From assembly GCA_963815455.1 (NCBI GenBank), contig CAWFGO010000001.1:768001-832000 (forward strand): 64,000 nucleotides of DNA, in the 5' to 3' direction. Positions 1 through 64,000 of this stretch are shown one piece after another. How positions within the stretch are numbered: the first letter of the stretch is position 1; each line of letters opens with the position of its first letter. The notes beneath the pieces were generated by a model. The model saw only the letters and a list, made by a program, of their open reading frames with translations. It did not search any database and was not told where the DNA came from. The DNA comes from an uncultured Verrucomicrobiae bacterium. Its GTDB lineage: Bacteria; Verrucomicrobiota; Verrucomicrobiia; Chthoniobacterales; UBA10450. A program made the translations under genes and the position numbers.

Positions 1-1344
1 CACGTAATCCCACATCAAACGCCGGATCTCGTCCCAATTATGATAAATCACGACCAGCTCATCCACATCCTGGACATTGCCGGATTGCCATTCGGGCACG
101 GACATTTCGCGAGTCGGATACGACGGCGATTTGAAATTCACCGCAATTTCGGCTGCGCGATGCGCCACCACCAGACCTTCCAGCAGTGAGTTAGCTGGCA
201 AGCCGATTCGCGCCGTGCAATCCGGTGCAGCCCACTTCGCCGATGGCAAAAAGGCCCGGCAAACTTGTCACCCCGTTCACGTCGGTGTTGATCCCGCCGC
301 ATTGATAATGCGCCGCCGGCACAACCGGGATCGGCTGCTTCGACATGTCGATCCCGAATCGCAGACACGTTTCGTAAATGTGCGGGAAACGCTCCTTGAT
401 GAATTCCGGCGATTTGTGCGTGATATCGAGAAAGACGCATTGCGCTCCGGAACGTTTGATCTCGGCGTCGATCGCCCGGGCCACGATGTCCCGCGGCGCC
501 AGCGCACCGCGCGAATCGTAGCGTTTCATAAAATCTTCGCCGCGATTGTTGCGCAAGATGCCGCCCTCGCCGCGCACCGCCTCGGAGATCAGAAACGATT
601 TCGCTTTTGGATGAAACAGACAGGTCGGATGGAATTGCACGAACTCCATGTTCGCGATCGTCGCTCCGGCCCGCCAGGCCATGGCCACGCCGTCGCCGGT
701 CGCGATGTCCGGATTGGTTGTGTAGAGATAAACTTTCCCGCAACCGCCGGTCGCCAGCACGATCCGGTCGGACCGGATCGTTTCCACTTCGCCGCTTTTT
801 TCATCGAGAACATAAACACCCAGACAACGGTCCTCGGTGGCGAACCCGAGTTTCGCCGCGGTGATCAAATCGACCGCCATGTGATTCTCCAGAAGGTCGA
901 CATGCGGCTGACGGCCCAATTCGCGAAGCAACGTCTCCTCGATCTCCTTGCCCGGTCACGTCGTGCACATGCAAGACGCGCCGTTTCGAATGGCCGGCTT
1001 CGCGTCCCAGATCGAGCTCGCGATGTCCCTGCGACTTCGCGCTCGTCGAAATGCAAGCCAAGATCGACAAGCTCGCGGATTCGCGCAGGCCCTTCGGTCA
1101 CGACCGTGCGCACAACGTTCTCGTCGCAAAGTCCCGCCCCCGCTTCGAGCGTGTCGCGCACATGCAGATCGAAAGAATCTTCGTCGCTCGTGACGCAGGC
1201 AATGCCGCCCTGCGCCCACGCCGTATTCGTATCGGCGCCTTTGCGTTTCGTAACCACAGCCACCGAGCCGTGCTTCGCCGCTTTCAAGGCAAAACTCAGC
1301 CCCGCAATGCCGCTGCCGATCACGACGAAATCGTATTCCTTCAT
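1..1344 (-). CDS. nadB: L-aspartate oxidase (frameshifted; runs off window start)
   Basis: N-terminal GSGIAG FAD motif and [10 protein letters not shown] (ORF 865..1344), then [32 protein letters not shown] and [10 protein letters not shown] (ORF 191..931); pieces lie in different frames. Confidence 0.93.
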
Positions 1345-2175
1345 TCCAAACGAATGTTATCGATCAACCGAGTCTTGCCGAAGAACACCGCCAGCGCGAG
1401 CAGCGAATTCGGCCGGACCGATTCGATCGGTTGCAAAGTCTCCGCATCGACAAGACCGACATAGTCGATCCGCGCCAGACGGCGCTTCGCCAATCGTTTT
1501 CCGCGACAAGATCGACAATTTCCTTCGCGGATTTCGTCCCGGCATTCTTCGCCGCCATCAAAGCCTGGTGCAAAACCGCCGCCTGTTTTCGCTCGCTCCG
1601 CGTTCAAATATTGATTGCGCGAGCTGCAGGCCAATCCGTCCTGTTCGCGCACGGTCGGCACGGCGACGATGTCGATCTTGAAATTGAGATCGCGCACCAT
1701 GCGCCGGATGATCGCCAGTTGCTGAAAATCTTTTTCGCCAAACACCGCCGCGTCCGGCGCAAGAATGTTGAACAATTTCGCCACCACCGTGCAAACACCG
1801 CGAAAATGTCCGGGGCGCGATTCGCCTTCGAGCACGTTGGACAATGCAATTTCATCGACGAACACCGACCGATCGTCCGCATACATTTCCTCCGGAGACG
1901 GCCGGAACAGAAGATCGACACCGGCCTTCCGGCAGAATTCTTCATCGGTTTTTTCCGGGCGCGGATACCGCTCGTAATCGCTTCCCGGTTCGAACTGGAG
2001 CGGGTTCACAAAAATGCTGACCACAACTTCGCCATCTTTCCAGCCCGCTCTCGCGCGCGCGACGCGGATCAATTCGCCATGCGCCTTGATGCAAAGCGCC
2101 CATCGTCGGCACCAGCACGCGTGGTCTAGCCCGCGGCTGCGACTGCGCCTCGTCAATTGTGGTCAAAATCTTCAT
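1341..2175 (-). CDS. panC: pantoate--beta-alanine ligase (frameshifted)
   Basis: VPTMGALH (frame of ORF 1942..2418, ATG at 2175), then SIFVNPLQF, RPGHFRGV, FGEKDFQQ, DGLACSSRN and C-terminal TRLIDN in ORF 1341..2156. Confidence 0.93.
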
Positions 2176-2192
2176 CCACCTCGATTGTCGAT

Positions 2193-2882
2193 CTATTCCA
2201 GCCAAATCGCCTGCCTGGCGAACCGAAAGTTCCGGTGGCCGAATTTTTCCCAGCCGGCCCGGCGCGCCAATTCCTGCATTTCTCCGAATGAAAATGCTCG
2301 CGCGGCGGAAAGGCGCGCATCGAAGCGGGTCATTGGTTCGCGAAATATTACCGCGGTCAAAAGATAAACGCCGGCATCGGTCAGAAATCCCCGTCGCAAG
2401 TCCGAGACTAGCACCCATCTGCGCGACAGTTCACGACACCGGGACAAGATACGGATGGCGTCGTTGTCACTAAAGTGGTGCAAGGCGAGCGAATTCAGAA
2501 CGATGTCGTAGCGCTCATCAGACTTCCATTCCAGAATGTTCGCTTCCAAGAAAGAGATCTCCGGGTATTCGGCGCTCAAACTTTTGGCTATCTCAAGAAT
2601 CGGAGGTTGCTGATCCACCGCATCAATCTGAACGGTGGCGCCGATCGATCTGGCGTAATCGACAATGCGTCGTGGGATATCGCCCGATCCAGTGGCCAGA
2701 TCGGCGATGCGCACGTGATCGCCCGGTTTGAGCCAGCGTTTCATAAAACTCAAAACCAGACGATAACTGCCAAACCAGCGATTGAGCTGACGAATGCGTT
2801 CCAGATCGAGTTCCAGCTCGGGCGAGACCGGCTGCGGCCGATCCATCATCTCCAGCACAGCCGGATCGAATTGGCGCTTCAT
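2193..2882 (-). CDS. class I SAM-dependent methyltransferase
   Basis: IADLATGSGD motif I, YDIVLNSLALHHF, N-terminal EMMD motif. Confidence 0.85.
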   Translation of the reverse strand: MKRQFDPAVLEMMDRPQPVSPELELDLERIRQLNRWFGSYRLVLSFMKRWLKPGDHVRIADLATGSGDIPRRIVDYARSIGATVQIDAVDQQPPILEIAKSLSAEYPEISFLEANILEWKSDERYDIVLNSLALHHFSDNDAIRILSRCRELSRRWVLVSDLRRGFLTDAGVYLLTAVIFREPMTRFDARLSAARAFSFGEMQELARRAGWEKFGHRNFRFARQAIWLE

Positions 2883-2925
2883 TTAAATGATCTCGCGGCC
2901 TCGGAAAATTTCGGAGCAGCGCTTT

Positions 2926-3058
2926 CTGTCATCCCGAGCGCAGCGAGGGACCTCACAATCGCGCTCCAGCCGACCAAACGACACTATGCCAGGACCGTAT
3001 CGTAGCTCGCGAACGCTGCCTCTGCTCGCGGGGTCCTTCGCTTCGCTCAGGATGACAG
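2926..3058. repeat. GTCAT..ATGAC palindromic repeat pair (REP/MITE-like), copy 1
   Basis: CTGTCATCCCGAGCGCAGCGAGGGACCTC ... GGGTCCTTCGCTTCGCTCAGGATGACAG inverted ends; related copies at 36315, 42914, 43723 and 53862. Confidence 0.85.
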
Positions 3059-3137
3059 ACATGGCGCAGCGCGTTTCACGGTAATGCGAATTCATTCTAC
3101 GCTTGGAAAATCACTGTCGCCTAATCACAGGGCGCCG

Positions 3138-3884
3138 CTACGACGAGAGGAATTTTTCCCAGCCCGGCGGCAACTCCGCCGTCTCGACCTCGCTGGCAAT
3201 CCGCCCCTCGAACTCGGGATGAAAGGTCGTGCTCGTCCCGTAAACCATGAGCACATCCTCGGAACCTTCCGCGCGGATCGCGTGAGCCACCCCAGGCGGA
3301 ACGACAACGCCCACGTTGTTGCGCCCGCGATGATTATCACCATCGACAAAAAAACGCATCGTCCGCCCAGGCAGACCGGCCCGGACATCGCGCAGGATCA
3401 TTTCGGCCCGGCCTTGCAGAAAAAACATCACGTCCCATTGCTCGCGATCGTAGGGACGAAGCGAAAATTGTTGCGGCTCGGTGATGAACAAACGCCGGTG
3501 CCATTTTTCGGCCGTAGTGTCGGCCGGAATGCTCGGCGGATGGATATGAAATCCCTTTGCGCTGTGAGCAAACATCCGCGCGGCCGCCCATTGCCTGGGC
3601 CAGAGGCCAATTCTGGCCAGGACGCCTTCGTCCTGCCGAACCAGCTCGCCAAACGCCCCGCGATACCGCTGGGCATGGACCTCGCGCCGGAAAATCTCAA
3701 CGCCCGGAATCCAAACCCGTTTTATTTCGGGCTTACGCTGGTCGGCCCCGGCCAGCTCGCCGGCATCGACTCCCGATTGGCGTAGCCGCTGGTCGAGCGA
3801 ACTCGTCTTGTAGTCCCGCGCAGCCAGCGCCTTTCGCGCCGATTCGCTCAGGCCGGCCCAAAGATTCTTGTCGCGTTTGTTCAT
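3138..3884 (-). CDS. RmlC-like cupin (dTDP-4-dehydrorhamnose 3,5-epimerase family)
   Basis: RYRGAFGEL, KGFHIH, LRDVRAG and VVVPPGVAHA cupin motifs. Confidence 0.7.
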   Translation of the reverse strand: MNKRDKNLWAGLSESARKALAARDYKTSSLDQRLRQSGVDAGELAGADQRKPEIKRVWIPGVEIFRREVHAQRYRGAFGELVRQDEGVLARIGLWPRQWAAARMFAHSAKGFHIHPPSIPADTTAEKWHRRLFITEPQQFSLRPYDREQWDVMFFLQGRAEMILRDVRAGLPGRTMRFFVDGDNHRGRNNVGVVVPPGVAHAIRAEGSEDVLMVYGTSTTFHPEFEGRIASEVETAELPPGWEKFLSS

Positions 3885-4017
3885 GTCGATCTTGGGAAGC
3901 GACTTGCGTGCCTAACGAGACACCGCCAGTCGCCACCGGGATAGTATATGTAATTGAAGCCGGGCACATGCAAATTTACGCTGCGGCATAGGTGCGCCAT
4001 ACTCTGGGCGACTCCGC

Positions 4018-5958
4018 ATGTTCGACTTTCCAATTTACCTCCTCTACCGTGCCGCGACTGCCGTCCTGGCCCTGCTCCCTTTGCGCGTCCTTTTCGCAAT
4101 CGGGAACACGACCGGGTTCTGCGCCTGGGTGATCGCGGGAAAATATCGAGAACTGGCATGTCGTAATCTGGCGATCGCATTCGCGCCGGGAAAATCGGCC
4201 GGCGAATTGCGCCGCCTTGCCCGCCGCCATTTTCAGAGACTCGGCGCGAATCTCCTTTGCAGCGTGAAACTCACCCACATGCCTCCGGAGGAAATTCTTC
4301 GGCATGTTACGGTCGAAAATATCGAGAGTATGGACCGGGCATTTCGCGCCGGCGTTCCCGTGGTTCTCGTTTTGAGTCATCTCGGCACCTGGGAATTATT
4401 TGCACAATTGATGCCGAAATTCGTCGGTTACGTTCGCAATGCGACTGTCTATCAAAAGCTCGGCAATCGTTTCATCGATGAACATGTCCGGCGCACTCGC
4501 AGTCGCACCGGTCTGGAGATGTTCGACCGCAAGGAAGGATTCCAGCCCGTCATCGATTTGCTGCGCGCCGGCGGCGGTGTCGGCATTTTGAGCGACCAGC
4601 ACGCGGGCGACCAGGGACTTTGGACGCCGTTTTTCGGACGGCTGGCATCGACATCGCCACTGGCTGCGCTGCTGGCCAAGCGCAGCCGGGCAGCGCTGAT
4701 CGCCGCCGCGGTTTACACCGCCGGTCCGGCGTGTTGGCGCATGGTTTTTACCGATCGGTTCGACAAAGCCGGCGAGTCACTCGAATCGATCACGTCGAAA
4801 ACAAACGAAATAATCGAACAACAAATTCGCCACGCCCCCGAGGACTGGTTTTGGGTTCATAATCGATGGAAAACACCGCGCCCGAAATTCCTGCTCGCGC
4901 GATACAAACGCGGAGTGTATCTGCCCTCCAATGTGCCCGCGAAAGATTTGAAACCGTTCCGGATTCTGGTTCGCTCGAGCAATTGGCTCGGAGACGCCGC
5001 CATGAGCGTCCCCGCGATTCGCGCGATCAAGGCCGGCCGGCCCGATGCCCACGTCACTATCGCCGCGCCGGCGAAAATCGCGCCGCTATGGAAGTTGGTG
5101 CCGGAGGTGGATGAAATTCTGCCGCTCAAACGGAAATCGCTGTTTGCCGCTGCCCGTGCAATTCGGCAACAACCCGATTTCGACGTCGCGATTCTCTTTC
5201 CCAATTCGCTCCGGGCGGCACTGGAGGTCTGGTTAGGCGGCGTTCCCCGGCGGGTCGGTTATCGCGGCCATCGGCGGAGCTGGTTATTGAACCAGATCGT
5301 GCGCGAAGCGCGAAAGCCGGGACCGATCGAGCACCAGAGCAATCGCTATCTTCGGATCGCCCAGGAGTGCGGAGCGGAAATGGCAGCGATCGAAAATCGA
5401 AAATCGAAAATCGAAAATATCGCGAGGAACGAAGGAACAAAGATCGCCCTTTGCCCCGGCGCGGAATATGGGCCGGCCAAACGCTGGCTGCCGGAACGTT
5501 TTGCCGAAGCCGCCAGCAGCATCGCCGCGCAACAGAAAGTGCAATGGATCTTGTTTGGAACGGCGAACGACGTCGATGTTGGAAAACAAATCGCCGGAGC
5601 GTTGGGCGACAATTGCATCAATCGCATCGGCCAAACCACACTCGATCAACTTATCGACGAACTACGCGAGTGCCGATTATTGCTTACGAACGACACCGGC
5701 TCGATGCATCTGGCCGCGCTTCTGGACGTGCCGACTGTCGCCGTCTTTGGCTCGACCGAGCCGAAACTGACCGGCCCCCTCGGCGATGGTCACGTAATTC
5801 TGCGCCATCAAGTCGAGTGCAGTCCGTGTTTCCTGCGCCATTGCCCGATTGATTTCCGATGCATGAAAGCCGTAACCGTCCCGGAAGTTGTCGATGCCGT
5901 GATGTCGATCTTGCAGGGCAACACCACGAAGAAAACGAAGAGCGCGAAGAAAAGTTGA
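4018..5958 (+). CDS. waaF: fused lipid A late acyltransferase (LpxL/HtrB family) + heptosyltransferase II (GT9)
   Basis: N-half has HLGTWE, LSDQH and PEDWFWVHNRWK; C-half has NWLGDAAMS, PGAEYGPAKRW, TNDTGSMHLAA and CSPCFLRHCP. Confidence 0.88.
   Translation: MFDFPIYLLYRAATAVLALLPLRVLFAIGNTTGFCAWVIAGKYRELACRNLAIAFAPGKSAGELRRLARRHFQRLGANLLCSVKLTHMPPEEILRHVTVENIESMDRAFRAGVPVVLVLSHLGTWELFAQLMPKFVGYVRNATVYQKLGNRFIDEHVRRTRSRTGLEMFDRKEGFQPVIDLLRAGGGVGILSDQHAGDQGLWTPFFGRLASTSPLAALLAKRSRAALIAAAVYTAGPACWRMVFTDRFDKAGESLESITSKTNEIIEQQIRHAPEDWFWVHNRWKTPRPKFLLARYKRGVYLPSNVPAKDLKPFRILVRSSNWLGDAAMSVPAIRAIKAGRPDAHVTIAAPAKIAPLWKLVPEVDEILPLKRKSLFAAARAIRQQPDFDVAILFPNSLRAALEVWLGGVPRRVGYRGHRRSWLLNQIVREARKPGPIEHQSNRYLRIAQECGAEMAAIENRKSKIENIARNEGTKIALCPGAEYGPAKRWLPERFAEAASSIAAQQKVQWILFGTANDVDVGKQIAGALGDNCINRIGQTTLDQLIDELRECRLLLTNDTGSMHLAALLDVPTVAVFGSTEPKLTGPLGDGHVILRHQVECSPCFLRHCPIDFRCMKAVTVPEVVDAVMSILQGNTTKKTKSAKKS
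5389..5418 (+). repeat. heptamer tandem repeat (ATCGAAA)x4 in frame within the waaF domain
   Basis: four perfect ATCGAAA units plus AT, encoding IENRKSKIEN. Confidence 0.85.
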
Positions 5959-5979
5959 ATTAATCTGCCTTTCCAACCG

Positions 5980-6417
5980 ATGAATTCAGAGGCGCCGCGT
6001 ATTCGCACCGAAGTGCAGGTGATGTTTTTCGACACCGACTGCGGCGGGGTCGTTTCCAACATCGCTTATCTGCGGTTTATCGAGATCGCCCGCACCCAGC
6101 TGGCGGAGGAACTCGGTCTTCGTTTGGCCGACATGTCCAGGACCCAGCAATATCCCGTGATCGTTCGGACCGAGATCGATTACCGGCGGGCCGCGAAACT
6201 GGCGGATCGGCTCGTGGTGGAAGGCTGGCTCGATCGAGTCGAGCGCGCGCGGTTCTGGTGCGCCTTTCGGATTGTTCGGCCAAGCGACGACGCCCTAATA
6301 GCCGAGTGCCGCCAGATGCTCGCGCTGATCGAAATGCCTGCCGGGAAATTGCTGCGTTTGCCGGAAAGCTGGGACAAATATCGTGGGCCGCGGTCGGCGG
6401 CCGCGGCTACAGGTTAA
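5980..6417 (+). CDS. acyl-CoA thioesterase (4HBT/YbgC hotdog family)
   Basis: FFDTDCGGVVSNIAYLRFIEIAR motif. Confidence 0.85.
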   Translation: MNSEAPRIRTEVQVMFFDTDCGGVVSNIAYLRFIEIARTQLAEELGLRLADMSRTQQYPVIVRTEIDYRRAAKLADRLVVEGWLDRVERARFWCAFRIVRPSDDALIAECRQMLALIEMPAGKLLRLPESWDKYRGPRSAAAATG

Positions 6418-6423
6418 TTGTCG

Positions 6424-8211
6424 ATGGTCGCCGCCACTCGCACATTTCGGATTGAAGAAACTCTGCTCGAGCCGCAGGCCATTCCCCCGCCCCCGACTCG
6501 GCATGCGCTGTTTGTCATTTTGATCGCGCTGGCGGCGTTATTGCACGTGGCGACGATCGGCTCGGGCGATCTCTACAGCCAGACCGAGGGGCAATACGCC
6601 GGCGCTGCCAAAGAGATGGTTGAGACCCATCAATGGCTCCTGCCTACCAATGACGGAATTCCGCGCCTGCAAAAACCGCCCCTTCTCTACTGGCTCATCA
6701 TTATTTCCTTCAAGTTGTTTGGCGTAAACGCCGCCGCAGCGCGTCTGCCCGTTGCTCTCGCCGTGGTTGCCTCGGTTGCTCTTGTTTTCTTGATTGGCGA
6801 AAAATTGACGGATTACTGGCGCGGCTTTGTCGCGGGCCTGATCTATCTCAGTTTGTGTGGAACGTTCCTGCTGGCCCGCATCGTCATGCCGGAGCCGCTG
6901 GTCAGTGCATTCGTCGCCGGCGCGATTTTTTGCGGTATTTGTGGTTATCAGCGGCGGCAATATCGCCGCGTCTGGTTCGCCGGATTCTGGATTTGTGGCG
7001 CCCTGGCCTGCCTGACCAAAGGCGTCCTGGGATTCGTTTACCCGGCCGCGGTTTTTCTTGTGCTGGCAATTTTTTACCGCGAAGCGCGCATCCGGTTTCG
7101 CGGACTCCTCCGTTTGGAATATCTGTCGATCTTCCTCCTAATCGTCGCGCCCTGGCATATCTGGGCGGAACGGCATTTTCCAGGATACTTTCATTACATC
7201 ATCGGGCAGGAATGGATGGGGCATCTGCGCGGCGTTTCCGACGAAACGCGCGATTTCGCCGGCGTCCCGCCTTTGCAATTCCTGGCGCTGCATTTGGCCT
7301 GGTGGTTCCCGTGGTCGGTCGCGCTGTTGCCGGGCGTTGTTTTTGCCTGGCGCCGAATACTGCGGCCGCGTGAAATTGACTTCGGCGACGCGCTCCCGCT
7401 ATACTGGATGGCAGTGATTTTTGTGCCGTTGCTCTTTCTCGGCCAGCGCCAGGATTATTATTCGATGAGCATGTGGGGCGCGCTTGCGCTCTGGGCCGCC
7501 GTGGCGTGGGACCGGATGCCGGCCCGGTTCCGCGTTGCTGGAACAATCGCGGTCGGTCTCGTGGGAGTGGCCAGCGTTGCGCTCGCCTTATTCCTTCCAC
7601 ATGCCGCCAATACATTGAACGGACATTGGGGAATAATGGACAAACGCTGGACCGCATGGGCTGCCTTGCGCGACATGCCCGTTTCAACCTGGCTCTCGTT
7701 TCGCCCCATGCTTGCCATCACGGGCGCCTCACTTGTTTCCCTGTCTCTGGTGGCGCTCTATTTTAGGCAGCGCGAGAAACTGGCCGCCGTCGCCCTGGCC
7801 GTCGCGATGTTGCCCGGTGGACTCAGCATGATGGACGGCGTCGCCCGAATGGCGCCGTATTTTTCAATGGCCGAGATCGGCCGGTTCTTGAACCCGCGCC
7901 TGGAAGACAATGGCGAAGTGCTTTTCGAAGGTCTGCTAACTGACGGCAGCAGCCTCATTTTTTATCTCGATCAAAAGTTCTTTCTCGTAAATCAAAACCC
8001 GCGCAAGGAAAACCCGATCGGCAAACCGTCCACCGGCATTTTTCTCAAGGAAGAAGTCGTTTTGGAAAAATGGGGGTCGCCCGATGCCGTTTATCTAATC
8101 GTCGAGCAGGGGCGCGTCAGCTACTGGCAACAGCGAATAACCGAACGCTTTCACATTTTTCATCAGGTCACGACGTCGGGCACGTACGCCGTGCTCAGCA
8201 ATCAACTATAA
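6424..8211 (+). CDS. ArnT/PMT-like (GT83/GT39) membrane glycosyltransferase
   Basis: [31 protein letters not shown]; many TM helices. Confidence 0.85.
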
Positions 8212-8775
8212 CGGGCCGCGCACGTCGTCCTTGAGCAATCGCCCCCAATACTGGTTGTAGGGATGAACGCGCGTCTCGCGCTCGCCATCGCGGACAAGCG
8301 GGCGATGTTCGTTGGCCCACTCGAAAATCCCGCCATCTAGATTTTGCACGTGAGTAAATCCGGCCGCGCGCAGGCGTTGGGCCAGCGCGGCGGAACGATA
8401 CCCGACCGCGCAATAGGTAATGATCGGCGTGTCTTTCGGAATATCCGGCGCCGCGCTTTCCGCAGAAGCGCCCGGCTCGACCCGGCGCGCGTTGGGAATG
8501 TGACTCATGTTCCATTCCTCCGGTGTCCGAACATCGAGAAGCAGCGGCGATTGACGTTGTCGATCTTCCTGCCAGGCCGCCAACTCCTGCGTCGATATCC
8601 ATTGCACCTGCGGGAATTGGCTGCGGAGCGAGGCTCGCAGGAGGAACCATTGAAACGCACTTGTCTTGGTCGCGCCGTAGCCGGCCACAAGCACGATGAG
8701 CGCCGTGAGAACGAGGCCAAGCCGCGTGTTCGACTTCCCTGGTACTCGTGGCGGTAGTGGGCTGGCTAACTCCAT
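8206..8775 (-). CDS. rhodanese-like domain protein
   Basis: [34 protein letters not shown]-terminal TM/signal segment. Confidence 0.88.
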
Positions 8776-8850
8776 TTGAATAATTCGGTGACCGGCTTAA
8801 TGTGCCCGCTCATTTTCTACGTTTCAACGCCTTAACTCTTAAACGAATTT

Positions 8851-9006
8851 ATGTCGCAACATCGAAGTCTAAAAGGGGCCAGCACCATCGCCGCCAAACG
8901 CAACGTGCTAAAGCGTTTCGAGCGGGTCGAGCTTCTCAAAAAGCGCGGGCAGTGGAAGGACGGCCAGAAAGTCGTCGGCCTTCCCAAGACCAAGCCGGAT
9001 GTGTAA
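8851..9006 (+). CDS. PVC-superphylum small basic protein (51 aa; not in ORF track)
   Basis: translated by hand: MSQHRSLKGASTIAAKRNVLKRFERVELLKKRGQWKDGQKVVGLPKTKPDV; matches the MSxHxSL..RNVLKRxER..W..GLPK pattern of the Chlamydiae/Verrucomicrobia/Planctomycetes small basic protein. Confidence 0.88.
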   Translation: MSQHRSLKGASTIAAKRNVLKRFERVELLKKRGQWKDGQKVVGLPKTKPDV

Positions 9007-9011
9007 GCGTA

Positions 9012-9096
9012 GTTGAGCGGTTGAGATGTTGAGTGGTTGAGGGGAATTGCTCATATCAACTTTCTCAACTCCTCAACCTCTCAACTCCTCAACCTC
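9012..9096. repeat. inverted arrays of octamer repeats (GTTGAGnn)x4 / (CTCAACnn)x4-5
   Basis: GTTGAG at 9012, 9020, 9028, 9036; CTCAAC at 9064, 9072, 9080, 9088. Confidence 0.8.
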
Positions 9097-9098
9097 CC

Positions 9099-9845
9099 TT
9101 GCGTCTCAACCGTTTCCTCGCCGCCGCCGGCGCGGGGTCGCGTCGTCATTGCGATGAGCTGATTGCCGCCGGACGAGTCACGATTAACGGCCAGGTTTGC
9201 ACAAATTTCAGCGCGCAACCGGCCGAGCGCGATCACGTTAAAATCGACGGCAAACTTGTCCATGTCGATCCCCCGCTCACGATCATGTTGCATAAACCAG
9301 CCGGGTTCGTTTCCACGCGAAAAGACGAGCATGCCCGTGACACAATCTTCGATCTTCTGCCTCGAAAGCTTTCCGCGCTCTTCAGCATCGGTCGGCTCGA
9401 TGCCCAGAGCGAAGGCCTGCTCCTTCTCACCAACGATGGCGACCTCGCCCAGCGGCTTACCCATCCTCGCTACAAGATCGACAAGGAATACGAGGTAACT
9501 CTCGATCGCGCATGGGATCCGGCTCTGATGCCGAAATTATCGAAAGGAATTTTTTTGGACGGCAAACGGGCCCGGATCGAGCGGCTTCATTCGATGGCGC
9601 CGAGACGTTTGCGAGTCGTTCTGCGTCAGGGAATCAACCGGCAGATCCGCCGCATGTTCGAAGCGGTCGGTTATCGGGTGAAACATCTGGCCCGTATCCG
9701 GATCGGAAATTTGCGTCTCGGCGATTTACCTCGCGGCCACTGGCGCCCGCTCAACAAGCGCGAGCTCGAAAGTGTAGAGGCGGCCGTGCCGGCCGCAAAC
9801 CGTCGGGAAACTGCGCGCGACACGCGCGCCTCTACACCAAAATGA
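9099..9845 (+). CDS. rRNA pseudouridine synthase (RsuA/RluB/E/F family)
   Basis: S4 domain RLNRFLAAAG-SRR, HKPAG, catalytic GRLD, EGLLLLTNDGDLA, NRQIRRM; TTG start at 9099 inferred. Confidence 0.9.
   Translation: MRLNRFLAAAGAGSRRHCDELIAAGRVTINGQVCTNFSAQPAERDHVKIDGKLVHVDPPLTIMLHKPAGFVSTRKDEHARDTIFDLLPRKLSALFSIGRLDAQSEGLLLLTNDGDLAQRLTHPRYKIDKEYEVTLDRAWDPALMPKLSKGIFLDGKRARIERLHSMAPRRLRVVLRQGINRQIRRMFEAVGYRVKHLARIRIGNLRLGDLPRGHWRPLNKRELESVEAAVPAANRRETARDTRASTPK
9772..9837. repeat. GTAG-type REP-like doublet inside the 3' end of the pseudouridine synthase gene
   Basis: 11-bp inverted ends GTGTAGAGGCG/CGCCTCTACAC; each half is itself a GC-rich hairpin. Confidence 0.75.
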
Positions 9846-10639
9846 ACCTCGACCGCTGCACCGCCCTGATCACCGGCGCCTCCGCCGGAATCGGACGCGA
9901 GTTTGCTCAACAACTCGCGAACCGCGCCACTGGGCTCGTTCTCGTTGCTCGCCGCGGCGAGCGATTGGAAGAGTTGCGCGCCGAACTGACAAAACGTGCT
10001 CCGAACCTGAAAGTCCACATACGCGTTGTCGATCTCGCCGACAAATCGCAAATCGATGCCCTGATAAACTGGCTCGCCCAAAACAAGATCGACATCGATC
10101 TGCTCGTTAACAATGCCGGCCTCGGTGACTACGGACCATTTGCCACGAGCGATCCGGATCGCACCGATCGGATCATTCAAGTGAACATCACCGCGCTCAC
10201 ACTGCTGACCCGGGGCTTGCTTCCCCCAATGATCACAGCAAAACGCGGAGCGATTTTGAACGTAAGTTCATCCGCCGGATTTCTCCCGATCCCCGGCATG
10301 ACGGTTTACGCCGCGAGCAAAGCCTACGTAACCAGCTTCTCCGAAGCGTTGCGCGCAGAGCTCCGAGGCACAGGCGTCAGCGTGACGGCTCTTTGTCCCG
10401 GCCCGGTGCACACAGAATTCGGGGAGGCCGCCAAACGCCCGGGCCGCGAACCGGAACGCAGCGGGGAGTCGGTCTATGTATCGACGGAGCAGGTCGTTGC
10501 CGATGCGCTTGCCGCCGTTGAAGCCGATCGCCCTCTCATCATTCCCGGTTTTTTCATGAAGCTCGCCATGTTCCTCGTTCGAATCACGCCGATGTCGATC
10601 CTGCGTCGGGCCTCGCGGATCTCTGCCAAACGAGTCTAG
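9842..10639 (+). CDS. short-chain dehydrogenase/reductase (SDR)
   Basis: TGASAGIG, NNAG, YAASK; ATG at 9842 overlaps the upstream stop. Confidence 0.92.
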   Translation: MNLDRCTALITGASAGIGREFAQQLANRATGLVLVARRGERLEELRAELTKRAPNLKVHIRVVDLADKSQIDALINWLAQNKIDIDLLVNNAGLGDYGPFATSDPDRTDRIIQVNITALTLLTRGLLPPMITAKRGAILNVSSSAGFLPIPGMTVYAASKAYVTSFSEALRAELRGTGVSVTALCPGPVHTEFGEAAKRPGREPERSGESVYVSTEQVVADALAAVEADRPLIIPGFFMKLAMFLVRITPMSILRRASRISAKRV

Positions 10640-12738
10640 TTCTCCAGAATGACGCTGACACCGCCATCGCGACGGCCCATGTTAACCTCCATGCTTGATT
10701 CGTGACGGATAAGAGAGATATCGACGCTGACATCGCCGACGCGTAGGCGATTAATTTTCAACTCTGGTAGGAACTCGGGCAGAAACGGTTTGGTAAATAC
10801 GATCTTTCGTTCCAGCCCATCGATCTTGAGTCCGAGTGAGGCGCCGAGCAGGAGAAAGACGGCACACGCGGCCCAGGTTTGTGGGGAACATGAAACCGGA
10901 TAGGGCGTCGGGCCTTCGTTGGCAATCCGCGGAAAGCCGCAGAATAATTCCGGGAGGCGTTGCGAATCGAAGAACCTTGTCGCGTCGAACAGTGCAGTGA
11001 AAATTTTCGTGGCTTCTTGGTTGAAGCCGTAACGCGCGAAGCCGGCGGCGATGATCGCATTGTCGTGCGGCCAGATGGAGCCGTTGTGATACGATCGCGA
11101 ATCGTAGGGCTTCTCGGTTGCGGCGACGGTGCGAATTCCCCATCCCGAAAACGATTCTTCGCTCATGAGCGTCGCCGCTACGCGGCGGGCCCGATCTTCG
11201 CTGGCGAACCCGGCGAACAGACAATGCCCGGCGTTTGAGGCACGGACCCGGCAGAGCTGTTTCTTGCCGTCGAGAGCCAGAGCGTAGGTGGAAAGTTCGT
11301 CGCACCAAAATGTTTTCTCGAAACGCCGGCGTAATGTTTCCGCCTCGCGCGTCAGCTCTCCCGCGCGCGCTCCGTTTCCGAGGACTCGCGCAATCTCCGC
11401 AGCTGCGAGTTTCGCCGCGTAAACGTAGGCCTGCACTTCGCAAACTGCGATCGGTCCCTCCGCCGGCGTTCCGTCGGCGTGAAAGATCGCATTATCCGAG
11501 TCTTTCCAGGCTTGATTGCGCAGACCGCCGCGCGCGGAACGTTGATATTCGATGAAGCCGTCCCCATCGACATCGCCGAAATTGTCGATCCAATTGAGGG
11601 CACGCTCGACGTTAGGCCAGATTGACCGGATAAGATCGACATCGCCGGTGCGCTCGTAGTAGGCGCCGGCCAGCATCACGAATAGCGGCGTTGCATCGAT
11701 CGAGCCGTAGTATCGATCGAACGGCACCTCGCCCAGGATCGACATCTCCCCGTTGCGGGTCTCGTGCAGGATTTTTCCCGGCTGTGCGTCCCGCTCTGGG
11801 TTTTCCTCATCCGCCTGCGTCGCGGCGAGATAAGACAGAACACCGCGGGCAATGTCCGGATTAAACCAGAGGCATTCGAGTGCCGTGATGATCCCGTCTC
11901 GTCCAAAGGCAGTGTTGTACCAGGGAAGACCAGCATATGGATACGGACCAAACGGCGTTTCAGTCCGCATCAGGTGAAGATCGGCGATCGAGCGATTCAA
12001 CCAGGCGTTGAACTGCTCGTTCGGCGTGACGATCTCCGGCTCCCGAGCCTTCAAGGCACACAGTGCCGCCGCCGCTTTCGTCGCTGCTTCATCGTAATCG
12101 AGTAGCGATTCACTTTTCGGCTGACAACGGATTGTGATGTTTTGGATCGCTTCTTCTCCGGCTCCGAGTTGGATACGATGTTGCGCGCGCGATCCATCCA
12201 GTTCCGTTGGCACTGGATCGAGCCGGATCGATGTCCGGCGGAGTTGTCGATCCAATCCTTCGTAGGCCAACTCGATGGTATTTCCGCTCGTCCGAATCGG
12301 GAGACGATCGCCGCGGCGCTCGCGCTTGATGCCGCGGACTTCGAACAGATCGGCAAAATCCGCATCGAATTCCAAAGCGATTACGAACTCGACGGCTTTG
12401 CGCCCTGAATTGTGGATGTGCAGCCGGTCGTAACAAGCCGCTTCCCACAAGAAGCGTGAGCGGGAGACGCGGATCGTCCCGTGCGGAATCAGAACGTCGC
12501 CATCCCTCAACAGGTCGGGAGTGGTAAGATCGACAGTCAGCACGGTGTTGTCCGCCGTAATCGACGTGCCCACCACCAGCAACTTCTCGCTTCCGATCCG
12601 CAGCCGCAGCCGGGAAAGAAAACGAGTATCCCGATGATAAAGCCCGAGCCCGGAAGAGCCCGCACTATCTATGTCGCCGGAGGGATCGAAGACCGCGAAG
12701 GTGTCCCCGTGCTTGAGCACCTTCGCGCAATCAGTCAC
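10636..12738 (-). CDS. amylo-alpha-1,6-glucosidase / glycogen debranching enzyme family
   Basis: GLYHRDTRFLS N-domain, AGLPWYNTAFGRD, YYGSIDATPLF, NQAWKDS, SYHNGSIWPHDN, RLPELFCG. Confidence 0.9.
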   Translation of the reverse strand: MTDCAKVLKHGDTFAVFDPSGDIDSAGSSGLGLYHRDTRFLSRLRLRIGSEKLLVVGTSITADNTVLTVDLTTPDLLRDGDVLIPHGTIRVSRSRFLWEAACYDRLHIHNSGRKAVEFVIALEFDADFADLFEVRGIKRERRGDRLPIRTSGNTIELAYEGLDRQLRRTSIRLDPVPTELDGSRAQHRIQLGAGEEAIQNITIRCQPKSESLLDYDEAATKAAAALCALKAREPEIVTPNEQFNAWLNRSIADLHLMRTETPFGPYPYAGLPWYNTAFGRDGIITALECLWFNPDIARGVLSYLAATQADEENPERDAQPGKILHETRNGEMSILGEVPFDRYYGSIDATPLFVMLAGAYYERTGDVDLIRSIWPNVERALNWIDNFGDVDGDGFIEYQRSARGGLRNQAWKDSDNAIFHADGTPAEGPIAVCEVQAYVYAAKLAAAEIARVLGNGARAGELTREAETLRRRFEKTFWCDELSTYALALDGKKQLCRVRASNAGHCLFAGFASEDRARRVAATLMSEESFSGWGIRTVAATEKPYDSRSYHNGSIWPHDNAIIAAGFARYGFNQEATKIFTALFDATRFFDSQRLPELFCGFPRIANEGPTPYPVSCSPQTWAACAVFLLLGASLGLKIDGLERKIVFTKPFLPEFLPELKINRLRVGDVSVDISLIRHESSMEVNMGRRDGGVSVILEN

Positions 12739-13347
12739 TTATCGGTACTTGATCGAGCACCCGTAAGGTTTGGTATTGGCCGTGGAGACCGATTTGCCGG
12801 CCATCGATTCCTCCAGCGCGACTTTGACGTAATTGGTCGAGCTTGGAATATCGGCCGGGTTCGGGGTGGCTTTGCTGTCGATCGCGCCTGCGTAGACGAT
12901 TTTGCCTTCAGGATTGATAATCACCATGTCCGGGGTGTTCTTCGCGCCGTAACTTTTCCCGGCTTGCCCTTGCGGATCGAGAAGCAGCGCCGTTTGACGT
13001 GTTTTCCACGAATTCATAATCTTCTCGGCTTGTTCCGCCGTGAGATAACCTTCCTTCCCGGGCGCGGATGAATCAATGGTGAGCCACACAACGCCTTTGC
13101 CGGTAAATTCCTCCTGCAGCTTTTGCATGTTGTCGCTGCCGTAATGTTTCTTCACAAATGGGCATTCCGGATTGAACCACTCGAGGACAACATATTTGCC
13201 TTTGTAATCGGCCAGCGAATGCGTCTTGCCTTTGGCGTCGGAAAGCGAGAAGTCGGGAGCGGAGCTCCCGATCGGCGGCACGTCTTTAGCGAAAAGACCG
13301 GTTGCGAGGAGTGCTGTTGCGAGGATGAGGATCGATTTTGTTTTCAT
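12739..13347 (-). CDS. exported thioredoxin-like / redoxin (AhpC-TSA fold) protein
   Basis: signal peptide, APDFSL, EWFNPECPFV, YAGAID, C-terminal PYGCSIKY. Confidence 0.85.
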   Translation of the reverse strand: MKTKSILILATALLATGLFAKDVPPIGSSAPDFSLSDAKGKTHSLADYKGKYVVLEWFNPECPFVKKHYGSDNMQKLQEEFTGKGVVWLTIDSSAPGKEGYLTAEQAEKIMNSWKTRQTALLLDPQGQAGKSYGAKNTPDMVIINPEGKIVYAGAIDSKATPNPADIPSSTNYVKVALEESMAGKSVSTANTKPYGCSIKYR

Positions 13348-13350
13348 AAA

Positions 13351-15468
13351 TTATTGAGAAGCGACACTGCGGTTAAAGGATTCCAGTTTGTCCAGAATCA
13401 TACTCTTGGTCAGCAATTCCGGAAACACAACCGGTTCCGCGGATTTGCCGGGATAGAGCACATACAGTGGGACACCCGGGCGGCCAAAATGTTGCAATAA
13501 TTTTGTGATCTCCGGATCGCCGTTGGTCCAGTCGGCCTTCAGCTTGACGATGCCGTGGCGTTGAAACGCGTCGCGCACGGCGTCGCTCTCGAGCACGCTT
13601 TTCTCGTTGAATTTGCAGGTGAGACACCAGGCGGCAGTGAAATCGATGAAGACGGCGCGCCCCTGATCGAGTTCGCTTTGCAGGCGCCCCGGAGTAAACC
13701 TTTGCCAGTCACCCGCCTGCTGCGATGTCGCATCGAGCTTCGACATTCGGAATTTTCCTCCGATGAAATACGCTCCGCCACCGATCAGGAGCAGGAGCAT
13801 GAGCAGGAGCACCATCGTGCGCTTCGCGGCGGAGGCAGTCGGCAAGACGAACGCGCCTTTCATCCAGCAGGCGATGCTCACGACGAGGAGGAAACAACTG
13901 GCCCAGATCGCGCCGTCAAGGCCGCGTTGCGCGCCCAGAACGTAAAGAAGAAAGAGCAACGTGGCGATCAGGAGAAAGCCCATGAACTGTTTCACGTGGA
14001 CCATCCACGGCCCCGGCTTGGGCAGAAACCGCAGCCAGGCCGGTTGCGCACTGAGCAACAAATAGGGCGCGCTCATTCCGGCGGCGATGGCCAGAAACAT
14101 CGACAGAATTACCGGGGCGGATTGAGTAAAGGCGAACCCGAGCGCTGTGCCGAGAAACGGTGCGGTGCATGGCGTGGCCAGAATGGTCGCGAACACGCCT
14201 TGGAAAAATGAGCCGAGATCGTCTTTGCGTTCCGCAGTCGAAAGCAAACCGCGGGTCGTGCTTTGCGGCAGGGAAATCTCGAACACGCCGAATAGATTCA
14301 ACGCGAAAACGAGGACCAGCACACTCATTCCCAGAACGAAATACGGATTCGTGAACTGCAAGCGCCCAGGTGATCTGATGACCTGCCGATTTCAGCGCGA
14401 CCAGGATCAGCGCCAGGCCGACGAACCACGCGAAGATGCCAGCCACGAAAGCCAGACCGCTCCGCAAAATGCGTTGTCGATCTTGTCCGGCCTGTTTAAC
14501 GAATCCGAAAATCTTCAGCGAGATCACCGGCAGCACGCACGGCATCAGATTCAAAATGAACCCGCCGATAAAACCGAAAAGGAGAAACGTGAAGAGTCCG
14601 CGCGACTGGGCAGGCACAGACGCCGCCTCAGGCGACTTCGATTTCAACCGAGAGCAACCAACTTGTGCGGTTCGGATCGGTCGGGCCCTGGCCCGCTACA
14701 ACAAGCCCGCGGATTTGATCCGTTGGCGCGGTTTCGAATGGGACGGTAATGGTGAGTTCATCTCCCTGCGCGGTCGCTTTTGGATGTCCAACAACGCTTT
14801 TCTCATCCGGCAGCGGATAAAAATCGACGTAGGGATAGTTTGCGACCGCTGCCGTGTTAAAGGTCACCGAAAGTTCAGAAGCTTTGTGTGGTCCACCGCT
14901 TAACGAACATCGCGCGATCGGGCCATGGCTGTGGCAGCATCCGACGAAATTGTGCGAACAGGTCCGCGTTCGCGGGGAGGCTCGATGTCGAAGTTGGCAG
15001 TTCCATCTGCACATTGGCGCTGCCGGGAATGCAGATTTTTTCGCAAACGAGCCAATTCGCTTCGGCCGAAAGCTTCATGTTCGGCTCGGCAATGGATGCT
15101 GGTGGAGTAATTTTCTGCATGAGCAGAACTTCGTCGTGGTACCCGTAGATCTGGATGTCGCCCGGTTCGTCGAGCTTGAGCGGAATCGGCCATTGAATTT
15201 CGCCAACTTTCCAGCCCGGCGGCAGATTCCATTTGATCTCGGTGGGAATCCCGGCGTCACCCGGAAATTTCCAATAGGTGTGCCAGCCTGGCGCCATTCG
15301 CAGCAGGAGTCCGACCGTGAACGGGTTACCGGGAACAACTGCAGTCGTATCCGCCACCAGGCTCGCTTTGACGAGCACTTTGCCCCCGTAGGTTTGGGCC
15401 TGAAGCGACGCGACCCCGGCAAAGATCGACAACAGCACTGCGCCGGCGATCGTTCTAGCCACCTTCAT
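13351..15468 (-). CDS. dsbD: DsbD-family protein-disulfide reductase (frameshifted into about 4 pieces)
   Basis: GWHTYWKFPGDAG and LVCEKICIP N-domain; ILNLMPCVLPV and LATPCTAP TM domain; DFTAAWCLTCK thioredoxin domain. Confidence 0.88.
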
Positions 15469-15530
15469 ACAGACACCTAACATCGCAGCGCGTTCGCAGC
15501 AATGGCTCGGCAAGTGCTCCAAAACAGAGA

Positions 15531-15770
15531 ATGCGCGGATTCATCATCTTTCTGCTCGTCGCCGGACTCGGCTTTGTCTTCCTCCGCCAGAAAGAGGGTC
15601 AGACGCCATCTCCTCCCGCCAAATCGGCAGCGGCCCAGCCCGCGGCCCAGCTAACACCCGCGCCACGCGGCCAGGCGTCGGAGCATAATTGGATGAAACG
15701 CGCCCTCGATCGGGCCGCCGACGTTAGAGATAAGTCCCGCGCGCAAACTAAAGAAGCGCAGGATCCGTAA
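15531..15770 (+). CDS. small hypothetical membrane-anchored protein
   Basis: 79 aa, N-terminal hydrophobic helix, fills the intergenic space. Confidence 0.6.
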   Translation: MRGFIIFLLVAGLGFVFLRQKEGQTPSPPAKSAAAQPAAQLTPAPRGQASEHNWMKRALDRAADVRDKSRAQTKEAQDP

Positions 15771-15814
15771 GCGTTATCCTGTCACTCCGAGGATGACAGC
15801 GCGCTGAATGCCGG

Positions 15815-16330
15815 CTATTGGACCCCGCTGCCTCTGCTTACTTGGGTGCGGACCGACGCTTTGAATTCGCTCAGACCGTTGACCGCTTCGCCTTGGTTGG
15901 TCAAAACAGATTCGCGACCGGCTTGATCGCGCCGAACGTGAAACCGGCCATACATGATCCCAACGAGCGGGATAAACTGGGTGCCGTTGTTCTGCACGAA
16001 AAGAATGTCTCTGTCGCCCACGGCAAACTTGGGCGCATCGGTCACGCCCATCGATTCATCGCCGACTGTCCCGCCGAGCATCCGGATCGTGTAGGATTGA
16101 CCGGGATTGCCTTTGAGGCTGTCGTCGATCCTAAAGGTGACGTAGCTGACGATATTGCGCTGTGCGCCTTCACCGACCCATTGCGACTTCACTGCGGTCA
16201 CTTCGCCTTGGAAAATGACGTCGGCTTGATTGACAAGCTCGTCGAACGTGGGCGGGATCACGGTGGTTGCTTGCGTTGCCGGGATAAAGGCAGCGACGGC
16301 GGCCAGGAAGAGGATAGAAGATTTTTTCAT
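15815..16330 (-). CDS. secreted hypothetical protein, possible TIMP/NTR-like fold
   Basis: signal peptide then TTVIPPTFDELVNQADVIFQGEV..LKG..GG..P.F..G..LF; directly downstream of the matrixin gene. Confidence 0.7.
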   Translation of the reverse strand: MKKSSILFLAAVAAFIPATQATTVIPPTFDELVNQADVIFQGEVTAVKSQWVGEGAQRNIVSYVTFRIDDSLKGNPGQSYTIRMLGGTVGDESMGVTDAPKFAVGDRDILFVQNNGTQFIPLVGIMYGRFHVRRDQAGRESVLTNQGEAVNGLSEFKASVRTQVSRGSGVQ

Positions 16331-16367
16331 GGAGTGATTTGGGACGTCAAAGATTTGAAATGATTAC

Positions 16368-17465
16368 TTATTTCTTAATGCTCACAGTGGCGTTGGTGGG
16401 AGATGAAACCCTATAGCCCGACCCGGACGAAAGGGTCATCTTGGCTGCCTTCGCCTTCTTGGCCACTTTTAGTACAGTCAGGACAACCTCGGTGGAACTG
16501 GCTCCGGCCGGAATAATCGCCTGGCCGTAAGTTCCGCTTAACGAATAAATTGTTCCCCGCTTGGCGCTGCCACTCATGGCGTATCGGACGGTAACCGAAT
16601 TATTCGGATCAATAACCGAAGCGGCGATCGTGTAGACTGCCGTGCCGCCCGCTCCCACTGTAGTCGGCGAAGCCGAGACGCTAACGACAGGGGTTGGATT
16701 TGGAGTGGCGGTCGGAGTCGGAGTCGGCGTTGGTGTCGGAGTCGGTGTTGGCGTTGGCGTGGGCGACGGCGTTGGCGTTGGCGTTGGCGTTGGTGACGGT
16801 GTTGGCGTTGGTGAAGGAGTCGGTGTGGGAGTTGGCGACGGCCCGGGTGCGCCATAAATGCTCTGGCCACCGTCGATGTCATCACTGGCAAGAGCATCGA
16901 GATTGCTCACGATCGAGTTCATGATCGCGCTAACGTGCTGGCCGCTTTGATCGGGATGTCCCAGGCCCAGGGCGTGCCCCGCCTCATGAAGCAAAACCCG
17001 CCGGATGTCAATTGCGGATCGGAGCGAGCCTCGGTAGGAATCGAAGCTCCTGTTTTGATTAAAAAGGATATCTGCCTCGATCATCCGAGAGCCCGAATAC
17101 CGGTAATAGGTCACCGCCAGGGTGTTCGCGCCAAAGCTTTGACCAAAAACGGTGTCCGAAAAAACGACCGAGTTGAGGCCATCGCCGGAAGAGGCAGTGG
17201 AGCCTCCACTTGCTGAGGCCAGCTGGATTCTCTCAACGTTCAAGTCCCAACTGGTAAGGGCGGGCTCGGCCGCGGTGTCCCATGAGGTATTGCCGTCAAT
17301 CAAAGTGCGACCGGCATTGCCGAGGCCCATTCGAAAAGTAACTGTGGTTCCCGAGTTCCAACTAGGTCCCTCCAGAACATAGGCGCGCAATCCTACGGGA
17401 AATGCAGCCAAAAACAGGGCGAGGGTGGTGCTGGCAAGAGTGGAAAATGCGAATTTGCGTCTCAT
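16368..17465 (-). CDS. secreted matrixin-family (M10-like metzincin) metalloprotease with Pro/Thr linker and C-terminal Calx-beta/Ig-like domain
   Basis: [11 protein letters not shown] zinc motif, Met-turn AIMNS, EADILFN, (PT)n linker; start at MRRKF inferred. Confidence 0.88.
16694..16842 (-). repeat. coding hexamer repeat encoding the (Pro-Thr)n linker
   Basis: repeated GGCGTT/GGAGTC/GGTGTT units on + strand, read as PTPTPTP on - strand. Confidence 0.85.
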
Positions 17466-17634
17466 GGTTGGGAGAGAGAAAAGGGTTAGCACAGGGTAGA
17501 GGGAGCTGGTTTCTTTATAAAAACCATAAAGCACGATGCGTGCTCATTGGGTTTTCACCGGGCCTTTTTCTTCGAAAAAACCTTTCGGCGGCAACATCAG
17601 AGCACCTATGGCCGGCAATGGGCTTTCCAGTGAT

Positions 17635-18198
17635 CTATGGAACAACGAATATCTTATCGGTCCAAGGATCCTTAACTTTGCTGCCCCGCGTGTAACCGCT
17701 TACGTCAACGTATCTGCCCTTCGGATCGAATGGGCTAAACACATAACCCGGTTTGTCGGGAACCCGCTTCGCGGTTGGATATTCGGTCTGCGCGGCCGCG
17801 GCTTTTTGTGAAGATGAGCCCGCCTTCTGTGAAGCCTTCGATTTGCGGCGCGCCATTTCTTTTCGGGCCGCTTGTGGGGTTGGCGTTGGAGATGCGCCCT
17901 TTCCAATCAAGCGTCCCGGCGGCTGCTTGGGAGCAGGCGAAGAACTTGCCACCGGATGTCCCGGAGACGTGACATCAGAAGCCGTCGTTCTGGTCGTTCG
18001 TGTGACGACGGTTGTCGTCGTCGTTGTTCTCGTCCCCGGTTTCGGCTTGTTAGCGCCTTTTTGAAACAATCTCGCGGGGGCCGTAACGACGTGATACGAG
18101 GTGGACCCGACACTGCGCATAGCCTGACACCCTTCAAAAGCGGTTCCGGCAAAGATCGCCAGCGTGACGTAGATCAATAAACGCGCCTCTGAATTCAT
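17635..18198 (-). CDS. putative lipoprotein, Thr-rich, with a short C-terminal domain
   Basis: lipobox-like FEGC, poly-Thr tract, C-terminal YPTAKRVPDKPGYVFSPFD..VDVSG..VKDPWTDKIFVVP. Confidence 0.7.
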   Translation of the reverse strand: MNSEARLLIYVTLAIFAGTAFEGCQAMRSVGSTSYHVVTAPARLFQKGANKPKPGTRTTTTTTVVTRTTRTTASDVTSPGHPVASSSPAPKQPPGRLIGKGASPTPTPQAARKEMARRKSKASQKAGSSSQKAAAAQTEYPTAKRVPDKPGYVFSPFDPKGRYVDVSGYTRGSKVKDPWTDKIFVVP

Positions 18199-18254
18199 CC
18201 GGCTGCTTTATACAATGTCCTTTGCAGAGCGCAACTACGATGGCAGCTCGCTCA

Positions 18255-19292
18255 TCATTTTCCCTGCAGCACCGCTACATCTTCAACGAAATCGGCAATC
18301 TCCTTGTCCGTCACCGCCCACGAACACATCAGGCGATAAATATCAGGCTCGATGAACTTGTAAAAATGCCATCCGCGTCCGCGAAGGCCGGCTACGAGAT
18401 GGTCGTTCATTCGCACAAAGGTGCCGTTCGCTTCCACCGGATAAGCGATGTCGATCTTCGCTTGCGTTTGGAGCTGTTCGGCGAGTGTTGCGGCGGCGCG
18501 ATTAGCGTGCCGGGCATGGCGCAGCCAAACGTCATCGGTCAGAATGCCGATCCATGGTGCGGCCAGAAAGCGCATCTTCGACCCGAGCTGCCCCCCTTGT
18601 TTGACCCGATAATCAAATTCACGCGCGAGATCCCTCTTGAAGAACACGACGAGTTCTCCCGCAGCCAGGCCGTTCTTGGTGCCGCCGAAGCAAAGGACAT
18701 CGACGCCTGCTTGCCAGGTTATTTCCTTCGGCGCACAACCAAGCGAGGCAACTGCGTTGGCGAAACGCGCGCCATCCATGTGAATGAAGAGCGAATGCTT
18801 CGCCGCAAGTTCTTTCAGCGCGCTCAGTTCCACAGCGGTATAAACCGTCCCAAGCTCGGTTGATTGGGTGATGCTTATTACGCGCGGTTTCGACGCATGA
18901 AGCTCGGGCTGCCGGGCAATCGCAGCGCCGGCGTCGTCAATGTCGATCTTCCCGTTCGCCCCGCGCGTCAGCAACAGCTTCGACCCGGAAAAGAATTCCG
19001 GCGCACCGCACTCGTCGGTTTCGATATGCGCTTTTTCATGACAAATGATGCTGTGAAACGGCTGGCAAAGCTGTGCCAAAGCCAGAGCGTTAGCCGCCGT
19101 GCCGTTGAAAACCAGGAAAGCCTCGCAATCCGTTTCGAAAATTTCTCGCACCCGTTCGCACAGTTGGTTCGTCCACCGATCGTCGCCATAGGATGGCGCG
19201 GAACCAGCGTTCGCTTTTTGGATCGCCTCCCAGGCTTCCGGGCAAAGTGGAGCGGTGTTATCGCTCTCAAATGGATGTCGATCCAGATTCAT
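18255..19292 (-). CDS. ltaE: low-specificity L-threonine aldolase (PLP-dependent)
   Basis: FESDN, YGDD, NGTAAN, HIETDECGAPE, HMDGARFANA, FGGTKNG. Confidence 0.9.
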   Translation of the reverse strand: MNLDRHPFESDNTAPLCPEAWEAIQKANAGSAPSYGDDRWTNQLCERVREIFETDCEAFLVFNGTAANALALAQLCQPFHSIICHEKAHIETDECGAPEFFSGSKLLLTRGANGKIDIDDAGAAIARQPELHASKPRVISITQSTELGTVYTAVELSALKELAAKHSLFIHMDGARFANAVASLGCAPKEITWQAGVDVLCFGGTKNGLAAGELVVFFKRDLAREFDYRVKQGGQLGSKMRFLAAPWIGILTDDVWLRHARHANRAAATLAEQLQTQAKIDIAYPVEANGTFVRMNDHLVAGLRGRGWHFYKFIEPDIYRLMCSWAVTDKEIADFVEDVAVLQGK

Positions 19293-19371
19293 CCCGCTCG
19301 TCTGCTACGCGAGTCTTTCCCACCACGCAACCGGGAACGAAAAAATCAATCGATCGACAAACGCCCTTGCT

Positions 19372-19433
19372 AAAAAGGGATTGCCTAACGGACCCGAGCC
19401 CTGGGCCTGCAGAGTCCGCCAGGCAAATCACCC
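19372..19433 (-). terminator. long hairpin followed by a U-tract on the - strand
   Basis: - strand GATTTGCCTGGCGGAC..GTCCGTTAGGCAATC (G-U pairs form only on the - strand) followed by CCTTTTT. Confidence 0.5.
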
Positions 19434-19553
19434 TCTGCTTGTTCCCAAACTCGCATCCCTAATCGCGAATGTGAATCTGGGCTTCACCAATGATTCGAAT
19501 TGAGGACGCCAATTGCGCGCATCAGGGGCGGAGAAACTTCAAGGGACGGCTTT

Positions 19554-21575
19554 TCAATCCGCAAACGGCTGCGGCCCCCCCATTTCCAACAGGCGTGTAG
19601 CCTCCAGACGATGCTGATCAGCGAGGTCGGAACGGCCAATTCGCCCGTAAATGCGCGAAAGATAGCGATGCGCCAGTACGAAACCAGGCCGCATTCGCAG
19701 AGAGATTTCGAAGGCCTGAACCGCGCGTTCGAACCAACCGAGCCGGGAGAGCAACGCACCGAGTTGAAAGTGCGCCTCGGGAAATTCGTGGCGCAGTCCC
19801 ACCGCCAGTAACGCGTGATCGATTCCCTGCTCGACGAAACTTTGCCGTGGCAACGCCACGCTCAATCCGTAATGACCTTCGGCTGAATCAGGATCGACAT
19901 CCAACACGCGCTTGAATGCGCGTTCGGCCTCGGGCCACCGGCGTTGGCGCAGATAAAGCCGCCCGAGATATGTTTGCGTCACCGGATCGCCCGGCGCAAT
20001 GAGTTCCGCTTCGTGGAAAGCATCCGCGCAGGCTTCCATATCACCGCGCGTCCAGGCCATTACTCCCCGCAACACGTTCGTCTGCGGTGTGGCAGGCTCA
20101 AGGCGTTCCAGTGCCTCGAGCGCCGGTTTCGCGTCTTCCGGCGTCTGCGCGGCCAGGCAGGCCTGCGCGAACGCTCGCCAATAACGTGCCTCGTTCGGAT
20201 GTTTGGCCGTAAGCTTTGACAGGACCTCCTTGCCTTCGCGCGTCCGGCCCGCCTCGCACAAGCTCACTGCCACATTGAAATCGGCTTCCGCCTCCGCCAA
20301 CGCCACCATCCGATGCACATTATTGGCGGGATCGGCGATGTAGCCGAGGTCAACGAGTTGACGCAACGCGGCCTGCGCTGCCGCCGGATTTTCGTCTTCG
20401 ACCTTCGGTAACAGCCGACCATCTTCGCCCGCGACTTTTTCCCATGATGGAATTCGCTCGATATCCGGCGCCTGCTCAAAAGCGCTCACCAGCGGTTTGC
20501 CTTCCATGTCCTCGCCGATAGGCAATCCGAGCAACGTCAGCACCGTTGGCGCGATATCCAGCAGGGTCGCGCCCTCGATTCGTTCGTCCGCGCGAATCCC
20601 CGGGCCGTGCAGCACAAAAATTCCCTGGGGCCGATGCCACTTCGCCGGTTCGACGCGGCCTCGCGGACGCCGTGCCCCGCTTTCGAATCCGTGATCGGAC
20701 ACGATTAGAACATGCGCATTCGGTCCGGCCAGCTCGACCAGGCGTCCCAGCATTAGATCATGAAACCGGTAAATGCCGGTCATCACTTCGCGGTAAAATT
20801 CGAAGTCATGTTCCGGAATTTCGGGCAGACGCGGCGGATGAAACGGCATGAACTCATGGCCGACCTGGTCGATGCACTCGTAGTAGATCGCGCCGAAATC
20901 CCAGGCCTCGTTTTCCAGCAGCTCGGTGGCGACGGCATGCACCGTGATGACTTCAGCCAGTCGTTGGGCCAGGAATTCGAGCCGATGCCTGACCAGCGGG
21001 TCATTCTGATCAAGCTCCGGTGCGCGCGGAATCAATTGCTGAAGCGGCGGCGGCTCGATATCGCGCGGATGGACGCGCAGCTCCGCAAGATTTTCGGCGA
21101 GCGAGCTTGGCTCAACGCTTCCCGGAGGGATCGGCCAGGTGTCCGGCGTCGCGTCGGTTGGCGGAACGCTGAACAGGTTCGAGACCATTGCGCCACGCAC
21201 CGGTTCGGCCGGATGGCTCGCCTGCCACGCGCAAACGACGCTCCGGCGATCGGTTTGCGAAACAATGTTCCAGAGCGCCTTGCAACGCCGTGTCCGGGTG
21301 CCCACTGGGCGCACACCGGATCGGTCCGGCAAGGGCTCGATAAACCCGCGAATACCATGTGCGTAGGCGCGTTTCCCGGTTGCGATACTGGTCCATAGGA
21401 TTGGCGAAAGCATCGGCGACAGCGACGCCACGTTGCCGATCACACCACCTTCGACAAGGCACTGAAGATTCGGCATCAGCCCGGCATCGAGCAAAGGATG
21501 AATCACCTGCCAATCAGCCGCGTCCCAACCCACAAGCAACACGCGCGCTGGATTGTTGCGAACAGGCGAACTCAT
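19554..21575 (-). CDS. alkaline phosphatase superfamily (NPP/phosphodiesterase-like) enzyme with C-terminal TPRs
   Basis: VGWDAAD, LSPILWTSIATG (Ser nucleophile region), DQVGH, VSDHG, WHRPQG, LLDIAPTVL, LVDLGYI, then TPR helices; no signal peptide visible. Confidence 0.85.
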   Translation of the reverse strand: MSSPVRNNPARVLLVGWDAADWQVIHPLLDAGLMPNLQCLVEGGVIGNVASLSPMLSPILWTSIATGKRAYAHGIRGFIEPLPDRSGVRPVGTRTRRCKALWNIVSQTDRRSVVCAWQASHPAEPVRGAMVSNLFSVPPTDATPDTWPIPPGSVEPSSLAENLAELRVHPRDIEPPPLQQLIPRAPELDQNDPLVRHRLEFLAQRLAEVITVHAVATELLENEAWDFGAIYYECIDQVGHEFMPFHPPRLPEIPEHDFEFYREVMTGIYRFHDLMLGRLVELAGPNAHVLIVSDHGFESGARRPRGRVEPAKWHRPQGIFVLHGPGIRADERIEGATLLDIAPTVLTLLGLPIGEDMEGKPLVSAFEQAPDIERIPSWEKVAGEDGRLLPKVEDENPAAAQAALRQLVDLGYIADPANNVHRMVALAEAEADFNVAVSLCEAGRTREGKEVLSKLTAKHPNEARYWRAFAQACLAAQTPEDAKPALEALERLEPATPQTNVLRGVMAWTRGDMEACADAFHEAELIAPGDPVTQTYLGRLYLRQRRWPEAERAFKRVLDVDPDSAEGHYGLSVALPRQSFVEQGIDHALLAVGLRHEFPEAHFQLGALLSRLGWFERAVQAFEISLRMRPGFVLAHRYLSRIYGRIGRSDLADQHRLEATRLLEMGGPQPFAD

Positions 21576-21650
21576 GACCTAAAGCTTCGGATTCTATCGG
21601 CCCTGGGCGACCCTCGCAAATTGCTCCTGCCAGTGCGGTTTTGTCGCGAC

Positions 21651-22340
21651 TCAATCCAACGGTTTTGATTTCCGCCCGCGCCAAATACGCACGCCGAGCG
21701 CGCCCACGGCCATGAGTGACAGAAGTGCTGTCGTCGAAGGTTCGGGAACAATTCCCGGGAATGGGCCGCCACTATCCTCGTAGGCGTACCACACGAGGGT
21801 CCGTGGTTGCGTCGCGTAACCGGAGGAGAGCGCAATGTTTGCGACGCCGAAGTTGTATTGCCCGGTGGATTCGTTGAGAAAACGAAAGCCGATATTATTT
21901 TGATCGCTGTTGAGAACAAAGGCTGTCGGCCCGGTTGTTTCGATGCCGCTCGTTCTACTATAAGTCCATGAACTGTCGATGATCGTGAAGTAGGGGAGAT
22001 TATCGACTAACGTGTTCGAAGTTCCTCCAGTGTAGTTTGAGAGGATGCCGTCATTTGGGCTGGCCGAATTGTTCGCCCAGATGTTCAGCCCGGTGCTGCT
22101 CCATGGATTGATGTCCCACCCCGGAACTGCTGCCGGTGTTATTGAGGTGACACCGGTGACGACATTAATGTAAACACCGGCAGTCGTGCTGGGGATATTG
22201 ATGTTGACGATGCCGCTGTAAATGATCGTTGCGTCCGCGTTGTGGATGGCAGCTGCGGTAAGAGCCGCGCCCGCGATTGTAGCGTATGCCGCGAGGTTGC
22301 GATCAAGACGTGAAGCTGGCTTCTGATTGCGTGGGCTCAT
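21651..22340 (-). CDS. PEP-CTERM sorting-domain protein A (Ser/Thr/Asn-rich)
   Basis: leader ..LAAYATIAGAAL..NADA; C-terminal VPEPSTTALLSLMAVGALGVRIWRGRK. Confidence 0.9.
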   Translation of the reverse strand: MSPRNQKPASRLDRNLAAYATIAGAALTAAAIHNADATIIYSGIVNINIPSTTAGVYINVVTGVTSITPAAVPGWDINPWSSTGLNIWANNSASPNDGILSNYTGGTSNTLVDNLPYFTIIDSSWTYSRTSGIETTGPTAFVLNSDQNNIGFRFLNESTGQYNFGVANIALSSGYATQPRTLVWYAYEDSGGPFPGIVPEPSTTALLSLMAVGALGVRIWRGRKSKPLD

Positions 22341-22464
22341 TCGCGGCCTGATATGCCAAATTCAATAGGAAATTTCAATGATATTCGTTCAGTCGATCGT
22401 TCCGAGGGCCCGAATTTCTTGATCTCTGATGTCCCTCAGAGTGACCAATAGTGAAAGCACCCGT

Positions 22465-24654
22465 TCACTCGCCTGCCTGGCGAGGTTGATGGTATGGTTC
22501 GTGGCGGCGATAAAGTTCCAGGCGCTGTTCGATTTGCCGCGTAAGGGAAATATCATCCATTGCTCTCGCCTTTCCAAGGGCGCGACTCGCCGTCTCTAGT
22601 GCAGTTTGAAAATCTCGGAGCTCGGCATAAGCGGCCGCCAAGGTATCGAGCTGCTCGGCGTCCGGGTCGTTCGTTAGGCCACAGCTTTGTCTCGCCGTCG
22701 CCACAGCATCGGCGCCATCGCGCAATTTTTCATCAGCCGCGGTTGCCAGGAGCCAGGCCAGCTTGGTGCGCGAAACCGTATCGTCACTTTTCAATCTCGC
22801 TGCGTCTCGATAATGCGTGATCGCTTCGCCCCATTGCCGGGTTTTGCTCAGAATATTTGCCAGGCTCAAATGCGCGTCAGCATCATTAGGTCGTCTTTCT
22901 AGCACTTTGCGATAATGAGTAATCGCTTCGTCCAATCGGCCTCTTTGAACAAATATATCGGCAAGCAGTTTGTTCGCCTCCCACAAATCAGGCTTGATTT
23001 GAAGCGCATTCACAAGGTGAGGGATGGCCTGGTTTGGCTGCCCCGATTGCAGAAGCGCGTAGCCGAGGTTGAGGTGGGCTCCGGCCATGCCGGGATTTAT
23101 TTCGATGGCTTTTTGAAACTGGCTGATCGCTTCTGTGACCTGTCCATTTTGCGCGAGAACGGTTCCGAGATTGCTGCGCACCTGTGGAAGGTCTGGAACA
23201 AGATCCAGCGCCGTGTGATATTCCGCGATCGCCTCATTCAACCGGCCAACTCGAGAAAGCGCATTGCCAAGATTGTTATGCGCCTCCGCATATGCGGGCT
23301 GGATTTGTAACGCTCTCCCGTACTCAAAAATCGCTGCGTCAGGCTGACCTTTCTCGTCCAAGGCGAGGCCCAGATTAGTGTGGGCGACGAAATTGTTGGG
23401 GTCGATAGCCAGAGCATGATTCCACAGTTTTTCGCTGTCGTGCCAATAGGAAGCCTCGGCGCGAGTCAGGATTACGAGCCCGGCAATCACAATCGCGCCT
23501 GCCGTGGCGAGAATCTTCCGCCGCCACCGCCACCGAGCGAACAGGTCCGCGGCCCCCCAAATGATCATAATGTAGAGACCGATGTGAGGCAGATAGGTGT
23601 AGCGATCGGCGCGCGCGTAATAGGAAATTTGGACGATTCCGATGACCGGCAACATCATTCCCAAATACCAGAGCCAGCCAACGGCCAAATACGGATGCGT
23701 TTTCCAAACAATGAATACGCCGATTGAAATGGCGATGAGGAGCGCCATGCACAATCCAACCTCGAGAAGCGAGAATCCATTGGGCGGATTGAAATATGGA
23801 ATTGTTAGTCTCGACGGATAAAACATCTGCTCGAGATAAATCACGTAGGAAACCACCGTGTTCTCCAGCCGCGCCCAAAGCGATTCTCGAAAGGCAGGTC
23901 CAACTTTTTCCGGCGAGAGACTCGTGGCCAGGATCGACAATGCCGAAAGGGCGAATAACGGAATCTTCTCCATCAGTAGATGACTTCTGATTTCTGATCT
24001 CTGACCTCTGAATCTTCCCAGCGGCCAATAATCCAACAGCAAGAGGACAAACGGCAGCGTCACCAGCATGCCTTTGGACATCAATCCAAGTGCAAAAAGG
24101 AGCACGACCAGCAAATAGTCGAACACCGGAGGCTTTCCCCGGGCGTACCGCGCATATGCGACCAACGTGAGCATGAAGAAAACGCCACTCAGAACGTCTT
24201 TGCGCTCCGCGATCCAGGCCACCGACTCCACTCGCAGCGGATGGACAGCAAAGAGCGCCGCGACGAATCCACTCCGCCAAATGCTGCCAGTCATTTCGCG
24301 CAATGCCAGAAACAGGAGAATCACCGCGGCGGCATGAAGCGTAACGTTCGTTAAGTGATGGCCGCCGGCCCTGAGCCCAAAGAGTTGGCAATCCAGCATG
24401 TGAGACCACCACGTTACCGGATGCCAGTGACCAATTGCGGCAAATGTGAACGACCACGCAATTCCCTTGAGCGTCAGGCCGCGAAGAACACCCGAATTTT
24501 GATAAACGTACATGTCATCGTCGTAATTGATAAACTGATGCCGGATGGTCTGGCCAAAGCCCAGCCAAACGATCGCTGCCAGAGCTACGCAGATCGCTCC
24601 GACGACGCGACGGTCACGATGTGAGATTCGCGAAGCCTCAGTTTCCAGACCCAT
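22465..24654 (-). CDS. TMTC-like GT-C membrane protein with TPR array (paralog 1)
   Basis: FINYDD luminal acidic motif, WHPVTW, HPLRVESVAWIAERKDVLS, SK, ADRYTYLP, then repeated AHxNLG TPRs. Confidence 0.82.
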   Translation of the reverse strand: MGLETEASRISHRDRRVVGAICVALAAIVWLGFGQTIRHQFINYDDDMYVYQNSGVLRGLTLKGIAWSFTFAAIGHWHPVTWWSHMLDCQLFGLRAGGHHLTNVTLHAAAVILLFLALREMTGSIWRSGFVAALFAVHPLRVESVAWIAERKDVLSGVFFMLTLVAYARYARGKPPVFDYLLVVLLFALGLMSKGMLVTLPFVLLLLDYWPLGRFRGQRSEIRSHLLMEKIPLFALSALSILATSLSPEKVGPAFRESLWARLENTVVSYVIYLEQMFYPSRLTIPYFNPPNGFSLLEVGLCMALLIAISIGVFIVWKTHPYLAVGWLWYLGMMLPVIGIVQISYYARADRYTYLPHIGLYIMIIWGAADLFARWRWRRKILATAGAIVIAGLVILTRAEASYWHDSEKLWNHALAIDPNNFVAHTNLGLALDEKGQPDAAIFEYGRALQIQPAYAEAHNNLGNALSRVGRLNEAIAEYHTALDLVPDLPQVRSNLGTVLAQNGQVTEAISQFQKAIEINPGMAGAHLNLGYALLQSGQPNQAIPHLVNALQIKPDLWEANKLLADIFVQRGRLDEAITHYRKVLERRPNDADAHLSLANILSKTRQWGEAITHYRDAARLKSDDTVSRTKLAWLLATAADEKLRDGADAVATARQSCGLTNDPDAEQLDTLAAAYAELRDFQTALETASRALGKARAMDDISLTRQIEQRLELYRRHEPYHQPRQAGE

Positions 24655-26599
24655 TCGTTTTCTTCGTCTCGATTTCCCTCAGCGCTCCGCGGGCCGGCGC
24701 GTAATCCGGCGCAATTTGAAGCACTCCTTGCAATTCCTGGATCGCTTGATCGACATCGCCGCGGCCAGCCAGGGCCCGGGCGAGATTCGTGCGCGCGAGG
24801 ACGCGCTGCGGTTCAGCTCGCGTGATTGGCGCCAACTGGTCTATCGCTTCATCGTTCCGGCCAAGCGCTACCAGAGCGAAGCCATAATTGATGTGCGCCA
24901 GGGTGTTGTCCGGATCGAGTTGAACCGCCCGCTTCAGCTGTTTCGCGGCGTCCTCGTACCGATTATTGATGAGAGCGATGGAACCGACGCTGTTGAACGC
25001 GGTCGACGAATTCGGATTTAGATAGATTGATTTTTCCAGCTCAGTTAGGGCCTCGGCATAGCGCCCCTGCTTCAACAAGACATTCCCGATATTTGCGTAG
25101 ATCCGCCCATAACGCGGTGATTCCTGGACCGCCTCCCGATACTGAGCGAGCGCGCCATCAAGGTTTCCTTCCACCTCCAGAACGCTTCCGAGATTTTGAT
25201 GGGCAATGAAGTTACCTCGCGTGACCTTCAGGGCGTGAGTGAACAAAGACCTGCTGTTTTGCCAGTAGGAAACCTGAACCCACGTGACGCTGGTAAGAAC
25301 CGCCAGCCACGCACAGACCGCGGTGACGACAGCGGATTTTCCCAGCCGCGAAACCCCGGCCGGAAGGCTCCACGCGACCATAACAAAAACCCCGATTGAC
25401 GGAATATAAGTGTATCGATCGGCAATCGAATGCATCCCAACCTGAACCAAACCGATCACTGGAACCAATGTGCCGAGAAACCAGAGCCAGCCGATTAGCA
25501 GCCACGGACGACGACGGCGACAAACCACTGCGATAGCAGTGATGATCGACAAAATCGCGACGCTGACGATGACATCGGTAAGGCGCCAGTGACCAGGGTG
25601 CGGATAAAAAACGGCCAGGTTCACCGGAGCGATAAGCTTGTCCAAATACATGCGGTATCCGACAAGCGCGCTCGCTGCGCGCGTCCAAATCGGCGAAGCC
25701 GCCAGGCCGACGACGGAGCCAGCGCTGCGTTGAGAGACAATCGCGATTACGCTGAATATCGCCGCGATTAACAACAACGGAATTTTCTCGAGAATAACGC
25801 GCGACCGGGGAAGTGCGCGCGACGCCTCCGTCTCTACTACTGGAGGCGTCGCCTCGGCCGCTATTGCCGGCGCGCCGGGGTCGAGCGCAAAAGGCTTCCA
25901 TCGACATAGGGGCCAGATATCGATCAGCAATAGGAGAAACGGAAATGTGACCCACATTGGCTTCGCCAGAAGAGAGAGAACAAACAGGCATGGTGTTACT
26001 AGATATTTTCTGACCGAAGGCTGGCGCGTGTATGCGACGTAGGCGCCGAGCGCGAGCAAACCGAAAAAGCTGCTGAGCACGTCCTTGCGTTCTGCCACCC
26101 ACGCGACCGATTCGACGTGCAACGGATGTATCGCAAAAAGGGCCGCCACTAACGCACTGCCCCAAATGCTGCTGGTCCGGTCCGCCACTTGGACGGATTC
26201 GGCCCGCGGCGAACTCGGACCATCGGTCATTCGGCAAAAAATTAGAAACAACAACAGCGTATTGACGCCATGCAAGAGCACGCTGGTGAGATGATGGCCG
26301 CCAGCCCAGCCATCCCACATCGTCACGTCGAGCATGTGCGAGAGCCACGTCAGCGGATGCCAGTTACCGCTCTTTAATGTGGTGAAGGCCCAGACGATTC
26401 CCTTCCAGTTCAGCCCATGCAAAACATGCGGGTTTTCCGTGACGTAAAGGTTGTCGTCGTAATTAATAAAATCGTGACGAAGCGCCTGCAGGTAGGGAAG
26501 AACCGCCAGCGCGAAGAGGAGCGCTCCTATCATTGCGGTAACGCGTGAGGCATGCCCTTTGGCAGTTGCATTCATGTTGCGATCAGCTTTCACCGCCAT
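24638..26599 (-). CDS. TMTC-like GT-C membrane protein with TPR array (paralog 2)
   Basis: FINYDDNLYV, WHPLTWLSHMLD, HPLHVESVAWVAERKDVLS, ADRYTYIP, TPRs; overlaps paralog 1 start. Confidence 0.82.
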   Translation of the reverse strand: MAVKADRNMNATAKGHASRVTAMIGALLFALAVLPYLQALRHDFINYDDNLYVTENPHVLHGLNWKGIVWAFTTLKSGNWHPLTWLSHMLDVTMWDGWAGGHHLTSVLLHGVNTLLLFLIFCRMTDGPSSPRAESVQVADRTSSIWGSALVAALFAIHPLHVESVAWVAERKDVLSSFFGLLALGAYVAYTRQPSVRKYLVTPCLFVLSLLAKPMWVTFPFLLLLIDIWPLCRWKPFALDPGAPAIAAEATPPVVETEASRALPRSRVILEKIPLLLIAAIFSVIAIVSQRSAGSVVGLAASPIWTRAASALVGYRMYLDKLIAPVNLAVFYPHPGHWRLTDVIVSVAILSIITAIAVVCRRRRPWLLIGWLWFLGTLVPVIGLVQVGMHSIADRYTYIPSIGVFVMVAWSLPAGVSRLGKSAVVTAVCAWLAVLTSVTWVQVSYWQNSRSLFTHALKVTRGNFIAHQNLGSVLEVEGNLDGALAQYREAVQESPRYGRIYANIGNVLLKQGRYAEALTELEKSIYLNPNSSTAFNSVGSIALINNRYEDAAKQLKRAVQLDPDNTLAHINYGFALVALGRNDEAIDQLAPITRAEPQRVLARTNLARALAGRGDVDQAIQELQGVLQIAPDYAPARGALREIETKKTNGSGN

Positions 26600-26662
26600 T
26601 CACGCCCGCAAAAAATATTGCGCAAGCCTAATACCTTGCGCTCCATCAAAAAACTTGCGCTG

Positions 26663-26702
26663 AAAAACAAAAAGCCCGCGCGAAACTTAATTCGCGCGGG
26701 CT
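26663..26702 (-). terminator. intrinsic terminator of PEP-CTERM gene B
   Basis: 12-bp stem AGCCCGCGCGAA/TTCGCGCGGGCT followed on - strand by TTTTGTTTTT. Confidence 0.85.
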
Positions 26703-26726
26703 CTTGGAGAAATATGCTGCCCGTGA

Positions 26727-27407
26727 TTACGCTTTGCGCTTGCGCCAGGTCCGCACACCTAAAGCGCCAGCCGCCATCACTCCTAACAGAGCGAAGGTTG
26801 ACGGCTCTGGAACCTGGCCGGCCATAATCGAATTGCCCATGTTATCGTAGGCGTACTCGACAAGTAACCGAGGCTGCCCTGAACTGGTTGCGGCTAACGA
26901 AAATCTGGCCCATCCAAAGTTGTAGGTGCTTGTCCCCTCGTTGAGGAAACGGAAGCCAACCACATTGTTACTGCTGCTGAGGTTGAAGGCAGTCGCGCCA
27001 GTTGTTTCGATTGATGAAGTCCTGCCATAGCTCCATGAGGCGTCAATCACGGTTCCCAACGGAATGTTGTCGACTAGAGTAGCGGAAGTTCCTCCCGTGA
27101 AGTTCTGAAGCACCCCATCATTCACGCTGGCCGAATTGTTTGCCCAAACGTTAAATGACGCGCTCCCCCAAGGATTGAGATCCCAGCCGGGAGCACCAGC
27201 TGGCGTGGTCGAGGTCACGCCGGTTACGAAATTGATATAAATGCCAGAAGTCGTGCTCGGAACCGTAAAGTTCACAACGCCGCTCCAAACGATATCGGCA
27301 TCGGCGTTCGGTATTGCAGGCGCGGCCAGCGCAGCACCAGCAACCGCTGCGTACGCTGCCAGACGACCATCAACACGTGGACTAAGTTTAAGATTTCTCG
27401 GGCTCAT
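26727..27407 (-). CDS. PEP-CTERM sorting-domain protein B (paralog of protein A)
   Basis: ATG 27407 after AAGGA RBS; MSPRN..LAAYAAVAGAAL..NADA; shares PGWD(I/L)NPW, WANNSAS.NDG and GFRFLNE with A; C-terminal VPEPSTFALLGVMAAGALGVRTWRKRKA. Confidence 0.9.
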   Translation of the reverse strand: MSPRNLKLSPRVDGRLAAYAAVAGAALAAPAIPNADADIVWSGVVNFTVPSTTSGIYINFVTGVTSTTPAGAPGWDLNPWGSASFNVWANNSASVNDGVLQNFTGGTSATLVDNIPLGTVIDASWSYGRTSSIETTGATAFNLSSSNNVVGFRFLNEGTSTYNFGWARFSLAATSSGQPRLLVEYAYDNMGNSIMAGQVPEPSTFALLGVMAAGALGVRTWRKRKA

Positions 27408-27450
27408 AATGTTTTTCCTTTGCGAGGTATGCGGTCTGTTTTGATCAATT

Positions 27451-27475
27451 TGTGCAAAAAGGTCAAGCTTTTTCG
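27451..27475 (-). promoter_or_regulatory. conserved upstream motif AAAAAG-N6-CTTTTT around a -35-like TTGAC (gene B)
   Basis: TGTGCAAAAAGGTCAAGCTTTTTCG; 23/25 identical to 28339..28363. Confidence 0.65.
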
Positions 27476-27558
27476 AGTAATTCCGGCAGTGAATTGGGGC
27501 CTTCCATCGACGGCAACCGAACGTCGCACTGGCTCTGATTCTACACAGTTCGATTTGG

Positions 27559-27599
27559 AAACAGAAAGCCCGCGCGAAACTCAATCGGCGCGGGCTTTC
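27559..27599 (-). terminator. intrinsic terminator of PEP-CTERM gene C
   Basis: stem GAAAGCCCGCGC/GCGCGGGCTTTC, then TGTTT on - strand; shares AAAGCCCGCGCGAAACT with the terminator at 26671. Confidence 0.8.
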
Positions 27600-27625
27600 G
27601 AGAAAATCGTTCGTTTAAGTTAGTC

Positions 27626-28291
27626 TTATGCTGCTTTGCGTTTGCGCCAGGCGCGCAAACCAAGACCCGCCGCGCCCAAACCTAGCAGGGCCAACGTGGT
27701 CGGTTCCGGCACGATCGAGATGACACCGGGACCGCTGATGCCGAAGTAGTAATCGCCAGTGGCTTGACCGGCCGAGGTGGTGGAGACGAATGTTGTGTCG
27801 CGAAAGCCCGACGTATACAGGAAGTATTGGGTGCCCGCGGTCAGAGCGACGTTGAGCAACCGCGAACCCGGTTGAGCGCCGGTGAACCCAGTGGAAGTCG
27901 CTGTGAGTCCCATGCCAGAGTAGGGGCCTGGAAGGACCGTCAGGGTGCCGGTGAAGTCGTCGCTCGAGAATAGGGGCGCGCCCAGCGCTGGCGGAGTGAA
28001 CGTGTTGGCAAATACCGCCAGCCATGTATCCAACGCGTTGCTCGGCGTTCCAACCGAGTTGATCGAAGCAAGCTCGAAGGTATAGCTCCCGCTCGTACCA
28101 ACAGTGAATGCGTAGACATTGTAATACTGCAGGCTGGTTCCCGCCGTGCTCTGGCCCGTAGCGTGAGCTGTCGGTGACGCCGCAGTGAGAGTGCCATTAC
28201 CGAATACTATGTCGGCGTAGGACACGCTCGAAAGGGCAAAGATGCAGACGACCGACGCTGCGAGGAGTTTAAATGATTTAGTAAGTTTCAT
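27626..28291 (-). CDS. PEP-CTERM sorting-domain protein C (different passenger, PPC-like beta-sandwich likely)
   Basis: ATG 28291 after GGAG; signal peptide ..SYA-D; YNVYAFTV..G.YTF..LDTWLAVF..SDD..LTAGTQYFL; C-terminal VPEPTTLALLGLGAAGLGLRAWRKRKAA. Confidence 0.9.
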   Translation of the reverse strand: MKLTKSFKLLAASVVCIFALSSVSYADIVFGNGTLTAASPTAHATGQSTAGTSLQYYNVYAFTVGTSGSYTFELASINSVGTPSNALDTWLAVFANTFTPPALGAPLFSSDDFTGTLTVLPGPYSGMGLTATSTGFTGAQPGSRLLNVALTAGTQYFLYTSGFRDTTFVSTTSAGQATGDYYFGISGPGVISIVPEPTTLALLGLGAAGLGLRAWRKRKAA

Positions 28292-28338
28292 AAGCAGGAT
28301 CTCCGGTTTTCGTTGTAGAAGTAACTTGTACCCGGTCA

Positions 28339-28363
28339 TGCGCAAAAAGATCAAGCTTTTTCG
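28339..28363 (-). promoter_or_regulatory. conserved upstream motif AAAAAG-N6-CTTTTT (gene C)
   Basis: TGCGCAAAAAGATCAAGCTTTTTCG; - strand TTGATC-N18-TACAAG. Confidence 0.65.
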
Positions 28364-28537
28364 GTGTCCTAAAAGACTCTTTTGGCCGCCCCCCCTGGCG
28401 CTGAGCTACAAGGTCTCTGGGGTAACTCCGCAATTTCTCGGATACTCTTTCTCCTTGCTTGCCTCGGTGCGAAGACTGGTGGGATCGCCATCTTTTTTTT
28501 CCCTGCAGTGATTTGCGGTCGCTGCTAGAGACTGTAG

Positions 28538-30556
28538 GTGGCCGAATATTCTGAGGCAAACAAAGGGGTGGATGACCGATCGTCGGTCGGCGGCGTTTGT
28601 TTTTTTCTGGCGGCCCTCGTCTGGCTGGCTTTCGGCCAAACGATTCGGCACGCGTTCGTCAATTATGATGACGACGTTTATGTTTATCAAAATCCGTACG
28701 TTCTGGCGGGACTGACGCGCCGGGGAATTGGGTGGGCCTTTGCCTATGGCAGGATCGGTCATTGGCATCCGCTAACCTGGTTTTCACACATGCTGGATTG
28801 CCAGCTCTGGGACCTTCGGGCGGGCGGGCATCATCTGACCAACGTGCTCCTGCACGCCGCCGCTGCGATCCTTCTCTTCCTGGCCTTAAAGCAAATGACG
28901 AGTGGTCCGGGCCGGACTGGCAGTATTTGGCGGAGCGCAGTCGTGGCCACGATCTTCGCGATTCATCCGCAGCGGGTGGAATCGGTCGCCTGGATCGCGG
29001 AGCGCAAAGATGTGCTGAGCGGCGCTTTCTTCATGCTCACGATCCTCGCCTACGTGAGATACGTGCGAAAGGCGCCGTCCGTGGCTGGATATGCGCCGGT
29101 GGCGATTCTATTCGCGCTCGGGCTCATGTCGAAGGGGGTGCTGGTGACGTTGCCATTTGTGCTCCTGCTCCTCGACTACTGGCCATTGCGACGAATAACA
29201 CCGGAAATCCTCCCAGCGATTCGACGGCCCGAAAACCGCGCAAAGGTTTGGTGCTTGCTCCGGGAAAAGATTCCGCTCTTTCTCCTCTCAGCCGCGTCTT
29301 GCCTGATGACCAGTCTGTCGCCGGAGCGGATTGCGCCGGCCCTGCAAATGTCGCTTCGAGCGCGGGTCGAAAACGTCATCGTTTCCGATGTCATTTACAT
29401 AAAGCAAATGCTCTACCCGGTGGGTCTGGAACTGCCCTACTTCAATCCGCCGGGCGGCTTCCCGCTTTGGCAGGTCGGCGGGGCGCTCGCACTTCTGCTC
29501 GCCGTCTCGATCGGCGTGTTTGTCTTTCGGAAAACGCATCCTTACCTGATCGTGGGCTGGCTCTGGTATCTGGGAATGATGGCGCCGGTCATTGGACTGG
29601 TGCAAATCTCCTACTACGTGCGCGCTGATCGCTACACCTATTTGCCGCACATCGGTCTCTACATCATGGCAATTTGGGGCGGCGCGGCGTTGTTAGGGCG
29701 CGTCCGCGCGGGCCGCTACATCCTCGGGGGCGTTGCTTTGCTCCTGATCGCGGCGCTCCTCTCGCGCACTCGGGCGCAGACCTCCTATTGGAATGACAGC
29801 GCGACGCTCTGGACGCACGTCTTGCAGGTGAACCCGGAGAACCACGTTGCTCATAGCAATCTGGGCCTTGTCCTGGCCGAGAACGGCCAAATCGAAAGCG
29901 CTATCACGCATTTTGAAAAGGCCCTGGAGATTCAACCGCTGTATGCCGATGCCTACAACAACATGGGCACCGCGCTTTCGCGTACCGGGCGGACACGCGA
30001 GGCGATTGCCCAATACCGGAAGGCGCTCGCTCTCGATGCGGAGCACCCGCAAATGCAGAACAATCTCGGGATCGCGCTCGCCCAAAACGGGCAGGTGAGC
30101 GAGGCGCTGCCGCACTTCCGCAAAGCGATCGAGCTCAAGCCCGATTTCGCCGCAGCCTACAGCAATTTCGGACACGCCCTTTCGCTCCAGGGACGAATCG
30201 ATGAAGCGCTGCCCCAGTTTTTGAAAGCGCTTGAGATAACGCCCAACTCCATCCTGGCGCACAAAGAGGTCGCCGTGGCATTGCTAAGAATTGGGCAACC
30301 CTCCGAAGCGGTTACCCATTATCGCAAGGTTCTCGAACTCGGGGGCGATGCGGCCGACGTGCGTTTCAATCTGGCCGCCGCCTACGCCGAGATCGGAGAT
30401 TTCGATGCTGCGTTCGAGACGGCGACTCGCGCACTGGAACAAGCGAGAGCGAACGGAGACGACCGGCTCGCCCGGCAAATCGAAGAACGCCTCGATCTTT
30501 ATCGGCAACATCAACCCAACCGGCAGACCCTGCCAAAGGATTCCGGTAATCGTTAA
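28538..30556 (+). CDS. TMTC-like GT-C membrane protein with TPR array (paralog 3, divergent)
   Basis: FVNYDDDVYV, WHPLTWFSHMLD, HPQRVESVAWIAERKDVLS, ADRYTYLP, TPRs; close to paralog 1 including C-terminal RQIE.RL.LYR. Confidence 0.82.
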   Translation: MAEYSEANKGVDDRSSVGGVCFFLAALVWLAFGQTIRHAFVNYDDDVYVYQNPYVLAGLTRRGIGWAFAYGRIGHWHPLTWFSHMLDCQLWDLRAGGHHLTNVLLHAAAAILLFLALKQMTSGPGRTGSIWRSAVVATIFAIHPQRVESVAWIAERKDVLSGAFFMLTILAYVRYVRKAPSVAGYAPVAILFALGLMSKGVLVTLPFVLLLLDYWPLRRITPEILPAIRRPENRAKVWCLLREKIPLFLLSAASCLMTSLSPERIAPALQMSLRARVENVIVSDVIYIKQMLYPVGLELPYFNPPGGFPLWQVGGALALLLAVSIGVFVFRKTHPYLIVGWLWYLGMMAPVIGLVQISYYVRADRYTYLPHIGLYIMAIWGGAALLGRVRAGRYILGGVALLLIAALLSRTRAQTSYWNDSATLWTHVLQVNPENHVAHSNLGLVLAENGQIESAITHFEKALEIQPLYADAYNNMGTALSRTGRTREAIAQYRKALALDAEHPQMQNNLGIALAQNGQVSEALPHFRKAIELKPDFAAAYSNFGHALSLQGRIDEALPQFLKALEITPNSILAHKEVAVALLRIGQPSEAVTHYRKVLELGGDAADVRFNLAAAYAEIGDFDAAFETATRALEQARANGDDRLARQIEERLDLYRQHQPNRQTLPKDSGNR

Positions 30557-30636
30557 TCGCGATCCGTGCCGAAGCTTTTGTGGGCGTTGTGCGCTTGACT
30601 TTGCCTCGCGTAAATCGCCGGATTAGTTTTCGCCAC

Positions 30637-33600
30637 ATGAATTCCCTTCAAACGGAGATCGAGCAGCGCGGAGAACGCATTTTCGATCTGGTCGATCGAC
30701 ATCCCGAATCGCTCTTCAGCAAGGCCGGTTTTTACCAGCGAATGATGGCGTTCTCGATGCGGGACGAGCAGTTCAAGGTGCAATTGTTCCGGTTTGTCGA
30801 TGTCCTCGCCTCGCTCCGCCGCTCCACCGATATCGTGCAGCATCTCGACGAATATTTCGCCGAAATGCGCAACGGCTTCGCCCCGGTGCTCCATACCGGT
30901 GTGCGCCTGGCCAAGATCGTGCCCTGGATCAGCGGCCAATTGTTGCGCTGGAATGTCTCCGGCATGGCTCGCCAGTTCATCGCTGGAAAAAATCCGGAGG
31001 ACGTGATGAAGACCCTTCGCAAACGGCGGGCGCAGAAGATCGGATTCACTGTCGATCTTCTGGGCGAAGCGGTGGTGAGCGAAAAGGAAGCCGATGAATA
31101 CGGAGCGCGCTGCCTCGATTTGCTCGAAGGTCTCGCCCGCGAAACGCAGGGCTGGTCCGATCCGCTCGGCGAAAATACCGCGTTGTTTCCGGTGGTGAAT
31201 CTTTCGGTCAAGGTCTCCGCCCTTTATTCACAAATGAATCCGGCCGATCCCGCCGATGCTATCCATCATTTGGCGCCGAAACTTCGTCCGATTCTCCGGC
31301 GCGCGCGCGAACTAGGCGCGTTCGTTAACTTCGACATGGAAAGCTACGCCCATAAGAACGCGACGCTCGAGCTTTTCAAAACATTGTTTAACGAAAAGGA
31401 GTTTAAGGACTGGCCGCACGCCGGCATTGTCATTCAGGCCTACCTGCGCGACGCGGAAGACGATCTTGTCGATCTTATCGAGTGGGGTCGGGCTCGCGGG
31501 ACGCGTTTTACCGTGCGCCTGGTAAAAGGCGCCTATTGGGATTACGAAAAGATCAAATCGGGACAGAACGGCTGGGAGGTTCCGGTGTTCCTGCAAAAGC
31601 CGGAGAGCGACGCCAATTTCGAGGCGCTCACCCGAATCCTGCTCGAAAACGAGTCAATCGTCACAGCCGCATTCGGCTCGCACAACGTCCGCAGCATCGC
31701 CCACGCCCAGGCCCTGGCCTACGAACTCGGGATCGATCCCAGCCGGTTCGAATTTCAATTACTCTACGGCATGGCCGGCCCGGTGAAACGCGCGCTGGTC
31801 GAAATGGGTTATCGCGTCCGCGAATATTGCCCGGTCGGCGAATTGCTCCCCGGAATGTCGTATCTTGTCAGGCGATTGCTCGAGAACACCTCCAACGAAG
31901 GATTCCTGCGGGCAAAATTTTCCGAGAATGTTTCGGCCGAGGAATTGCTGCGTGATCCCAATGAAATTGTAGGGCGTCTGTGTCAGACACCATCCGGTGC
32001 CGCCTCACAGAGACGGCCTACAGTTAAAAATGGTGAATTTCCGGTGTACGCACGGAGAAGATCGACAGGAACGCGATGGCGTTTATTTTGACCCAATGCA
32101 TGACGTCGCTTTTAAAAATTCGCCTCTCGTAAATTTCGCCCTCAAAGAGAGCCAGGAAAAAATGCTGGCTGCGTTGCGCGATATGCGTGGCCGCCTTGGC
32201 CAAAAATTTCCGCTTGTCATCAATGGCGAAAAAATCTGGACCGATAAACTAACGCCTTCGGTTAACCCGAGCATGCCGGAACAAATTGTCGGGTACGCGG
32301 CGGAGGCGGGAATTCCCGAAGCGGAGCGCGCCGTGGGCGCCGCTCGAGCCGCGTTTGCGAAGTGGAGCCGCACCCCAGTCGAAACCCGCGCGAGCTTGCT
32401 CGAACGCGTCGCCGCGATTCTCGACCGCCGTCGCTACGAACTTTCCGCGCTCGAAGTATTCGAAGTCGGCAAACCGTGGGGCGAAGCGGATGGCGATATT
32501 CGCGAGGCGATCGATTTTTGCAATTTCTATGCGCATCACATGCGCCTGATCGGCCGGCCCCGGCTTACCCAACAGGTTCCCGGCGAAGAAAGTTATCAGC
32601 ACTACTGGCCGCGCGGGGTCGCCCTTGTCATCGCGCCCTGGAATTTCCCGATGGCGATCCTGACCGGAATGGTGACCGCCGCGCTGGTCACGGGCAACAC
32701 CGTGATCATGAAACCATCCGAGCAATCGCTCTGCATCGGCGGGATGCTCATGGAAATTTTCGAGGAAGCCGGCATACCGCCCGGCGTGTTGAATTTTATC
32801 AATGGCCGCGGCTCGATCGTCGGCGCGCACATGGTCGATCATAAAGATGTCGATCTTATTGCCTTCACCGGGTCGCGCGAGGTCGGATTGATGATTTACG
32901 AAAGCGCCGGCAAAACGCGCGAGGGTCAGCGCGAGCTGAAGCGCGTCATTTGCGAGATGGGCGGCAAGAACGCCATGATCGTCGATTCCGATGCCGATCT
33001 CGATGAAGCAATCATCGATTCGATTTACTCCGCTTTCGGCTTTCAGGGACAGAAATGCTCCGCGCTTTCGCGACTGATCGTCCTGGAAGAAAACTACGAC
33101 CGTGTAATGGAACGATTGCTTTCCGCGGCGGCTAGTTTGCGCGTTGGCAATCCGGAGGAACCGGGCATCGTCGTTGGCCCGGTCATCGACAAAGCCGCTT
33201 ACAATCGGATCCTGGAGTACATCGACATCGGCAAGAGCGAAGCGACACTCGCTTATCAAGCGAAAGATCTGCCGCCGAAGGGATACTTCATTCCCCCAAC
33301 GATTTTCACAGACGTGAAACCCAACATGCGAATCGCCCGCGAAGAAATCTTCGGTCCGGTGCTGAGCGTCATCAAAGTCCGGGACCTCGACGAAGCGATC
33401 GAAGTCGCCAACGGCACCGATTACGCGTTAACCGGCGGCTTTTTCTCGCGCAGCCCGGCCAACATCGAGCGGGTGAAAGCGCAATTGGAAGCGGGCAACG
33501 TTTACATCAACCGCTCCTGCACCGGCGCAGTCGTCGGACGCCATCCCTTCGGCGGATTCAAGATGAGCGGCGGCGGCACCAAAGCCGGCGGCGTCGATTA

Positions 33601-33814
33601 TCTCCTGAATTTCCTCGTCCCGCGCATCGTCACCGAAAACATCATGCGCCACGGCTTCGCCCCGAAGAAACGCCGGAACATGCGCGACCTGGCCAGAACC
33701 GGCACGCACGTGCCTGTGGGGCTGGCGGGCGATTACGCTTCCACAATGAAACGACGGCTGCCGCTTCTGTGGTTTTCGCTTCACAATTCGGCGCGTTTAC
33801 ATCAGAATCTGTAA
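30637..33814 (+). CDS. putA: bifunctional proline dehydrogenase / P5C dehydrogenase (frame break in the linker near 32030-32095; 3' end uncertain)
   Basis: PRODH: DLLGE, FDME, IQAYL, RLVKGAYWD, GSHNVRS, YLVRRLLEN; P5CDH: PWNFP, FTGS, EMGGKN, GQKCSA, EEIFGP, PFGGFKMSG. Confidence 0.9.
31968..32022. repeat. GTAG-type REP-like doublet inside the putA inter-domain linker
   Basis: TGTAGGGCGTCTGTGTCAGACACC..CTCACAGAGACGGCCTACA; similar to the intergenic copy at 36406..36455. Confidence 0.75.
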
Positions 33815-34556
33815 CTAGCCAAATCTTGTTTACGATGATTGAGCGATTCGTGATTGTAATAATACCACTTTATCCATACGGCTCGCAAAGGCGGCCGAGC
33901 CCAGCAAGGCTGATCTCAGAAAAGCGATTTACCGAACGAATAGTCGATGGCGTAAGCGAGAGGGCGCGCAAACAAATTTATGGGGCGATGTTCTCGTTGC
34001 CGAAGTCCCTACGGGAAGCATGCATCCACCAGCATCTGCTGTTGGCGATTGGCGACTAATTCCTTCAGTTGGGAACACTGTGACAGAAATGATTCAGACT
34101 CCAGCGTCTGCGACGACCGCCTGCACATTTGGCGCTTGAATCAGGATGCGCTGACTCGGTACCAGAGCATTACGCATGCGTTGAGATGAATGGATACAGG
34201 CGGTCAATATATAATGGCATTGATTTCTTTTTGGCCGGGAAAGCCGACAGGGTGGACGAAAATCAGATAGTGCAGTTCACAAAGTTGAGCGCGAAGGCTT
34301 GTCGCTTGCCATCTTGGAAGGAGGATGGCGAAGTAAGGAAACTGGACTTCGCCTCCTCGCGACCGAACTTCCTCGCCGCCGCATCGTACAAAAACATGTC
34401 ATGCTCTTCCCATCGGTGCCGCCGAAGAGCAAACCCGCGACACCGCGCCAAATTTCTTTGGCCAAACTAATCGTAACACAGGATAAACAGGATCGACATC
34501 CGACTCCTTCCCGGTGATCTCAGCGTCCTCAGTGGTCAATCATCTTCCTGTTCGGC

Positions 34557-34585
34557 TTGATGCGTTCAGCTTCGCTGCATAGAAT
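34557..34585 (+). promoter_or_regulatory. sigma70-like promoter, probable leaderless TA transcript
   Basis: TTGATG-N17-TAGAAT, 7 nt before GTG 34593. Confidence 0.55.
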
Positions 34586-34592
34586 GCTGCTC

Positions 34593-34809
34593 GTGAGTGA
34601 TGCAATCCAGAGTCTGAAGCGATTGCCTGTCTCTAGCGGATTCAACTCGTCGAAGATCTGTGGGACAGCATTGCCGAAGATTCCGCGGGAATAGGCCTTA
34701 CTCCGGAGCATATTCCGAACTCGACCGACGATTGGACGCGTTGGAGGCGCAGCCAAGAGCCGGAACTCCCTGGGAAATCGCTCGTGAGCGTATTCTGGCA
34801 AGCCTGTGA
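34593..34809 (+). CDS. addiction-module antitoxin (putative addiction module component family), two single-base deletions
   Basis: frame-corrected: MSDAIQSLKRLPVSERIQLVEDLWDSIAE..LTPEHIAELDRRL..GTPWEIARERILASL. Confidence 0.8.
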
Positions 34810-35107
34810 GCTTGCCGGTAATCACGCGCGCCGAGGCCGAAGCCGACATTGCTGAAGCCGCGATTTGGTATGAGCGTCGCTGCGCCGGCTTGGGCGCCGA
34901 GTTCGTGCGTAGCGTTGATGCTTGCTTTGCTCTTATTTCACGGCAACCGGAAGTCTTCCCGTAGTTTATCGTCAAGCTCGCCTGGGGCTCCTGCGAAAGT
35001 TTCCATACCTCGTAATCTATCGCGTTTTCCCGGACTTTGCTTCTGTCGTCGGCGTCATGCATGAGCGGCGTCATCCACGCCGCTGGAAATCGAGAATCAT
35101 CGAATAA
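34806..35107 (+). CDS. ParE/RelE-family toxin (one frameshift near 34960)
   Basis: GTGA overlap with antitoxin; AEADIAEAAIWYE..GLGAEF..PEVFP..RKFPYLVIY..VMHERRHP..W. Confidence 0.82.
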
Positions 35108-35141
35108 GCGCGGCTCCTGCGCTCGAAGCGAGGCACCGAAA

Positions 35142-35435
35142 CTAATCCAGCGGCCGCCCCTTGATGAGCAACTTCACGACGACGATGAGCATGTAGATCA
35201 CCGGCCAGGCGGCAGCTAGAACGACGAGACCAAACACCCACATCTCCTTGGCTCGTTCGCGGGCGCAGACCGTCATGAATTCCCGGCTGAGACTGTAAAA
35301 GTCGCGCGCTCGGGCTTTGTCTTCGTCATCATCGGGCGAATAGCCTCGCCACGTACCGATCGCCGATTGAAAATAGTAATCCGTCGGCGGGAAATGCCGC
35401 CTTGCATCGGCTGCGGAGTGAAACGTCGGTTTCAT
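35142..35435 (-). CDS. hypothetical protein with C-terminal TM helix
   Basis: MKPTFH..FPPTDYYFQ; hydrophobic C-terminus; fills the gap. Confidence 0.6.
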   Translation of the reverse strand: MKPTFHSAADARRHFPPTDYYFQSAIGTWRGYSPDDDEDKARARDFYSLSREFMTVCARERAKEMWVFGLVVLAAAWPVIYMLIVVVKLLIKGRPLD

Positions 35436-35623
35436 CGCCTTGGAGCGACAGCTTGGATCGTGCTCAATCATGCCACAGGAATCGGCATTTGAAAGTCCGA
35501 GCGCGTAGCGTTTGTGCGCTGAGGATAACGCACGCTACAGCCTCGCTCACAACCCGCACCGACTGGCGTTTCCGCCTGATTTAGCGCCCAAAATGGCATC
35601 AGGAGTGCTTTCTAGTAATTATA

Positions 35624-36277
35624 ATGCACCCGCGCAAACTGTTCCTTCCCCTCGCTTTACTCTCCTGCCAGATCCTTAATGCCGCTGACGATTCAGCGCC
35701 GTCCGTTTCGGCCAGTGCAGTTATTGCCGAGATGAATCTTGCCCGGCAAAATCCGGCCCTTTACGCAAATTACGTCGAAGAATTGCGTCCTTATTACAAC
35801 GGCAACCTTCTCGTCCTGCCGGGCCACACGAGGATTTACACCAAGGAAGGCGTAAGAGCATTGAACGACGCTGTGCGCTTTCTTCGCTCCACCAGACCGC
35901 TCCAACCCTTCATTCTCTCCCCCGGGATGTGCAAAAGCGCAGCCGACCATTGCGCAGACCAGGCGAGCGGCCGGTTAGGACACAACGGCACCGACGGCAG
36001 CAGCCCCGGCCGGCGCATGAGTCGCTATGGCGTCTGGGGTTCGAGCTGGGGCGAAAATATTTCCTACGGAAAAACAACTGCGCGCGAGATTGTCCTCCAG
36101 TTGATCATCGACGACGGCCTCCCGGCCAGGAAACACCGGAAGAACATCTTCAACTCGAATTTTAATTACGCGGGCGCGGCTTACGGTCCGCATGCCCGTT
36201 ACCATTGCATTTGCAACATCGACTTCGCCGGCGCGTATGCCGAGCGCGGCCAGCCGCTCGTCGCGCGCAATTATTAA
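35624..36277 (+). CDS. secreted CAP/SCP domain protein
   Basis: signal peptide, EMNLAR, GHNGTDGS, GENISYG, LIIDDG..HRKNIF. Confidence 0.88.
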   Translation: MHPRKLFLPLALLSCQILNAADDSAPSVSASAVIAEMNLARQNPALYANYVEELRPYYNGNLLVLPGHTRIYTKEGVRALNDAVRFLRSTRPLQPFILSPGMCKSAADHCADQASGRLGHNGTDGSSPGRRMSRYGVWGSSWGENISYGKTTAREIVLQLIIDDGLPARKHRKNIFNSNFNYAGAAYGPHARYHCICNIDFAGAYAERGQPLVARNY

Positions 36278-36314
36278 CCCGCAGGTCGGAAACACATTTT
36301 AGCCCCGCGCGTCG

Positions 36315-36368
36315 TGTCATCCTGAGCGCAGCGAAGAACCGAGATCCTTCGCTCCGCTCGGGATGACA
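36315..36368. repeat. GTCAT..ATGAC palindromic repeat, copy 2
   Basis: TGTCATCCTGAGCGCAGCGAAG..CTTCGCTCCGCTCGGGATGACA. Confidence 0.85.
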
Positions 36369-36405
36369 GCGCTTGCTCGCCGTTCGAAAATCGAAAATCT
36401 CTGTT

Positions 36406-37988
<1,583 letters not shown>

Positions 37989-37992
37989 GACG

Positions 37993-38021
37993 TTGTCGAT
38001 GATGCCGCCAAGCGCTAAACT
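37993..38021 (+). promoter_or_regulatory. sigma70-like promoter, probable leaderless hicB transcript
   Basis: TTGTCG-N17-TAAACT, 6 nt before GTG 38028. Confidence 0.55.
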
Positions 38022-38027
38022 CCCTCT

Positions 38028-38245
38028 GTGAAATTGACGGCAATTTACGAGGAAGTTGCAGGGGGCTACATCGGTTACGTTCAAGAGTTGCCCGGCGCGA
38101 ATACACAAGGTGCGACTCTGGAGGAGACGCGCGCAAACTTGAAGGAGGCAGTGGAATGGTTCTTGATGCCAACCGCGAGCTGGCAGAAAAAGAGATCGCG
38201 GGGCGAAACGTCACCCGTGAACCATTCGAGTTAACCCCCGCGTGA
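38028..38245 (+). CDS. hicB: HicB-family antitoxin (frameshift near 38157)
   Basis: GGYIGYVQELPGANTQGATLEETRANLKEAV, continuing as ..LDANRELAEK after correction. Confidence 0.85.
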
Positions 38246-38428
38246 AACGGCGCGAGCTGTTGCGCCATCTTGAATCACATGGTTGCGGGTTTTTGCGCGA
38301 AGGCGGCAATCACACAATTTATCGTTAATCCCCAGAGCAAGAAAGTCTCTGCAGTTCCGCGACATCGTGAAATCTTCGGGCGGCTCGTGCTCAAGATTTG
38401 CCGAGATTTGGGAATTCCGAAGCCATAG
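38242..38428 (+). CDS. hicA: HicA-family toxin (one extra base near 38323; not in ORF track)
   Basis: MKRRELLRHLESHGCGFLREGGNHTIY[+1]VNPQSKKVSAVPRHREI..KICRDLGIPKP. Confidence 0.85.
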
Positions 38429-38472
38429 GCGCTGTTGACGGGACAACCGGTGCTGTTTATTCCGCATTGGCC

Positions 38473-38718
38473 GTGGAATTGAAGCTTTATAGCCGCGAAT
38501 GGTGCTCCTGGTGCATTGACGCGAAGGACTATCTCACCGAGAGAGGGTACCGCTTTCAGGAGATCGACGTGGGCCAGGATCGACAAGCGTACGAGGAAAT
38601 GAAGGAGCTTTCAGATCAAACTTACGTGCCGACCTTCGTGGCCGGCGACAAAGTGCTGGCCAATTTCGATACCGATGCGCTGGAGAAATTCCTGCGCGAG
38701 CACGAGATCAATCCCTAA
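38473..38718 (+). CDS. glutaredoxin-like protein
   Basis: LYSREWCSWC redox motif, QTYVPT; GTG start inferred. Confidence 0.85.
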   Translation: MELKLYSREWCSWCIDAKDYLTERGYRFQEIDVGQDRQAYEEMKELSDQTYVPTFVAGDKVLANFDTDALEKFLREHEINP

Positions 38719-39533
38719 TGCTCTTTGCCCTTTTCCTCACGCTCGGCGTGGCAGTGCTTAGTGTCGCCCTGCGCAGCTTTGAATCGTCCTTCTCGCAAAA
38801 GGCCGGCGCGCTCGGGATCCTGATCTCGTCATATCTCGCGGTTTTCTTCATCACCGGCAGCCAGGCCCTCGGCGCGGTCGCGGCGTTAAGCTGGCTTTTC
38901 TTGCCCTGGCTGGAAATTCTCACTCGCATCCGCACTCTTCGGTTGCCGAAAGAAAAACAACTCCGCCCCAAAAGTCCGCCCTCGGCCGACACATTTCCTA
39001 CGCTCGACGACATTAGCCGTGAGATCGAAAACGAAGGCTTCGTTCACATCAATGATGCTGGCTGGGACTGGGAAGATTACCGGCAATTTTTCCGCCTGTT
39101 TTACAAGGACGAAGACCGGGCCCAGGCCACGATTTGTCTGAATGAGCAGAACGATCTTTCATTTTATTATTTGCGGATTTCGTCGCGGGCCAAGAGCGGC
39201 ACGATCTGGACGACGTGGAATTATCCGCTCTCCTACGGGTTGAAATTGACGCCGCAATTTCGGATCAATCGACAAGCGCCCGACCAAACGTTCTGGCAGC
39301 TTTACCAGAGCCATCGCGAGTTTCTCCGGACCAACGAGGTTGACGAAGCCGCCATCGAGGCCCTCGACGAAGACCGGATACAAACTGAGATGGAGAAAGA
39401 TTTGCGCGATCAAATCGCGCACAACATCGACAAGGGCGTGCTTCGCCAGACAGCCGAAGGCGAGGTCAAATATTCCTGGCGCGGAATGTTGTATCTCTGG
39501 TGCCAGTTCCTGCTCGATCTGGTGCGGCTGTAG
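38718..39533 (+). CDS. hypothetical membrane protein
   Basis: N-terminal TM helices plus a soluble domain; coupled to the glutaredoxin gene. Confidence 0.75.
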   Translation: MLFALFLTLGVAVLSVALRSFESSFSQKAGALGILISSYLAVFFITGSQALGAVAALSWLFLPWLEILTRIRTLRLPKEKQLRPKSPPSADTFPTLDDISREIENEGFVHINDAGWDWEDYRQFFRLFYKDEDRAQATICLNEQNDLSFYYLRISSRAKSGTIWTTWNYPLSYGLKLTPQFRINRQAPDQTFWQLYQSHREFLRTNEVDEAAIEALDEDRIQTEMEKDLRDQIAHNIDKGVLRQTAEGEVKYSWRGMLYLWCQFLLDLVRL

Positions 39534-39590
39534 CTCTTGCCCTTAAACCTCGTTTCATTGGAGAGGAGAGGCAGAGGAAGAGCAAGATGC

Positions 39591-40151
39591 CTAAACCTTC
39601 ATGATCTCAGCTTCTTTATGCTTGAGATGATCGTCGATCGATTTGACGAAGCGATCGGTCAGCTTTTGCACTTCATCTTCCGCATCGCGCAAGCCGTCTT
39701 CGGTCAACACACCCGAAGCTTTGAGTTTCTTGGCTTCGTCGAGCCCGGCGCGCCGGTTCGCGCGCACGCGAACACGGGCTTCCTCCGCCATTTTACTTAA
39801 CGATTTCACCAAATCTTTGCGCCGTTCTTCGGACAACTCCGGAATCGGCAGCCGAATTATTTTCCCATCGACAGCGGGCATGATCCCGATCTTCGATTCG
39901 TTCAACGCCCGCTCGATGTCCTGAACGGTGCTGGCGTCGAACGGCTGCACCACCAGCAACCGCGGCTCGGGCGTGGTGATCAAGGCAAGCTGTTTCAGTT
40001 TCATTGTCGATCCGTAAGCTTGCACGTCGATGTTCTCGACCAGCGCGGGCGACGCTTTCCCGGTGCGCACGGAGGAAAATTCGTGAATGAGATAATCGAC
40101 GCTTTTCTCCATCGACATCTCGGCTTCCAAAAGAATGTCGTCTTTGCTCAT
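39591..40151 (-). CDS. frr: ribosome recycling factor
   Basis: [29 protein letters not shown]; downstream of pyrH. Confidence 0.96.
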
Positions 40152-40903
40152 GTGTTTGATTTTTCCGCCGAACGCGCCTCGTCGCAAACGAGTGTGCCGA
40201 CTTTTTTGCCCAGCACGGCTTCGCGCAGGATGCCGGGTTTATACATGTCGAACACCACGATCGGGATTTTGTTGTCCATGCAAAGACTAAACGCGGTTGA
40301 ATCCATGATTTGCAACCGTTTCGTCAGCGCTTCGGTAAAGGTGATCTGGTCGTAGCGTTTCGCATCGGGATGCTTGGTCGGGTCGCGATCGTAAACGCCG
40401 TCCACTTTCGTCGCTTTAAGGATGACATCGGCCCGGATTTCGCTGGCCCGCAACGCCGCGGTGGTGTCGGTTGAAAAATATGGATTGCCAGTGCCGGCGG
40501 CGAAAATTACCACCCGGCCGACTTCAAGATGTCGAATGGCGCGCCCGAGGATGAATGGCTCGGCCACATTTTTCATTTCGATCGCGGTCTGCACCCGGGT
40601 ATCGACGCTCATCTGGGACAGCGCGCTCCGTAGTGCCAGCGCGTTGATGACCGTGGCGAGCATACCCATGTAATCGGCCGTGGTGCGGTCCATGCCCCGA
40701 TGCGACGCAGAAAGCCCGCGCCAGATGTTTCCGCCGCCGATTACGATCGCAATTTGCACCCCAAGATCGCGCACCTCCTTGATCCGCTCTGCGATCTCCC
40801 GCACCACAGCCGGCGAAATGTTGTCCCGCGCGTCGCGTTCCTGCAGGGATTCGCCGCTCAGTTTCAGCACGATCCGTTTATAAGCCGGCGCTTCCGTCTT
40901 CAT
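40148..40903 (-). CDS. pyrH: UMP kinase
   Basis: [38 protein letters not shown]. Confidence 0.97.
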
Positions 40904-40979
40904 GGGCAGCGCAAATGAAACAGGAGAGACCGATATTTGGAAAGCAAAATGGTGGATCGACATCTGAACGTCGCTCGGG

Positions 40980-41115
40980 TCTGGGGAGCACAGGCTGCCA
41001 GCCTGTCCATCTCGGCAGCTTGCCGAGATGCTTTGTCACTCGCGCGAAATGAATTCCTTCGAATGTTGTCGGCAGGCTGCCGGCAACTACAGGCCAGCGG
41101 CCTGTGCTCCCCAGA
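40980..41115. repeat. 136-bp multi-hairpin palindromic element between fmt and pyrH
   Basis: 16-bp perfect inverted ends TCTGGGGAGCACAGGC/GCCTGTGCTCCCCAGA with internal hairpins. Confidence 0.8.
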
Positions 41116-41116
41116 A

Positions 41117-42034
41117 TCAGCGCGCCGCGTCAATAATCGAAGCGTGCCCGCGCAAGAATTCCACGGCGCTCATTCGCTTTCTTCCTTCCAATTGAACGTC
41201 ACGCAATGACAGAGCGCCTTTTCCGGCCGCGATGATCAACTCGCTTTCGCTTTTCAAAATCTCACCCGGCTTTCCGCCAAGATCGACAATCGACGCGGAA
41301 AAGATTTTCAGATTCCGTCCTTCCAGGTCCATGAACGCCCCGGGCCACGGATCGAACGCGCGAATTTTTCTCTCGATAACTTCCGCCGGTTCCGACCAAT
41401 CGATTCGGCCATGTTCGCGTTCCAATTTGGGCGCGTAAGTGGCGAGCGCTTTGTCCTGCGGAATGCGCGGCGCGTTTCCGCTGGAGAGCATGTCCAAGGA
41501 TTCGAGGCACGCATCCGGAGCGATTTCCCCCAGCCGATCATGGAGCAAGCCGCCAGTGTCATCGGAGCGGATGTCGATCTTGCGCTGTAAGAGTATGTCG
41601 CCGGTATCGAGTCCTTCATCCATGTACATGACGGTAATGCCGGTCTCGCCGTCGCCCGCCGCGATTGCCGCCTGAATCGGCGCCGCGCCGCGCCAACGTG
41701 GCAGAAGCGATGCGTGCAGATTTAAACAAGCCAGCCGGGGAATTTCGAGCACCTCGCGCGGCAGGATTTGCCCATAAGCCACCACCACAATCACCTCCGG
41801 CTTCAGTGCACGCATCTCTTCGATCGACTGTGGATCCTTTATTCGCGCAGGCTGCAAGATCGACATCGTCGTTCCCGCCAATGCTTTCTTGATGGGCGGC
41901 GGCTCGATGCGTTGCTCGCGTCCAACCGGTTTATCCGGTTGCGTCACGACAGCGACAACTTTGTGGTCGGATTTCAGCAAAGCCTGCAGTGCCGGCACGC
42001 CGATCTCGCCCGTGCCAATGAAGACGATGCGCAT
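41117..42034 (-). CDS. fmt: methionyl-tRNA formyltransferase
   Basis: VVTQPD, VVAYGQIL, NLHASLLPRWRGAAP, GLDTGD. Confidence 0.97.
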   Translation of the reverse strand: MRIVFIGTGEIGVPALQALLKSDHKVVAVVTQPDKPVGREQRIEPPPIKKALAGTTMSILQPARIKDPQSIEEMRALKPEVIVVVAYGQILPREVLEIPRLACLNLHASLLPRWRGAAPIQAAIAAGDGETGITVMYMDEGLDTGDILLQRKIDIRSDDTGGLLHDRLGEIAPDACLESLDMLSSGNAPRIPQDKALATYAPKLEREHGRIDWSEPAEVIERKIRAFDPWPGAFMDLEGRNLKIFSASIVDLGGKPGEILKSESELIIAAGKGALSLRDVQLEGRKRMSAVEFLRGHASIIDAAR

Positions 42035-42038
42035 TATC

Positions 42039-42284
42039 CTAACGAAGAGGAATTTTTGCCGGACCCCGACCGGGGCCTCGCCCAGGCATTCCCTGGGCCA
42101 TCAGTTTGTCGCCGGCGGTGATTTCACGCTGGCCGACCGACGATCCGCAGCCGGTGCAGAGGTAATCGAAAATCTCCTTGTCGGGCAGAATCAGGAGCAA
42201 CCGCTCGCGCACCGGCATCGCGGCTTTACATTTTTCGCAATAGAGGCTCGAGGCGGTGAAATTTTCAAACTGCTGCTGCTTCAT
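42039..42284 (-). CDS. small Zn-ribbon-like hypothetical protein
   Basis: CEKC..CTGC pairs; in operon context. Confidence 0.7.
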   Translation of the reverse strand: MKQQQFENFTASSLYCEKCKAAMPVRERLLLILPDKEIFDYLCTGCGSSVGQREITAGDKLMAQGMPGRGPGRGPAKIPLR

Positions 42285-42864
42285 ACGCGCCGTTCATGCT
42301 GTGCAAGATGTCCAGCAGAACTTTGGCGGGCGGCTGAGTCGCGTCAATCACCGTGACAGTTTCCTTTGGGTAATAGCCCAGGACCGGTTTCGAATCTCCG
42401 TCGTAGATCTCCAGGCGGCGTTGGATCACTTCTTCATTGGCGTCATCGAGCCGGTTGTCCTTGAGGGCGCGTTTTTTCAATCGATAAAACAGCGTCTCGC
42501 GATTTGGGCAGGACAGGTGAAAAACTTTCTTCACGTCGATCATTTCCTCCATGATTTTCGCCTGACCGACGTTGCGCGGGATGCCATCGAGCACGAGGGC
42601 ATCGATGTCCGGTTTAAACTTGTGCGCCTCCACCGCGGCGTCGATGGCTGCCTTCCAAAGCTCGACCGTGATATCGTCGGGCACCAGCTGGCCTTTGCTT
42701 GAGTATTCGAGGAACGCTCTGCCCACTTTCGTGCGGGTGTCGATAGAGCGAAAAACGTCTCCGCACGGGCAGTGAAAAAAGCGCGGGATCGTGCCGAGCG
42801 TTTTGCCCTGGGTGCCCTTGCCGCTGCCGGGCGCGCCGAAGAGGATGAACGTGTTGTATTTCAT
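42265..42864 (-). CDS. adk: adenylate kinase family nucleoside monophosphate kinase
   Basis: GAPGSGKGTQ P-loop, GQLVPD, LDGIPR, RLDD. Confidence 0.85.
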   Translation of the reverse strand: MKYNTFILFGAPGSGKGTQGKTLGTIPRFFHCPCGDVFRSIDTRTKVGRAFLEYSSKGQLVPDDITVELWKAAIDAAVEAHKFKPDIDALVLDGIPRNVGQAKIMEEMIDVKKVFHLSCPNRETLFYRLKKRALKDNRLDDANEEVIQRRLEIYDGDSKPVLGYYPKETVTVIDATQPPAKVLLDILHSMNGAYEAAAV

Positions 42865-42913
42865 GGACGGAATTCGTTTATACCGCAAAAGGCCTTGGTT
42901 TAACAAGCCTCTC

Positions 42914-43033
42914 GTCATCCCGAGCGAAATCGCCTGCCGCGCCGTAGCTTTTTGCGAAGGCGGGAGGGATCCCGGAGTATTACCTTGAGGCTTACGGGAT
43001 CTTCCGACTTCGCTTCGCTCCGCTCAAGATGAC
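42914..43033. repeat. GTCAT..ATGAC repeat, copy 3, with a nested GCCGTAGC..GAAGGCGG element
   Basis: GTCATCCCGAGCGAAATC[GCCTGCCGCGCCGTAGCTTTTTGCGAAGGCGG]GAGGGATCCCG..GCTCAAGATGAC. Confidence 0.8.
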
Positions 43034-43035
43034 AA

Positions 43036-43293
43036 TTACTTGCGCGTCGCCGCAGCCTCGACATTCACTCGCCGGCCACCGCGATCGAAACGGACGTTGC
43101 CATCAACCAGCGCGAAAATCGTGTAATCGCGACCGAGCCCGACATTCTTGCCAGGCAAAAACTTCGTCCCGCGCTGCCTGACAATGATGTTGCCGGCGAC
43201 AACCAGCTCGCTGCCGAATTTTTTCACACCGAGGCGTTTGCTGACGCTATCTCGCCCGTTCTTAACGCTGCCCTGTCCTTTTTTATGAGCCAT
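43036..43293 (-). CDS. rpmA: 50S ribosomal protein L27
   Basis: [19 protein letters not shown]. Confidence 0.98.
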
Positions 43294-43315
43294 TTGAAAA
43301 ACTTCGAGGTTGAGG

Positions 43316-43651
43316 CTAAGCCTTTTTCGATTTCGATCCGGCGCTGATCGATTTGATTTTCACCCGCGTCAATTTGCGCCGATGTCCGACGGTGCGGTGA
43401 TACCCTTTGCGCCGTCTGTATTTGAACGCGATTACCTTCTTGTCCTTCCGCTGCTCGACGACTTCCGCAGTCACTTTGGCCCCGGAAATAAGCGGATCTC
43501 CATGCGTCATGCTTTTCCCATCGGCAAACATCAGCACGTCGCCGAAGGTCGCGATCTTGCCCGGTTCGACCTCGAGAAGATCGACGTCGAGCGTATCGCC
43601 CTCCGCGACGCGAAATTGCCGCCCGCCAGTCTTAATAATTGCGTAAGCCAT
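43316..43651 (-). CDS. rplU: 50S ribosomal protein L21
   Basis: [24 protein letters not shown]. Confidence 0.98.
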
Positions 43652-43722
43652 AAGCATTTTCCGGGGAGAAAAAGCCGCGCAAATTCACACAGATGGGCAG
43701 GCTTGGCAAGCTCAAAGTCCAA

Positions 43723-43815
43723 GTCATTCCAAGCGAAAGCCGAGGAATCCCGCAGCAAAACGCACAGCAAATTCAACGGGATCCTTCGACTGCGCTTCGC
43801 TCCGCTCAGGATGAC
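43723..43815. repeat. GTCAT..ATGAC repeat, copy 4 (supplies the rsmI stop codon)
   Basis: GTCATTCCAAGCGAAAGCCGAGGAATCCCG..CGGGATCCTTCGAC..GCTCAGGATGAC. Confidence 0.8.
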
Positions 43816-44480
43816 AGCGTGTTTTGCGCAATCACGAACACGATTTCACCCTTAGGCGGACGCGCCTCGTAATGAGCGAGAAGTTCGGCCGCGGTGCCCC
43901 GCCGGAATTCTTCGAATTTCTTGGTGAGCTCGCGCGCGACGCAGAGCGAGCGTTCCGGCATGATCTCGCTGCAGGCTGTGAGCGTCTTGACCAGACGATA
44001 AGGCGATTCAAAAAAAACTGTTGTCTCCTCGCGTTCGCCGGCCGCTCGCAATTCGCGTTCGCGCTGCCCACTCTTGACCGGCAGGAAGCCTCGAAAACAG
44101 AATTTCTCCATCGAAAATCCGGAACCGGCCAGGGCAGTGAGGATTGCGGAGGGCCCGGGCAATATCGTGAACGGCAGCTCGCGCCTGATGCATTCGCGAA
44201 TCAAGCGCGCGCCTGGATCGGAAAACCCGGGCATGCCGGCATCGGTGATCAACGCCACGTTTTCGCCGGCCGCGAGACGCTCGACCAACTGCGCCGTTCG
44301 CATCGCTTCGTTGTGCTGGTGATAACTCAGGAACGGTTTCTTGATCCCGAAGTGTTTTAGCAAGATTCCGGAGTGTCGTGTGTCCTCCGCCGCAACAAGA
44401 TCGACATCTTTCAAGACATCGAGCGCACGAAGCGTGATGTCGCCCAGGTTCCCAATCGGCGTGGCGACGACGTAAAGCAT
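43806..44480 (-). CDS. rsmI: 16S rRNA (cytidine1402-2'-O)-methyltransferase
   Basis: LYVVATPIGNLGDIT, AAEDTR, DAGMP..SDPG, FESPYR, RELTKKFEE. Confidence 0.96.
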   Translation of the reverse strand: MLYVVATPIGNLGDITLRALDVLKDVDLVAAEDTRHSGILLKHFGIKKPFLSYHQHNEAMRTAQLVERLAAGENVALITDAGMPGFSDPGARLIRECIRRELPFTILPGPSAILTALAGSGFSMEKFCFRGFLPVKSGQRERELRAAGEREETTVFFESPYRLVKTLTACSEIMPERSLCVARELTKKFEEFRRGTAAELLAHYEARPPKGEIVFVIAQNTLSS

Positions 44481-44573
44481 TCTTCATAATGCGACAGAAA
44501 GTGGGCGCGCGCCAAGGCTTCGATCCTCACCCTGTGTTGCCAGCCGATATCTGGGAATCGCGCTCTCAACTAG

Positions 44574-44602
44574 TTGACAGCGCCATGCCTCGCCCGTAGC
44601 TT
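44574..44602 (+). promoter_or_regulatory. sigma70 promoter of rplM-rpsI
   Basis: TTGACA-N17-TAGCTT. Confidence 0.65.
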
Positions 44603-44620
44603 CCGGGCCTTTTCCGTCCC

Positions 44621-45052
44621 ATGAAAACCTTTTCCGCTAAAGCCAGCGAAGTGTCGCGCAAGTGGTGGCTGATCGATGCCAGGGACCAGATTCTCGGCCA
44701 GGTCGCCGTCAAGGCCGCGACTTTATTGCGTGGAAAAGGGAAACCGATTTTGACGCCTCACGTCGATACCGGCGATTTCGTCATCGTAATTAACGCCGAC
44801 AAAGTTCGAGTCACCGGCAAAAAGGAAGAGCAAAAAAGCTACATGAGCTTTTCCGGATTCGTCGGCGGCCACAAATCCGAAAATGTTCGGGCCCGGCGCG
44901 CCCGGCATCCCGAATTGCTGATCGAACGGGCCGTGCGCGGGATGATTCCGCACAATCGGCTCGGGCGTTCGGTTTATCGCAAACTAAAAGTTTATCGAGG
45001 CGAATCGCATCCGCACACGGCCCAGCAACCCGCTCCGGTTACTTTCAAGTAA
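44621..45052 (+). CDS. rplM: 50S ribosomal protein L13
   Basis: WWLIDA, LRGK, TPHVDTGDFVIVINA. Confidence 0.98.
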   Translation: MKTFSAKASEVSRKWWLIDARDQILGQVAVKAATLLRGKGKPILTPHVDTGDFVIVINADKVRVTGKKEEQKSYMSFSGFVGGHKSENVRARRARHPELLIERAVRGMIPHNRLGRSVYRKLKVYRGESHPHTAQQPAPVTFK

Positions 45053-45064
45053 TCCCTTTTTCCA

Positions 45065-45460
45065 ATGGCACGCTCTGAAGAATTCATCGCTACCGGTCGC
45101 CGCAAGAACTCCGTCGCGCGCATTCGCATGACGGCGGGCAGCGGCAAGATCGACATCAACGGCCGCAACTTCGAGGATTATTTCCCCACGGCGCCATTGC
45201 AGAACATCGTTCTTCAGCCGCTTCAGACTGCGAAAGCGGTGAACTCCTATGATCTCTCGATCAATGCCACCGGGGGCGGTTCGAGTGGACAAGCCGGCGC
45301 CGTCCGGTTGGCCATCTCGCGCGCCCTGCTCCAAGTGGATCCCGAGCTACGGACGATCTTGAAGGTGGAAGGTTTGCTCCGGCGCGATCCGCGCATGAAA
45401 GAGCGAAAGAAATCCGGGCAGCCTGGCGCGCGGAAGCGTTTCCAGTTCTCGAAGCGCTAA
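45065..45460 (+). CDS. rpsI: 30S ribosomal protein S9
   Basis: TGRRK, GGG.SGQAGA, C-terminal RKRFQFSKR. Confidence 0.98.
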   Translation: MARSEEFIATGRRKNSVARIRMTAGSGKIDINGRNFEDYFPTAPLQNIVLQPLQTAKAVNSYDLSINATGGGSSGQAGAVRLAISRALLQVDPELRTILKVEGLLRRDPRMKERKKSGQPGARKRFQFSKR

Positions 45461-45466
45461 TTCTTT

Positions 45467-45534
45467 CTGTAGCGGCGGTCTCTGACCGTCGCATATTCAA
45501 CGCCCCTCTTTGCGGCTGACAAGTCGCCCCTACA
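45467..45534. repeat. GTAG-type REP-like pair between convergent genes
   Basis: CTGTAGCGGCGGTCTCTGACCGTCGC..GCGGCTGACAAGTCGCCCCTACA; left half nearly identical to 58721. Confidence 0.8.
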
Positions 45535-45535
45535 C

Positions 45536-46273
45536 TTATTTCGGCTTTGCCGTTGGCGCAGCGGCCGGCATTGCCGCGGGCGGCCGAGCCAGCAACGGCG
45601 GGGCCGCGGGCCGGTTGCCCGACGGCGTCGGCACCATTCCCGGCCCGGATTGCGATGCGGCGCTCGGTTTAAGGAAATGCAATTCTTGGGCCGCCTCTCG
45701 CGCCCAAAAACTGTCGCGATACTGAGTCAAAATCATTTCACACGCCAGGCGCGCATCATCGTTCCGATTCTTTGCCTTCAAGATGTGCACCCGCGAAATC
45801 AGCGCCAGCGGAGCGCTGAAGCTAGTCGGATTACTGGTCGCGATCTGCTGATACATCGCCAACGCTTCATCCGTTTTCCCCAACGATTCCAGGTTGGCCG
45901 CCATCGCCATTCGGGCCGTAGTCGCCAATTCGTGCTCGGGGTTCTTGTTCACAAAAGTCTGCAGCGTCGCGTTCGCTTCGGCGAACTTCTTTTCGGCCCG
46001 TTGACGCTCGGCCAGGAATAGATGCGCAGCCGCGCTCGCGGGCGTGTTCGAAAAACGCGCGATCACTTGTTGATAATCCGGGATGCTCTTGGCACTGGCT
46101 AGCAAAGCAGCGGCCGCCGCTTCCCGGCGATCGCTGTAAAAACGGAACCCGGCGAATCCAATGATCGCCAGCAGCGCAATAATCAGCACTGCGAAGATCT
46201 CATTACGGAATCGCAGCCAAAAAACGCGCGTTTCGAGCGCTACATCTCGGGAAGGTGGTGGTGCTGTCGGCAT
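45536..46273 (-). CDS. membrane-anchored TPR protein (YfgM-like)
   Basis: FW..R..I TM segment followed by TPR-like helices and a Pro/Ala tail. Confidence 0.7.
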   Translation of the reverse strand: MPTAPPPSRDVALETRVFWLRFRNEIFAVLIIALLAIIGFAGFRFYSDRREAAAAALLASAKSIPDYQQVIARFSNTPASAAAHLFLAERQRAEKKFAEANATLQTFVNKNPEHELATTARMAMAANLESLGKTDEALAMYQQIATSNPTSFSAPLALISRVHILKAKNRNDDARLACEMILTQYRDSFWAREAAQELHFLKPSAASQSGPGMVPTPSGNRPAAPPLLARPPAAMPAAAPTAKPK

Positions 46274-46422
46274 AAATTCGATCTCGATCCTACGGATGGC
46301 AGTCCCAGCCGCGCGAGCGTGCTCTTATGCCACGCGAAGCTTTTTTGCGCAAGTCCGCCAACCGAATCGCATGGATCGATATACGCTCGCCTCGGGCCCG
46401 TCCGGCGATAAAATTCCGGGAT

Positions 46423-46932
46423 ATGAATTCATTTTACGATCTTGTCGGACCATTGCTCGGTTTGGGCGTCGACCCAAAAGACCTCACCTTCTTTCAAATC
46501 TCATTGCGCGGCGTGATCGTATTTCTAGCCACCTTGATCATGATTCGCCTCGGGCACAAGCGATCGCTCGCCCGTAAGACGGCGTTTGATGCCGTGCTAA
46601 TCGTGATTGTAGCGTCCGTGCTCTCTCGCGCGATCAACGGCACCGCCGCATTTTTCGCTACGCTCGGTGGCGGTTTGGTGCTTGTTTTGGTCCACCGGCT
46701 CCTCGCCTTGATTGCCTACTACTCCCACACCGTTGGGGTGCTGATCAAAGGCAATCCGGAAGTCATTATTGAAAATGGCGACCTGATTTTCAGCACGTTG
46801 CGCCGCAATCACATCTCCCGGCACGATGTCGAAGAAGATCTGCGGCTCTCAGCCAAAACCGAGGACCTCAAGAACATCCGAGTCGGCTACGTCGAGCGCA
46901 GCGGCGACATCAGCTTCGTTGAGAAGAAATAA
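46423..46932 (+). CDS. DUF421/YetF-family membrane protein
   Basis: RLGHKRSLA..TAFD, KGNPEVIIENG, VERSGDISF. Confidence 0.85.
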   Translation: MNSFYDLVGPLLGLGVDPKDLTFFQISLRGVIVFLATLIMIRLGHKRSLARKTAFDAVLIVIVASVLSRAINGTAAFFATLGGGLVLVLVHRLLALIAYYSHTVGVLIKGNPEVIIENGDLIFSTLRRNHISRHDVEEDLRLSAKTEDLKNIRVGYVERSGDISFVEKK

Positions 46933-47013
46933 CACCGATCTTCGTAGAGCCCCGGGCGGCGGCGCCCCAAAAAAAATCTGCGCCAATCTGCGAAATCTGC
47001 GGACAATATCTCC

Positions 47014-48117
47014 GTGCACCCGCACGACAAGCTTTTCACTCCCGGCCCGGTCGAGGTCTCCGCAAAAACGCTGGCGGCATTCTCGCGACCGATGATCGGT
47101 CATCGCGGCGAAGATTTTAAGAATCTTTACCGCGACATTCATCCGAAACTGCAAACGCTCTTCGGCACGAAACAGCCGGTCTTTCTTTCCAGTTCATCGG
47201 CCTGGGGCGTGATGGAAGCATCGATCCGAAATCTGGTCGGCGAGAACGGCCAGTCCGGCTCCGGACTCCTCTGCTGCATGTGCGGCGCGTTCTCCGATAA
47301 ATGGCTCGACGTCGCGAAGCGGTTGCGGCAAAAACGCCGAGCCGCTCCAAGTCGAATGGGGAAAACACATCGATCACAAAGATGTCGATGCAAAACTGGC
47401 GTCAGGAAAGTTCGACACCGTCACATTGATTCATAACGAAACCTCCACCGGCGTGATGAATCCGTTGCCGGAAATTTGCTGCGTCCTCGCCAAATATCCC
47501 GATGTCGCTCTAATCGTGGACACCGTCTCCTCCTTCTCCGCGATGAAGATCGACATGGACGCGCTCGGCATCGACGTCATGCTCACCGGCGCGCAAAAAG
47601 CGCTCGCTCTCCCACCCGGCTTTTCCCTCTTCGCCGTTTCGGAAAAGGCTTTCGCTCGTGCCGAGAAACAGAAAGATCGCGGCTACTATTTCGATTTCTT
47701 CGAGTTCAAAAAACAGCAAGCCAACTGGATGACGCCGACCACACCGAGCATCGGCCACATCTTCGCTTTGCAATCCAAGCTGGAAGAAATCTTCGAAGAA
47801 GGCCTGGAGGCGCGCTATCGATCGTCACGCAAAAACCAACGCCCTCGTCCACGATTGGGTGAAAAGAACGCGGCTTCAATTTCTTCGCCGAAGAAGGCTT
47901 CCGATCAAAAACGCTGACCTGCGTGAAAAATAATCAAGTGGCATCGACATCTTGTCGATGGTCGAAAAAGCTCCGCGAAAAACATCACCTCGTCATCGAC
48001 GCCGGCTACGGCAAACTCAAAGGCCAAACTTTCCGCCTATCCAACATGGGCGACGAAACCGAGGAAACGGTTTCCCATTTGCTCGCTTGCTTGGACGACT
48101 CGCTTTCTGGCGGTTGA
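47014..48117 (+). CDS. class V PLP aminotransferase (alanine-glyoxylate/serine-pyruvate family), frameshifted
   Basis: LFTPGPVEV, MIGHR, HNETSTGV, VDTVSS, GAQKALALPPG, GYGKLKGQTFR. Confidence 0.88.
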
Positions 48118-48168
48118 ATGACTTCGTGCCGCGCGGCAATAGACAAAGCCACCAGCCCGTTTCAAGGA

Positions 48169-51100
48169 TCAAATTTGATGGGCATCGCGCGCGGCCCTCA
48201 GTGCCTCGGAGGCTAATTTGGCGGAGTGTGCTGGATTCTCGCCGGCTGCCCGGATCGTTTCCCGAACGGCAGCTGTTAGGCGGGCCGGCAAGGGATGCTG
48301 ATTAGGTCCGAACAACGCCTTCATCCATTCAATCGCTACGGCGAAATTTCCCTCGGCGTGGGCGACTGCGATAAGTGGCCAGAGCGCCATCCAATCGAAA
48401 CCATACGGGTCCGGCATTGAATGCCAATCTTCGAGCGCTTGGGTCGCCAGCGTTCTACTCTTCGAATGATCGCCATCTTTCCAGGCGACCCAGGCAAGCG
48501 TCGCATTCGCCATCGCGATGTAATGCACCATGTCGAGTTTGGCCGCCAGCAACATCGCCCGCTTCGCGAACTCCTGGGCCGCAGATTTCGAATTCATCCC
48601 GCGATGCGCCACCGCCAGATAAATCAGAGAGCGGACTTGCAAGACAACATCGCCGATCCTCTCGGCCAATTCGAGCGCCTCATTCAGCGCCGCAACTGAC
48701 TCTTCCAGGTCTCCGTGCCAGAGCCGTACAAAACCCAGCGTAAATTTGAGATGAACCCGCTCGGCCGGATTGTCCCGCTCTTTTGCCAATTCGACTGCGC
48801 GTTCTGCGTATTCCACCGCGGTTGGTGGCGGGCTGTAATGATATTCGCTCAAGAGCGAGAGCGCTCGCATCATGAAGAATTTTGCGCGCTGCATGATCGT
48901 GCCGTGTTTTTCCACATTTGGCTCGACCTGCTCTGCCAGGGTGTTGAGCTCGTCGCATTGTCCAAGCCAGTAAAACAAATGCATTCGCTCATGCTGGATC
49001 TGCGCCCATGCATTCCACCAGCCCGTTCCGCGCGTGGGCAAATCTGACTCCAGTTCGAGTTCAGCGCGGTGCAAACCTTCAAGCGCTTTTTCGAAATCGC
49101 GACGATGAATCCAGCTTAAACCGATTTTCAGCTCCAAACGTGAGCGGGCAATTCGATCGGATTCGGCGACGAGCTTCTCTGCCTGCTCGAATTGATCTCG
49201 CGCTGGTGCGAATTCGCCGTTCAAGATCAGCACATCTCCAAGTCCTTCACGCAGAGTCGCCATCAAGGCGTCGAAAGAAGCGCCCGCCTGCGATTCAGCC
49301 TGCGCAAGAGCGGAACGATAAAAACCGATCGCTTCCAAATTTGAAAAGGTTTCGCGAGCGCGGTCGGCCGCCCGGATAAAGTAAGTGATCGCTTTATCGG
49401 GCACACCGGCTAGCTCGAAATGGCGGCCAAGAACTCCGGACAACTCAGCCAGGCGATCGGGTAGCAGCGTTTCAACCGCTTCTCCCACATGCCGGTGCCA
49501 CTCCCGGCGGGTGACCTGGAGTAGACTTTGGTAAGCGACTTCGTGCGTAATTGCGTGTTGAAAGGTGTACGTCTGATCAAACGTGGCCCTCGAACCCGCA
49601 ATTTGCTCCAAGTACACAAGATTTCGCCGACATAACTCTTCAATCGTTTCGGGCAATGCATGCTCACCCTGTTTTTTGCAGAGGTGAGCAAGAATCCCAA
49701 TTTGAAAAGTGCGCCCAATGACGGATGCGCGTTGCAGAACTCTCTTGGCTGCGGCTGGCAATGAATCAATTCGGGCGGCGATAACGGCCTGCAACGTCGG
49801 CGGAATATCCGAAATATCGTGAATCGTCATTACCCTGGCGTCTCTGACCGCCCGAACTAATTCTTCCAAAAAAAATGGGTTCCCTTCCGCCCGATTAAGA
49901 ATGGCCTGGCGCGTTTGAGAATCATCAATCTCACCCGCGGCGGCAATGAGGTCAGCGCTTTCGCGAGCCGTCAGTGCCGCGAGTTCGATGACTTGAACAC
50001 ATTTTTTCGGAAGCTGAGCCGCGAGCCGGTTGAGTCGCTCCCACACGTTGCTTTCCCGGCGATAAGCAACAACCACCAGCACGGGAGCGTTAACGACGAT
50101 CGGGGCCAAATGCTCCAGGGCCTGAAGCGATGACGGGTCCGCCCAATGCACGTCCTCCCAAACCAGAACGAGCTTTTCCCGTTGCGCTCGCGCTTCCACA
50201 TAACCTCGAAACGCCTCCAAAATCCGGGTTTGCAGAACTTCAGCGCTCAGGTGTTCGAGTCTCTCAACCCACGGTTGTTGAAGAGGCGCTTCAAGAATAC
50301 GAGCCAAATAAGGATAAATTCGTTCGACCCGGTCCGGGGCCAGCTCAAGAATATTTTCGTGGAATGTGCTGTTGATTTTGTGCGGATCTCCGCCGGGTGT
50401 TGTAGCAAGCAACGCGTGCAAGAGATCGCGCATCATTCGATAACCCGTCGTTTCTGCGTACGAAAGAGCGCGCGTTTCAGCCCAACCGGCAAATCTGCTC
50501 AGTCCACGCGTTTCTAGAACAAGGCGACTTTTCCCCAAACCAGCTTCTCCGGAAATGCAAAGCAGAGTACCGTTACCAGTCTTTAGTTGGGCAATCGCAG
50601 ACTTAATCTTTTGCAGTTCACGTTCCCGTCCGAAAAACGGCGTGCGCTTCGAGATCAGCTCGGCTGTTTTAGGTTCGACCTTCGATTCCAGTAGACGATA
50701 AACCGGAAGCGGCTCGGATTTGCCCTTGAGTTCGAGAGGCGGCAACGCCTCAAATTCGAATAGCGTAGCACCTCGGCGAAATGTTTCCGGGCCTACCAAG
50801 ATTTCATTTTCTCCACACGCATCTTCCAAACGTGCGGCGACGTTCACGGTATCGCCCATGACCGAATAATCCTGACGGCCTCGCGCGCCAACCGCCCCTG
50901 CAATCACGGCGCCAGTATTGATCCCAACGTGCAATCCGAGGCTCAAACCGCGCTCGCCGTTGAACGTTTCCAGCGCTGCGACTAGTTCGAGCGAAGTGCG
51001 CAAGGCACGCTCCGGATCGTTTTCGTGGGCAACCGGTGCGCCGAACAAAATCATAATCGCGTCGCCTAAAAACTTATCGATTGTGCCGCCGTAGCGTTGA

Positions 51101-51390
51101 ATCACGGGAACGAACCGCTCAAAGCAGGAATTAACCAGATTGCGGGCTTCTTCTGCCTCCATTTGTTCGGCCAATCGAGTAAAGCCGGAAAGATCCGCAA
51201 ACATCACTGTGACGACCTTGCGTTCGTCGTCATCGCCAGTCTCAAGCCTGGTGGAATGAAGCCTGGCCAGTTGCTCGCGTAACGCTGAGATCGCTGGATC
51301 GACGACAAAGTCGCCTAACAGGGAACGTTGCGCCTCCAGATCGGAAATTGCGCGTTCCAACTGTTCTTTTGTTGCCGGCGTGTCGGCCAT
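48169..51390 (-). CDS. class III adenylate/guanylate cyclase + STAND/AAA ATPase + TPR protein
   Basis: MFADLSGFT, DKFLGDA, GDTVNVAARLE; Walker A GEAGLGKS, Walker B LVWEDVHWAD, GNPFFLEE, winged helix and TPRs. Confidence 0.9.
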   Translation of the reverse strand: MADTPATKEQLERAISDLEAQRSLLGDFVVDPAISALREQLARLHSTRLETGDDDERKVVTVMFADLSGFTRLAEQMEAEEARNLVNSCFERFVPVIQRYGGTIDKFLGDAIMILFGAPVAHENDPERALRTSLELVAALETFNGERGLSLGLHVGINTGAVIAGAVGARGRQDYSVMGDTVNVAARLEDACGENEILVGPETFRRGATLFEFEALPPLELKGKSEPLPVYRLLESKVEPKTAELISKRTPFFGRERELQKIKSAIAQLKTGNGTLLCISGEAGLGKSRLVLETRGLSRFAGWAETRALSYAETTGYRMMRDLLHALLATTPGGDPHKINSTFHENILELAPDRVERIYPYLARILEAPLQQPWVERLEHLSAEVLQTRILEAFRGYVEARAQREKLVLVWEDVHWADPSSLQALEHLAPIVVNAPVLVVVAYRRESNVWERLNRLAAQLPKKCVQVIELAALTARESADLIAAAGEIDDSQTRQAILNRAEGNPFFLEELVRAVRDARVMTIHDISDIPPTLQAVIAARIDSLPAAAKRVLQRASVIGRTFQIGILAHLCKKQGEHALPETIEELCRRNLVYLEQIAGSRATFDQTYTFQHAITHEVAYQSLLQVTRREWHRHVGEAVETLLPDRLAELSGVLGRHFELAGVPDKAITYFIRAADRARETFSNLEAIGFYRSALAQAESQAGASFDALMATLREGLGDVLILNGEFAPARDQFEQAEKLVAESDRIARSRLELKIGLSWIHRRDFEKALEGLHRAELELESDLPTRGTGWWNAWAQIQHERMHLFYWLGQCDELNTLAEQVEPNVEKHGTIMQRAKFFMMRALSLLSEYHYSPPPTAVEYAERAVELAKERDNPAERVHLKFTLGFVRLWHGDLEESVAALNEALELAERIGDVVLQVRSLIYLAVAHRGMNSKSAAQEFAKRAMLLAAKLDMVHYIAMANATLAWVAWKDGDHSKSRTLATQALEDWHSMPDPYGFDWMALWPLIAVAHAEGNFAVAIEWMKALFGPNQHPLPARLTAAVRETIRAAGENPAHSAKLASEALRAARDAHQI

Positions 51391-51474
51391 GTGGCGAGAA
51401 GGTTTGTCGGATGCTACCCGATCCGCGCCTAAGTTTGAATCTCGTTTGTGCTGGTAACGACCGCCAGAAGAAGA

Positions 51475-51506
51475 GAAGGGCGCCTTCGTTTCCGAAAGCG
51501 CCCTTC
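51475..51506 (-). terminator. terminator downstream of rnpB
   Basis: GAAGGGCGC..GCGCCCTTC stem followed by TCTTCTTCT on - strand. Confidence 0.7.
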
Positions 51507-51513
51507 ATATTTA

Positions 51514-52027
51514 GATGGCGGTAAGCCGAATTCTGTCCTCCGAATTTCTTCGGAGCGATGATCATTTATCTCACCCCGCCGAGGCGGGACGCCCGGCGAA
51601 ACCGTGACCGGCGGTCAGCAGCCTTCGCATAAAGCTACGGCTTGCCAAGTAGACCGCCGCTACAGCATGGCCATGATGCGACGATACCCGAGGATCATGA
51701 CCCCGAATTTCTTCGGGGCAGGCGGACCGGCTGTCCTCCCTCTGTTTTGTCTTGCACCGCATGGGGTTTTTCGTGCCTCGCGAATTACTCCGCGAGCGGT
51801 GAGCTCTTACCTCGCCTTTTCACCCTTGCCGTTTCCCAGACACGGGAAGCTGTCAGCTTCCCCTACAGTTGTAGTTGCCAAAGAACCGGCGGTCTTTTTT
51901 CTGTGACACTTTCCGTCACCGCGATTTTTCAACCGTGATGCCCGCGTATTCTACGCGGCATGCTGCCGTATGGTGTTCGGACTTTCCTCTGGCAAATCTT
52001 GCGATTCACCAGCGATCATCTGCCATC
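51514..52027 (-). ncRNA. rnpB: RNase P RNA (type A), expanded to about 514 nt
   Basis: - strand GAGGAAAGTCCG, GGAAAGTGTCACAGAAA, AGGGTGAAA..GGTAAGAG, AAACCCC..GCAAG, AGATAAATGA, ACAGAATTCGGCTTA; P1 GATGGC/GCCATC. Confidence 0.95.
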
Positions 52028-52070
52028 GGCGCATAGTTTAGCACAATCGGTACCGTCGGAAAGGAACAGA

Positions 52071-52712
52071 TCACCCGGCTTTCGAAACACGAGAGGCGCG
52101 CCAGTTGAGTACCGCATAAATGAGATGATAAACGCCGAAGCTAAGGCCCATGAGCGCTGTTGGGACGCCGTCGATCCATTCCTCGATTCTGTTGGCTAGC
52201 ACCGGCACGCTCAGACCGGTTAGAAGGAACGCCCAACCCAGAAGCGCCACTGGTCTCGGAGCGAAAAACGCAGTCGATAGCAGAATCAATCCGTAAAATA
52301 CGATCCAGACTGTGACGAGATCGAGTTCCGTCCCGCCGAGATAGCCGGTAGCAAAGAACCAGCTGGTGAATGCGGCCGGGATCAATGCAAACGGCGCGAC
52401 CGTTCGAAATGTGAGGGTCATCCGCGCCGAGCTGTCGTCGTTCGCGCGGACGGCCCGCTTCAGGAGCCAGGCCGCAATGACAATCGTGAGAAAGAGGACG
52501 TCGAGCCAGGCAAAGGCGAATTCGCGCGGTCGTATGGTCCGATCGAGAAAACGACTGACTTCGTCGTTTACGTAAATCGCACCCGCAGTTAGGATCGACA
52601 GGCCTCCACCGATCAATGCGGCACGGGCAAATATTCCGCGATAAATTTCGCCGCGCGCGACCAATCCACGAATCGTCGCAAGATTTTGCTCAGCCTTTTG
52701 CGTTTCGTTCAT
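52071..52712 (-). CDS. hypothetical multi-pass membrane protein
   Basis: AEQNLATIRGL N-helix, about 6 TM segments, FGVYHLIY. Confidence 0.75.
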   Translation of the reverse strand: MNETQKAEQNLATIRGLVARGEIYRGIFARAALIGGGLSILTAGAIYVNDEVSRFLDRTIRPREFAFAWLDVLFLTIVIAAWLLKRAVRANDDSSARMTLTFRTVAPFALIPAAFTSWFFATGYLGGTELDLVTVWIVFYGLILLSTAFFAPRPVALLGWAFLLTGLSVPVLANRIEEWIDGVPTALMGLSFGVYHLIYAVLNWRASRVSKAG

Positions 52713-52714
52713 GA

Positions 52715-53203
52715 TTAAAAAGGCGCAGGTGCAGTCATGAGGAAAATGACGATCATGGCAAGCCCGATCAGCAGTTTGCCGACCATCCCGGAGAGATTTC
52801 CAAGTAAACTGCCCCAGCCCGCGCGGCCGGCGTCGATCATTTTTTTTCCGGCAATGAACTCACCGGCGATCGCGCCGATCACCGGCCCAAGGAACAAACC
52901 AATGAGGCCAAAGAACAATCCGACAATCGCGCCAAGGATCGCGCCGAATGTTCCCCATCGGGTGGCCCCGAAATATTTCGCGCCGTAATAACCACCCAAA
53001 AAATCGATCGCATAGGTCACGAGGGTCATCAGAACCAGCACCGCGATCACGCTCCAGCCAATGCTTTTCTCCGGGCCGAGCATTACCCGGTGGATGACCG
53101 CGCCGGCCAGAATGATGGTCGTGCCTGGCAAGAACGGCGCGACAGTGCCGATCAATCCGACGGCAAATAGCACCAGCGTGAAGAACCACCAGAAGAGTTC
53201 CAT
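52715..53203 (-). CDS. DUF456-family membrane protein
   Basis: GLIGTVAPFLPG, GAKYFGATRWG, GPVIGAIAGE. Confidence 0.85.
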   Translation of the reverse strand: MELFWWFFTLVLFAVGLIGTVAPFLPGTTIILAGAVIHRVMLGPEKSIGWSVIAVLVLMTLVTYAIDFLGGYYGAKYFGATRWGTFGAILGAIVGLFFGLIGLFLGPVIGAIAGEFIAGKKMIDAGRAGWGSLLGNLSGMVGKLLIGLAMIVIFLMTAPAPF

Positions 53204-53289
53204 TGGGTCCGTAAATCGTGAATGGTGAATCGAGAATCGACAAGGTTTCGATGCAACGATTCAACGATGTAACGAATTTCGATCTCCCT

Positions 53290-53317
53290 TTGACCCCGCC
53301 GATGTCGATCCTATACT
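53290..53317 (+). promoter_or_regulatory. sigma70-like promoter
   Basis: TTGACC-N16-TATACT; GGAGGA RBS before 53354. Confidence 0.6.
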
Positions 53318-53353
53318 GAAAGTCCCCCGTTAAATTCAACCGGAGGATTATTT

Positions 53354-53848
53354 ATGCCCATTGCAGTTGGAACCAAAGCCCCAGATTTTTCCTTACCGAC
53401 CAAGACCGCCGAAGGACCGAAGCAGATCAAACTGAGCGATAATTTCGGGAAGAAGAACACGCTCCTCCTCTTTTTCCCGATGGCGTTCACCGGCGTTTGC
53501 ACGACCGAGATGTGCGAGATTAGCAAGGGCTTGAACGGCTATACCGATCTCAACGCCGCCGTTTACGGGATCAGCGGCGATAACCCGTTCGCGCAGGAAG
53601 CGTGGGCCCAAAAGGAGAAGATCGACGTGTCGCTGCTAAGCGATTACGAACACAAGGTCGCAAGCGCTTACGGCGTCGCATACGACTCGTTCCTGCCTCA
53701 GATAAATCTCGGGATGGGCGGCGTGGCCAAGCGATCCGCGTTCATTATCGACAAGAGCGGCGTGGTTCAATACGCCGAAAGCAACGACGACGCGAAACAG
53801 TTGCCAAATTTCGACAAGATCAAAGCGAAACTGGCGGAGTTGAAATGA
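53354..53848 (+). CDS. peroxiredoxin (AhpC/TSA family, AhpE-like)
   Basis: FFPMAFTGVCTTEMC PxxxTxxC motif, LLSD, RSAFIID. Confidence 0.9.
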   Translation: MPIAVGTKAPDFSLPTKTAEGPKQIKLSDNFGKKNTLLLFFPMAFTGVCTTEMCEISKGLNGYTDLNAAVYGISGDNPFAQEAWAQKEKIDVSLLSDYEHKVASAYGVAYDSFLPQINLGMGGVAKRSAFIIDKSGVVQYAESNDDAKQLPNFDKIKAKLAELK

Positions 53849-53861
53849 TCGCTTCCAGCGT

Positions 53862-53939
53862 TGTCATCCCGAGCAAAGCGAGGGATCTCACGACGTCGGT
53901 GATAATTTGCGAGGTCCTTCGCTTTCGCTCAGGATGACA
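53862..53939. repeat. GTCAT..ATGAC repeat, copy 5
   Basis: TGTCATCCCGAGCAAAGCGAGGGATCTC..GAGGTCCTTCGCTTTCGCTCAGGATGACA. Confidence 0.85.
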
Positions 53940-53946
53940 GACGGAT

Positions 53947-56824
53947 ATGAACGACGAATTCAAAACGCTGAAGAAATTCGATGCCGGCAAGGGCCGGGAA
54001 GGATTTCTCCATTCACTGCCCGAGTTGGAGAAACAGGGCATCGGGAAAATTTCGCGGTTGCCGGTTAGCATCCGGATCGTGCTCGAGTCGGTGCTGCGCA
54101 ACTGCGACGGCAAGAAAGTTCGGCGCAAGGATGTCGAGATGCTGGCCAATTGGAACGCGAAGAAGCCGGCGAACGAAGAAATTCCGTTCGTGGTGGCGCG
54201 GATCGTTCTTCAGGATTTTACCGGTGTGCCGCTGGTTGTCGATCTTGCCGCGATGCGCAGCGCGGTGAAACGGGTCGGGGGCGATCCAAAAATCATCGAG
54301 CCGCTGGTGCCGGTCGATCTCGTGGTCGATCACTCGGTCCAGGTGGATTTCTTTGGCTCGGCTCAGGCGTTGCGGCTCAATCTCGACATGGAATTCAAAC
54401 GCAACCGCGAGCGCTATCAGTTTCTCAAGTGGGGCCAGCAGGCATTCCAGACGTTCCAACTCATCCCGCCTGGCATCGGCATCGTTCACCAGGTCAATCT
54501 CGAATACCTCGCGAAAGGAGTGCTTTCGCGAAAAATCGAAAATCGAAATTCGAAATTCGAAATTTTCTTCCCCGATACCCTCGTCGGGACCGATTCGCAC
54601 ACGACCATGATCAACGGGCTCGGCGTGGTCGGTTGGGGCGTCGGTGGAATCGAGGCCGAGGCCGGGATGCTGGGTCAACCGGTTTATATCCTGACTCCCG
54701 AAGTGGTCGGCGTGAATTTGAGCGGACGATTGAAGGAAGGCGTCACCGCGACCGATCTCGTCCTGCACATTACGCAGTTGCTGCGCGCGCAAAAAGTGGT
54801 GGGCAAGTTCGTTGAGTTTTACGGCGAAGGCGCGGCATCGCTGCCGGTGCCGGATCGCGCGACGATCGGGAACATGTCGCCGGAATACGGCGCGACGATG
54901 GGATTTTTCCCGGTCGATGACGAATCGGTTGGCGTATTTGCGCGCGACCGGTCGCACCGATGAGCAATGCGCCGCGTTTGAGAATTATTTCCGCGCCCAA
55001 AAAATGTTCGGCATGCCGGGCAAAGGCGACATCGACTACTCAGTCGACCTCGATGTCGATCTTGCCGATGTGCAGCCGGGCGTGGCCGGCCCGAAGCGTC
55101 CGCAGGACCGAATAAATCTTCCCGACCTCGGCGAAACGTTCCGTTCGCTTTTGCAGAAGCCGGTAAAAGACGGCGGGTACGGGAAGGCCGGTGTGGATCT
55201 TGGCGCGAAACATCTGGTTCAATTGAACGGCACACCGCCAGCCGACGGCGACATGCCATCGACGGATAAGCAAAACCAGGGCCTCGATCCGGGCGAAGAA
55301 CGCAACAAGCTCGAGATGATCTCGAATCGCCCTACGCCGGACACAGCAGAGGAATTGGAGGAATCTTCCGGCGACCCGTTCCACCACGGTCAAAGTCGAA
55401 TTGGTCACGGCAGCGTTTTGATTGCCGCGATCACGAGTTGCACGAACACGAGCAACCCGAGCGTAATGCTCGCGGCCGGGTTACTGGCCAAGAAAGCGGT
55501 CGAACGCGGATTGCGTGTCGATCCGGCGGTCAAGACTTCGCTGGCGCCGGGATCGCGCGTGGTGACCGATTATCTGGCGAAGACGGGATTGCAAACATAT
55601 CTCGATCGCCTCGGCTTCAATCTTGTCGGCTACGGCTGCACAACCTGCATTGGCAATTCCGGTCCGCTGCATCCGAAAATCGAAAAAGCGATTAGCGAAT
55701 ACGATCTGGTCGCGGCCTCGGTGCTTTCGGGAAATCGCAATTTCGAGGCCCGCGTGCATCAGAACATCAAAGCGAACTTCCTCATGTCACCGCCATTGGT
55801 GGTGGCGTTCGCGCTGGCCGGGCGCGTCGATGTCGATCTTACCAGGGAACCGATCGGGAAGGATAAGGACGGGAAGAAAACGTTTTTGCGCGATCTCTGG
55901 CCACAGTTGAAAGAAATCCGCGACGCCATGCAATCGGCGTTGAAGCCGGAGATTTTCCGGAACCTTTATCGCGATTTCGCCGAGCAAAATCCGAAGTGGA
56001 ACGAGATTCCGTCAACCAAAGGCGAGGTTTACGTTTGGGATGAAAAAAGCGATTACATCCACGAGCCGCCGTTCTTTGAGAATTTTTCGATGGAGACCGG
56101 CAAGATCGACAACATTACTGGCGCGCGCGCGCTCGGGATTTTCGGCGATTCGGTAACGACCGATCACATTTCGCCGGCGGGCGCGATCAAGGCCACGTCG
56201 CCGGCTGGACAATATCTGATCTCGCGCGGGATTAAGCCGGAAGATTTCAACAGCTACGGTTCGCGACGCGGAAATGATCTGGTCATGACCCGGGGAACGT
56301 TCGCCAATGTCCGGATCAAGAACCTGATGGTGCCGGGAACGGAAGGAGGCGTGACAAAACATCAACCCGACGGTGAACAGATGTCGATCTTCGATGCGGC
56401 GATGAAATATCAGGCCGCCGGAACGCCGCTCGTAATTCTTGCCGGGCACGAGTACGGCACCGGTTCGTCGCGCGACTGGGCGGCGAAAGGGACCCGCTTG
56501 TTAGGCGTAAAAGCCGTGATCGCGGCCAGCTACGAGCGGATCCATCGTTCGAACCTGGTCGGGATGGGCGTGTTGCCATTGCAATTTCTCGAGGGCACAA
56601 ACGCGCAAACGCTCGGACTCGACGGTTCGGAGACTTTTTCAATTACCGGATTATCCGACGCGATCCAACCAGGGCAGGATTTAAAACTCGAGATCGCGGG
56701 TAAAAATGGACAATCGCGCTCCGTGCCGGTGAAGCTGCGAATCGATACACCGATCGAGGTCGATTACTACAAGCACGGCGGGATCTTGCCGTTCGTGCTT
56801 CGGCAATTGCTCACGGGCAAGTGA
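53947..56824 (+). CDS. acnA: aconitate hydratase A (frameshift near 54930)
   Basis: [64 protein letters not shown]. Confidence 0.96.
54535..54564 (+). repeat. heptamer tandem repeat (WTCGAAA)x4 in frame within acnA
   Basis: ATCGAAA ATCGAAA TTCGAAA TTCGAAA encoding [10 protein letters not shown]. Confidence 0.8.
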
Positions 56825-56846
56825 ACAAAACCAGGCGAGCTCACGC

Positions 56847-57974
56847 ATGAAAAAACTGCGCGTAGCGGTGCTGTACGGCGGTCGTTCGGGCGAACATGAA
56901 GTTTCGCTGCAATCGGCTGCATCAGTAATCAATCATCTTGATCGCGATCGCTTTGAAATTGTGCCTGTCGCGATCGACAAGCAGGGTCGCTGGCTTCTCA
57001 ACGACATTTCTTTGCTGGAAGGAAAAAAATCTCTGCCCGTTTTCAAGGACGCGCCGAACGTTGTGCTCCCGCCGAATCCGGCGGGCCCAAACAGTGACAG
57101 CGCGTTAATTCGCCTGGGTGAAAGCGGAGAAGCGAGAAGCATCGACGTGGTCTTCCCAGTTATGCACGGGCCTCTCTGCGAAGACGGGACGATTCAAGGA
57201 TTACTCGAGCTGGCCGATCTTCCCTATGTCGGCTGCGGAGTGCTGGCGTCGGCTGTCGCGATGGATAAGGAGATGGCGAAACGCGTGGCTCGCGACGCCG
57301 GACTTCCGATTGTTCCTTATGTCTCGTCAAAGCATGGAGTTTGGAAAAAAGACACACAGCAGTTCGCGAGCAGAATCGAAAAGGAACTTGGTTATCCCGT
57401 GTTCGTAAAACCGGCGAATCTTGGTTCGAGTGTCGGCGTGCACAAAGTGAAAGAGCCAGGCGACCTGGACGCGGCACTCGAAGATGCGTTCAATTACGAC
57501 ACCAAGATCCTTGTCGAAGTGGCGGTGGATGCGCGCGAGATCGAATTGTCGGTTCTCGAAAGCCCGGGTGCGGGAGCCGATCCGCTGGTAAGCGTTCCGG
57601 GCGAGATCAATCCCGCGCATGAATTTTATTCTTACGAGGCCAAGTATCTGGATGAGAACGGCGCTGAGCTAATAATTCCGGCCAAGCTTGATGCCGATCA
57701 GACCAAACGAGTTCGAAAGATTGCGAGTGAAGCCTTCACCGCGCTCGGGTGCGAAGGGATGGCCCGCGTCGATCTCCTGCTCGACCGAACGAACGGAACG
57801 ATTTTCTTTAACGAAGCAAACACGATCCCGGGGTTCACTTCGATCAGCATGTATCCAAAATTGTGGGAAGCATCGGGGATCGGCTACACGGAGCTTTTGT
57901 CGAGGCTCATCGATCTTGCGATGTTGCGGCACGAACGAAAAACATTATTGGTTCGAGAGTTTCGCTCTCGATGA
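56847..57974 (+). CDS. ddl: D-alanine--D-alanine ligase
   Basis: GGRSGEHEVS, HGPLCEDGTIQG, KPANLGSSVG, YSYEAKY, NEANTIPG. Confidence 0.95.
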   Translation: MKKLRVAVLYGGRSGEHEVSLQSAASVINHLDRDRFEIVPVAIDKQGRWLLNDISLLEGKKSLPVFKDAPNVVLPPNPAGPNSDSALIRLGESGEARSIDVVFPVMHGPLCEDGTIQGLLELADLPYVGCGVLASAVAMDKEMAKRVARDAGLPIVPYVSSKHGVWKKDTQQFASRIEKELGYPVFVKPANLGSSVGVHKVKEPGDLDAALEDAFNYDTKILVEVAVDAREIELSVLESPGAGADPLVSVPGEINPAHEFYSYEAKYLDENGAELIIPAKLDADQTKRVRKIASEAFTALGCEGMARVDLLLDRTNGTIFFNEANTIPGFTSISMYPKLWEASGIGYTELLSRLIDLAMLRHERKTLLVREFRSR

Positions 57975-57990
57975 CGACGCGGCTATTGAA

Positions 57991-58702
57991 CTACGGGAGT
58001 CGCTCGCGAAGCAAAACTTGAATCGGCGATCCCTCCGCGATGAAAGCGGAGCGCGGGGGCACGTTCAGCGTTTCGACAAATTGTTCGCCATAGAGGGTGG
58101 CGACGTCGGCACGGAATTCGAAGCGGTCCGCGTTCCAAATTTTCCAGCGCGGATGTTCGACCCGGTATTCGCTGCAACCTTTTCGCAATGAAGTGTAGCC
58201 CCAGTAATGTTCGGTAATGAATTCCTCATGCGATCCTTGCGGGATCGCTTGCGGTTCTCCGGTCGCGCTCATTTTAAGCGATTCCCATTTGTGGCCGCGC
58301 CGCCAGGAATATTCAACTTTCAGGTTACCATCGACATGTTCGATCTCATGTTTCATCGGCACGGCGAGATAGTTCTCGCCGTAACAGGCGCGCGCGATCA
58401 TCGCGATTGCGCGGCGCGGAACCAACTCGCGGACGAAGACGACTCCACGTCGCCAGGTGTCGGCCGATTTTTTGCGCACGTAGAAACGCAGATTCACTTC
58501 TTCGAAATCGCGATGCAGGGGAATTGGCAGGCCGAGAAGTCGGGTATCGAGAAAGAGAAAGCCAACAACACTCACAAATGTTTCGCCGTTTTCGAAATCG
58601 ATTTCGGTGCCGGGCGGGACGAGCGGCGTCAGGATCCGCAGGATCGACAACGTAATTGAGCATGGCGAGATAGCGCCAGTTGGCGGTGAGAAATGGTTGC
58701 AT
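57991..58702 (-). CDS. DUF2071/YqjF-family protein (frameshift near 58645)
   Basis: MQPFLTANWRYLAMLNY, FEEVNLRFYV, FITEHYWGY, YRVEHPRW. Confidence 0.85.
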
Positions 58703-58720
58703 ACGAAGGGATCGCTTCTG

Positions 58721-58812
58721 CTGTAGCGGCGGTCTCCGACCGTCGCAAACGTTGCGAGAAAATCGGCAGGCGAGACGCCTACCGGCCGCCACAGGCAAGA
58801 TGCCTGTGCTAC
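58721..58812. repeat. GTAG-type REP-like cluster
   Basis: CTGTAGCGGCGGTCTCCGACCGTCGC..AGGCGAGACGCCT..CACAGGCAAGATGCCTGTGCTAC. Confidence 0.75.
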
Positions 58813-58814
58813 GA

Positions 58815-60983
58815 TTATCGCAGAAGCTTTTCGAGCGAGGTGTCGGGCTCGGCGCCGAGAGCGGTGGCTTTGGCGTAATGCTGCTTGGCCATTTCTCTAG
58901 CCGGCGGCTGGGCCGTGGCGTAAATGACCGCGAGATTAAAATGCGCGTCAGCGTATTGCGGATCGTCGGAGATGGCCTCGAGCAATTCTTTTTCGGCTGC
59001 TTCCTGCCAGCCTTTCTGGCTCGCGGTAATGCCGAGATAATTATGCGCGGTCGCGCTCTTGGGATTGATGGCGAGCGATTTGGTCAACTCGGTGAGGGCG
59101 GCGTCAAATTTGGACTGCCGATAATAAACGATGCCGAGTGTGGTGTGAGCAAACTCGTCCCGGGGCGAGACCGTGACCGCTTTCTTCAACGTCAGCTCGG
59201 CAGCCTTGAATCTCCCGGTGCGGAAGTAAACGACGCCGAGATTCGAGAGCGAATAAAGGTTGTTGGGACTTTTGGTTAGAATTTCCTGATATTGTTTTTC
59301 GGCCGATCGGAATTTTCCGCTCTCGAAATTTTTCTTGGCCGAGCGCGCGACCGGGACCAGCTCGTCCGGAACATCTGGTTTGAAGCCGCTTTGCGCCGTG
59401 GCCGCGCTGGCATTGTCGGTTTCCGCAGACTCGTCGTCGGATGACTCGTCATCGGCGCCATGAGCAGTCATACCCACAGAAGTCGCCGTCGTTTTTTTGG
59501 CGAAAGCAAAACTCGCTTTCATCGTGGCCGGGTTATTGTCCGAGAGAGAAACCACCGGTTGCCGGAGCAAAGCCAGTTCTTCATCGCTCAATTTGGCGAC
59601 CGGCTGAGCCAGGAGCTCGATCTGCTGGTTGAGCGTGTCGGATTTGACTTTGAGCTTGTCAAACTCCGCCAGCATAAGTTTCTTGGCCTGTTCCCGGCGC
59701 GCTTCTTCCTGCCGTTCGCGCATGACGATGTTGCGCAGCATGTCGTTTTCCTTTCGCAGCCGGACCGTTTCTTCGGCGGTCGCGCCGACCAGCTTCGCTT
59801 TTTCGAGCTGCGCCGCGGTGTTATCCAGTTGGGTCCGAAGAGCAACGACTTGCGTTTCGTAATCGCGATTCTGTTTTTGGCTGGCGGCGAGCTGTTGTTG
59901 GAGCTGATCGATCTGCCGTTTTATCTCGGCCAATTCCTGTTCCTTTTTCGGTTTTTCTTCGCTCAAGTCACGGACGGCCTTTTCCGCATCGGCCAGCTTC
60001 TTCTTCAAATCGGAATTTTCGGCCACGAGCACTTCCACCCGCTGCTGCGCTCCCTTCACGCCCTTCAATTGGGTGACAGCGTCATCGCGCTCTTTCGTGA
60101 TACCGGCGATCTGCCGGCTGGTCTCCAGCGCCTTGGCGTTGGATGCATCCCGTTCTTTTTCCGCAGTCGCGCGGGCCCCTTCCGCGGCGATGAGAGCATC
60201 TTTCAAGCGGGTAATCTCCGCGCGCAAAGCTACCTGTGTTTTACCGCCACCATCTCCTGAAGCCTGGATTTTTTTTAGCGACTCTTGAGCTTTGGAAAGC
60301 TGGTCGCGAACCTCTCGCTCCGATCCCTTCGTTTTCTCCAGTTCGCCGTGTGCATTTTCGAGCTTCGAGCTGATCTCTTTAAGCCGACCGTTCAAGGTTT
60401 CTTTTTCCTTTTGAGCAACGCCGAGCTGGCTACGCGACTTGTTCAATTCGGTCTGCAGTTGGTCGATTTCGTCATTTAATTTCTTGGTGGCTTCCTTGAT
60501 CGCGGCATCGCTCCGGGGAGCGGCGGGCGCTGCCGGCGCAGTTGGCTCCTCGGCGGGCGGTTCCGGTGCCCGGTGCGTTGTCACTTCCACACTCGGCTCC
60601 GGCCCTGTCGTCTGCTGGGCCGCTGGAGCCGGCACTGCATCGGTCTCAGTTACCGGAGGGGAGGCGGCGGCGAGATCGCCTTGGGTCGCAAGCTTATCCT
60701 GGAGTCGCAGGATGCTTTCGCTGATTTTGCGGCCGCGATAGTCGACGATGGCCGGTTGCCAGGTGCCGTGAGCCTTGCGCAATTCCTCGATCAGGCTGCC
60801 GGCAAAGCGGTACTTGGCCAATGCGGCTTTGAATTGGTTGTCTTGCTCCAATTTTTCGCCCTGTTGGGCGGTCATGTAAGCCTTGAGAAAAACGTCGCTC
60901 GGATCCTCGGCTTGCGCCGGGAGGCGGCCAGAGGCGACGAGCAGAAAGAAACCGGCCAGCAAAATCGAGCCGATTTTTCTCAT
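58815..60983 (-). CDS. secreted long coiled-coil protein with C-terminal TPRs
   Basis: signal peptide, heptad-rich E/K/Q/L core, SNLGVVY/AHNYLG/AHFNLA TPRs. Confidence 0.8.
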   Translation of the reverse strand: MRKIGSILLAGFFLLVASGRLPAQAEDPSDVFLKAYMTAQQGEKLEQDNQFKAALAKYRFAGSLIEELRKAHGTWQPAIVDYRGRKISESILRLQDKLATQGDLAAASPPVTETDAVPAPAAQQTTGPEPSVEVTTHRAPEPPAEEPTAPAAPAAPRSDAAIKEATKKLNDEIDQLQTELNKSRSQLGVAQKEKETLNGRLKEISSKLENAHGELEKTKGSEREVRDQLSKAQESLKKIQASGDGGGKTQVALRAEITRLKDALIAAEGARATAEKERDASNAKALETSRQIAGITKERDDAVTQLKGVKGAQQRVEVLVAENSDLKKKLADAEKAVRDLSEEKPKKEQELAEIKRQIDQLQQQLAASQKQNRDYETQVVALRTQLDNTAAQLEKAKLVGATAEETVRLRKENDMLRNIVMRERQEEARREQAKKLMLAEFDKLKVKSDTLNQQIELLAQPVAKLSDEELALLRQPVVSLSDNNPATMKASFAFAKKTTATSVGMTAHGADDESSDDESAETDNASAATAQSGFKPDVPDELVPVARSAKKNFESGKFRSAEKQYQEILTKSPNNLYSLSNLGVVYFRTGRFKAAELTLKKAVTVSPRDEFAHTTLGIVYYRQSKFDAALTELTKSLAINPKSATAHNYLGITASQKGWQEAAEKELLEAISDDPQYADAHFNLAVIYATAQPPAREMAKQHYAKATALGAEPDTSLEKLLR

Positions 60984-61143
60984 GCGATGGCGGGACAAAA
61001 AGGTAGCCCGCCCGGTTCCAGTTACAATCCAGCCTTCCACGCAAATGTGAGAATAAGCGTGGAGCGTGCCAAAGGGAAGCCTGATTGCCTTTGCAAAACA
61101 AGATTCGGAACCTAAAATCCCTATTCCCGGCAGCGGGAGCGTT

Positions 61144-61216
61144 GGTGGCCGTAGCTCAATGGTAGAGCTCCAGATTGTGGTTCTGGCTGTTGCGGGTTCG
61201 AGTCCCGTCGGCCACC
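61144..61216 (+). tRNA. tRNA-His(GTG), genomic G-1, CCA not encoded
   Basis: acceptor G-GTGGCCG/CGGCCAC-C, anticodon GTG at 61177-61179, GGTTCGAGTCC T-arm. Confidence 0.95.
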
Positions 61217-61620
61217 CGCCTTCGCCGAGGCTCCGGCGGGCGGGCCCGCTTCATTTCGATTTTCGATCTCTGCGGCCACCACCTAATCCGGTCGATCCAG
61301 GCGGCATGCTGGTTGCTAAACGGGGTCCCAATGAATTCGAACATCGACTTCAACGAACAATTTGAATCTTTCAAGGCAGCTTCAACTCTTTGGGAACGAA
61401 TCCTGACCGCGGAAGAGCTGCGCAACTGCGACGATCTCAAAAATTGGTGGCCGGGTGTGAGATCATAGCCGCGCTGGACGGCAGAGATCTTCTGGCCGCC
61501 TAGCATCTTGTTGCTCTAGCCAGGTCCAAGAGAGCGGCTTATAGCCGCAGTTGTCGATCTTTGCTTGAGCGAGGTGTGGTCTCGCTTACAATCGCAAATC
61601 GACAATCGAAAATCTTCTCT

Positions 61621-61697
61621 GTGCCTGTAGCTCAACTGGATAGAGCTTCTGACTTCGGATCAGAAGGTTGGGGGTTCGAATCCCTCCAGGCACGCCA
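61621..61697 (+). tRNA. tRNA-Arg(TCG)
   Basis: acceptor GTGCCTG/CAGGCAC, anticodon stem TCTGA/TCAGA with loop CTTCGGA, GGTTCGAATCC, encoded CCA. Confidence 0.95.
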
Positions 61698-61811
61698 TTT
61701 CCATTTTGATCTTGGATTGGCAATTTCGGATTGCCGGTTCCCATTCGCACAATCTGCTCGAACAAATCGGATCCACAGATTACTACAATATGGCCGGAGA
61801 AAACGAACCCT

Positions 61812-62408
61812 ATGAATGCAAAGTTCATTATCAGAATCGTCCTTATCTTGTCTTTGGCGTTGGGCTCAGTTGCTCGCGCGACCGCAAATCCCAAAAAGAA
61901 AACCGAGATCGCCGCGGCAATCGAAAATTACATCGACAACACCAGCAAGAGGTCCGCTGACGGACGATTCAATGTGAAATATCAAGGCAGGAACCTGGGA
62001 TTTCCTCCTCCGTTTCTTCCAGTTGTTATGTCTCCAATCGCCAGAATCGGACATCATGTCTTGCATGAATTGACCACGCCAGCCTCTATGGGAGACACCA
62101 CGTCGGCAACCAATGAAACCGCGACCTACATGGTATCTCTGCCTGACGGAAAACTCGTGTGGGCTCGAATAAAAGATGGCACCTTAATACTGGTGCATGA
62201 CGAACGGCTCTTCAGTCTCGGCGGCGGAAGCTATTCTGTTTGCGTGGATATGATAGGCGGTGACGGCCGGGTTTACGACGTTGATTTCGTTTTCAATCGA
62301 TCGCCCGGAAATGTGAGAGTGACCGAAACTTCCATGCATAGGGTCGACCGGAAACCACTTTACGACTGGAGAAAAGAAGGCGGCGTCTGGAAGAAATCCA
62401 AGACTTAG
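61812..62408 (+). CDS. secreted hypothetical protein
   Basis: signal peptide MNAKF..VARA; C-terminal CVDM..YDVDF..H..YDW motif-like region. Confidence 0.65.
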   Translation: MNAKFIIRIVLILSLALGSVARATANPKKKTEIAAAIENYIDNTSKRSADGRFNVKYQGRNLGFPPPFLPVVMSPIARIGHHVLHELTTPASMGDTTSATNETATYMVSLPDGKLVWARIKDGTLILVHDERLFSLGGGSYSVCVDMIGGDGRVYDVDFVFNRSPGNVRVTETSMHRVDRKPLYDWRKEGGVWKKSKT

Positions 62409-62481
62409 CATCCTCGGAGGGTACAAAACCCAATCAACAAATCTGCGATTGCGGATTAGCGATTGTCGAGCACCCCATCAA

Positions 62482-63189
62482 ATGAAGAGTCGCGCAGGCC
62501 GCTCCCAGCTTGATTCAACGATCGTCGAGATCGAGCTCACGTTGGTCAGCATCATCCAGGGCGTCGCGCTGATGGTGTTGATCGAAAGTGCCCGCGATAT
62601 CATTTCCGAGCACCGCCTGATTTTTCTCCCTTATGTCTTCAGCGGCTTGTTTATCATTTTTATTTTCTGGTCGCGAGCAGTGCTGCACATCATCACTGTC
62701 ATTCGATGGCCTCTGGAATTTGGGCATAACTTTCTCTACATCGCGTGCGCGCTCGTTGAAGCGATTCTCCTCGCGCAATTAGCGAAACCCCTGACCTGGT
62801 TTGAATTCGGCGCCGTATTTATCGCCACGGGATGGGTCCTGTTCTTTTACGACCTGCGTCTTATTTACGCTCGGATGCGGGACAGCGCGGGCGAAGCGAG
62901 CAACCGCCTTTGCCAGCTAGTCCGGCGCGATCAGTGGCTCAATCTGGCGCTGCTGTTGCCCGGGGTGTTTATCCTAAACGTGGCGTGCACCATCTTTATC
63001 CGGCTGCGACCGGACTTCTTCCTGGCCCGCAACGGCCACATCTGGCTCATAGCGATTCAGCTCGTTTCCTTTGCCGGGTATCTTTTCTACATCGTAAAAT
63101 TTTATACGGGTCTGGCGCCGTTTATAGCGCGGGCCCACGCGGAATGGCGGGCCAAAGGCGACACGGACGATTCTGAAAACGTGGCATAG
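62482..63189 (+). CDS. hypothetical multi-pass membrane protein
   Basis: about 6 TM segments; IELTLVSIIQGVAL, WSR..H..RWP. Confidence 0.75.
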   Translation: MKSRAGRSQLDSTIVEIELTLVSIIQGVALMVLIESARDIISEHRLIFLPYVFSGLFIIFIFWSRAVLHIITVIRWPLEFGHNFLYIACALVEAILLAQLAKPLTWFEFGAVFIATGWVLFFYDLRLIYARMRDSAGEASNRLCQLVRRDQWLNLALLLPGVFILNVACTIFIRLRPDFFLARNGHIWLIAIQLVSFAGYLFYIVKFYTGLAPFIARAHAEWRAKGDTDDSENVA

Positions 63190-63196
63190 GGGCATA

Positions 63197-64000
63197 GTGA
63201 TCTTCGGGCTGGCCGGCATTGTGATGTCGATCCTGGCCTGGCGGTGCGTGCGCGACCCGAAAATTAATTTTTTGGCGGCTGATGACCGGGCGTCGTGGAT
63301 TGTTTTTCCAACCGCCGCTGATGCCACGCTGCATCGCTTTGCCAGCATCGACACGACTTTCCGGCGCGAGTTTATTCTGAATAATTTACCGCCGGCAGCG
63401 CGCCTGAGCATTCGCGCGGCCAGGCGTGCTGAAGTGAAAATCAACGGCCGGCCAGTGGAAATCGACGCAAACCGGAATTGGAAAAATGTTTCGAGCGTTA
63501 ACGTCCAGGCCTTCTTGCAAACGGGCCGGAACCTGATCGAAGCGCGCGTTTTTAACCACACTGGGCCGCCCGCACTGTCGCTCGTTTTCGATTCGAACCA
63601 GCTTACGTTTGGAAGCGACCAAGCCTGGGAAGCCTCCATTGCCGGATCGGCCTGGCGCCACGCCGTTCCCGCCTCGACACCGAAAATTTCGGGCCCGGGA
63701 AATCCGATTGCCGGCGGCGAGCAAACGTTCCGATCTTCGGCAAAGATTTGGCCGATCTGGATTGTGTTCGCCGCGATCGGCGCTGTTACCTGGGTAGCCA
63801 CCGGCTTGGGGCCGATTCGACAACGGTCCACAGCGCCGTGGCTACAGAACGCAGTCCTAGTTTTCGTCGTGGGTGTCTGGCTAATCCTGTTTTGGAACAA
63901 TGCACGACTGTTGCCTTATCATGCCGGGTTCGATTCCCAGGATCACCTTGCCTACATCAAGTATATCCAGGAAAACCGAGCGCTGCCGTTGCCCAACCAG
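63197..64000 (+). CDS. membrane protein with periplasmic sugar-binding-like domain and start of a GT-C-like domain (runs off window end; not in ORF track)
   Basis: frame read by hand is open to the window end: TM, ASWI..FRREF..VKING..LQTGRNLI jelly-roll-like segment, TMs, then GFDSQDHLAYIKYIQENRALP; start codon uncertain. Confidence 0.65.
   Translation, partial: MIFGLAGIVMSILAWRCVRDPKINFLAADDRASWIVFPTAADATLHRFASIDTTFRREFILNNLPPAARLSIRAARRAEVKINGRPVEIDANRNWKNVSSVNVQAFLQTGRNLIEARVFNHTGPPALSLVFDSNQLTFGSDQAWEASIAGSAWRHAVPASTPKISGPGNPIAGGEQTFRSSAKIWPIWIVFAAIGAVTWVATGLGPIRQRSTAPWLQNAVLVFVVGVWLILFWNNARLLPYHAGFDSQDHLAYIKYIQENRALPLPNQ
63794..63845. repeat. GTAG-type REP-like element in frame within the last CDS
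   Basis: GTAGCCAC..GTGGCTAC inverted ends; encodes VATGLGPIRQRSTAPWL between two TM helices. Confidence 0.65.

Follow-up and report, generated by a model that had tools for sequence, protein, structure and literature searches.

What does a set of TMTC-like membrane enzymes do beside genes for PEP-CTERM surface proteins? The question is raised by a locus of an uncultured Verrucomicrobiae bacterium that lies within a 64,000-nt stretch of DNA (the window). The sequence-only reading took it for a dedicated system in which TMTC homologs glycosylate the neighboring PEP-CTERM proteins. A known case in which a GT-C gene adjoins the gene of an exported protein substrate is TfpW with pilA (pilin) in Pseudomonas aeruginosa; to our knowledge, TfpW neither carries a TPR arm nor works with an AlkP-TPR protein in the cytoplasm. 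In animals, TMTC1-4 transfer mannose from Dol-P-Man to Ser/Thr residues of cadherins. The accessible text of PMC7801869 describes TMTC1-4 as protein O-mannosyltransferases and merely remarks that prokaryotic homologs exist. Bacterial relatives are abundant, making up 7,995 of 8,000 scored candidates, and in the literature found they receive that mere remark. For PEP-CTERM proteins, the literature suspects glycosylation, and the accessible part of PMC12188702 points to their many glycosylatable residues and to a suspicion that they are heavily modified; the accessible parts of PMC1569441 and PMC12188702 name no modifying enzyme for them. In the literature searched, which excluded most subscription papers and supplements, we found no description of a TMTC-like and PEP-CTERM pairing.

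Layout of the locus and its PEP-CTERM proteins

The seven genes between ltaE (identified by PF01212) and putA are all intact and stand in the order first claimed (Table 1). The reading frames of T1 and T2 overlap by 17 nt. Start sites at 27407 for PEP B and 28291 for PEP C are supported by orthologs and are preferred to longer TTG ORFs. None of the genes in the locus encodes a GT2, a sulfotransferase, or a halogenase. Exosortase genes are absent from the window, and five PF09721 matches occur at four places elsewhere in the genome.

Table 1. Genes and conserved elements of the locus, in window coordinates
Feature	Coordinates	Strand	Description
AlkP-TPR, 673 aa	19554..21575	-	PF01663 + C-terminal TPRs; NPP-type alkaline-phosphatase-superfamily domain
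PEP A, 229 aa	21651..22340	-	TIGR02595; RLAAY leader, long, weakly hydrophobic
T1, 729 aa	22465..24654	-	Predicted GT-C membrane domain (~11 helices, AF2 model) + TPR arm
T2, 653 aa	24638..26599	-	Predicted GT-C + TPR; subclade found inside PEP/AlkP-TPR cassettes
Hairpin	26670..26705	-	G+C hairpin with U-tail, conserved, terminator-like; 3' of PEP B; z -4.5
PEP B, 226 aa	26727..27407	-	TIGR02595; RLAAY leader; beta-rich passenger, weakly HmuY-like
Promoter-like element	27451..27475	-	A-tract + TTGACC; repeat family D7; conserved upstream of orthologs
Hairpin, second copy	27568..27595	-	3' of PEP C; z -4.2
PEP C, 221 aa	27626..28291	-	TIGR02595; another family; ordinary signal peptide; divergent from T3
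Promoter-like element, second copy	28339..28363	-	Upstream of PEP C; repeat family D7; conserved upstream of orthologs
T3, 672 aa	28538..30556	+	Predicted GT-C + TPR; T1 paralog; divergent from PEP C

Overall, scanning for promoters and terminators gave counts at chance level (6 vs 5.2 and 21 vs 14.7), and only two conserved elements were retained from it. The two copies of the hairpin are the sole matches to its pattern in the source genome; no strong hairpin is found 3' of PEP A (z 0.8).

The C-terminal tails of PEP A, PEP B, and PEP C match TIGR02595 at 20.7, 20.4, and 25.8 bits, respectively, against a cut-off of 16. PEP A and PEP B are paralogs (64% identical), and PEP C belongs to a different family. 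The three share with the PEP-CTERM/exosortase system (PMC1569441; PMC12188702) a tail made up of PEP motif, membrane helix, and basic end, and each has a candidate signal peptide. Whereas PEP-CTERM genes are mostly described as single-gene operons in the accessible parts of these two papers, PEP A–C are embedded among enzymes. As had been noted earlier, the proteins are rich in Ser and Thr, with 23–27% Ser+Thr in their mature regions vs a genome median of 11%. The richness is not specific to these three: 16 other PEP-CTERM-type proteins of the genome span 12–28%, and Ser/Thr content was rejected as a substrate marker.

The leaders are more distinctive. The N-termini of PEP A and PEP B end in A-x-A yet are weakly hydrophobic, and the signal peptide of PEP C is ordinary, as judged from sequence features. 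Across 50 cassette leaders, the median peak hydropathy is 1.86, vs 2.5 in the 16 other PEP-CTERM-type proteins of the genome, and a loosely defined leader pattern is conserved in 47 of the 50. In RiPP-like leader systems an enzyme binds the conserved leader; the conserved pattern is the point in which the cassette proteins resemble these systems.

T1–T3 as relatives of TMTC

By predicted fold, T1–T3 are GT-C/TPR enzymes; they are similar to TMTC, although several of its motifs are not matched. The GT-C fold expected of the membrane domains was borne out by the AF2 model of T1 (pLDDT 93.7), which has about 11 membrane helices in its helix list followed by a TPR array with TPR family matches. 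The best VIA structure match is Pmt2 (Z 19.6, rmsd 4.7 over 347 residues), with AglB and Pmt4 at Z 18.9 and ArnT at Z 17.6. Every VIA match from rank 1 to rank 20 is a GT-C enzyme or a GPI-transamidase chain, whereas the score falls to Z 5.7 at rank 21; the top Foldseek matches are Pmt4, ArnT, AglB, and PglB. Identities of 43% for T2 and 68% for T3 suggest that both share the fold, and T1 and T3, 68% identical over the membrane domain, are paralogs of one clade. Judging from the basic loops, the TPR array is probably external. Sequence searches were uninformative about the fold: the PDB search gave LysR noise only, the profile search was dominated by TPR matches, and the three membrane domains had no match in Pfam.

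The link to TMTC is supported by an ESM Atlas score of 0.92 to a eukaryotic DUF1736 cluster. Animal TMTC1-4 (PMC7801869) and T1–T3 have in common about 11 GT-C helices followed by a TPR arm, the DD after TM1, the RxD, and an acidic-Arg-x-x-Tyr motif. NYDD, HPxxVESVAW, and ADRYTY are invariant across T1–T3, just as was first claimed, and the acidic pair D45-D46 after the first helix, which corresponds to the acidic motif of GT-C enzymes in the first external loop, is at least 90% conserved in 92 sequences. With the TMTC motifs of PMC7801869 Table 4 placed by helix position rather than by alignment to human TMTC sequences, M1 (DD), M3 (RxD), and M7 (ERxxY) are matched by DD, RKD, and DRYTY (Asp for Glu). 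The others differ: GHWHP or GNWHP stands where M2 has SHKSYRP, K194 and T199 of M4 (KE[T/Q]xxT) are present but the Glu is absent, the loop has no DW (M5), and M6 (PxxP) is reduced to a single Pro. Also unlike TMTC1-4, T1–T3 have no match to PF08409 (TMTC_DUF1736) at E<=1, and no protein of the genome scores above its cut-off. Finally, T1–T3 are bacterial and are encoded beside candidate substrates. Human TMEM260, an eleven-helix GT-C enzyme whose luminal TPR recruits extended acceptor peptides, offers a template for a proposed periplasmic step. Its TPR domain suffices to recruit an acceptor peptide, according to the accessible part of bioRxiv 10.64898/2026.03.17.711096. TMEM260 has a Rossmann-like domain between its membrane part and its TPR, whereas T1–T3 have no PF11028 match.

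ArnT, a lipid-modifying enzyme, is among the top fold matches, and the fold therefore does not fix the acceptor. This bears on a rather unlikely alternative, in which the GT-C/TPR paralogs serve the envelope at large, glycosylating many exported proteins or else lipid or glycan acceptors, have come to lie near PEP-CTERM genes by descent within a surface-gene hot spot, and leave the PEP/AlkP-TPR pair as the sole functional unit. The family at large fits it. The source genome has 14 TMTC-like matches, with a pilin gene, GT2 genes, and a giant protein among their neighbors, and most paralogs lie away from PEP-CTERM genes. Only 7 of 66 clusters are near a PEP-CTERM gene, the other 59 having no TIGR02595 match within 5 kb, and a PEP gene is found at 2 of 31 metagenome loci. 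Across the family, the number of TMTC-like genes in a genome shows no correlation with that of PEP-CTERM genes (rho 0.12, n=38); one genome has 14 and 1 (G009), another 0 and 19 (G027). Dedication of TMTC-like genes to PEP-CTERM proteins across the family was rejected on these counts, and the earlier idea that such genes define a dedicated system is not supported.

The subclades represented in the window behave differently, and here the earlier expectation of adjacency above chance holds: in the close clade, 7 of 30 clusters are near a PEP-CTERM gene vs 1.1 expected. A T2-only search of 261 genomes placed seven of nine matches co-oriented inside a PEP/AlkP-TPR cassette, with two outside a co-oriented cassette, and in metagenomes AlkP-TPR comes next after both T2 members whose downstream DNA is available. 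The T2 orthologs keep to the cassette across different chromosomal settings, and the position of T2 within it shifts, which argues against general envelope enzymes placed there by descent. One setting is ltaE/putA; the two others, named from N-terminal sequence, are presumably transporter/ftsK-like and tRNA-guanine transglycosylase-like. In the T1/T3 clade, two of nine rows lack a PEP or AlkP neighbor (L154, on a 6.9 kb contig, and L155). The divergent T3/PEP C pair is present in four genomes, recurring in G021, G132, and G162. Since the genome matches of the T2 and T3 clades (trees by a quick method and FastTree) all come from one family, shared descent inflates these counts.

A constant core with exchangeable partners

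AlkP-TPR matches PF01663 at 84.4 bits against a cut-off of 23, together with TPR families. D18, S57, D236, H240, D294, H295, and H314 are invariant in 63 sequences, and by analogy to NPP we take these seven residues to be the nucleophile and the two-metal ligands. The protein thus resembles the NPP branch in its profile match and conserved two-metal residue set but differs in three respects: Ser occupies the nucleophile position, TPRs are fused to the domain, and a signal peptide is absent. Formylglycine-dependent sulfatases carry the motif [C/S]xPxR; that identity was rejected for AlkP-TPR, where the aligned segment is LSPxLW. A search by sequence found no close solved structure. No signal peptide, hydrophobic segment, or hydrophobic N-terminus is found in AlkP-TPR. 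This phosphodiesterase-like enzyme is therefore likely cytoplasmic and would not share a compartment with the GT-Cs.

PEP A and PEP B have their fixed partner in AlkP-TPR, not in the TMTC-like genes. Of the 70 AlkP-TPR loci whose upstream DNA extends for 1.5 kb or more, 60 have a PEP-family gene within 3.2 kb upstream on the same strand, and records of this core come from Verrucomicrobiota, Betaproteobacteria, and Planctomycetota. What stays constant is thus a core pair: a PEP-CTERM gene, whose leader is unusual in being weakly hydrophobic, and the AlkP-TPR gene after it. The slot beside it is filled, by lineage, with a sulfotransferase, halogenase-like, or TMTC-like gene. Close and distant AlkP-TPR loci (35 and 43) differ in this respect: TMTC-like genes occur at 9 and 0, halogenase-like genes at 10 and 0, and sulfotransferases at 2 and 22, respectively. 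Some AlkP-TPR relatives carry a fused sulfotransferase, and one cassette (G013) contains a GT2 of the polyprenol-phosphate sugar synthase type.

That a TMTC-like gene is absent from 69 of 78 AlkP-TPR loci, including the same locus in a same-genus genome (G001), weighs on the idea of a TMTC-centered glycoprotein system in which four TPR enzymes all act on exported proteins and each TPR array picks its substrate. Three GT-Cs accompany three PEP genes one-to-one, the TPR regions of T1, T2, and T3 differ in length (about 320, 200, and 250 aa), and the arrangement in G163 is near-identical, with at least three PEP A/B-family genes, T2, AlkP-TPR, and a T1-like gene. Even so, relatives combine these genes in freely varying ratios, T1 and T3 belong as paralogs to a single clade, AlkP-TPR has no export signal, and most loci keep the cassette with no GT-C at all; we consider such a system very unlikely.

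The exchangeable partners admit another explanation, in which the cassette serves to make or handle a small molecule that is sulfated or halogenated, AlkP-TPR is a metabolic helper that, for example, clears a sulfotransferase by-product, and PEP A and PEP B bind the molecule at the surface. The halogenase-like partners match the CmlS and Trp_halogenase profiles and retain WxWxIP, and such enzymes mostly use small molecules or carrier-bound substrates, as stated in the accessible part of PMC2938197. The seven best VIA matches of the PEP B model (pLDDT 83) are six HmuY-like proteins and one DUF4466, at Z 5.9–7.8. These values are below the reliable range (Z 8), and Foldseek gives no match at E<=0.001. 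The 50 VIA matches listed for PEP B include neither a cadherin nor an Ig chain, though the passenger may have such a fold all the same. This explanation appears quite unlikely given that the annotated cassette loci hold no scaffold-building genes (by the analysis's own profiles only), close AlkP-TPR genes mostly lack an adjoining sulfotransferase, and the distinctive leader points to the handling of a precursor protein. Operons of sulfotransferases and hydroxylases with co-encoded surface-protein substrates have been predicted (PMC2938197, accessible part). They resemble the AlkP-TPR cassette in that cytoplasmic tailoring enzymes are encoded with a proposed surface substrate, but they use 2-oxoglutarate dioxygenases and collagen-like or tail-collar proteins; that part describes no AlkP-TPR, PEP-CTERM, or GT-C there.

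Proposed tailoring pathway and its meaning

We favor, at a probability of about one half, a modular two-compartment tailoring cassette in which GT-C glycosylation is an optional, lineage-specific periplasmic step. From the observed gene order, family matches, predicted fold, recurrence of the core, and exchange of partners, we infer its tailoring steps as follows. The weakly hydrophobic R-L-x-x-Y leader would slow export or act as a docking site. AlkP-TPR, likely cytoplasmic, would hold the precursor and use its two-metal site with Ser57 to attach or remove a group of the phospho or sulfo type; in cassettes that encode a sulfotransferase or halogenase-like protein, that partner would take part in this step. 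Once Sec has exported the chain, T2 and T1 may capture it, still unfolded, with their periplasmic TPR arms, and the DD site would move a sugar from an undecaprenyl-phosphate donor onto Ser/Thr in a likely periplasmic O-glycosylation; T3 may act likewise on PEP C. An exosortase encoded elsewhere would then cut the PEP-CTERM tail. The hairpins may keep substrate transcripts above enzyme transcripts in abundance. A bolder conjecture, which we hold tentatively, is a RiPP-like, leader-directed line working on folded surface proteins: AlkP-TPR would dock the export leader and modify the protein before export with exchangeable sulfotransferase or halogenase partners, and dedicated TMTC relatives would then O-glycosylate it in the periplasm.

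The addition made here is the union of the PEP/AlkP-TPR core and TMTC-like enzymes in one locus. The cassette offers small, compact enzyme-substrate candidates that can be coexpressed, with a ready DD-mutant control, and would allow a direct test of how PEP-CTERM-type surface proteins are modified. If the bolder conjecture is true, bacterial TMTC-like enzymes and PEP-CTERM modification would both gain their first defined enzyme-substrate pairs, namely T2 with PEP A/B and T3 with PEP C. A second, cross-phylum unit also emerges, a leader-bearing PEP-CTERM protein and AlkP-TPR with exchangeable sulfotransferase or halogenase-like genes, which, if true, would imply that bacteria of soil and water carry surface proteins that are sulfated or halogenated.

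A constant core of a PEP-CTERM gene and AlkP-TPR

The seven genes that the sequence-only reading placed between ltaE and putA are all intact and in the order it gave. On the minus strand they are transcribed as PEP C, PEP B, T2, T1, PEP A and AlkP-TPR, where T1 and T2 are TMTC-like membrane proteins and AlkP-TPR is an alkaline-phosphatase-superfamily domain with C-terminal TPRs; the third membrane protein gene, T3, is divergent from these six. T2 and T1 overlap by 17 nt. The tails of PEP A, PEP B and PEP C pass the TIGR02595 cut-off, and exosortase genes are found at four places in the genome (G000), all outside the locus.

Orthologs of PEP B adjoin AlkP-TPR in relatives with or without a GT-C gene. 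Upstream DNA of at least 1.5 kb is available at 70 of 78 AlkP-TPR loci (the best of 324 relatives). In 60 of these 70, a PEP-family gene on the same strand lies no more than 3.2 kb upstream (immediately upstream in 52), some loci being the same DNA as separately extracted loci, which leaves the two sets nonindependent. A PEP-like tail ends 55 of the 61 such upstream ORFs of at least 190 aa. Record titles among the loci name Rubrivivax, Roseateles and planctomycetes, and the family is patchy: of 251 genomes sampled over the phylum, 10 have it. In a positional test, 10 of 13 AlkP-TPR clusters are near a PEP match (0.55 expected), and the three missing it have variant-tail PEP genes alongside.

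Partner genes differ by lineage. TMTC-like genes occur in 9/35 AlkP-TPR loci at ≥68% identity versus 0/43 below, flavin-dependent halogenase-like genes in 10/35 versus 0/43, and sulfotransferases, fused or separate, in 2/35 versus 22/43, with labels from our own single-sequence profiles, which distant forms could escape. A small-molecule pathway with the PEP proteins as ligand binders is an improbable account of the cassette. The PEP B passenger gives a beta-rich model (pLDDT 83) whose HmuY-like matches are weak (Z 5.9-7.8).

AlkP-TPR is a PF01663 match in which D18, S57, D236, H240, D294, H295 and H314 are invariant across 63/63 aligned sequences, presumably as nucleophile and metal ligands by analogy to NPP enzymes. 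It starts directly with the catalytic domain, with no hydrophobic segment, which points to a cytoplasmic location. The cassette PEP leaders are ~37 residues long, with a median hydropathy of 1.86 versus 2.5 in 16 other PEP-CTERM-type proteins of the genome, and a loose R-L-x-x-Y/C pattern fits 47 of 50. The fully dedicated periplasmic model of the sequence-only reading is, beside a probably cytoplasmic AlkP-TPR, the least probable of the alternatives.

Features in and outside the window, by window, contig (C1) or extracted-locus (L) coordinates
Feature	Position	Observation
DsbD-like gene (name presumed from motifs)	window 13351-15522	Spread over three frames; likely assembly indels
Matrixin-type metalloprotease (PF00413)	window 16368-17534	Near ltaE in several relatives as well; Pro-Thr repeat linker, another possible O-glycosylation target
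PEP A/B passenger family	window 26727-27407	No Pfam model matches; predicted fold weakly similar to HmuY haem-binding proteins
putA	window 30580-33814	Two overlapping frames versus one ORF of 1010-1020 aa in relatives; likely assembly indel
Second G000 cassette	C1:108322-111866 (L048 6823-10367)	Leader-bearing PEP-CTERM gene, AlkP-TPR, stand-alone sulfotransferase-like gene
Flavin-dependent halogenase-like genes	L037 12806-16411; L152 14795-18426	Tandem, directly 3' of AlkP-TPR in close relatives; ~597 aa with WIWFIP; top NCBIfam match CmlS, under cut-off; nothing close in G000
Distant TMTC-like paralog	L013 8472-11068	77 nt 3' of type IV pilin-like gene (PF07963); candidate pilin glycosyltransferase
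TMTC-like genes at giant ORF	L006 7748-20000; L058	Directly 3' of giant ORF (3893 aa in G000), convergent with PEP-CTERM gene; similar layout in relative G013; G000 copy broken by frameshift
TMTC-like tandem	L061 6082-14576 (relative G009)	TMEM260-like gene (PF11028) and GT2, then three tandem TMTC-like genes; one TIGR02595 match in genome
GT2 genes (PF00535)	L008 10588-11313; L009 7660-8319	Adjoin other G000 TMTC-like paralogs; candidate donor synthases

The membrane enzymes T1-T3

Neither Pfam nor a PDB sequence search recognises the membrane domains of T1-T3. For T1, residues 1-405 were modelled with AlphaFold (alignment of 92 sequences, pLDDT 93.7); the top structural match of the model is Pmt2 (Z 19.6, rmsd 4.7, 347 aligned), with AglB, Pmt4, STT3, ArnT and PglB among the further best. 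All of the first 20 ranks are GT-C enzymes or GPI-transamidase chains, Z drops to 5.7 at rank 21, and Foldseek agrees. The predicted structure thus bears out the GT-C fold proposed from sequence, and the three motifs named with it (NYDD, HPxxVESVAW and ADRYxYxP) are invariant across T1-T3. In the ESM Atlas, T2 falls with bacterial PMT_2-bearing clusters (0.97), in which 21-30% of members have PMT_2, and also with a eukaryotic DUF1736 cluster (0.92).

Of the seven motifs in the available text on TMTC (PMC7801869), placed by position and with no human sequences in the comparison, T1-T3 have DD, RxD and ERxxY in an Asp form; they lack SHKSYRP, the KE glutamate, DW and PxxP. Because these four are absent and PF08409 has no match in T1-T3 (and none over cut-off in G000), T1-T3 are GT-C/TPR enzymes of TMTC-like type that fall outside TMTC itself. 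The modelled fold alone would suit a protein or another acceptor; the active site and TPR arm would face the periplasm.

Linkage to PEP-CTERM genes is confined to subclades

The TMTC-like family as a whole is not tied to PEP-CTERM genes. G000 has 14 TMTC-like matches and 18 TIGR02595 matches over cut-off. When 88 TMTC-like matches in 14 well-assembled genomes were merged into 66 clusters (150 of 156 matches listed; one TIGR02595 hit within a TMTC-like ORF left out), a PEP match lay within 5 kb of 7 (2.1 expected) and 59 had none. Close homologues account for these (7/30 clusters, 1.1 expected; distant, 0/36), the 250-bit split having been chosen once scores were seen and kin among clusters not being independent. 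Copy numbers in 38 genomes are uncorrelated (rho 0.12). The unpublished genomes G003, G008 and G015 underlie none of the conclusions. From 458 metagenome relatives, 79 loci were fetched; among the 31 of 8 kb or more, 2 have a PEP gene and none AlkP-TPR. Other TMTC-like paralogs of G000 adjoin GT2 genes, a pilin gene or a giant protein.

These counts speak for a rival but unlikely reading of T1-T3 as general-purpose GT-Cs, at the locus by descent. The subclades to which T1-T3 belong show another pattern. Searching T2 alone against 261 genomes of the family, six candidates being scored in each, gave nine matches, T2 itself among them. Seven are co-oriented within a PEP A/B-family and AlkP-TPR cassette. 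Of the other two, one has a further PEP/AlkP-TPR pair 2 kb away on the other strand, and the second has a low-scoring PEP-like gene at 2.8 kb. In both cases where a metagenome T2-clade member has downstream DNA, AlkP-TPR comes directly next. The tree has a T2 and a T1/T3 clade, each with support 100. Of the 11 T2 rows, 10 have a PEP gene within 4.5 kb and 10 have AlkP-TPR; of the 9 T1/T3 rows, 7 have one or the other nearby; and of the remaining 32 rows, 4 have a PEP neighbour, some fetched because of it. The claimed adjacency is supported for the T2 and T1/T3 subclades and not for the family as a whole.

PEP C is unrelated in sequence to the PEP A/B-family proteins. A G+C hairpin with a U-tail, with no further match in G000, follows both PEP B and PEP C, and an A-tract/TTGACC element is common to their upstream regions; the two signals link PEP C with the cassette despite its unrelated sequence. 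The hairpin recurs 3' of PEP genes in Verrucomicrobiota and Betaproteobacteria cassettes. The divergent T3/PEP C pair is common to G000 and three relatives (G021, G132 and G162), and in G021 it lies far from the AlkP cassette. Thus the window locus combines a core cassette, into which T2 and T1 are inserted, with the T3/PEP C pair.

A putative two-compartment modification cassette

The favored reading, at a probability of about 0.5, is a modular cassette whose enzymes would tailor, in two compartments, the PEP-CTERM proteins encoded with them, every chemical step being conjectural. AlkP-TPR and soluble partners would first act on the PEP-CTERM precursor via its leader, and the GT-C/TPR enzymes would glycosylate the protein once exported. 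The window locus would depend on sugar donor synthesis in trans; the relative G013 has a GT2 gene inside its cassette. A template for the post-export step may be TMEM260, whose TPR domain alone, according to the available text, is enough to recruit an extended acceptor peptide (bioRxiv 10.64898/2026.03.17.711096).

In the available portions of earlier work, most PEP-CTERM genes are single-gene operons (PMC1569441), their glycosylation is deemed conceivable (PMC12188702), and sulfation of co-encoded surface proteins is predicted, in different operons (PMC2938197). Neither the GT-C/PEP-CTERM nor the AlkP-TPR/PEP-CTERM pairing was found described in the literature outside subscription papers and supplements. 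The cassette is real and recurrent, and it is a putative form of substrate-linked protein modification.

Follow-up and report, generated by a model that had tools for sequence, protein, structure and literature searches.

Introduction

How do dispersed palindromic repeats come to stand inside the gene of an essential ribozyme, and what becomes of them there? The question is raised by rnpB, the gene of the class A RNase P RNA, which trims tRNAs, in a stretch of 64,000 nucleotides (the window) from an uncultured Verrucomicrobiae soil bacterium of the order Chthoniobacterales; coordinates below count from its first letter. A sequence-only reading of this DNA had proposed that the gene has absorbed at least four palindromic elements, one of them nested in another. 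Repeats in rnpB are already known. Rickettsia palindromic elements (RPEs) occur in the M1 RNA and tmRNA genes and are thought to be neutral (Ogata 2002, as cited in PMC2229807), and STRR repeats are described from cyanobacterial rnpB (Vioque 1997). GTAG-REPs are reported from Verrucomicrobia, inside protein genes and inside other palindromes, by PMC3733652, the main text of which contains neither "RNase P" nor "tmRNA". The way in which REPs spread, and a possible rewriting of resident copies by RAYTs, are open questions (PMC8266576; 10.1101/2024.10.14.618302). For the REPINs of Pseudomonas chlororaphis, in-place overwriting has been proposed (10.1101/2024.10.14.618302). Our literature search, which covered papers without their supplements, where such inserts may be listed, found no paper on REPs in Chthoniobacterales rnpB; the available text of PMC1874661, PMC2267715 and 10.64898/2026.09.22.753630 holds nothing on REPs in rnpB.

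In this study, we follow these inserts from the source genome through its family. What is new here is the presence of RAYT-linked REPs in rnpB, their nesting, and a measurable turnover at fixed ribozyme sites across a family.

An intact RNase P RNA gene with enlarged outer helices

The features on which the analysis rests are the following.

51510..52027, minus strand: rnpB, class A RNase P RNA gene (RF00010), 518 nt, single copy, core intact
51475..51506, minus strand: terminator-like hairpin 3' of rnpB, 14-pair stem with a T-rich tail, kept in the close relative L182
51538..51555, minus strand: P19 hairpin, D-like but a common family form (14-mer in 15 of 133 genes, 9 genera)
51572..51591, minus strand: P18 proper, 8 possible pairs and a CUCG loop, not GNRA, assigned by eye against relatives
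51595..51675 (ends approximate), minus strand: P18a, an extra helix between P15 and P18, family-wide (118 of 123 genes; local fold)
51609..51665, minus strand: element B, a GTAG-REP in P18a, split by C (dispersed sites, inverted pairs, RAYT flanks)
51618..51649 (core 51621-51641), minus strand: element C, a 32-nt insertion in the B loop (clean gap against L182)
51701..51718, minus strand: element D, a 7-bp palindrome, GAAA-loop variant, extending P16/17 (variable-centre sites)
51844..51868, minus strand: element A, a GTAG-REP at the P12 tip (repeat copies, RAYT flanks in relatives, hairpin fold)
51887..51895, minus strand: nine bases at the P12 base complementary to the left arm of B, a predicted competing pairing in the source genome
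42941..42961, plus strand: copy of C inside a CGTC-type repeat (sequence match)
45467..45491, plus strand: free copy of B (sequence match)
58721..58745, plus strand: free copy of B (sequence match)

RF00010 matched 51510-52027 on the minus strand with 196.5 bits (E 4.4e-62, model positions 1-367, gathering score 100). The sequence-only reading had placed the gene at 51514..52027, about 514 nt as against the 377 nt that it gave for the M1 RNA of E. coli; the match gives 518 nt, and the strings that it had quoted are all in place. As had been expected, the insert segments map outside the model columns: the model takes up the P12 extension in insert columns and leaves 102 nt unaligned at the P18 position. 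The source genome (G000, a 3.62-Mb assembly, 90% complete) contains one rnpB match only. Its rnpA was found (PF00825, 90.8 bits), and PF08745, which we take as a stand-in for protein-only RNase P, had no match in this 90%-complete assembly. Once the variable helices are taken out, the gene agrees with the family at every one of the 176 columns having at least 95% conservation, and its identity to rnpB of the genus mate G001 is 95.6%; it therefore does not look like a pseudogene. Judged from this conservation it is predicted to encode an active, working RNase P RNA, and this prediction is part of the explanation that we favour. Its likeness to class A RNA lies in the full-length match and in the presence of all family-conserved core columns. 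It differs in a core of 468 nt against a family median of 360 (~108 nt longer, second of 133 family genes, with only G070 longer), in the extra helix before P18 and in the non-GNRA L18. No match to a sigma-70 promoter was found for rnpB.

The gene directly downstream (48169-51390, minus) encodes 1073 aa, and its matches to cyclase and TPR families are weak and stay below the cut-off. On the plus strand, an aconitase extends over two overlapping frames (53947-56824; PF00330 4-241 and 241-463), likely a long-read frameshift, and a class V aminotransferase (47014-47917) is apparently broken across frames, with PF00266 146-277 in its second piece.

Elements A and B are RAYT-linked GTAG-REPs

Free-standing copies of B at 45467 and 58721 and of C at 42941 had been noticed in the window, and all three are present. 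In the source genome the full B pattern with at most one mismatch has 77 sites, the rnpB copy counted, and its reversed control has 0. The 15-mer left arm alone, a weaker test, gives 116 sites at 2 mismatches against 2-44 for shuffles. Inverted pairs account for 46 of 103 left-arm sites, and 22 of the 103 lie in mechanically called ORFs of at least 200 aa, which cover 72% of the genome. Such inverted pairs border on both sides a RAYT gene at G000:C3:533888-534421, which scores 102.4 bits with NF047646 (cut-off 80) and is one of 16 Y1_Tnp hits. Among 30 RAYT-like loci in five relatives, B flanks L341, L351 and L364, and A stands on both sides of L343, in G068. Element A has 8 exact sites in the source genome and 23 at up to 3 mismatches, again with the rnpB copy, whereas shuffled A and C patterns (ten each) gave 0 sites at 2 mismatches. 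Like B, it has a 5' GTAG followed by a short palindrome and is present in many copies; 9 of 24 sites lie in mechanical ORFs of at least 200 aa and 4 of 24 in inverted pairs. All 16 Y1_Tnp hits of the 90% complete source genome were scanned, and 11 regions re-examined, with no RAYT gene flanked by A, C or D.

From the GTAG tag, the pairs and the RAYT flanks, A and B are therefore GTAG-REPs, and the GTAG hairpin already seen in the P12 segment is confirmed as a dispersed element. An origin of B in rnpB itself is unlikely, as B flanks RAYT genes and other families are without B in rnpB. Compared with the GTAG-REPs and REPINs that accompany RAYT (TnpA-REP) genes, as described in PMC3733652, PMC3686654 and PMC8266576, A and B share the tag, the stem-loop, the doublets and a flanked RAYT gene. 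The difference is that here they stand inside an essential ribozyme gene across a family, and that no RAYT gene flanked by C or D was found in the source genome.

Elements C and D stand mostly within other hairpins

Element C has 7 exact sites in the source genome and 28 at up to 3 mismatches (rnpB copy counted), 20 of the 28 within a CGTC-type repeat. Its GTAG is internal, not 5', and two copies lie ~0.9 kb from one Y1 hit. L182, which shares the A junction with the source genome, has B without C, leaving a clean 32-nt gap; no target duplication was seen at the C junction in rnpB. C is nested in B once more at G000:C5:164457, where the junctions are different. The elements described here measure 18-32 nt, and neither this size nor the C junction agrees with the RPE/MITE type of 100-200 bp with terminal inverted repeats or target duplication (sizes after PMC2229807).

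As an 18-mer, D is rare in the source genome (1 exact site, 7 at up to 2 mismatches). Allowing the centre to vary raises this to 41 sites (control 0), of which 15 lie in CGTC-type repeats, 5 in GTAG-REPs and 2 in tRNA copies; the other 19 are elsewhere. D has no GTAG tag and, as a bare palindrome with a variable centre, is not classed as a GTAG-REP. Both C and D mostly sit within other hairpins. At P16/17 a D-like hairpin occurs in 24 of 133 family genes by a loose pattern and in 9 by a strict one. A D variant sits in the B loop of G078, and D stands at P19 in G134 and G158, members of a clade that is otherwise mostly without P19. The sequence-only reading had P16/17 and P19 of the source genome carrying one string; a 14-mer is common to both, but the outer arms differ and the P19 form is ordinary in the family. 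Its central claim, at least four dispersed palindromic copies in rnpB with one nested in another, is supported.

The CGTC-type repeat, the main host of C and D, has 125-157 sites in the source genome by two loose patterns, and the genome carries 16 Y1_Tnp-family genes. At G000:C1:173880-174350 (L370) an intact tRNA-Met gene and two partial copies surround an 80-aa GIY-YIG gene (PF01541, 49.5 bits); in both partial copies D stands exactly where the anticodon arm would be.

Distribution of the inserts in the family

We searched 150 family genomes, of which 136 matched, and parsed 133 full-length genes including that of the source genome; four partial rnpB genes and five second copies were left out. 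Three genomes flagged unpublished (G003, G015, G151) are in the counts (G151 as intact B) and not in the tree. The rpoB tree (FastTree) has 124 family tips and 5 outgroups; 9 genomes without a fetched rpoB were omitted, and several deep nodes are weak. Taking as B-derived all copies with at most 6 edits, plus G078 and G136 by eye, we found B-derived sequence in 41 of 133 genes from 16 genera, 28 of them intact, and 92 genes without B. Element A is in 11 of 133 genes (8 genera), and C in that of the source genome alone (1 of 133). The inserts had been pictured as an event in a single genome; A and B instead prove to be family-wide and patchy. Both are absent from 15 of 15 rnpB genes from other families of the order, which agrees with that reading.

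Carriers of A and B are scattered on the rpoB tree. B-derived sequence needs 26 changes, against a mean of 33 and a minimum of 24 in 300 shuffles; one origin would mean 38 losses, and gains alone 27 events. D at P16/17 takes 19 changes. Element A takes 9 changes when rooted as absent, by 9 gains as compared with 19 losses. Each of the 11 genomes carrying A has at least 3 matches to it (rnpB copy included where matching), whereas 66 of the 122 other genomes have none. Most B alleles share a 3' flank that is missing from free copies and recurs across genera, which suggests common descent for most of them; the B allele of g20, with flanks like those of free copies, looks like a separate gain. No empty site resembling the B-form minus B was seen among the family rnpB genes. 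L182 shows a GAAA P18 loop, has no D at P16/17, and has gained D in P3 and, in P12, a second REP that is oriented the other way; its P19 holds another palindrome.

Among genome contigs, 37 loci hold an rnpB-B junction, by their titles mostly from Chthoniobacterales or Verrucomicrobia and two from Candidatus Udaeobacter. One record titled Nitrospirota (L179) has a Chthoniobacterales-type rnpB with B, either a mis-binned contig or a transfer. Of the second rnpB copies in five family genomes (L031, L059, L093, L070, L116), three look foreign to the family and are probably bin contamination. The rnpB at L022 (G037, another family) is AT-rich, with a very long P16/17 region and a core of 460 nt.

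P18, the extra helix and the fold

Folding was done with a secondary-structure model that has no pseudoknots or protein; whole-RNA folds are unreliable under it, and only local hairpins are read. Two hairpins were found in 118 of the 123 genes having the P18 region, the second folded one lying 5' of the last. The commonest form of the 3' hairpin is an 8-bp stem capped by GNRA, a loop present in 79 of the 121 genes folded, and we therefore take it as P18 proper and the 5' one as the extra helix. The automatic split between P18a and P18 is approximate, and some genes, that of the source genome included, were mis-cut; for its P18 the folding program favours another register. B had been placed inside P18; it is present, but in the extra helix 5' of it. 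Both hairpins are absent in 10 of 133 genes, from four genera. The suggestion that the P18 tetraloop contact had been lost or replaced holds for the loop, which is not GNRA, and fails in its link to the insert: P18 is kept 3' of B, and loss of GNRA is not tied to B, because GNRA is still present in 25 of the 38 B-derived genes that were parsed, as it is in 54 of the 83 others. A GNRA loop on P18 for the L18-P8 contact is typical of class A RNA but not universal. By comparison with relatives, the L18-P8 contact has probably been lost in the source genome, independently of B. According to PMC8457005, RNase P from three species loses activity by a factor of 6 to 37 in vitro when L18-P8 is disrupted; the same paper describes P18 loss as tolerated and P18 as absent in some clades.

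In the source genome the pairing of the P12 base with the B left arm takes 0.74 of the unconstrained ensemble, against at most 0.14 in 27 relatives with intact B; the B stem forms in 0.75-1.0 of the ensemble in 26 of these 27. In the model the arm pairs with the P12 base here because of one base at that place and the larger loop. When the 3' domain is folded alone, the B stem forms fully, and the competing pairing is a weak prediction of the model. The hairpins of A (probability 0.8-1.0), D and P19 are stable in the full-length ensemble. Across the 38 parsed B-derived genes the B stem pairs are kept in 34-38, and two decayed copies show a double-sided stem change; RNAalifold on the 38 P18a sequences gives the inner 7 pairs only, the outer stem being unaligned.

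In G070, G087, G018, G106 and G075 (L058, L060, L021, L066, L044) a palindrome of ~30-70 nt replaces P18 proper, and in G070 a long palindrome also replaces P19, a further family entering rnpB. The TCCCGC-type P18a allele is a low-copy dispersed palindrome. The GCGAAT-type allele was rejected as a genome-wide repeat, with 1-3 matches per genome in 5 of 5.

Support from RNA libraries and contigs

None of the 24 runs listed contains this strain, the best share of its words being 0.23. Contigs from three RNA runs accumulate over the rnpB core, with none on either outer flank; the sequences are those of relatives. Element A is spanned, at 3-5 differences, by RNA-library contigs of relatives in two studies: X16 record 11 extends past it by over 31 letters in both directions, and X17 records 20 and 21 have 25 letters on one flank. 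X16 record 9 reaches the 5' arm of B. Contigs as such are silent on strand and maturity. None of 4 runs, all of relatives and with a DNA run included, gave any cover of the C region (bin 51608-51633), which is no evidence of absence. The C nest was found in 0 cases in two metagenome-contig scans and in none of the 37 genome-contig rnpB-B loci. Of the inserts that RNA or reads had been proposed to confirm, A is spanned by relatives' contigs and C is uncovered.

A probable link between the rnpB copy and the resident REP population

The median number of free B copies is 59 where the rnpB B is intact and 9.5 where it is absent; 58 of the 92 genomes without it still hold at least 5 free copies. Sister contrasts of free B against intact rnpB B favour the association in 15 of 19, with one tie and three against (p 0.019), and edits in the rnpB copy become more numerous as free copies get fewer (rho -0.63, kin not being independent). 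The loop was compared in 33 B-carrying genomes, 21 of which have TAT or TCT in rnpB and at least 5 free copies. In 20 of the 21 the rnpB loop is the commoner free variant, and TAT/TCT changes 4 times on the rpoB tree. The B copies of G017 and G061 have the same flanks and different loops, each matching its own genome. Strict tracking is contradicted by G120 (TCC with 14 free copies against 68 of TCT), G009 (TAC 2 against TAT 29), G166 (TGT, 1 free) and G112 (TTT, 0 free). Loops other than TAT/TCT also stand in the rnpB B of G101, G023 and G080.

Of 27 intact rnpB copies of B, 20 have a 3' arm that makes a perfect stem, whereas in the source genome 47 of 55 free copies show the wobble form, which is not expected from conversion of whole elements. 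In G052 the RAYT-flanking B has TAT and the rnpB B has TCT. From these loop mismatches, the stem-form preference and G052, updating of the rnpB copy therefore looks episodic and filtered by selection for pairing.

Discussion

We consider it likely that the outer helices of this RNA are tolerant landing sites, in which REP inserts are turned over and at times overwritten in place. The dispensable sites would be the P12 tip, P16/17, the extra helix before P18 and P19, with P3 in some relatives; the occupancy of each insert site changes many times across the family. Self-folding at the tip of a helix would be what lets an insert survive, transcribed as part of the RNA. Most rnpB copies of B may go back to one old insertion, with at least one later gain. 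Where the REP family is abundant, the rnpB copy would occasionally be overwritten from free copies, by RAYT nick-and-repair or gene conversion; where the family dies out, it would decay yet keep its pairing. C would have entered the B of the source genome recently.

Patchiness could also arise without repeated REP activity at the site, if homologous recombination in the conserved flanks carried whole variable helices from one soil bacterium to its relatives. A change of state does affect P18a in its entirety, with no remainder free of B left behind, G077 and G088, of different genera, differ at 2 of 49 positions, and a single-copy, non-REP P18a allele is near-identical in g10, g20, g24 and g43, a sign of exchange between species or else of old alleles. 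The signal of an rnpB core tree was too low to test lateral exchange. We nevertheless think it unlikely that such exchange is the explanation, since it leaves unexplained the 20 of 21 loops that match the host's free variant, the intactness that follows copy number, and G079, which has a different resident REP in P12 and belongs to a genus with A in 0 of 6 genomes. It could act together with turnover by REPs. Fresh insertions at a hotspot, each independent and with no updating in place, are a simpler reading for A with its 9 gains against 19 losses. For B they would agree with the 27 gains as against 38 losses from a single origin and with the g20 flanks, and L182 did gain a second REP in P12 and D in P3; the recurrence across genera of a 3' flank foreign to free REPs and the missing empty site make insertion alone very unlikely.

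B in P18a, or A in P12, might instead have taken on a function, with its sequence kept by selection: it could make a tertiary contact that stands in for L18-P8, protect from nucleases or bind a protein. The REP consensus stands unedited amid variable flanks in 23 of 133 rnpB genes (the source genome scored by arms), B has one orientation throughout rnpB, the perfect-stem form is preferred, and the stem pairs are kept. This seems distinctly unlikely to us, given that 92 of 133 genes have no B and 10 no such region at all, that P18 GNRA is about equally common with B and without it, that the loop of B varies freely or is interrupted by C or D, and that copies decay where the free family is gone. 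That the C nest, or the long form as such, is an assembly artefact would fit the want of read or contig support for C and the frameshift-like breaks nearby. It is hardly credible in view of A, B and D at the same sites in other assemblies, of the A junction shared with L182 and the clean gap of 32 nt, and of the second, different B+C nest in the source genome.

On its minimal reading, the tolerance of REP turnover in outer helices is another case of neutral repeats in peripheral helices. The RPEs are likewise dispersed palindromic repeats in an RNase P RNA gene; they measure 105-146 bp (PMC2229807), whereas the elements here have 18-32 nt, belong to several families, are nested, occupy several sites and turn over. 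STRRs, too, are genomic repeats within this gene, short and tandem as described by Vioque (1997), where ours are palindromic REPs. The P. chlororaphis REPINs (10.1101/2024.10.14.618302) share with B a fixed site that keeps a REP, the type of which follows the resident REP/RAYT population; those are extragenic doublets in one species, and here a single REP stands in a structured RNA in at least 16 genera. Extragenic REP sites can be traced within species only. The rnpB site is orthologous across at least 16 genera, so that gain, decay and overwriting become countable on a tree and testable in vitro on one short substrate. The family also offers a natural series for RNase P structure, with P18 absent, canonical or non-GNRA and the long extra helix present or not. 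A bolder proposal, which we hold tentatively and regard as possible rather than probable, is that REP/RAYT systems keep rewriting fixed hairpin sites of rnpB throughout the family and that a second tier of modules with an internal tag or none, C and D, targets hairpin tips (those of REPs, RNase P helices and the anticodon arms of duplicated tRNAs) by some replacement mechanism. If this is true, rnpB would keep a record of REP turnover over the depth of the family and would offer a natural, well-defined substrate on which RAYTs carry out editing.
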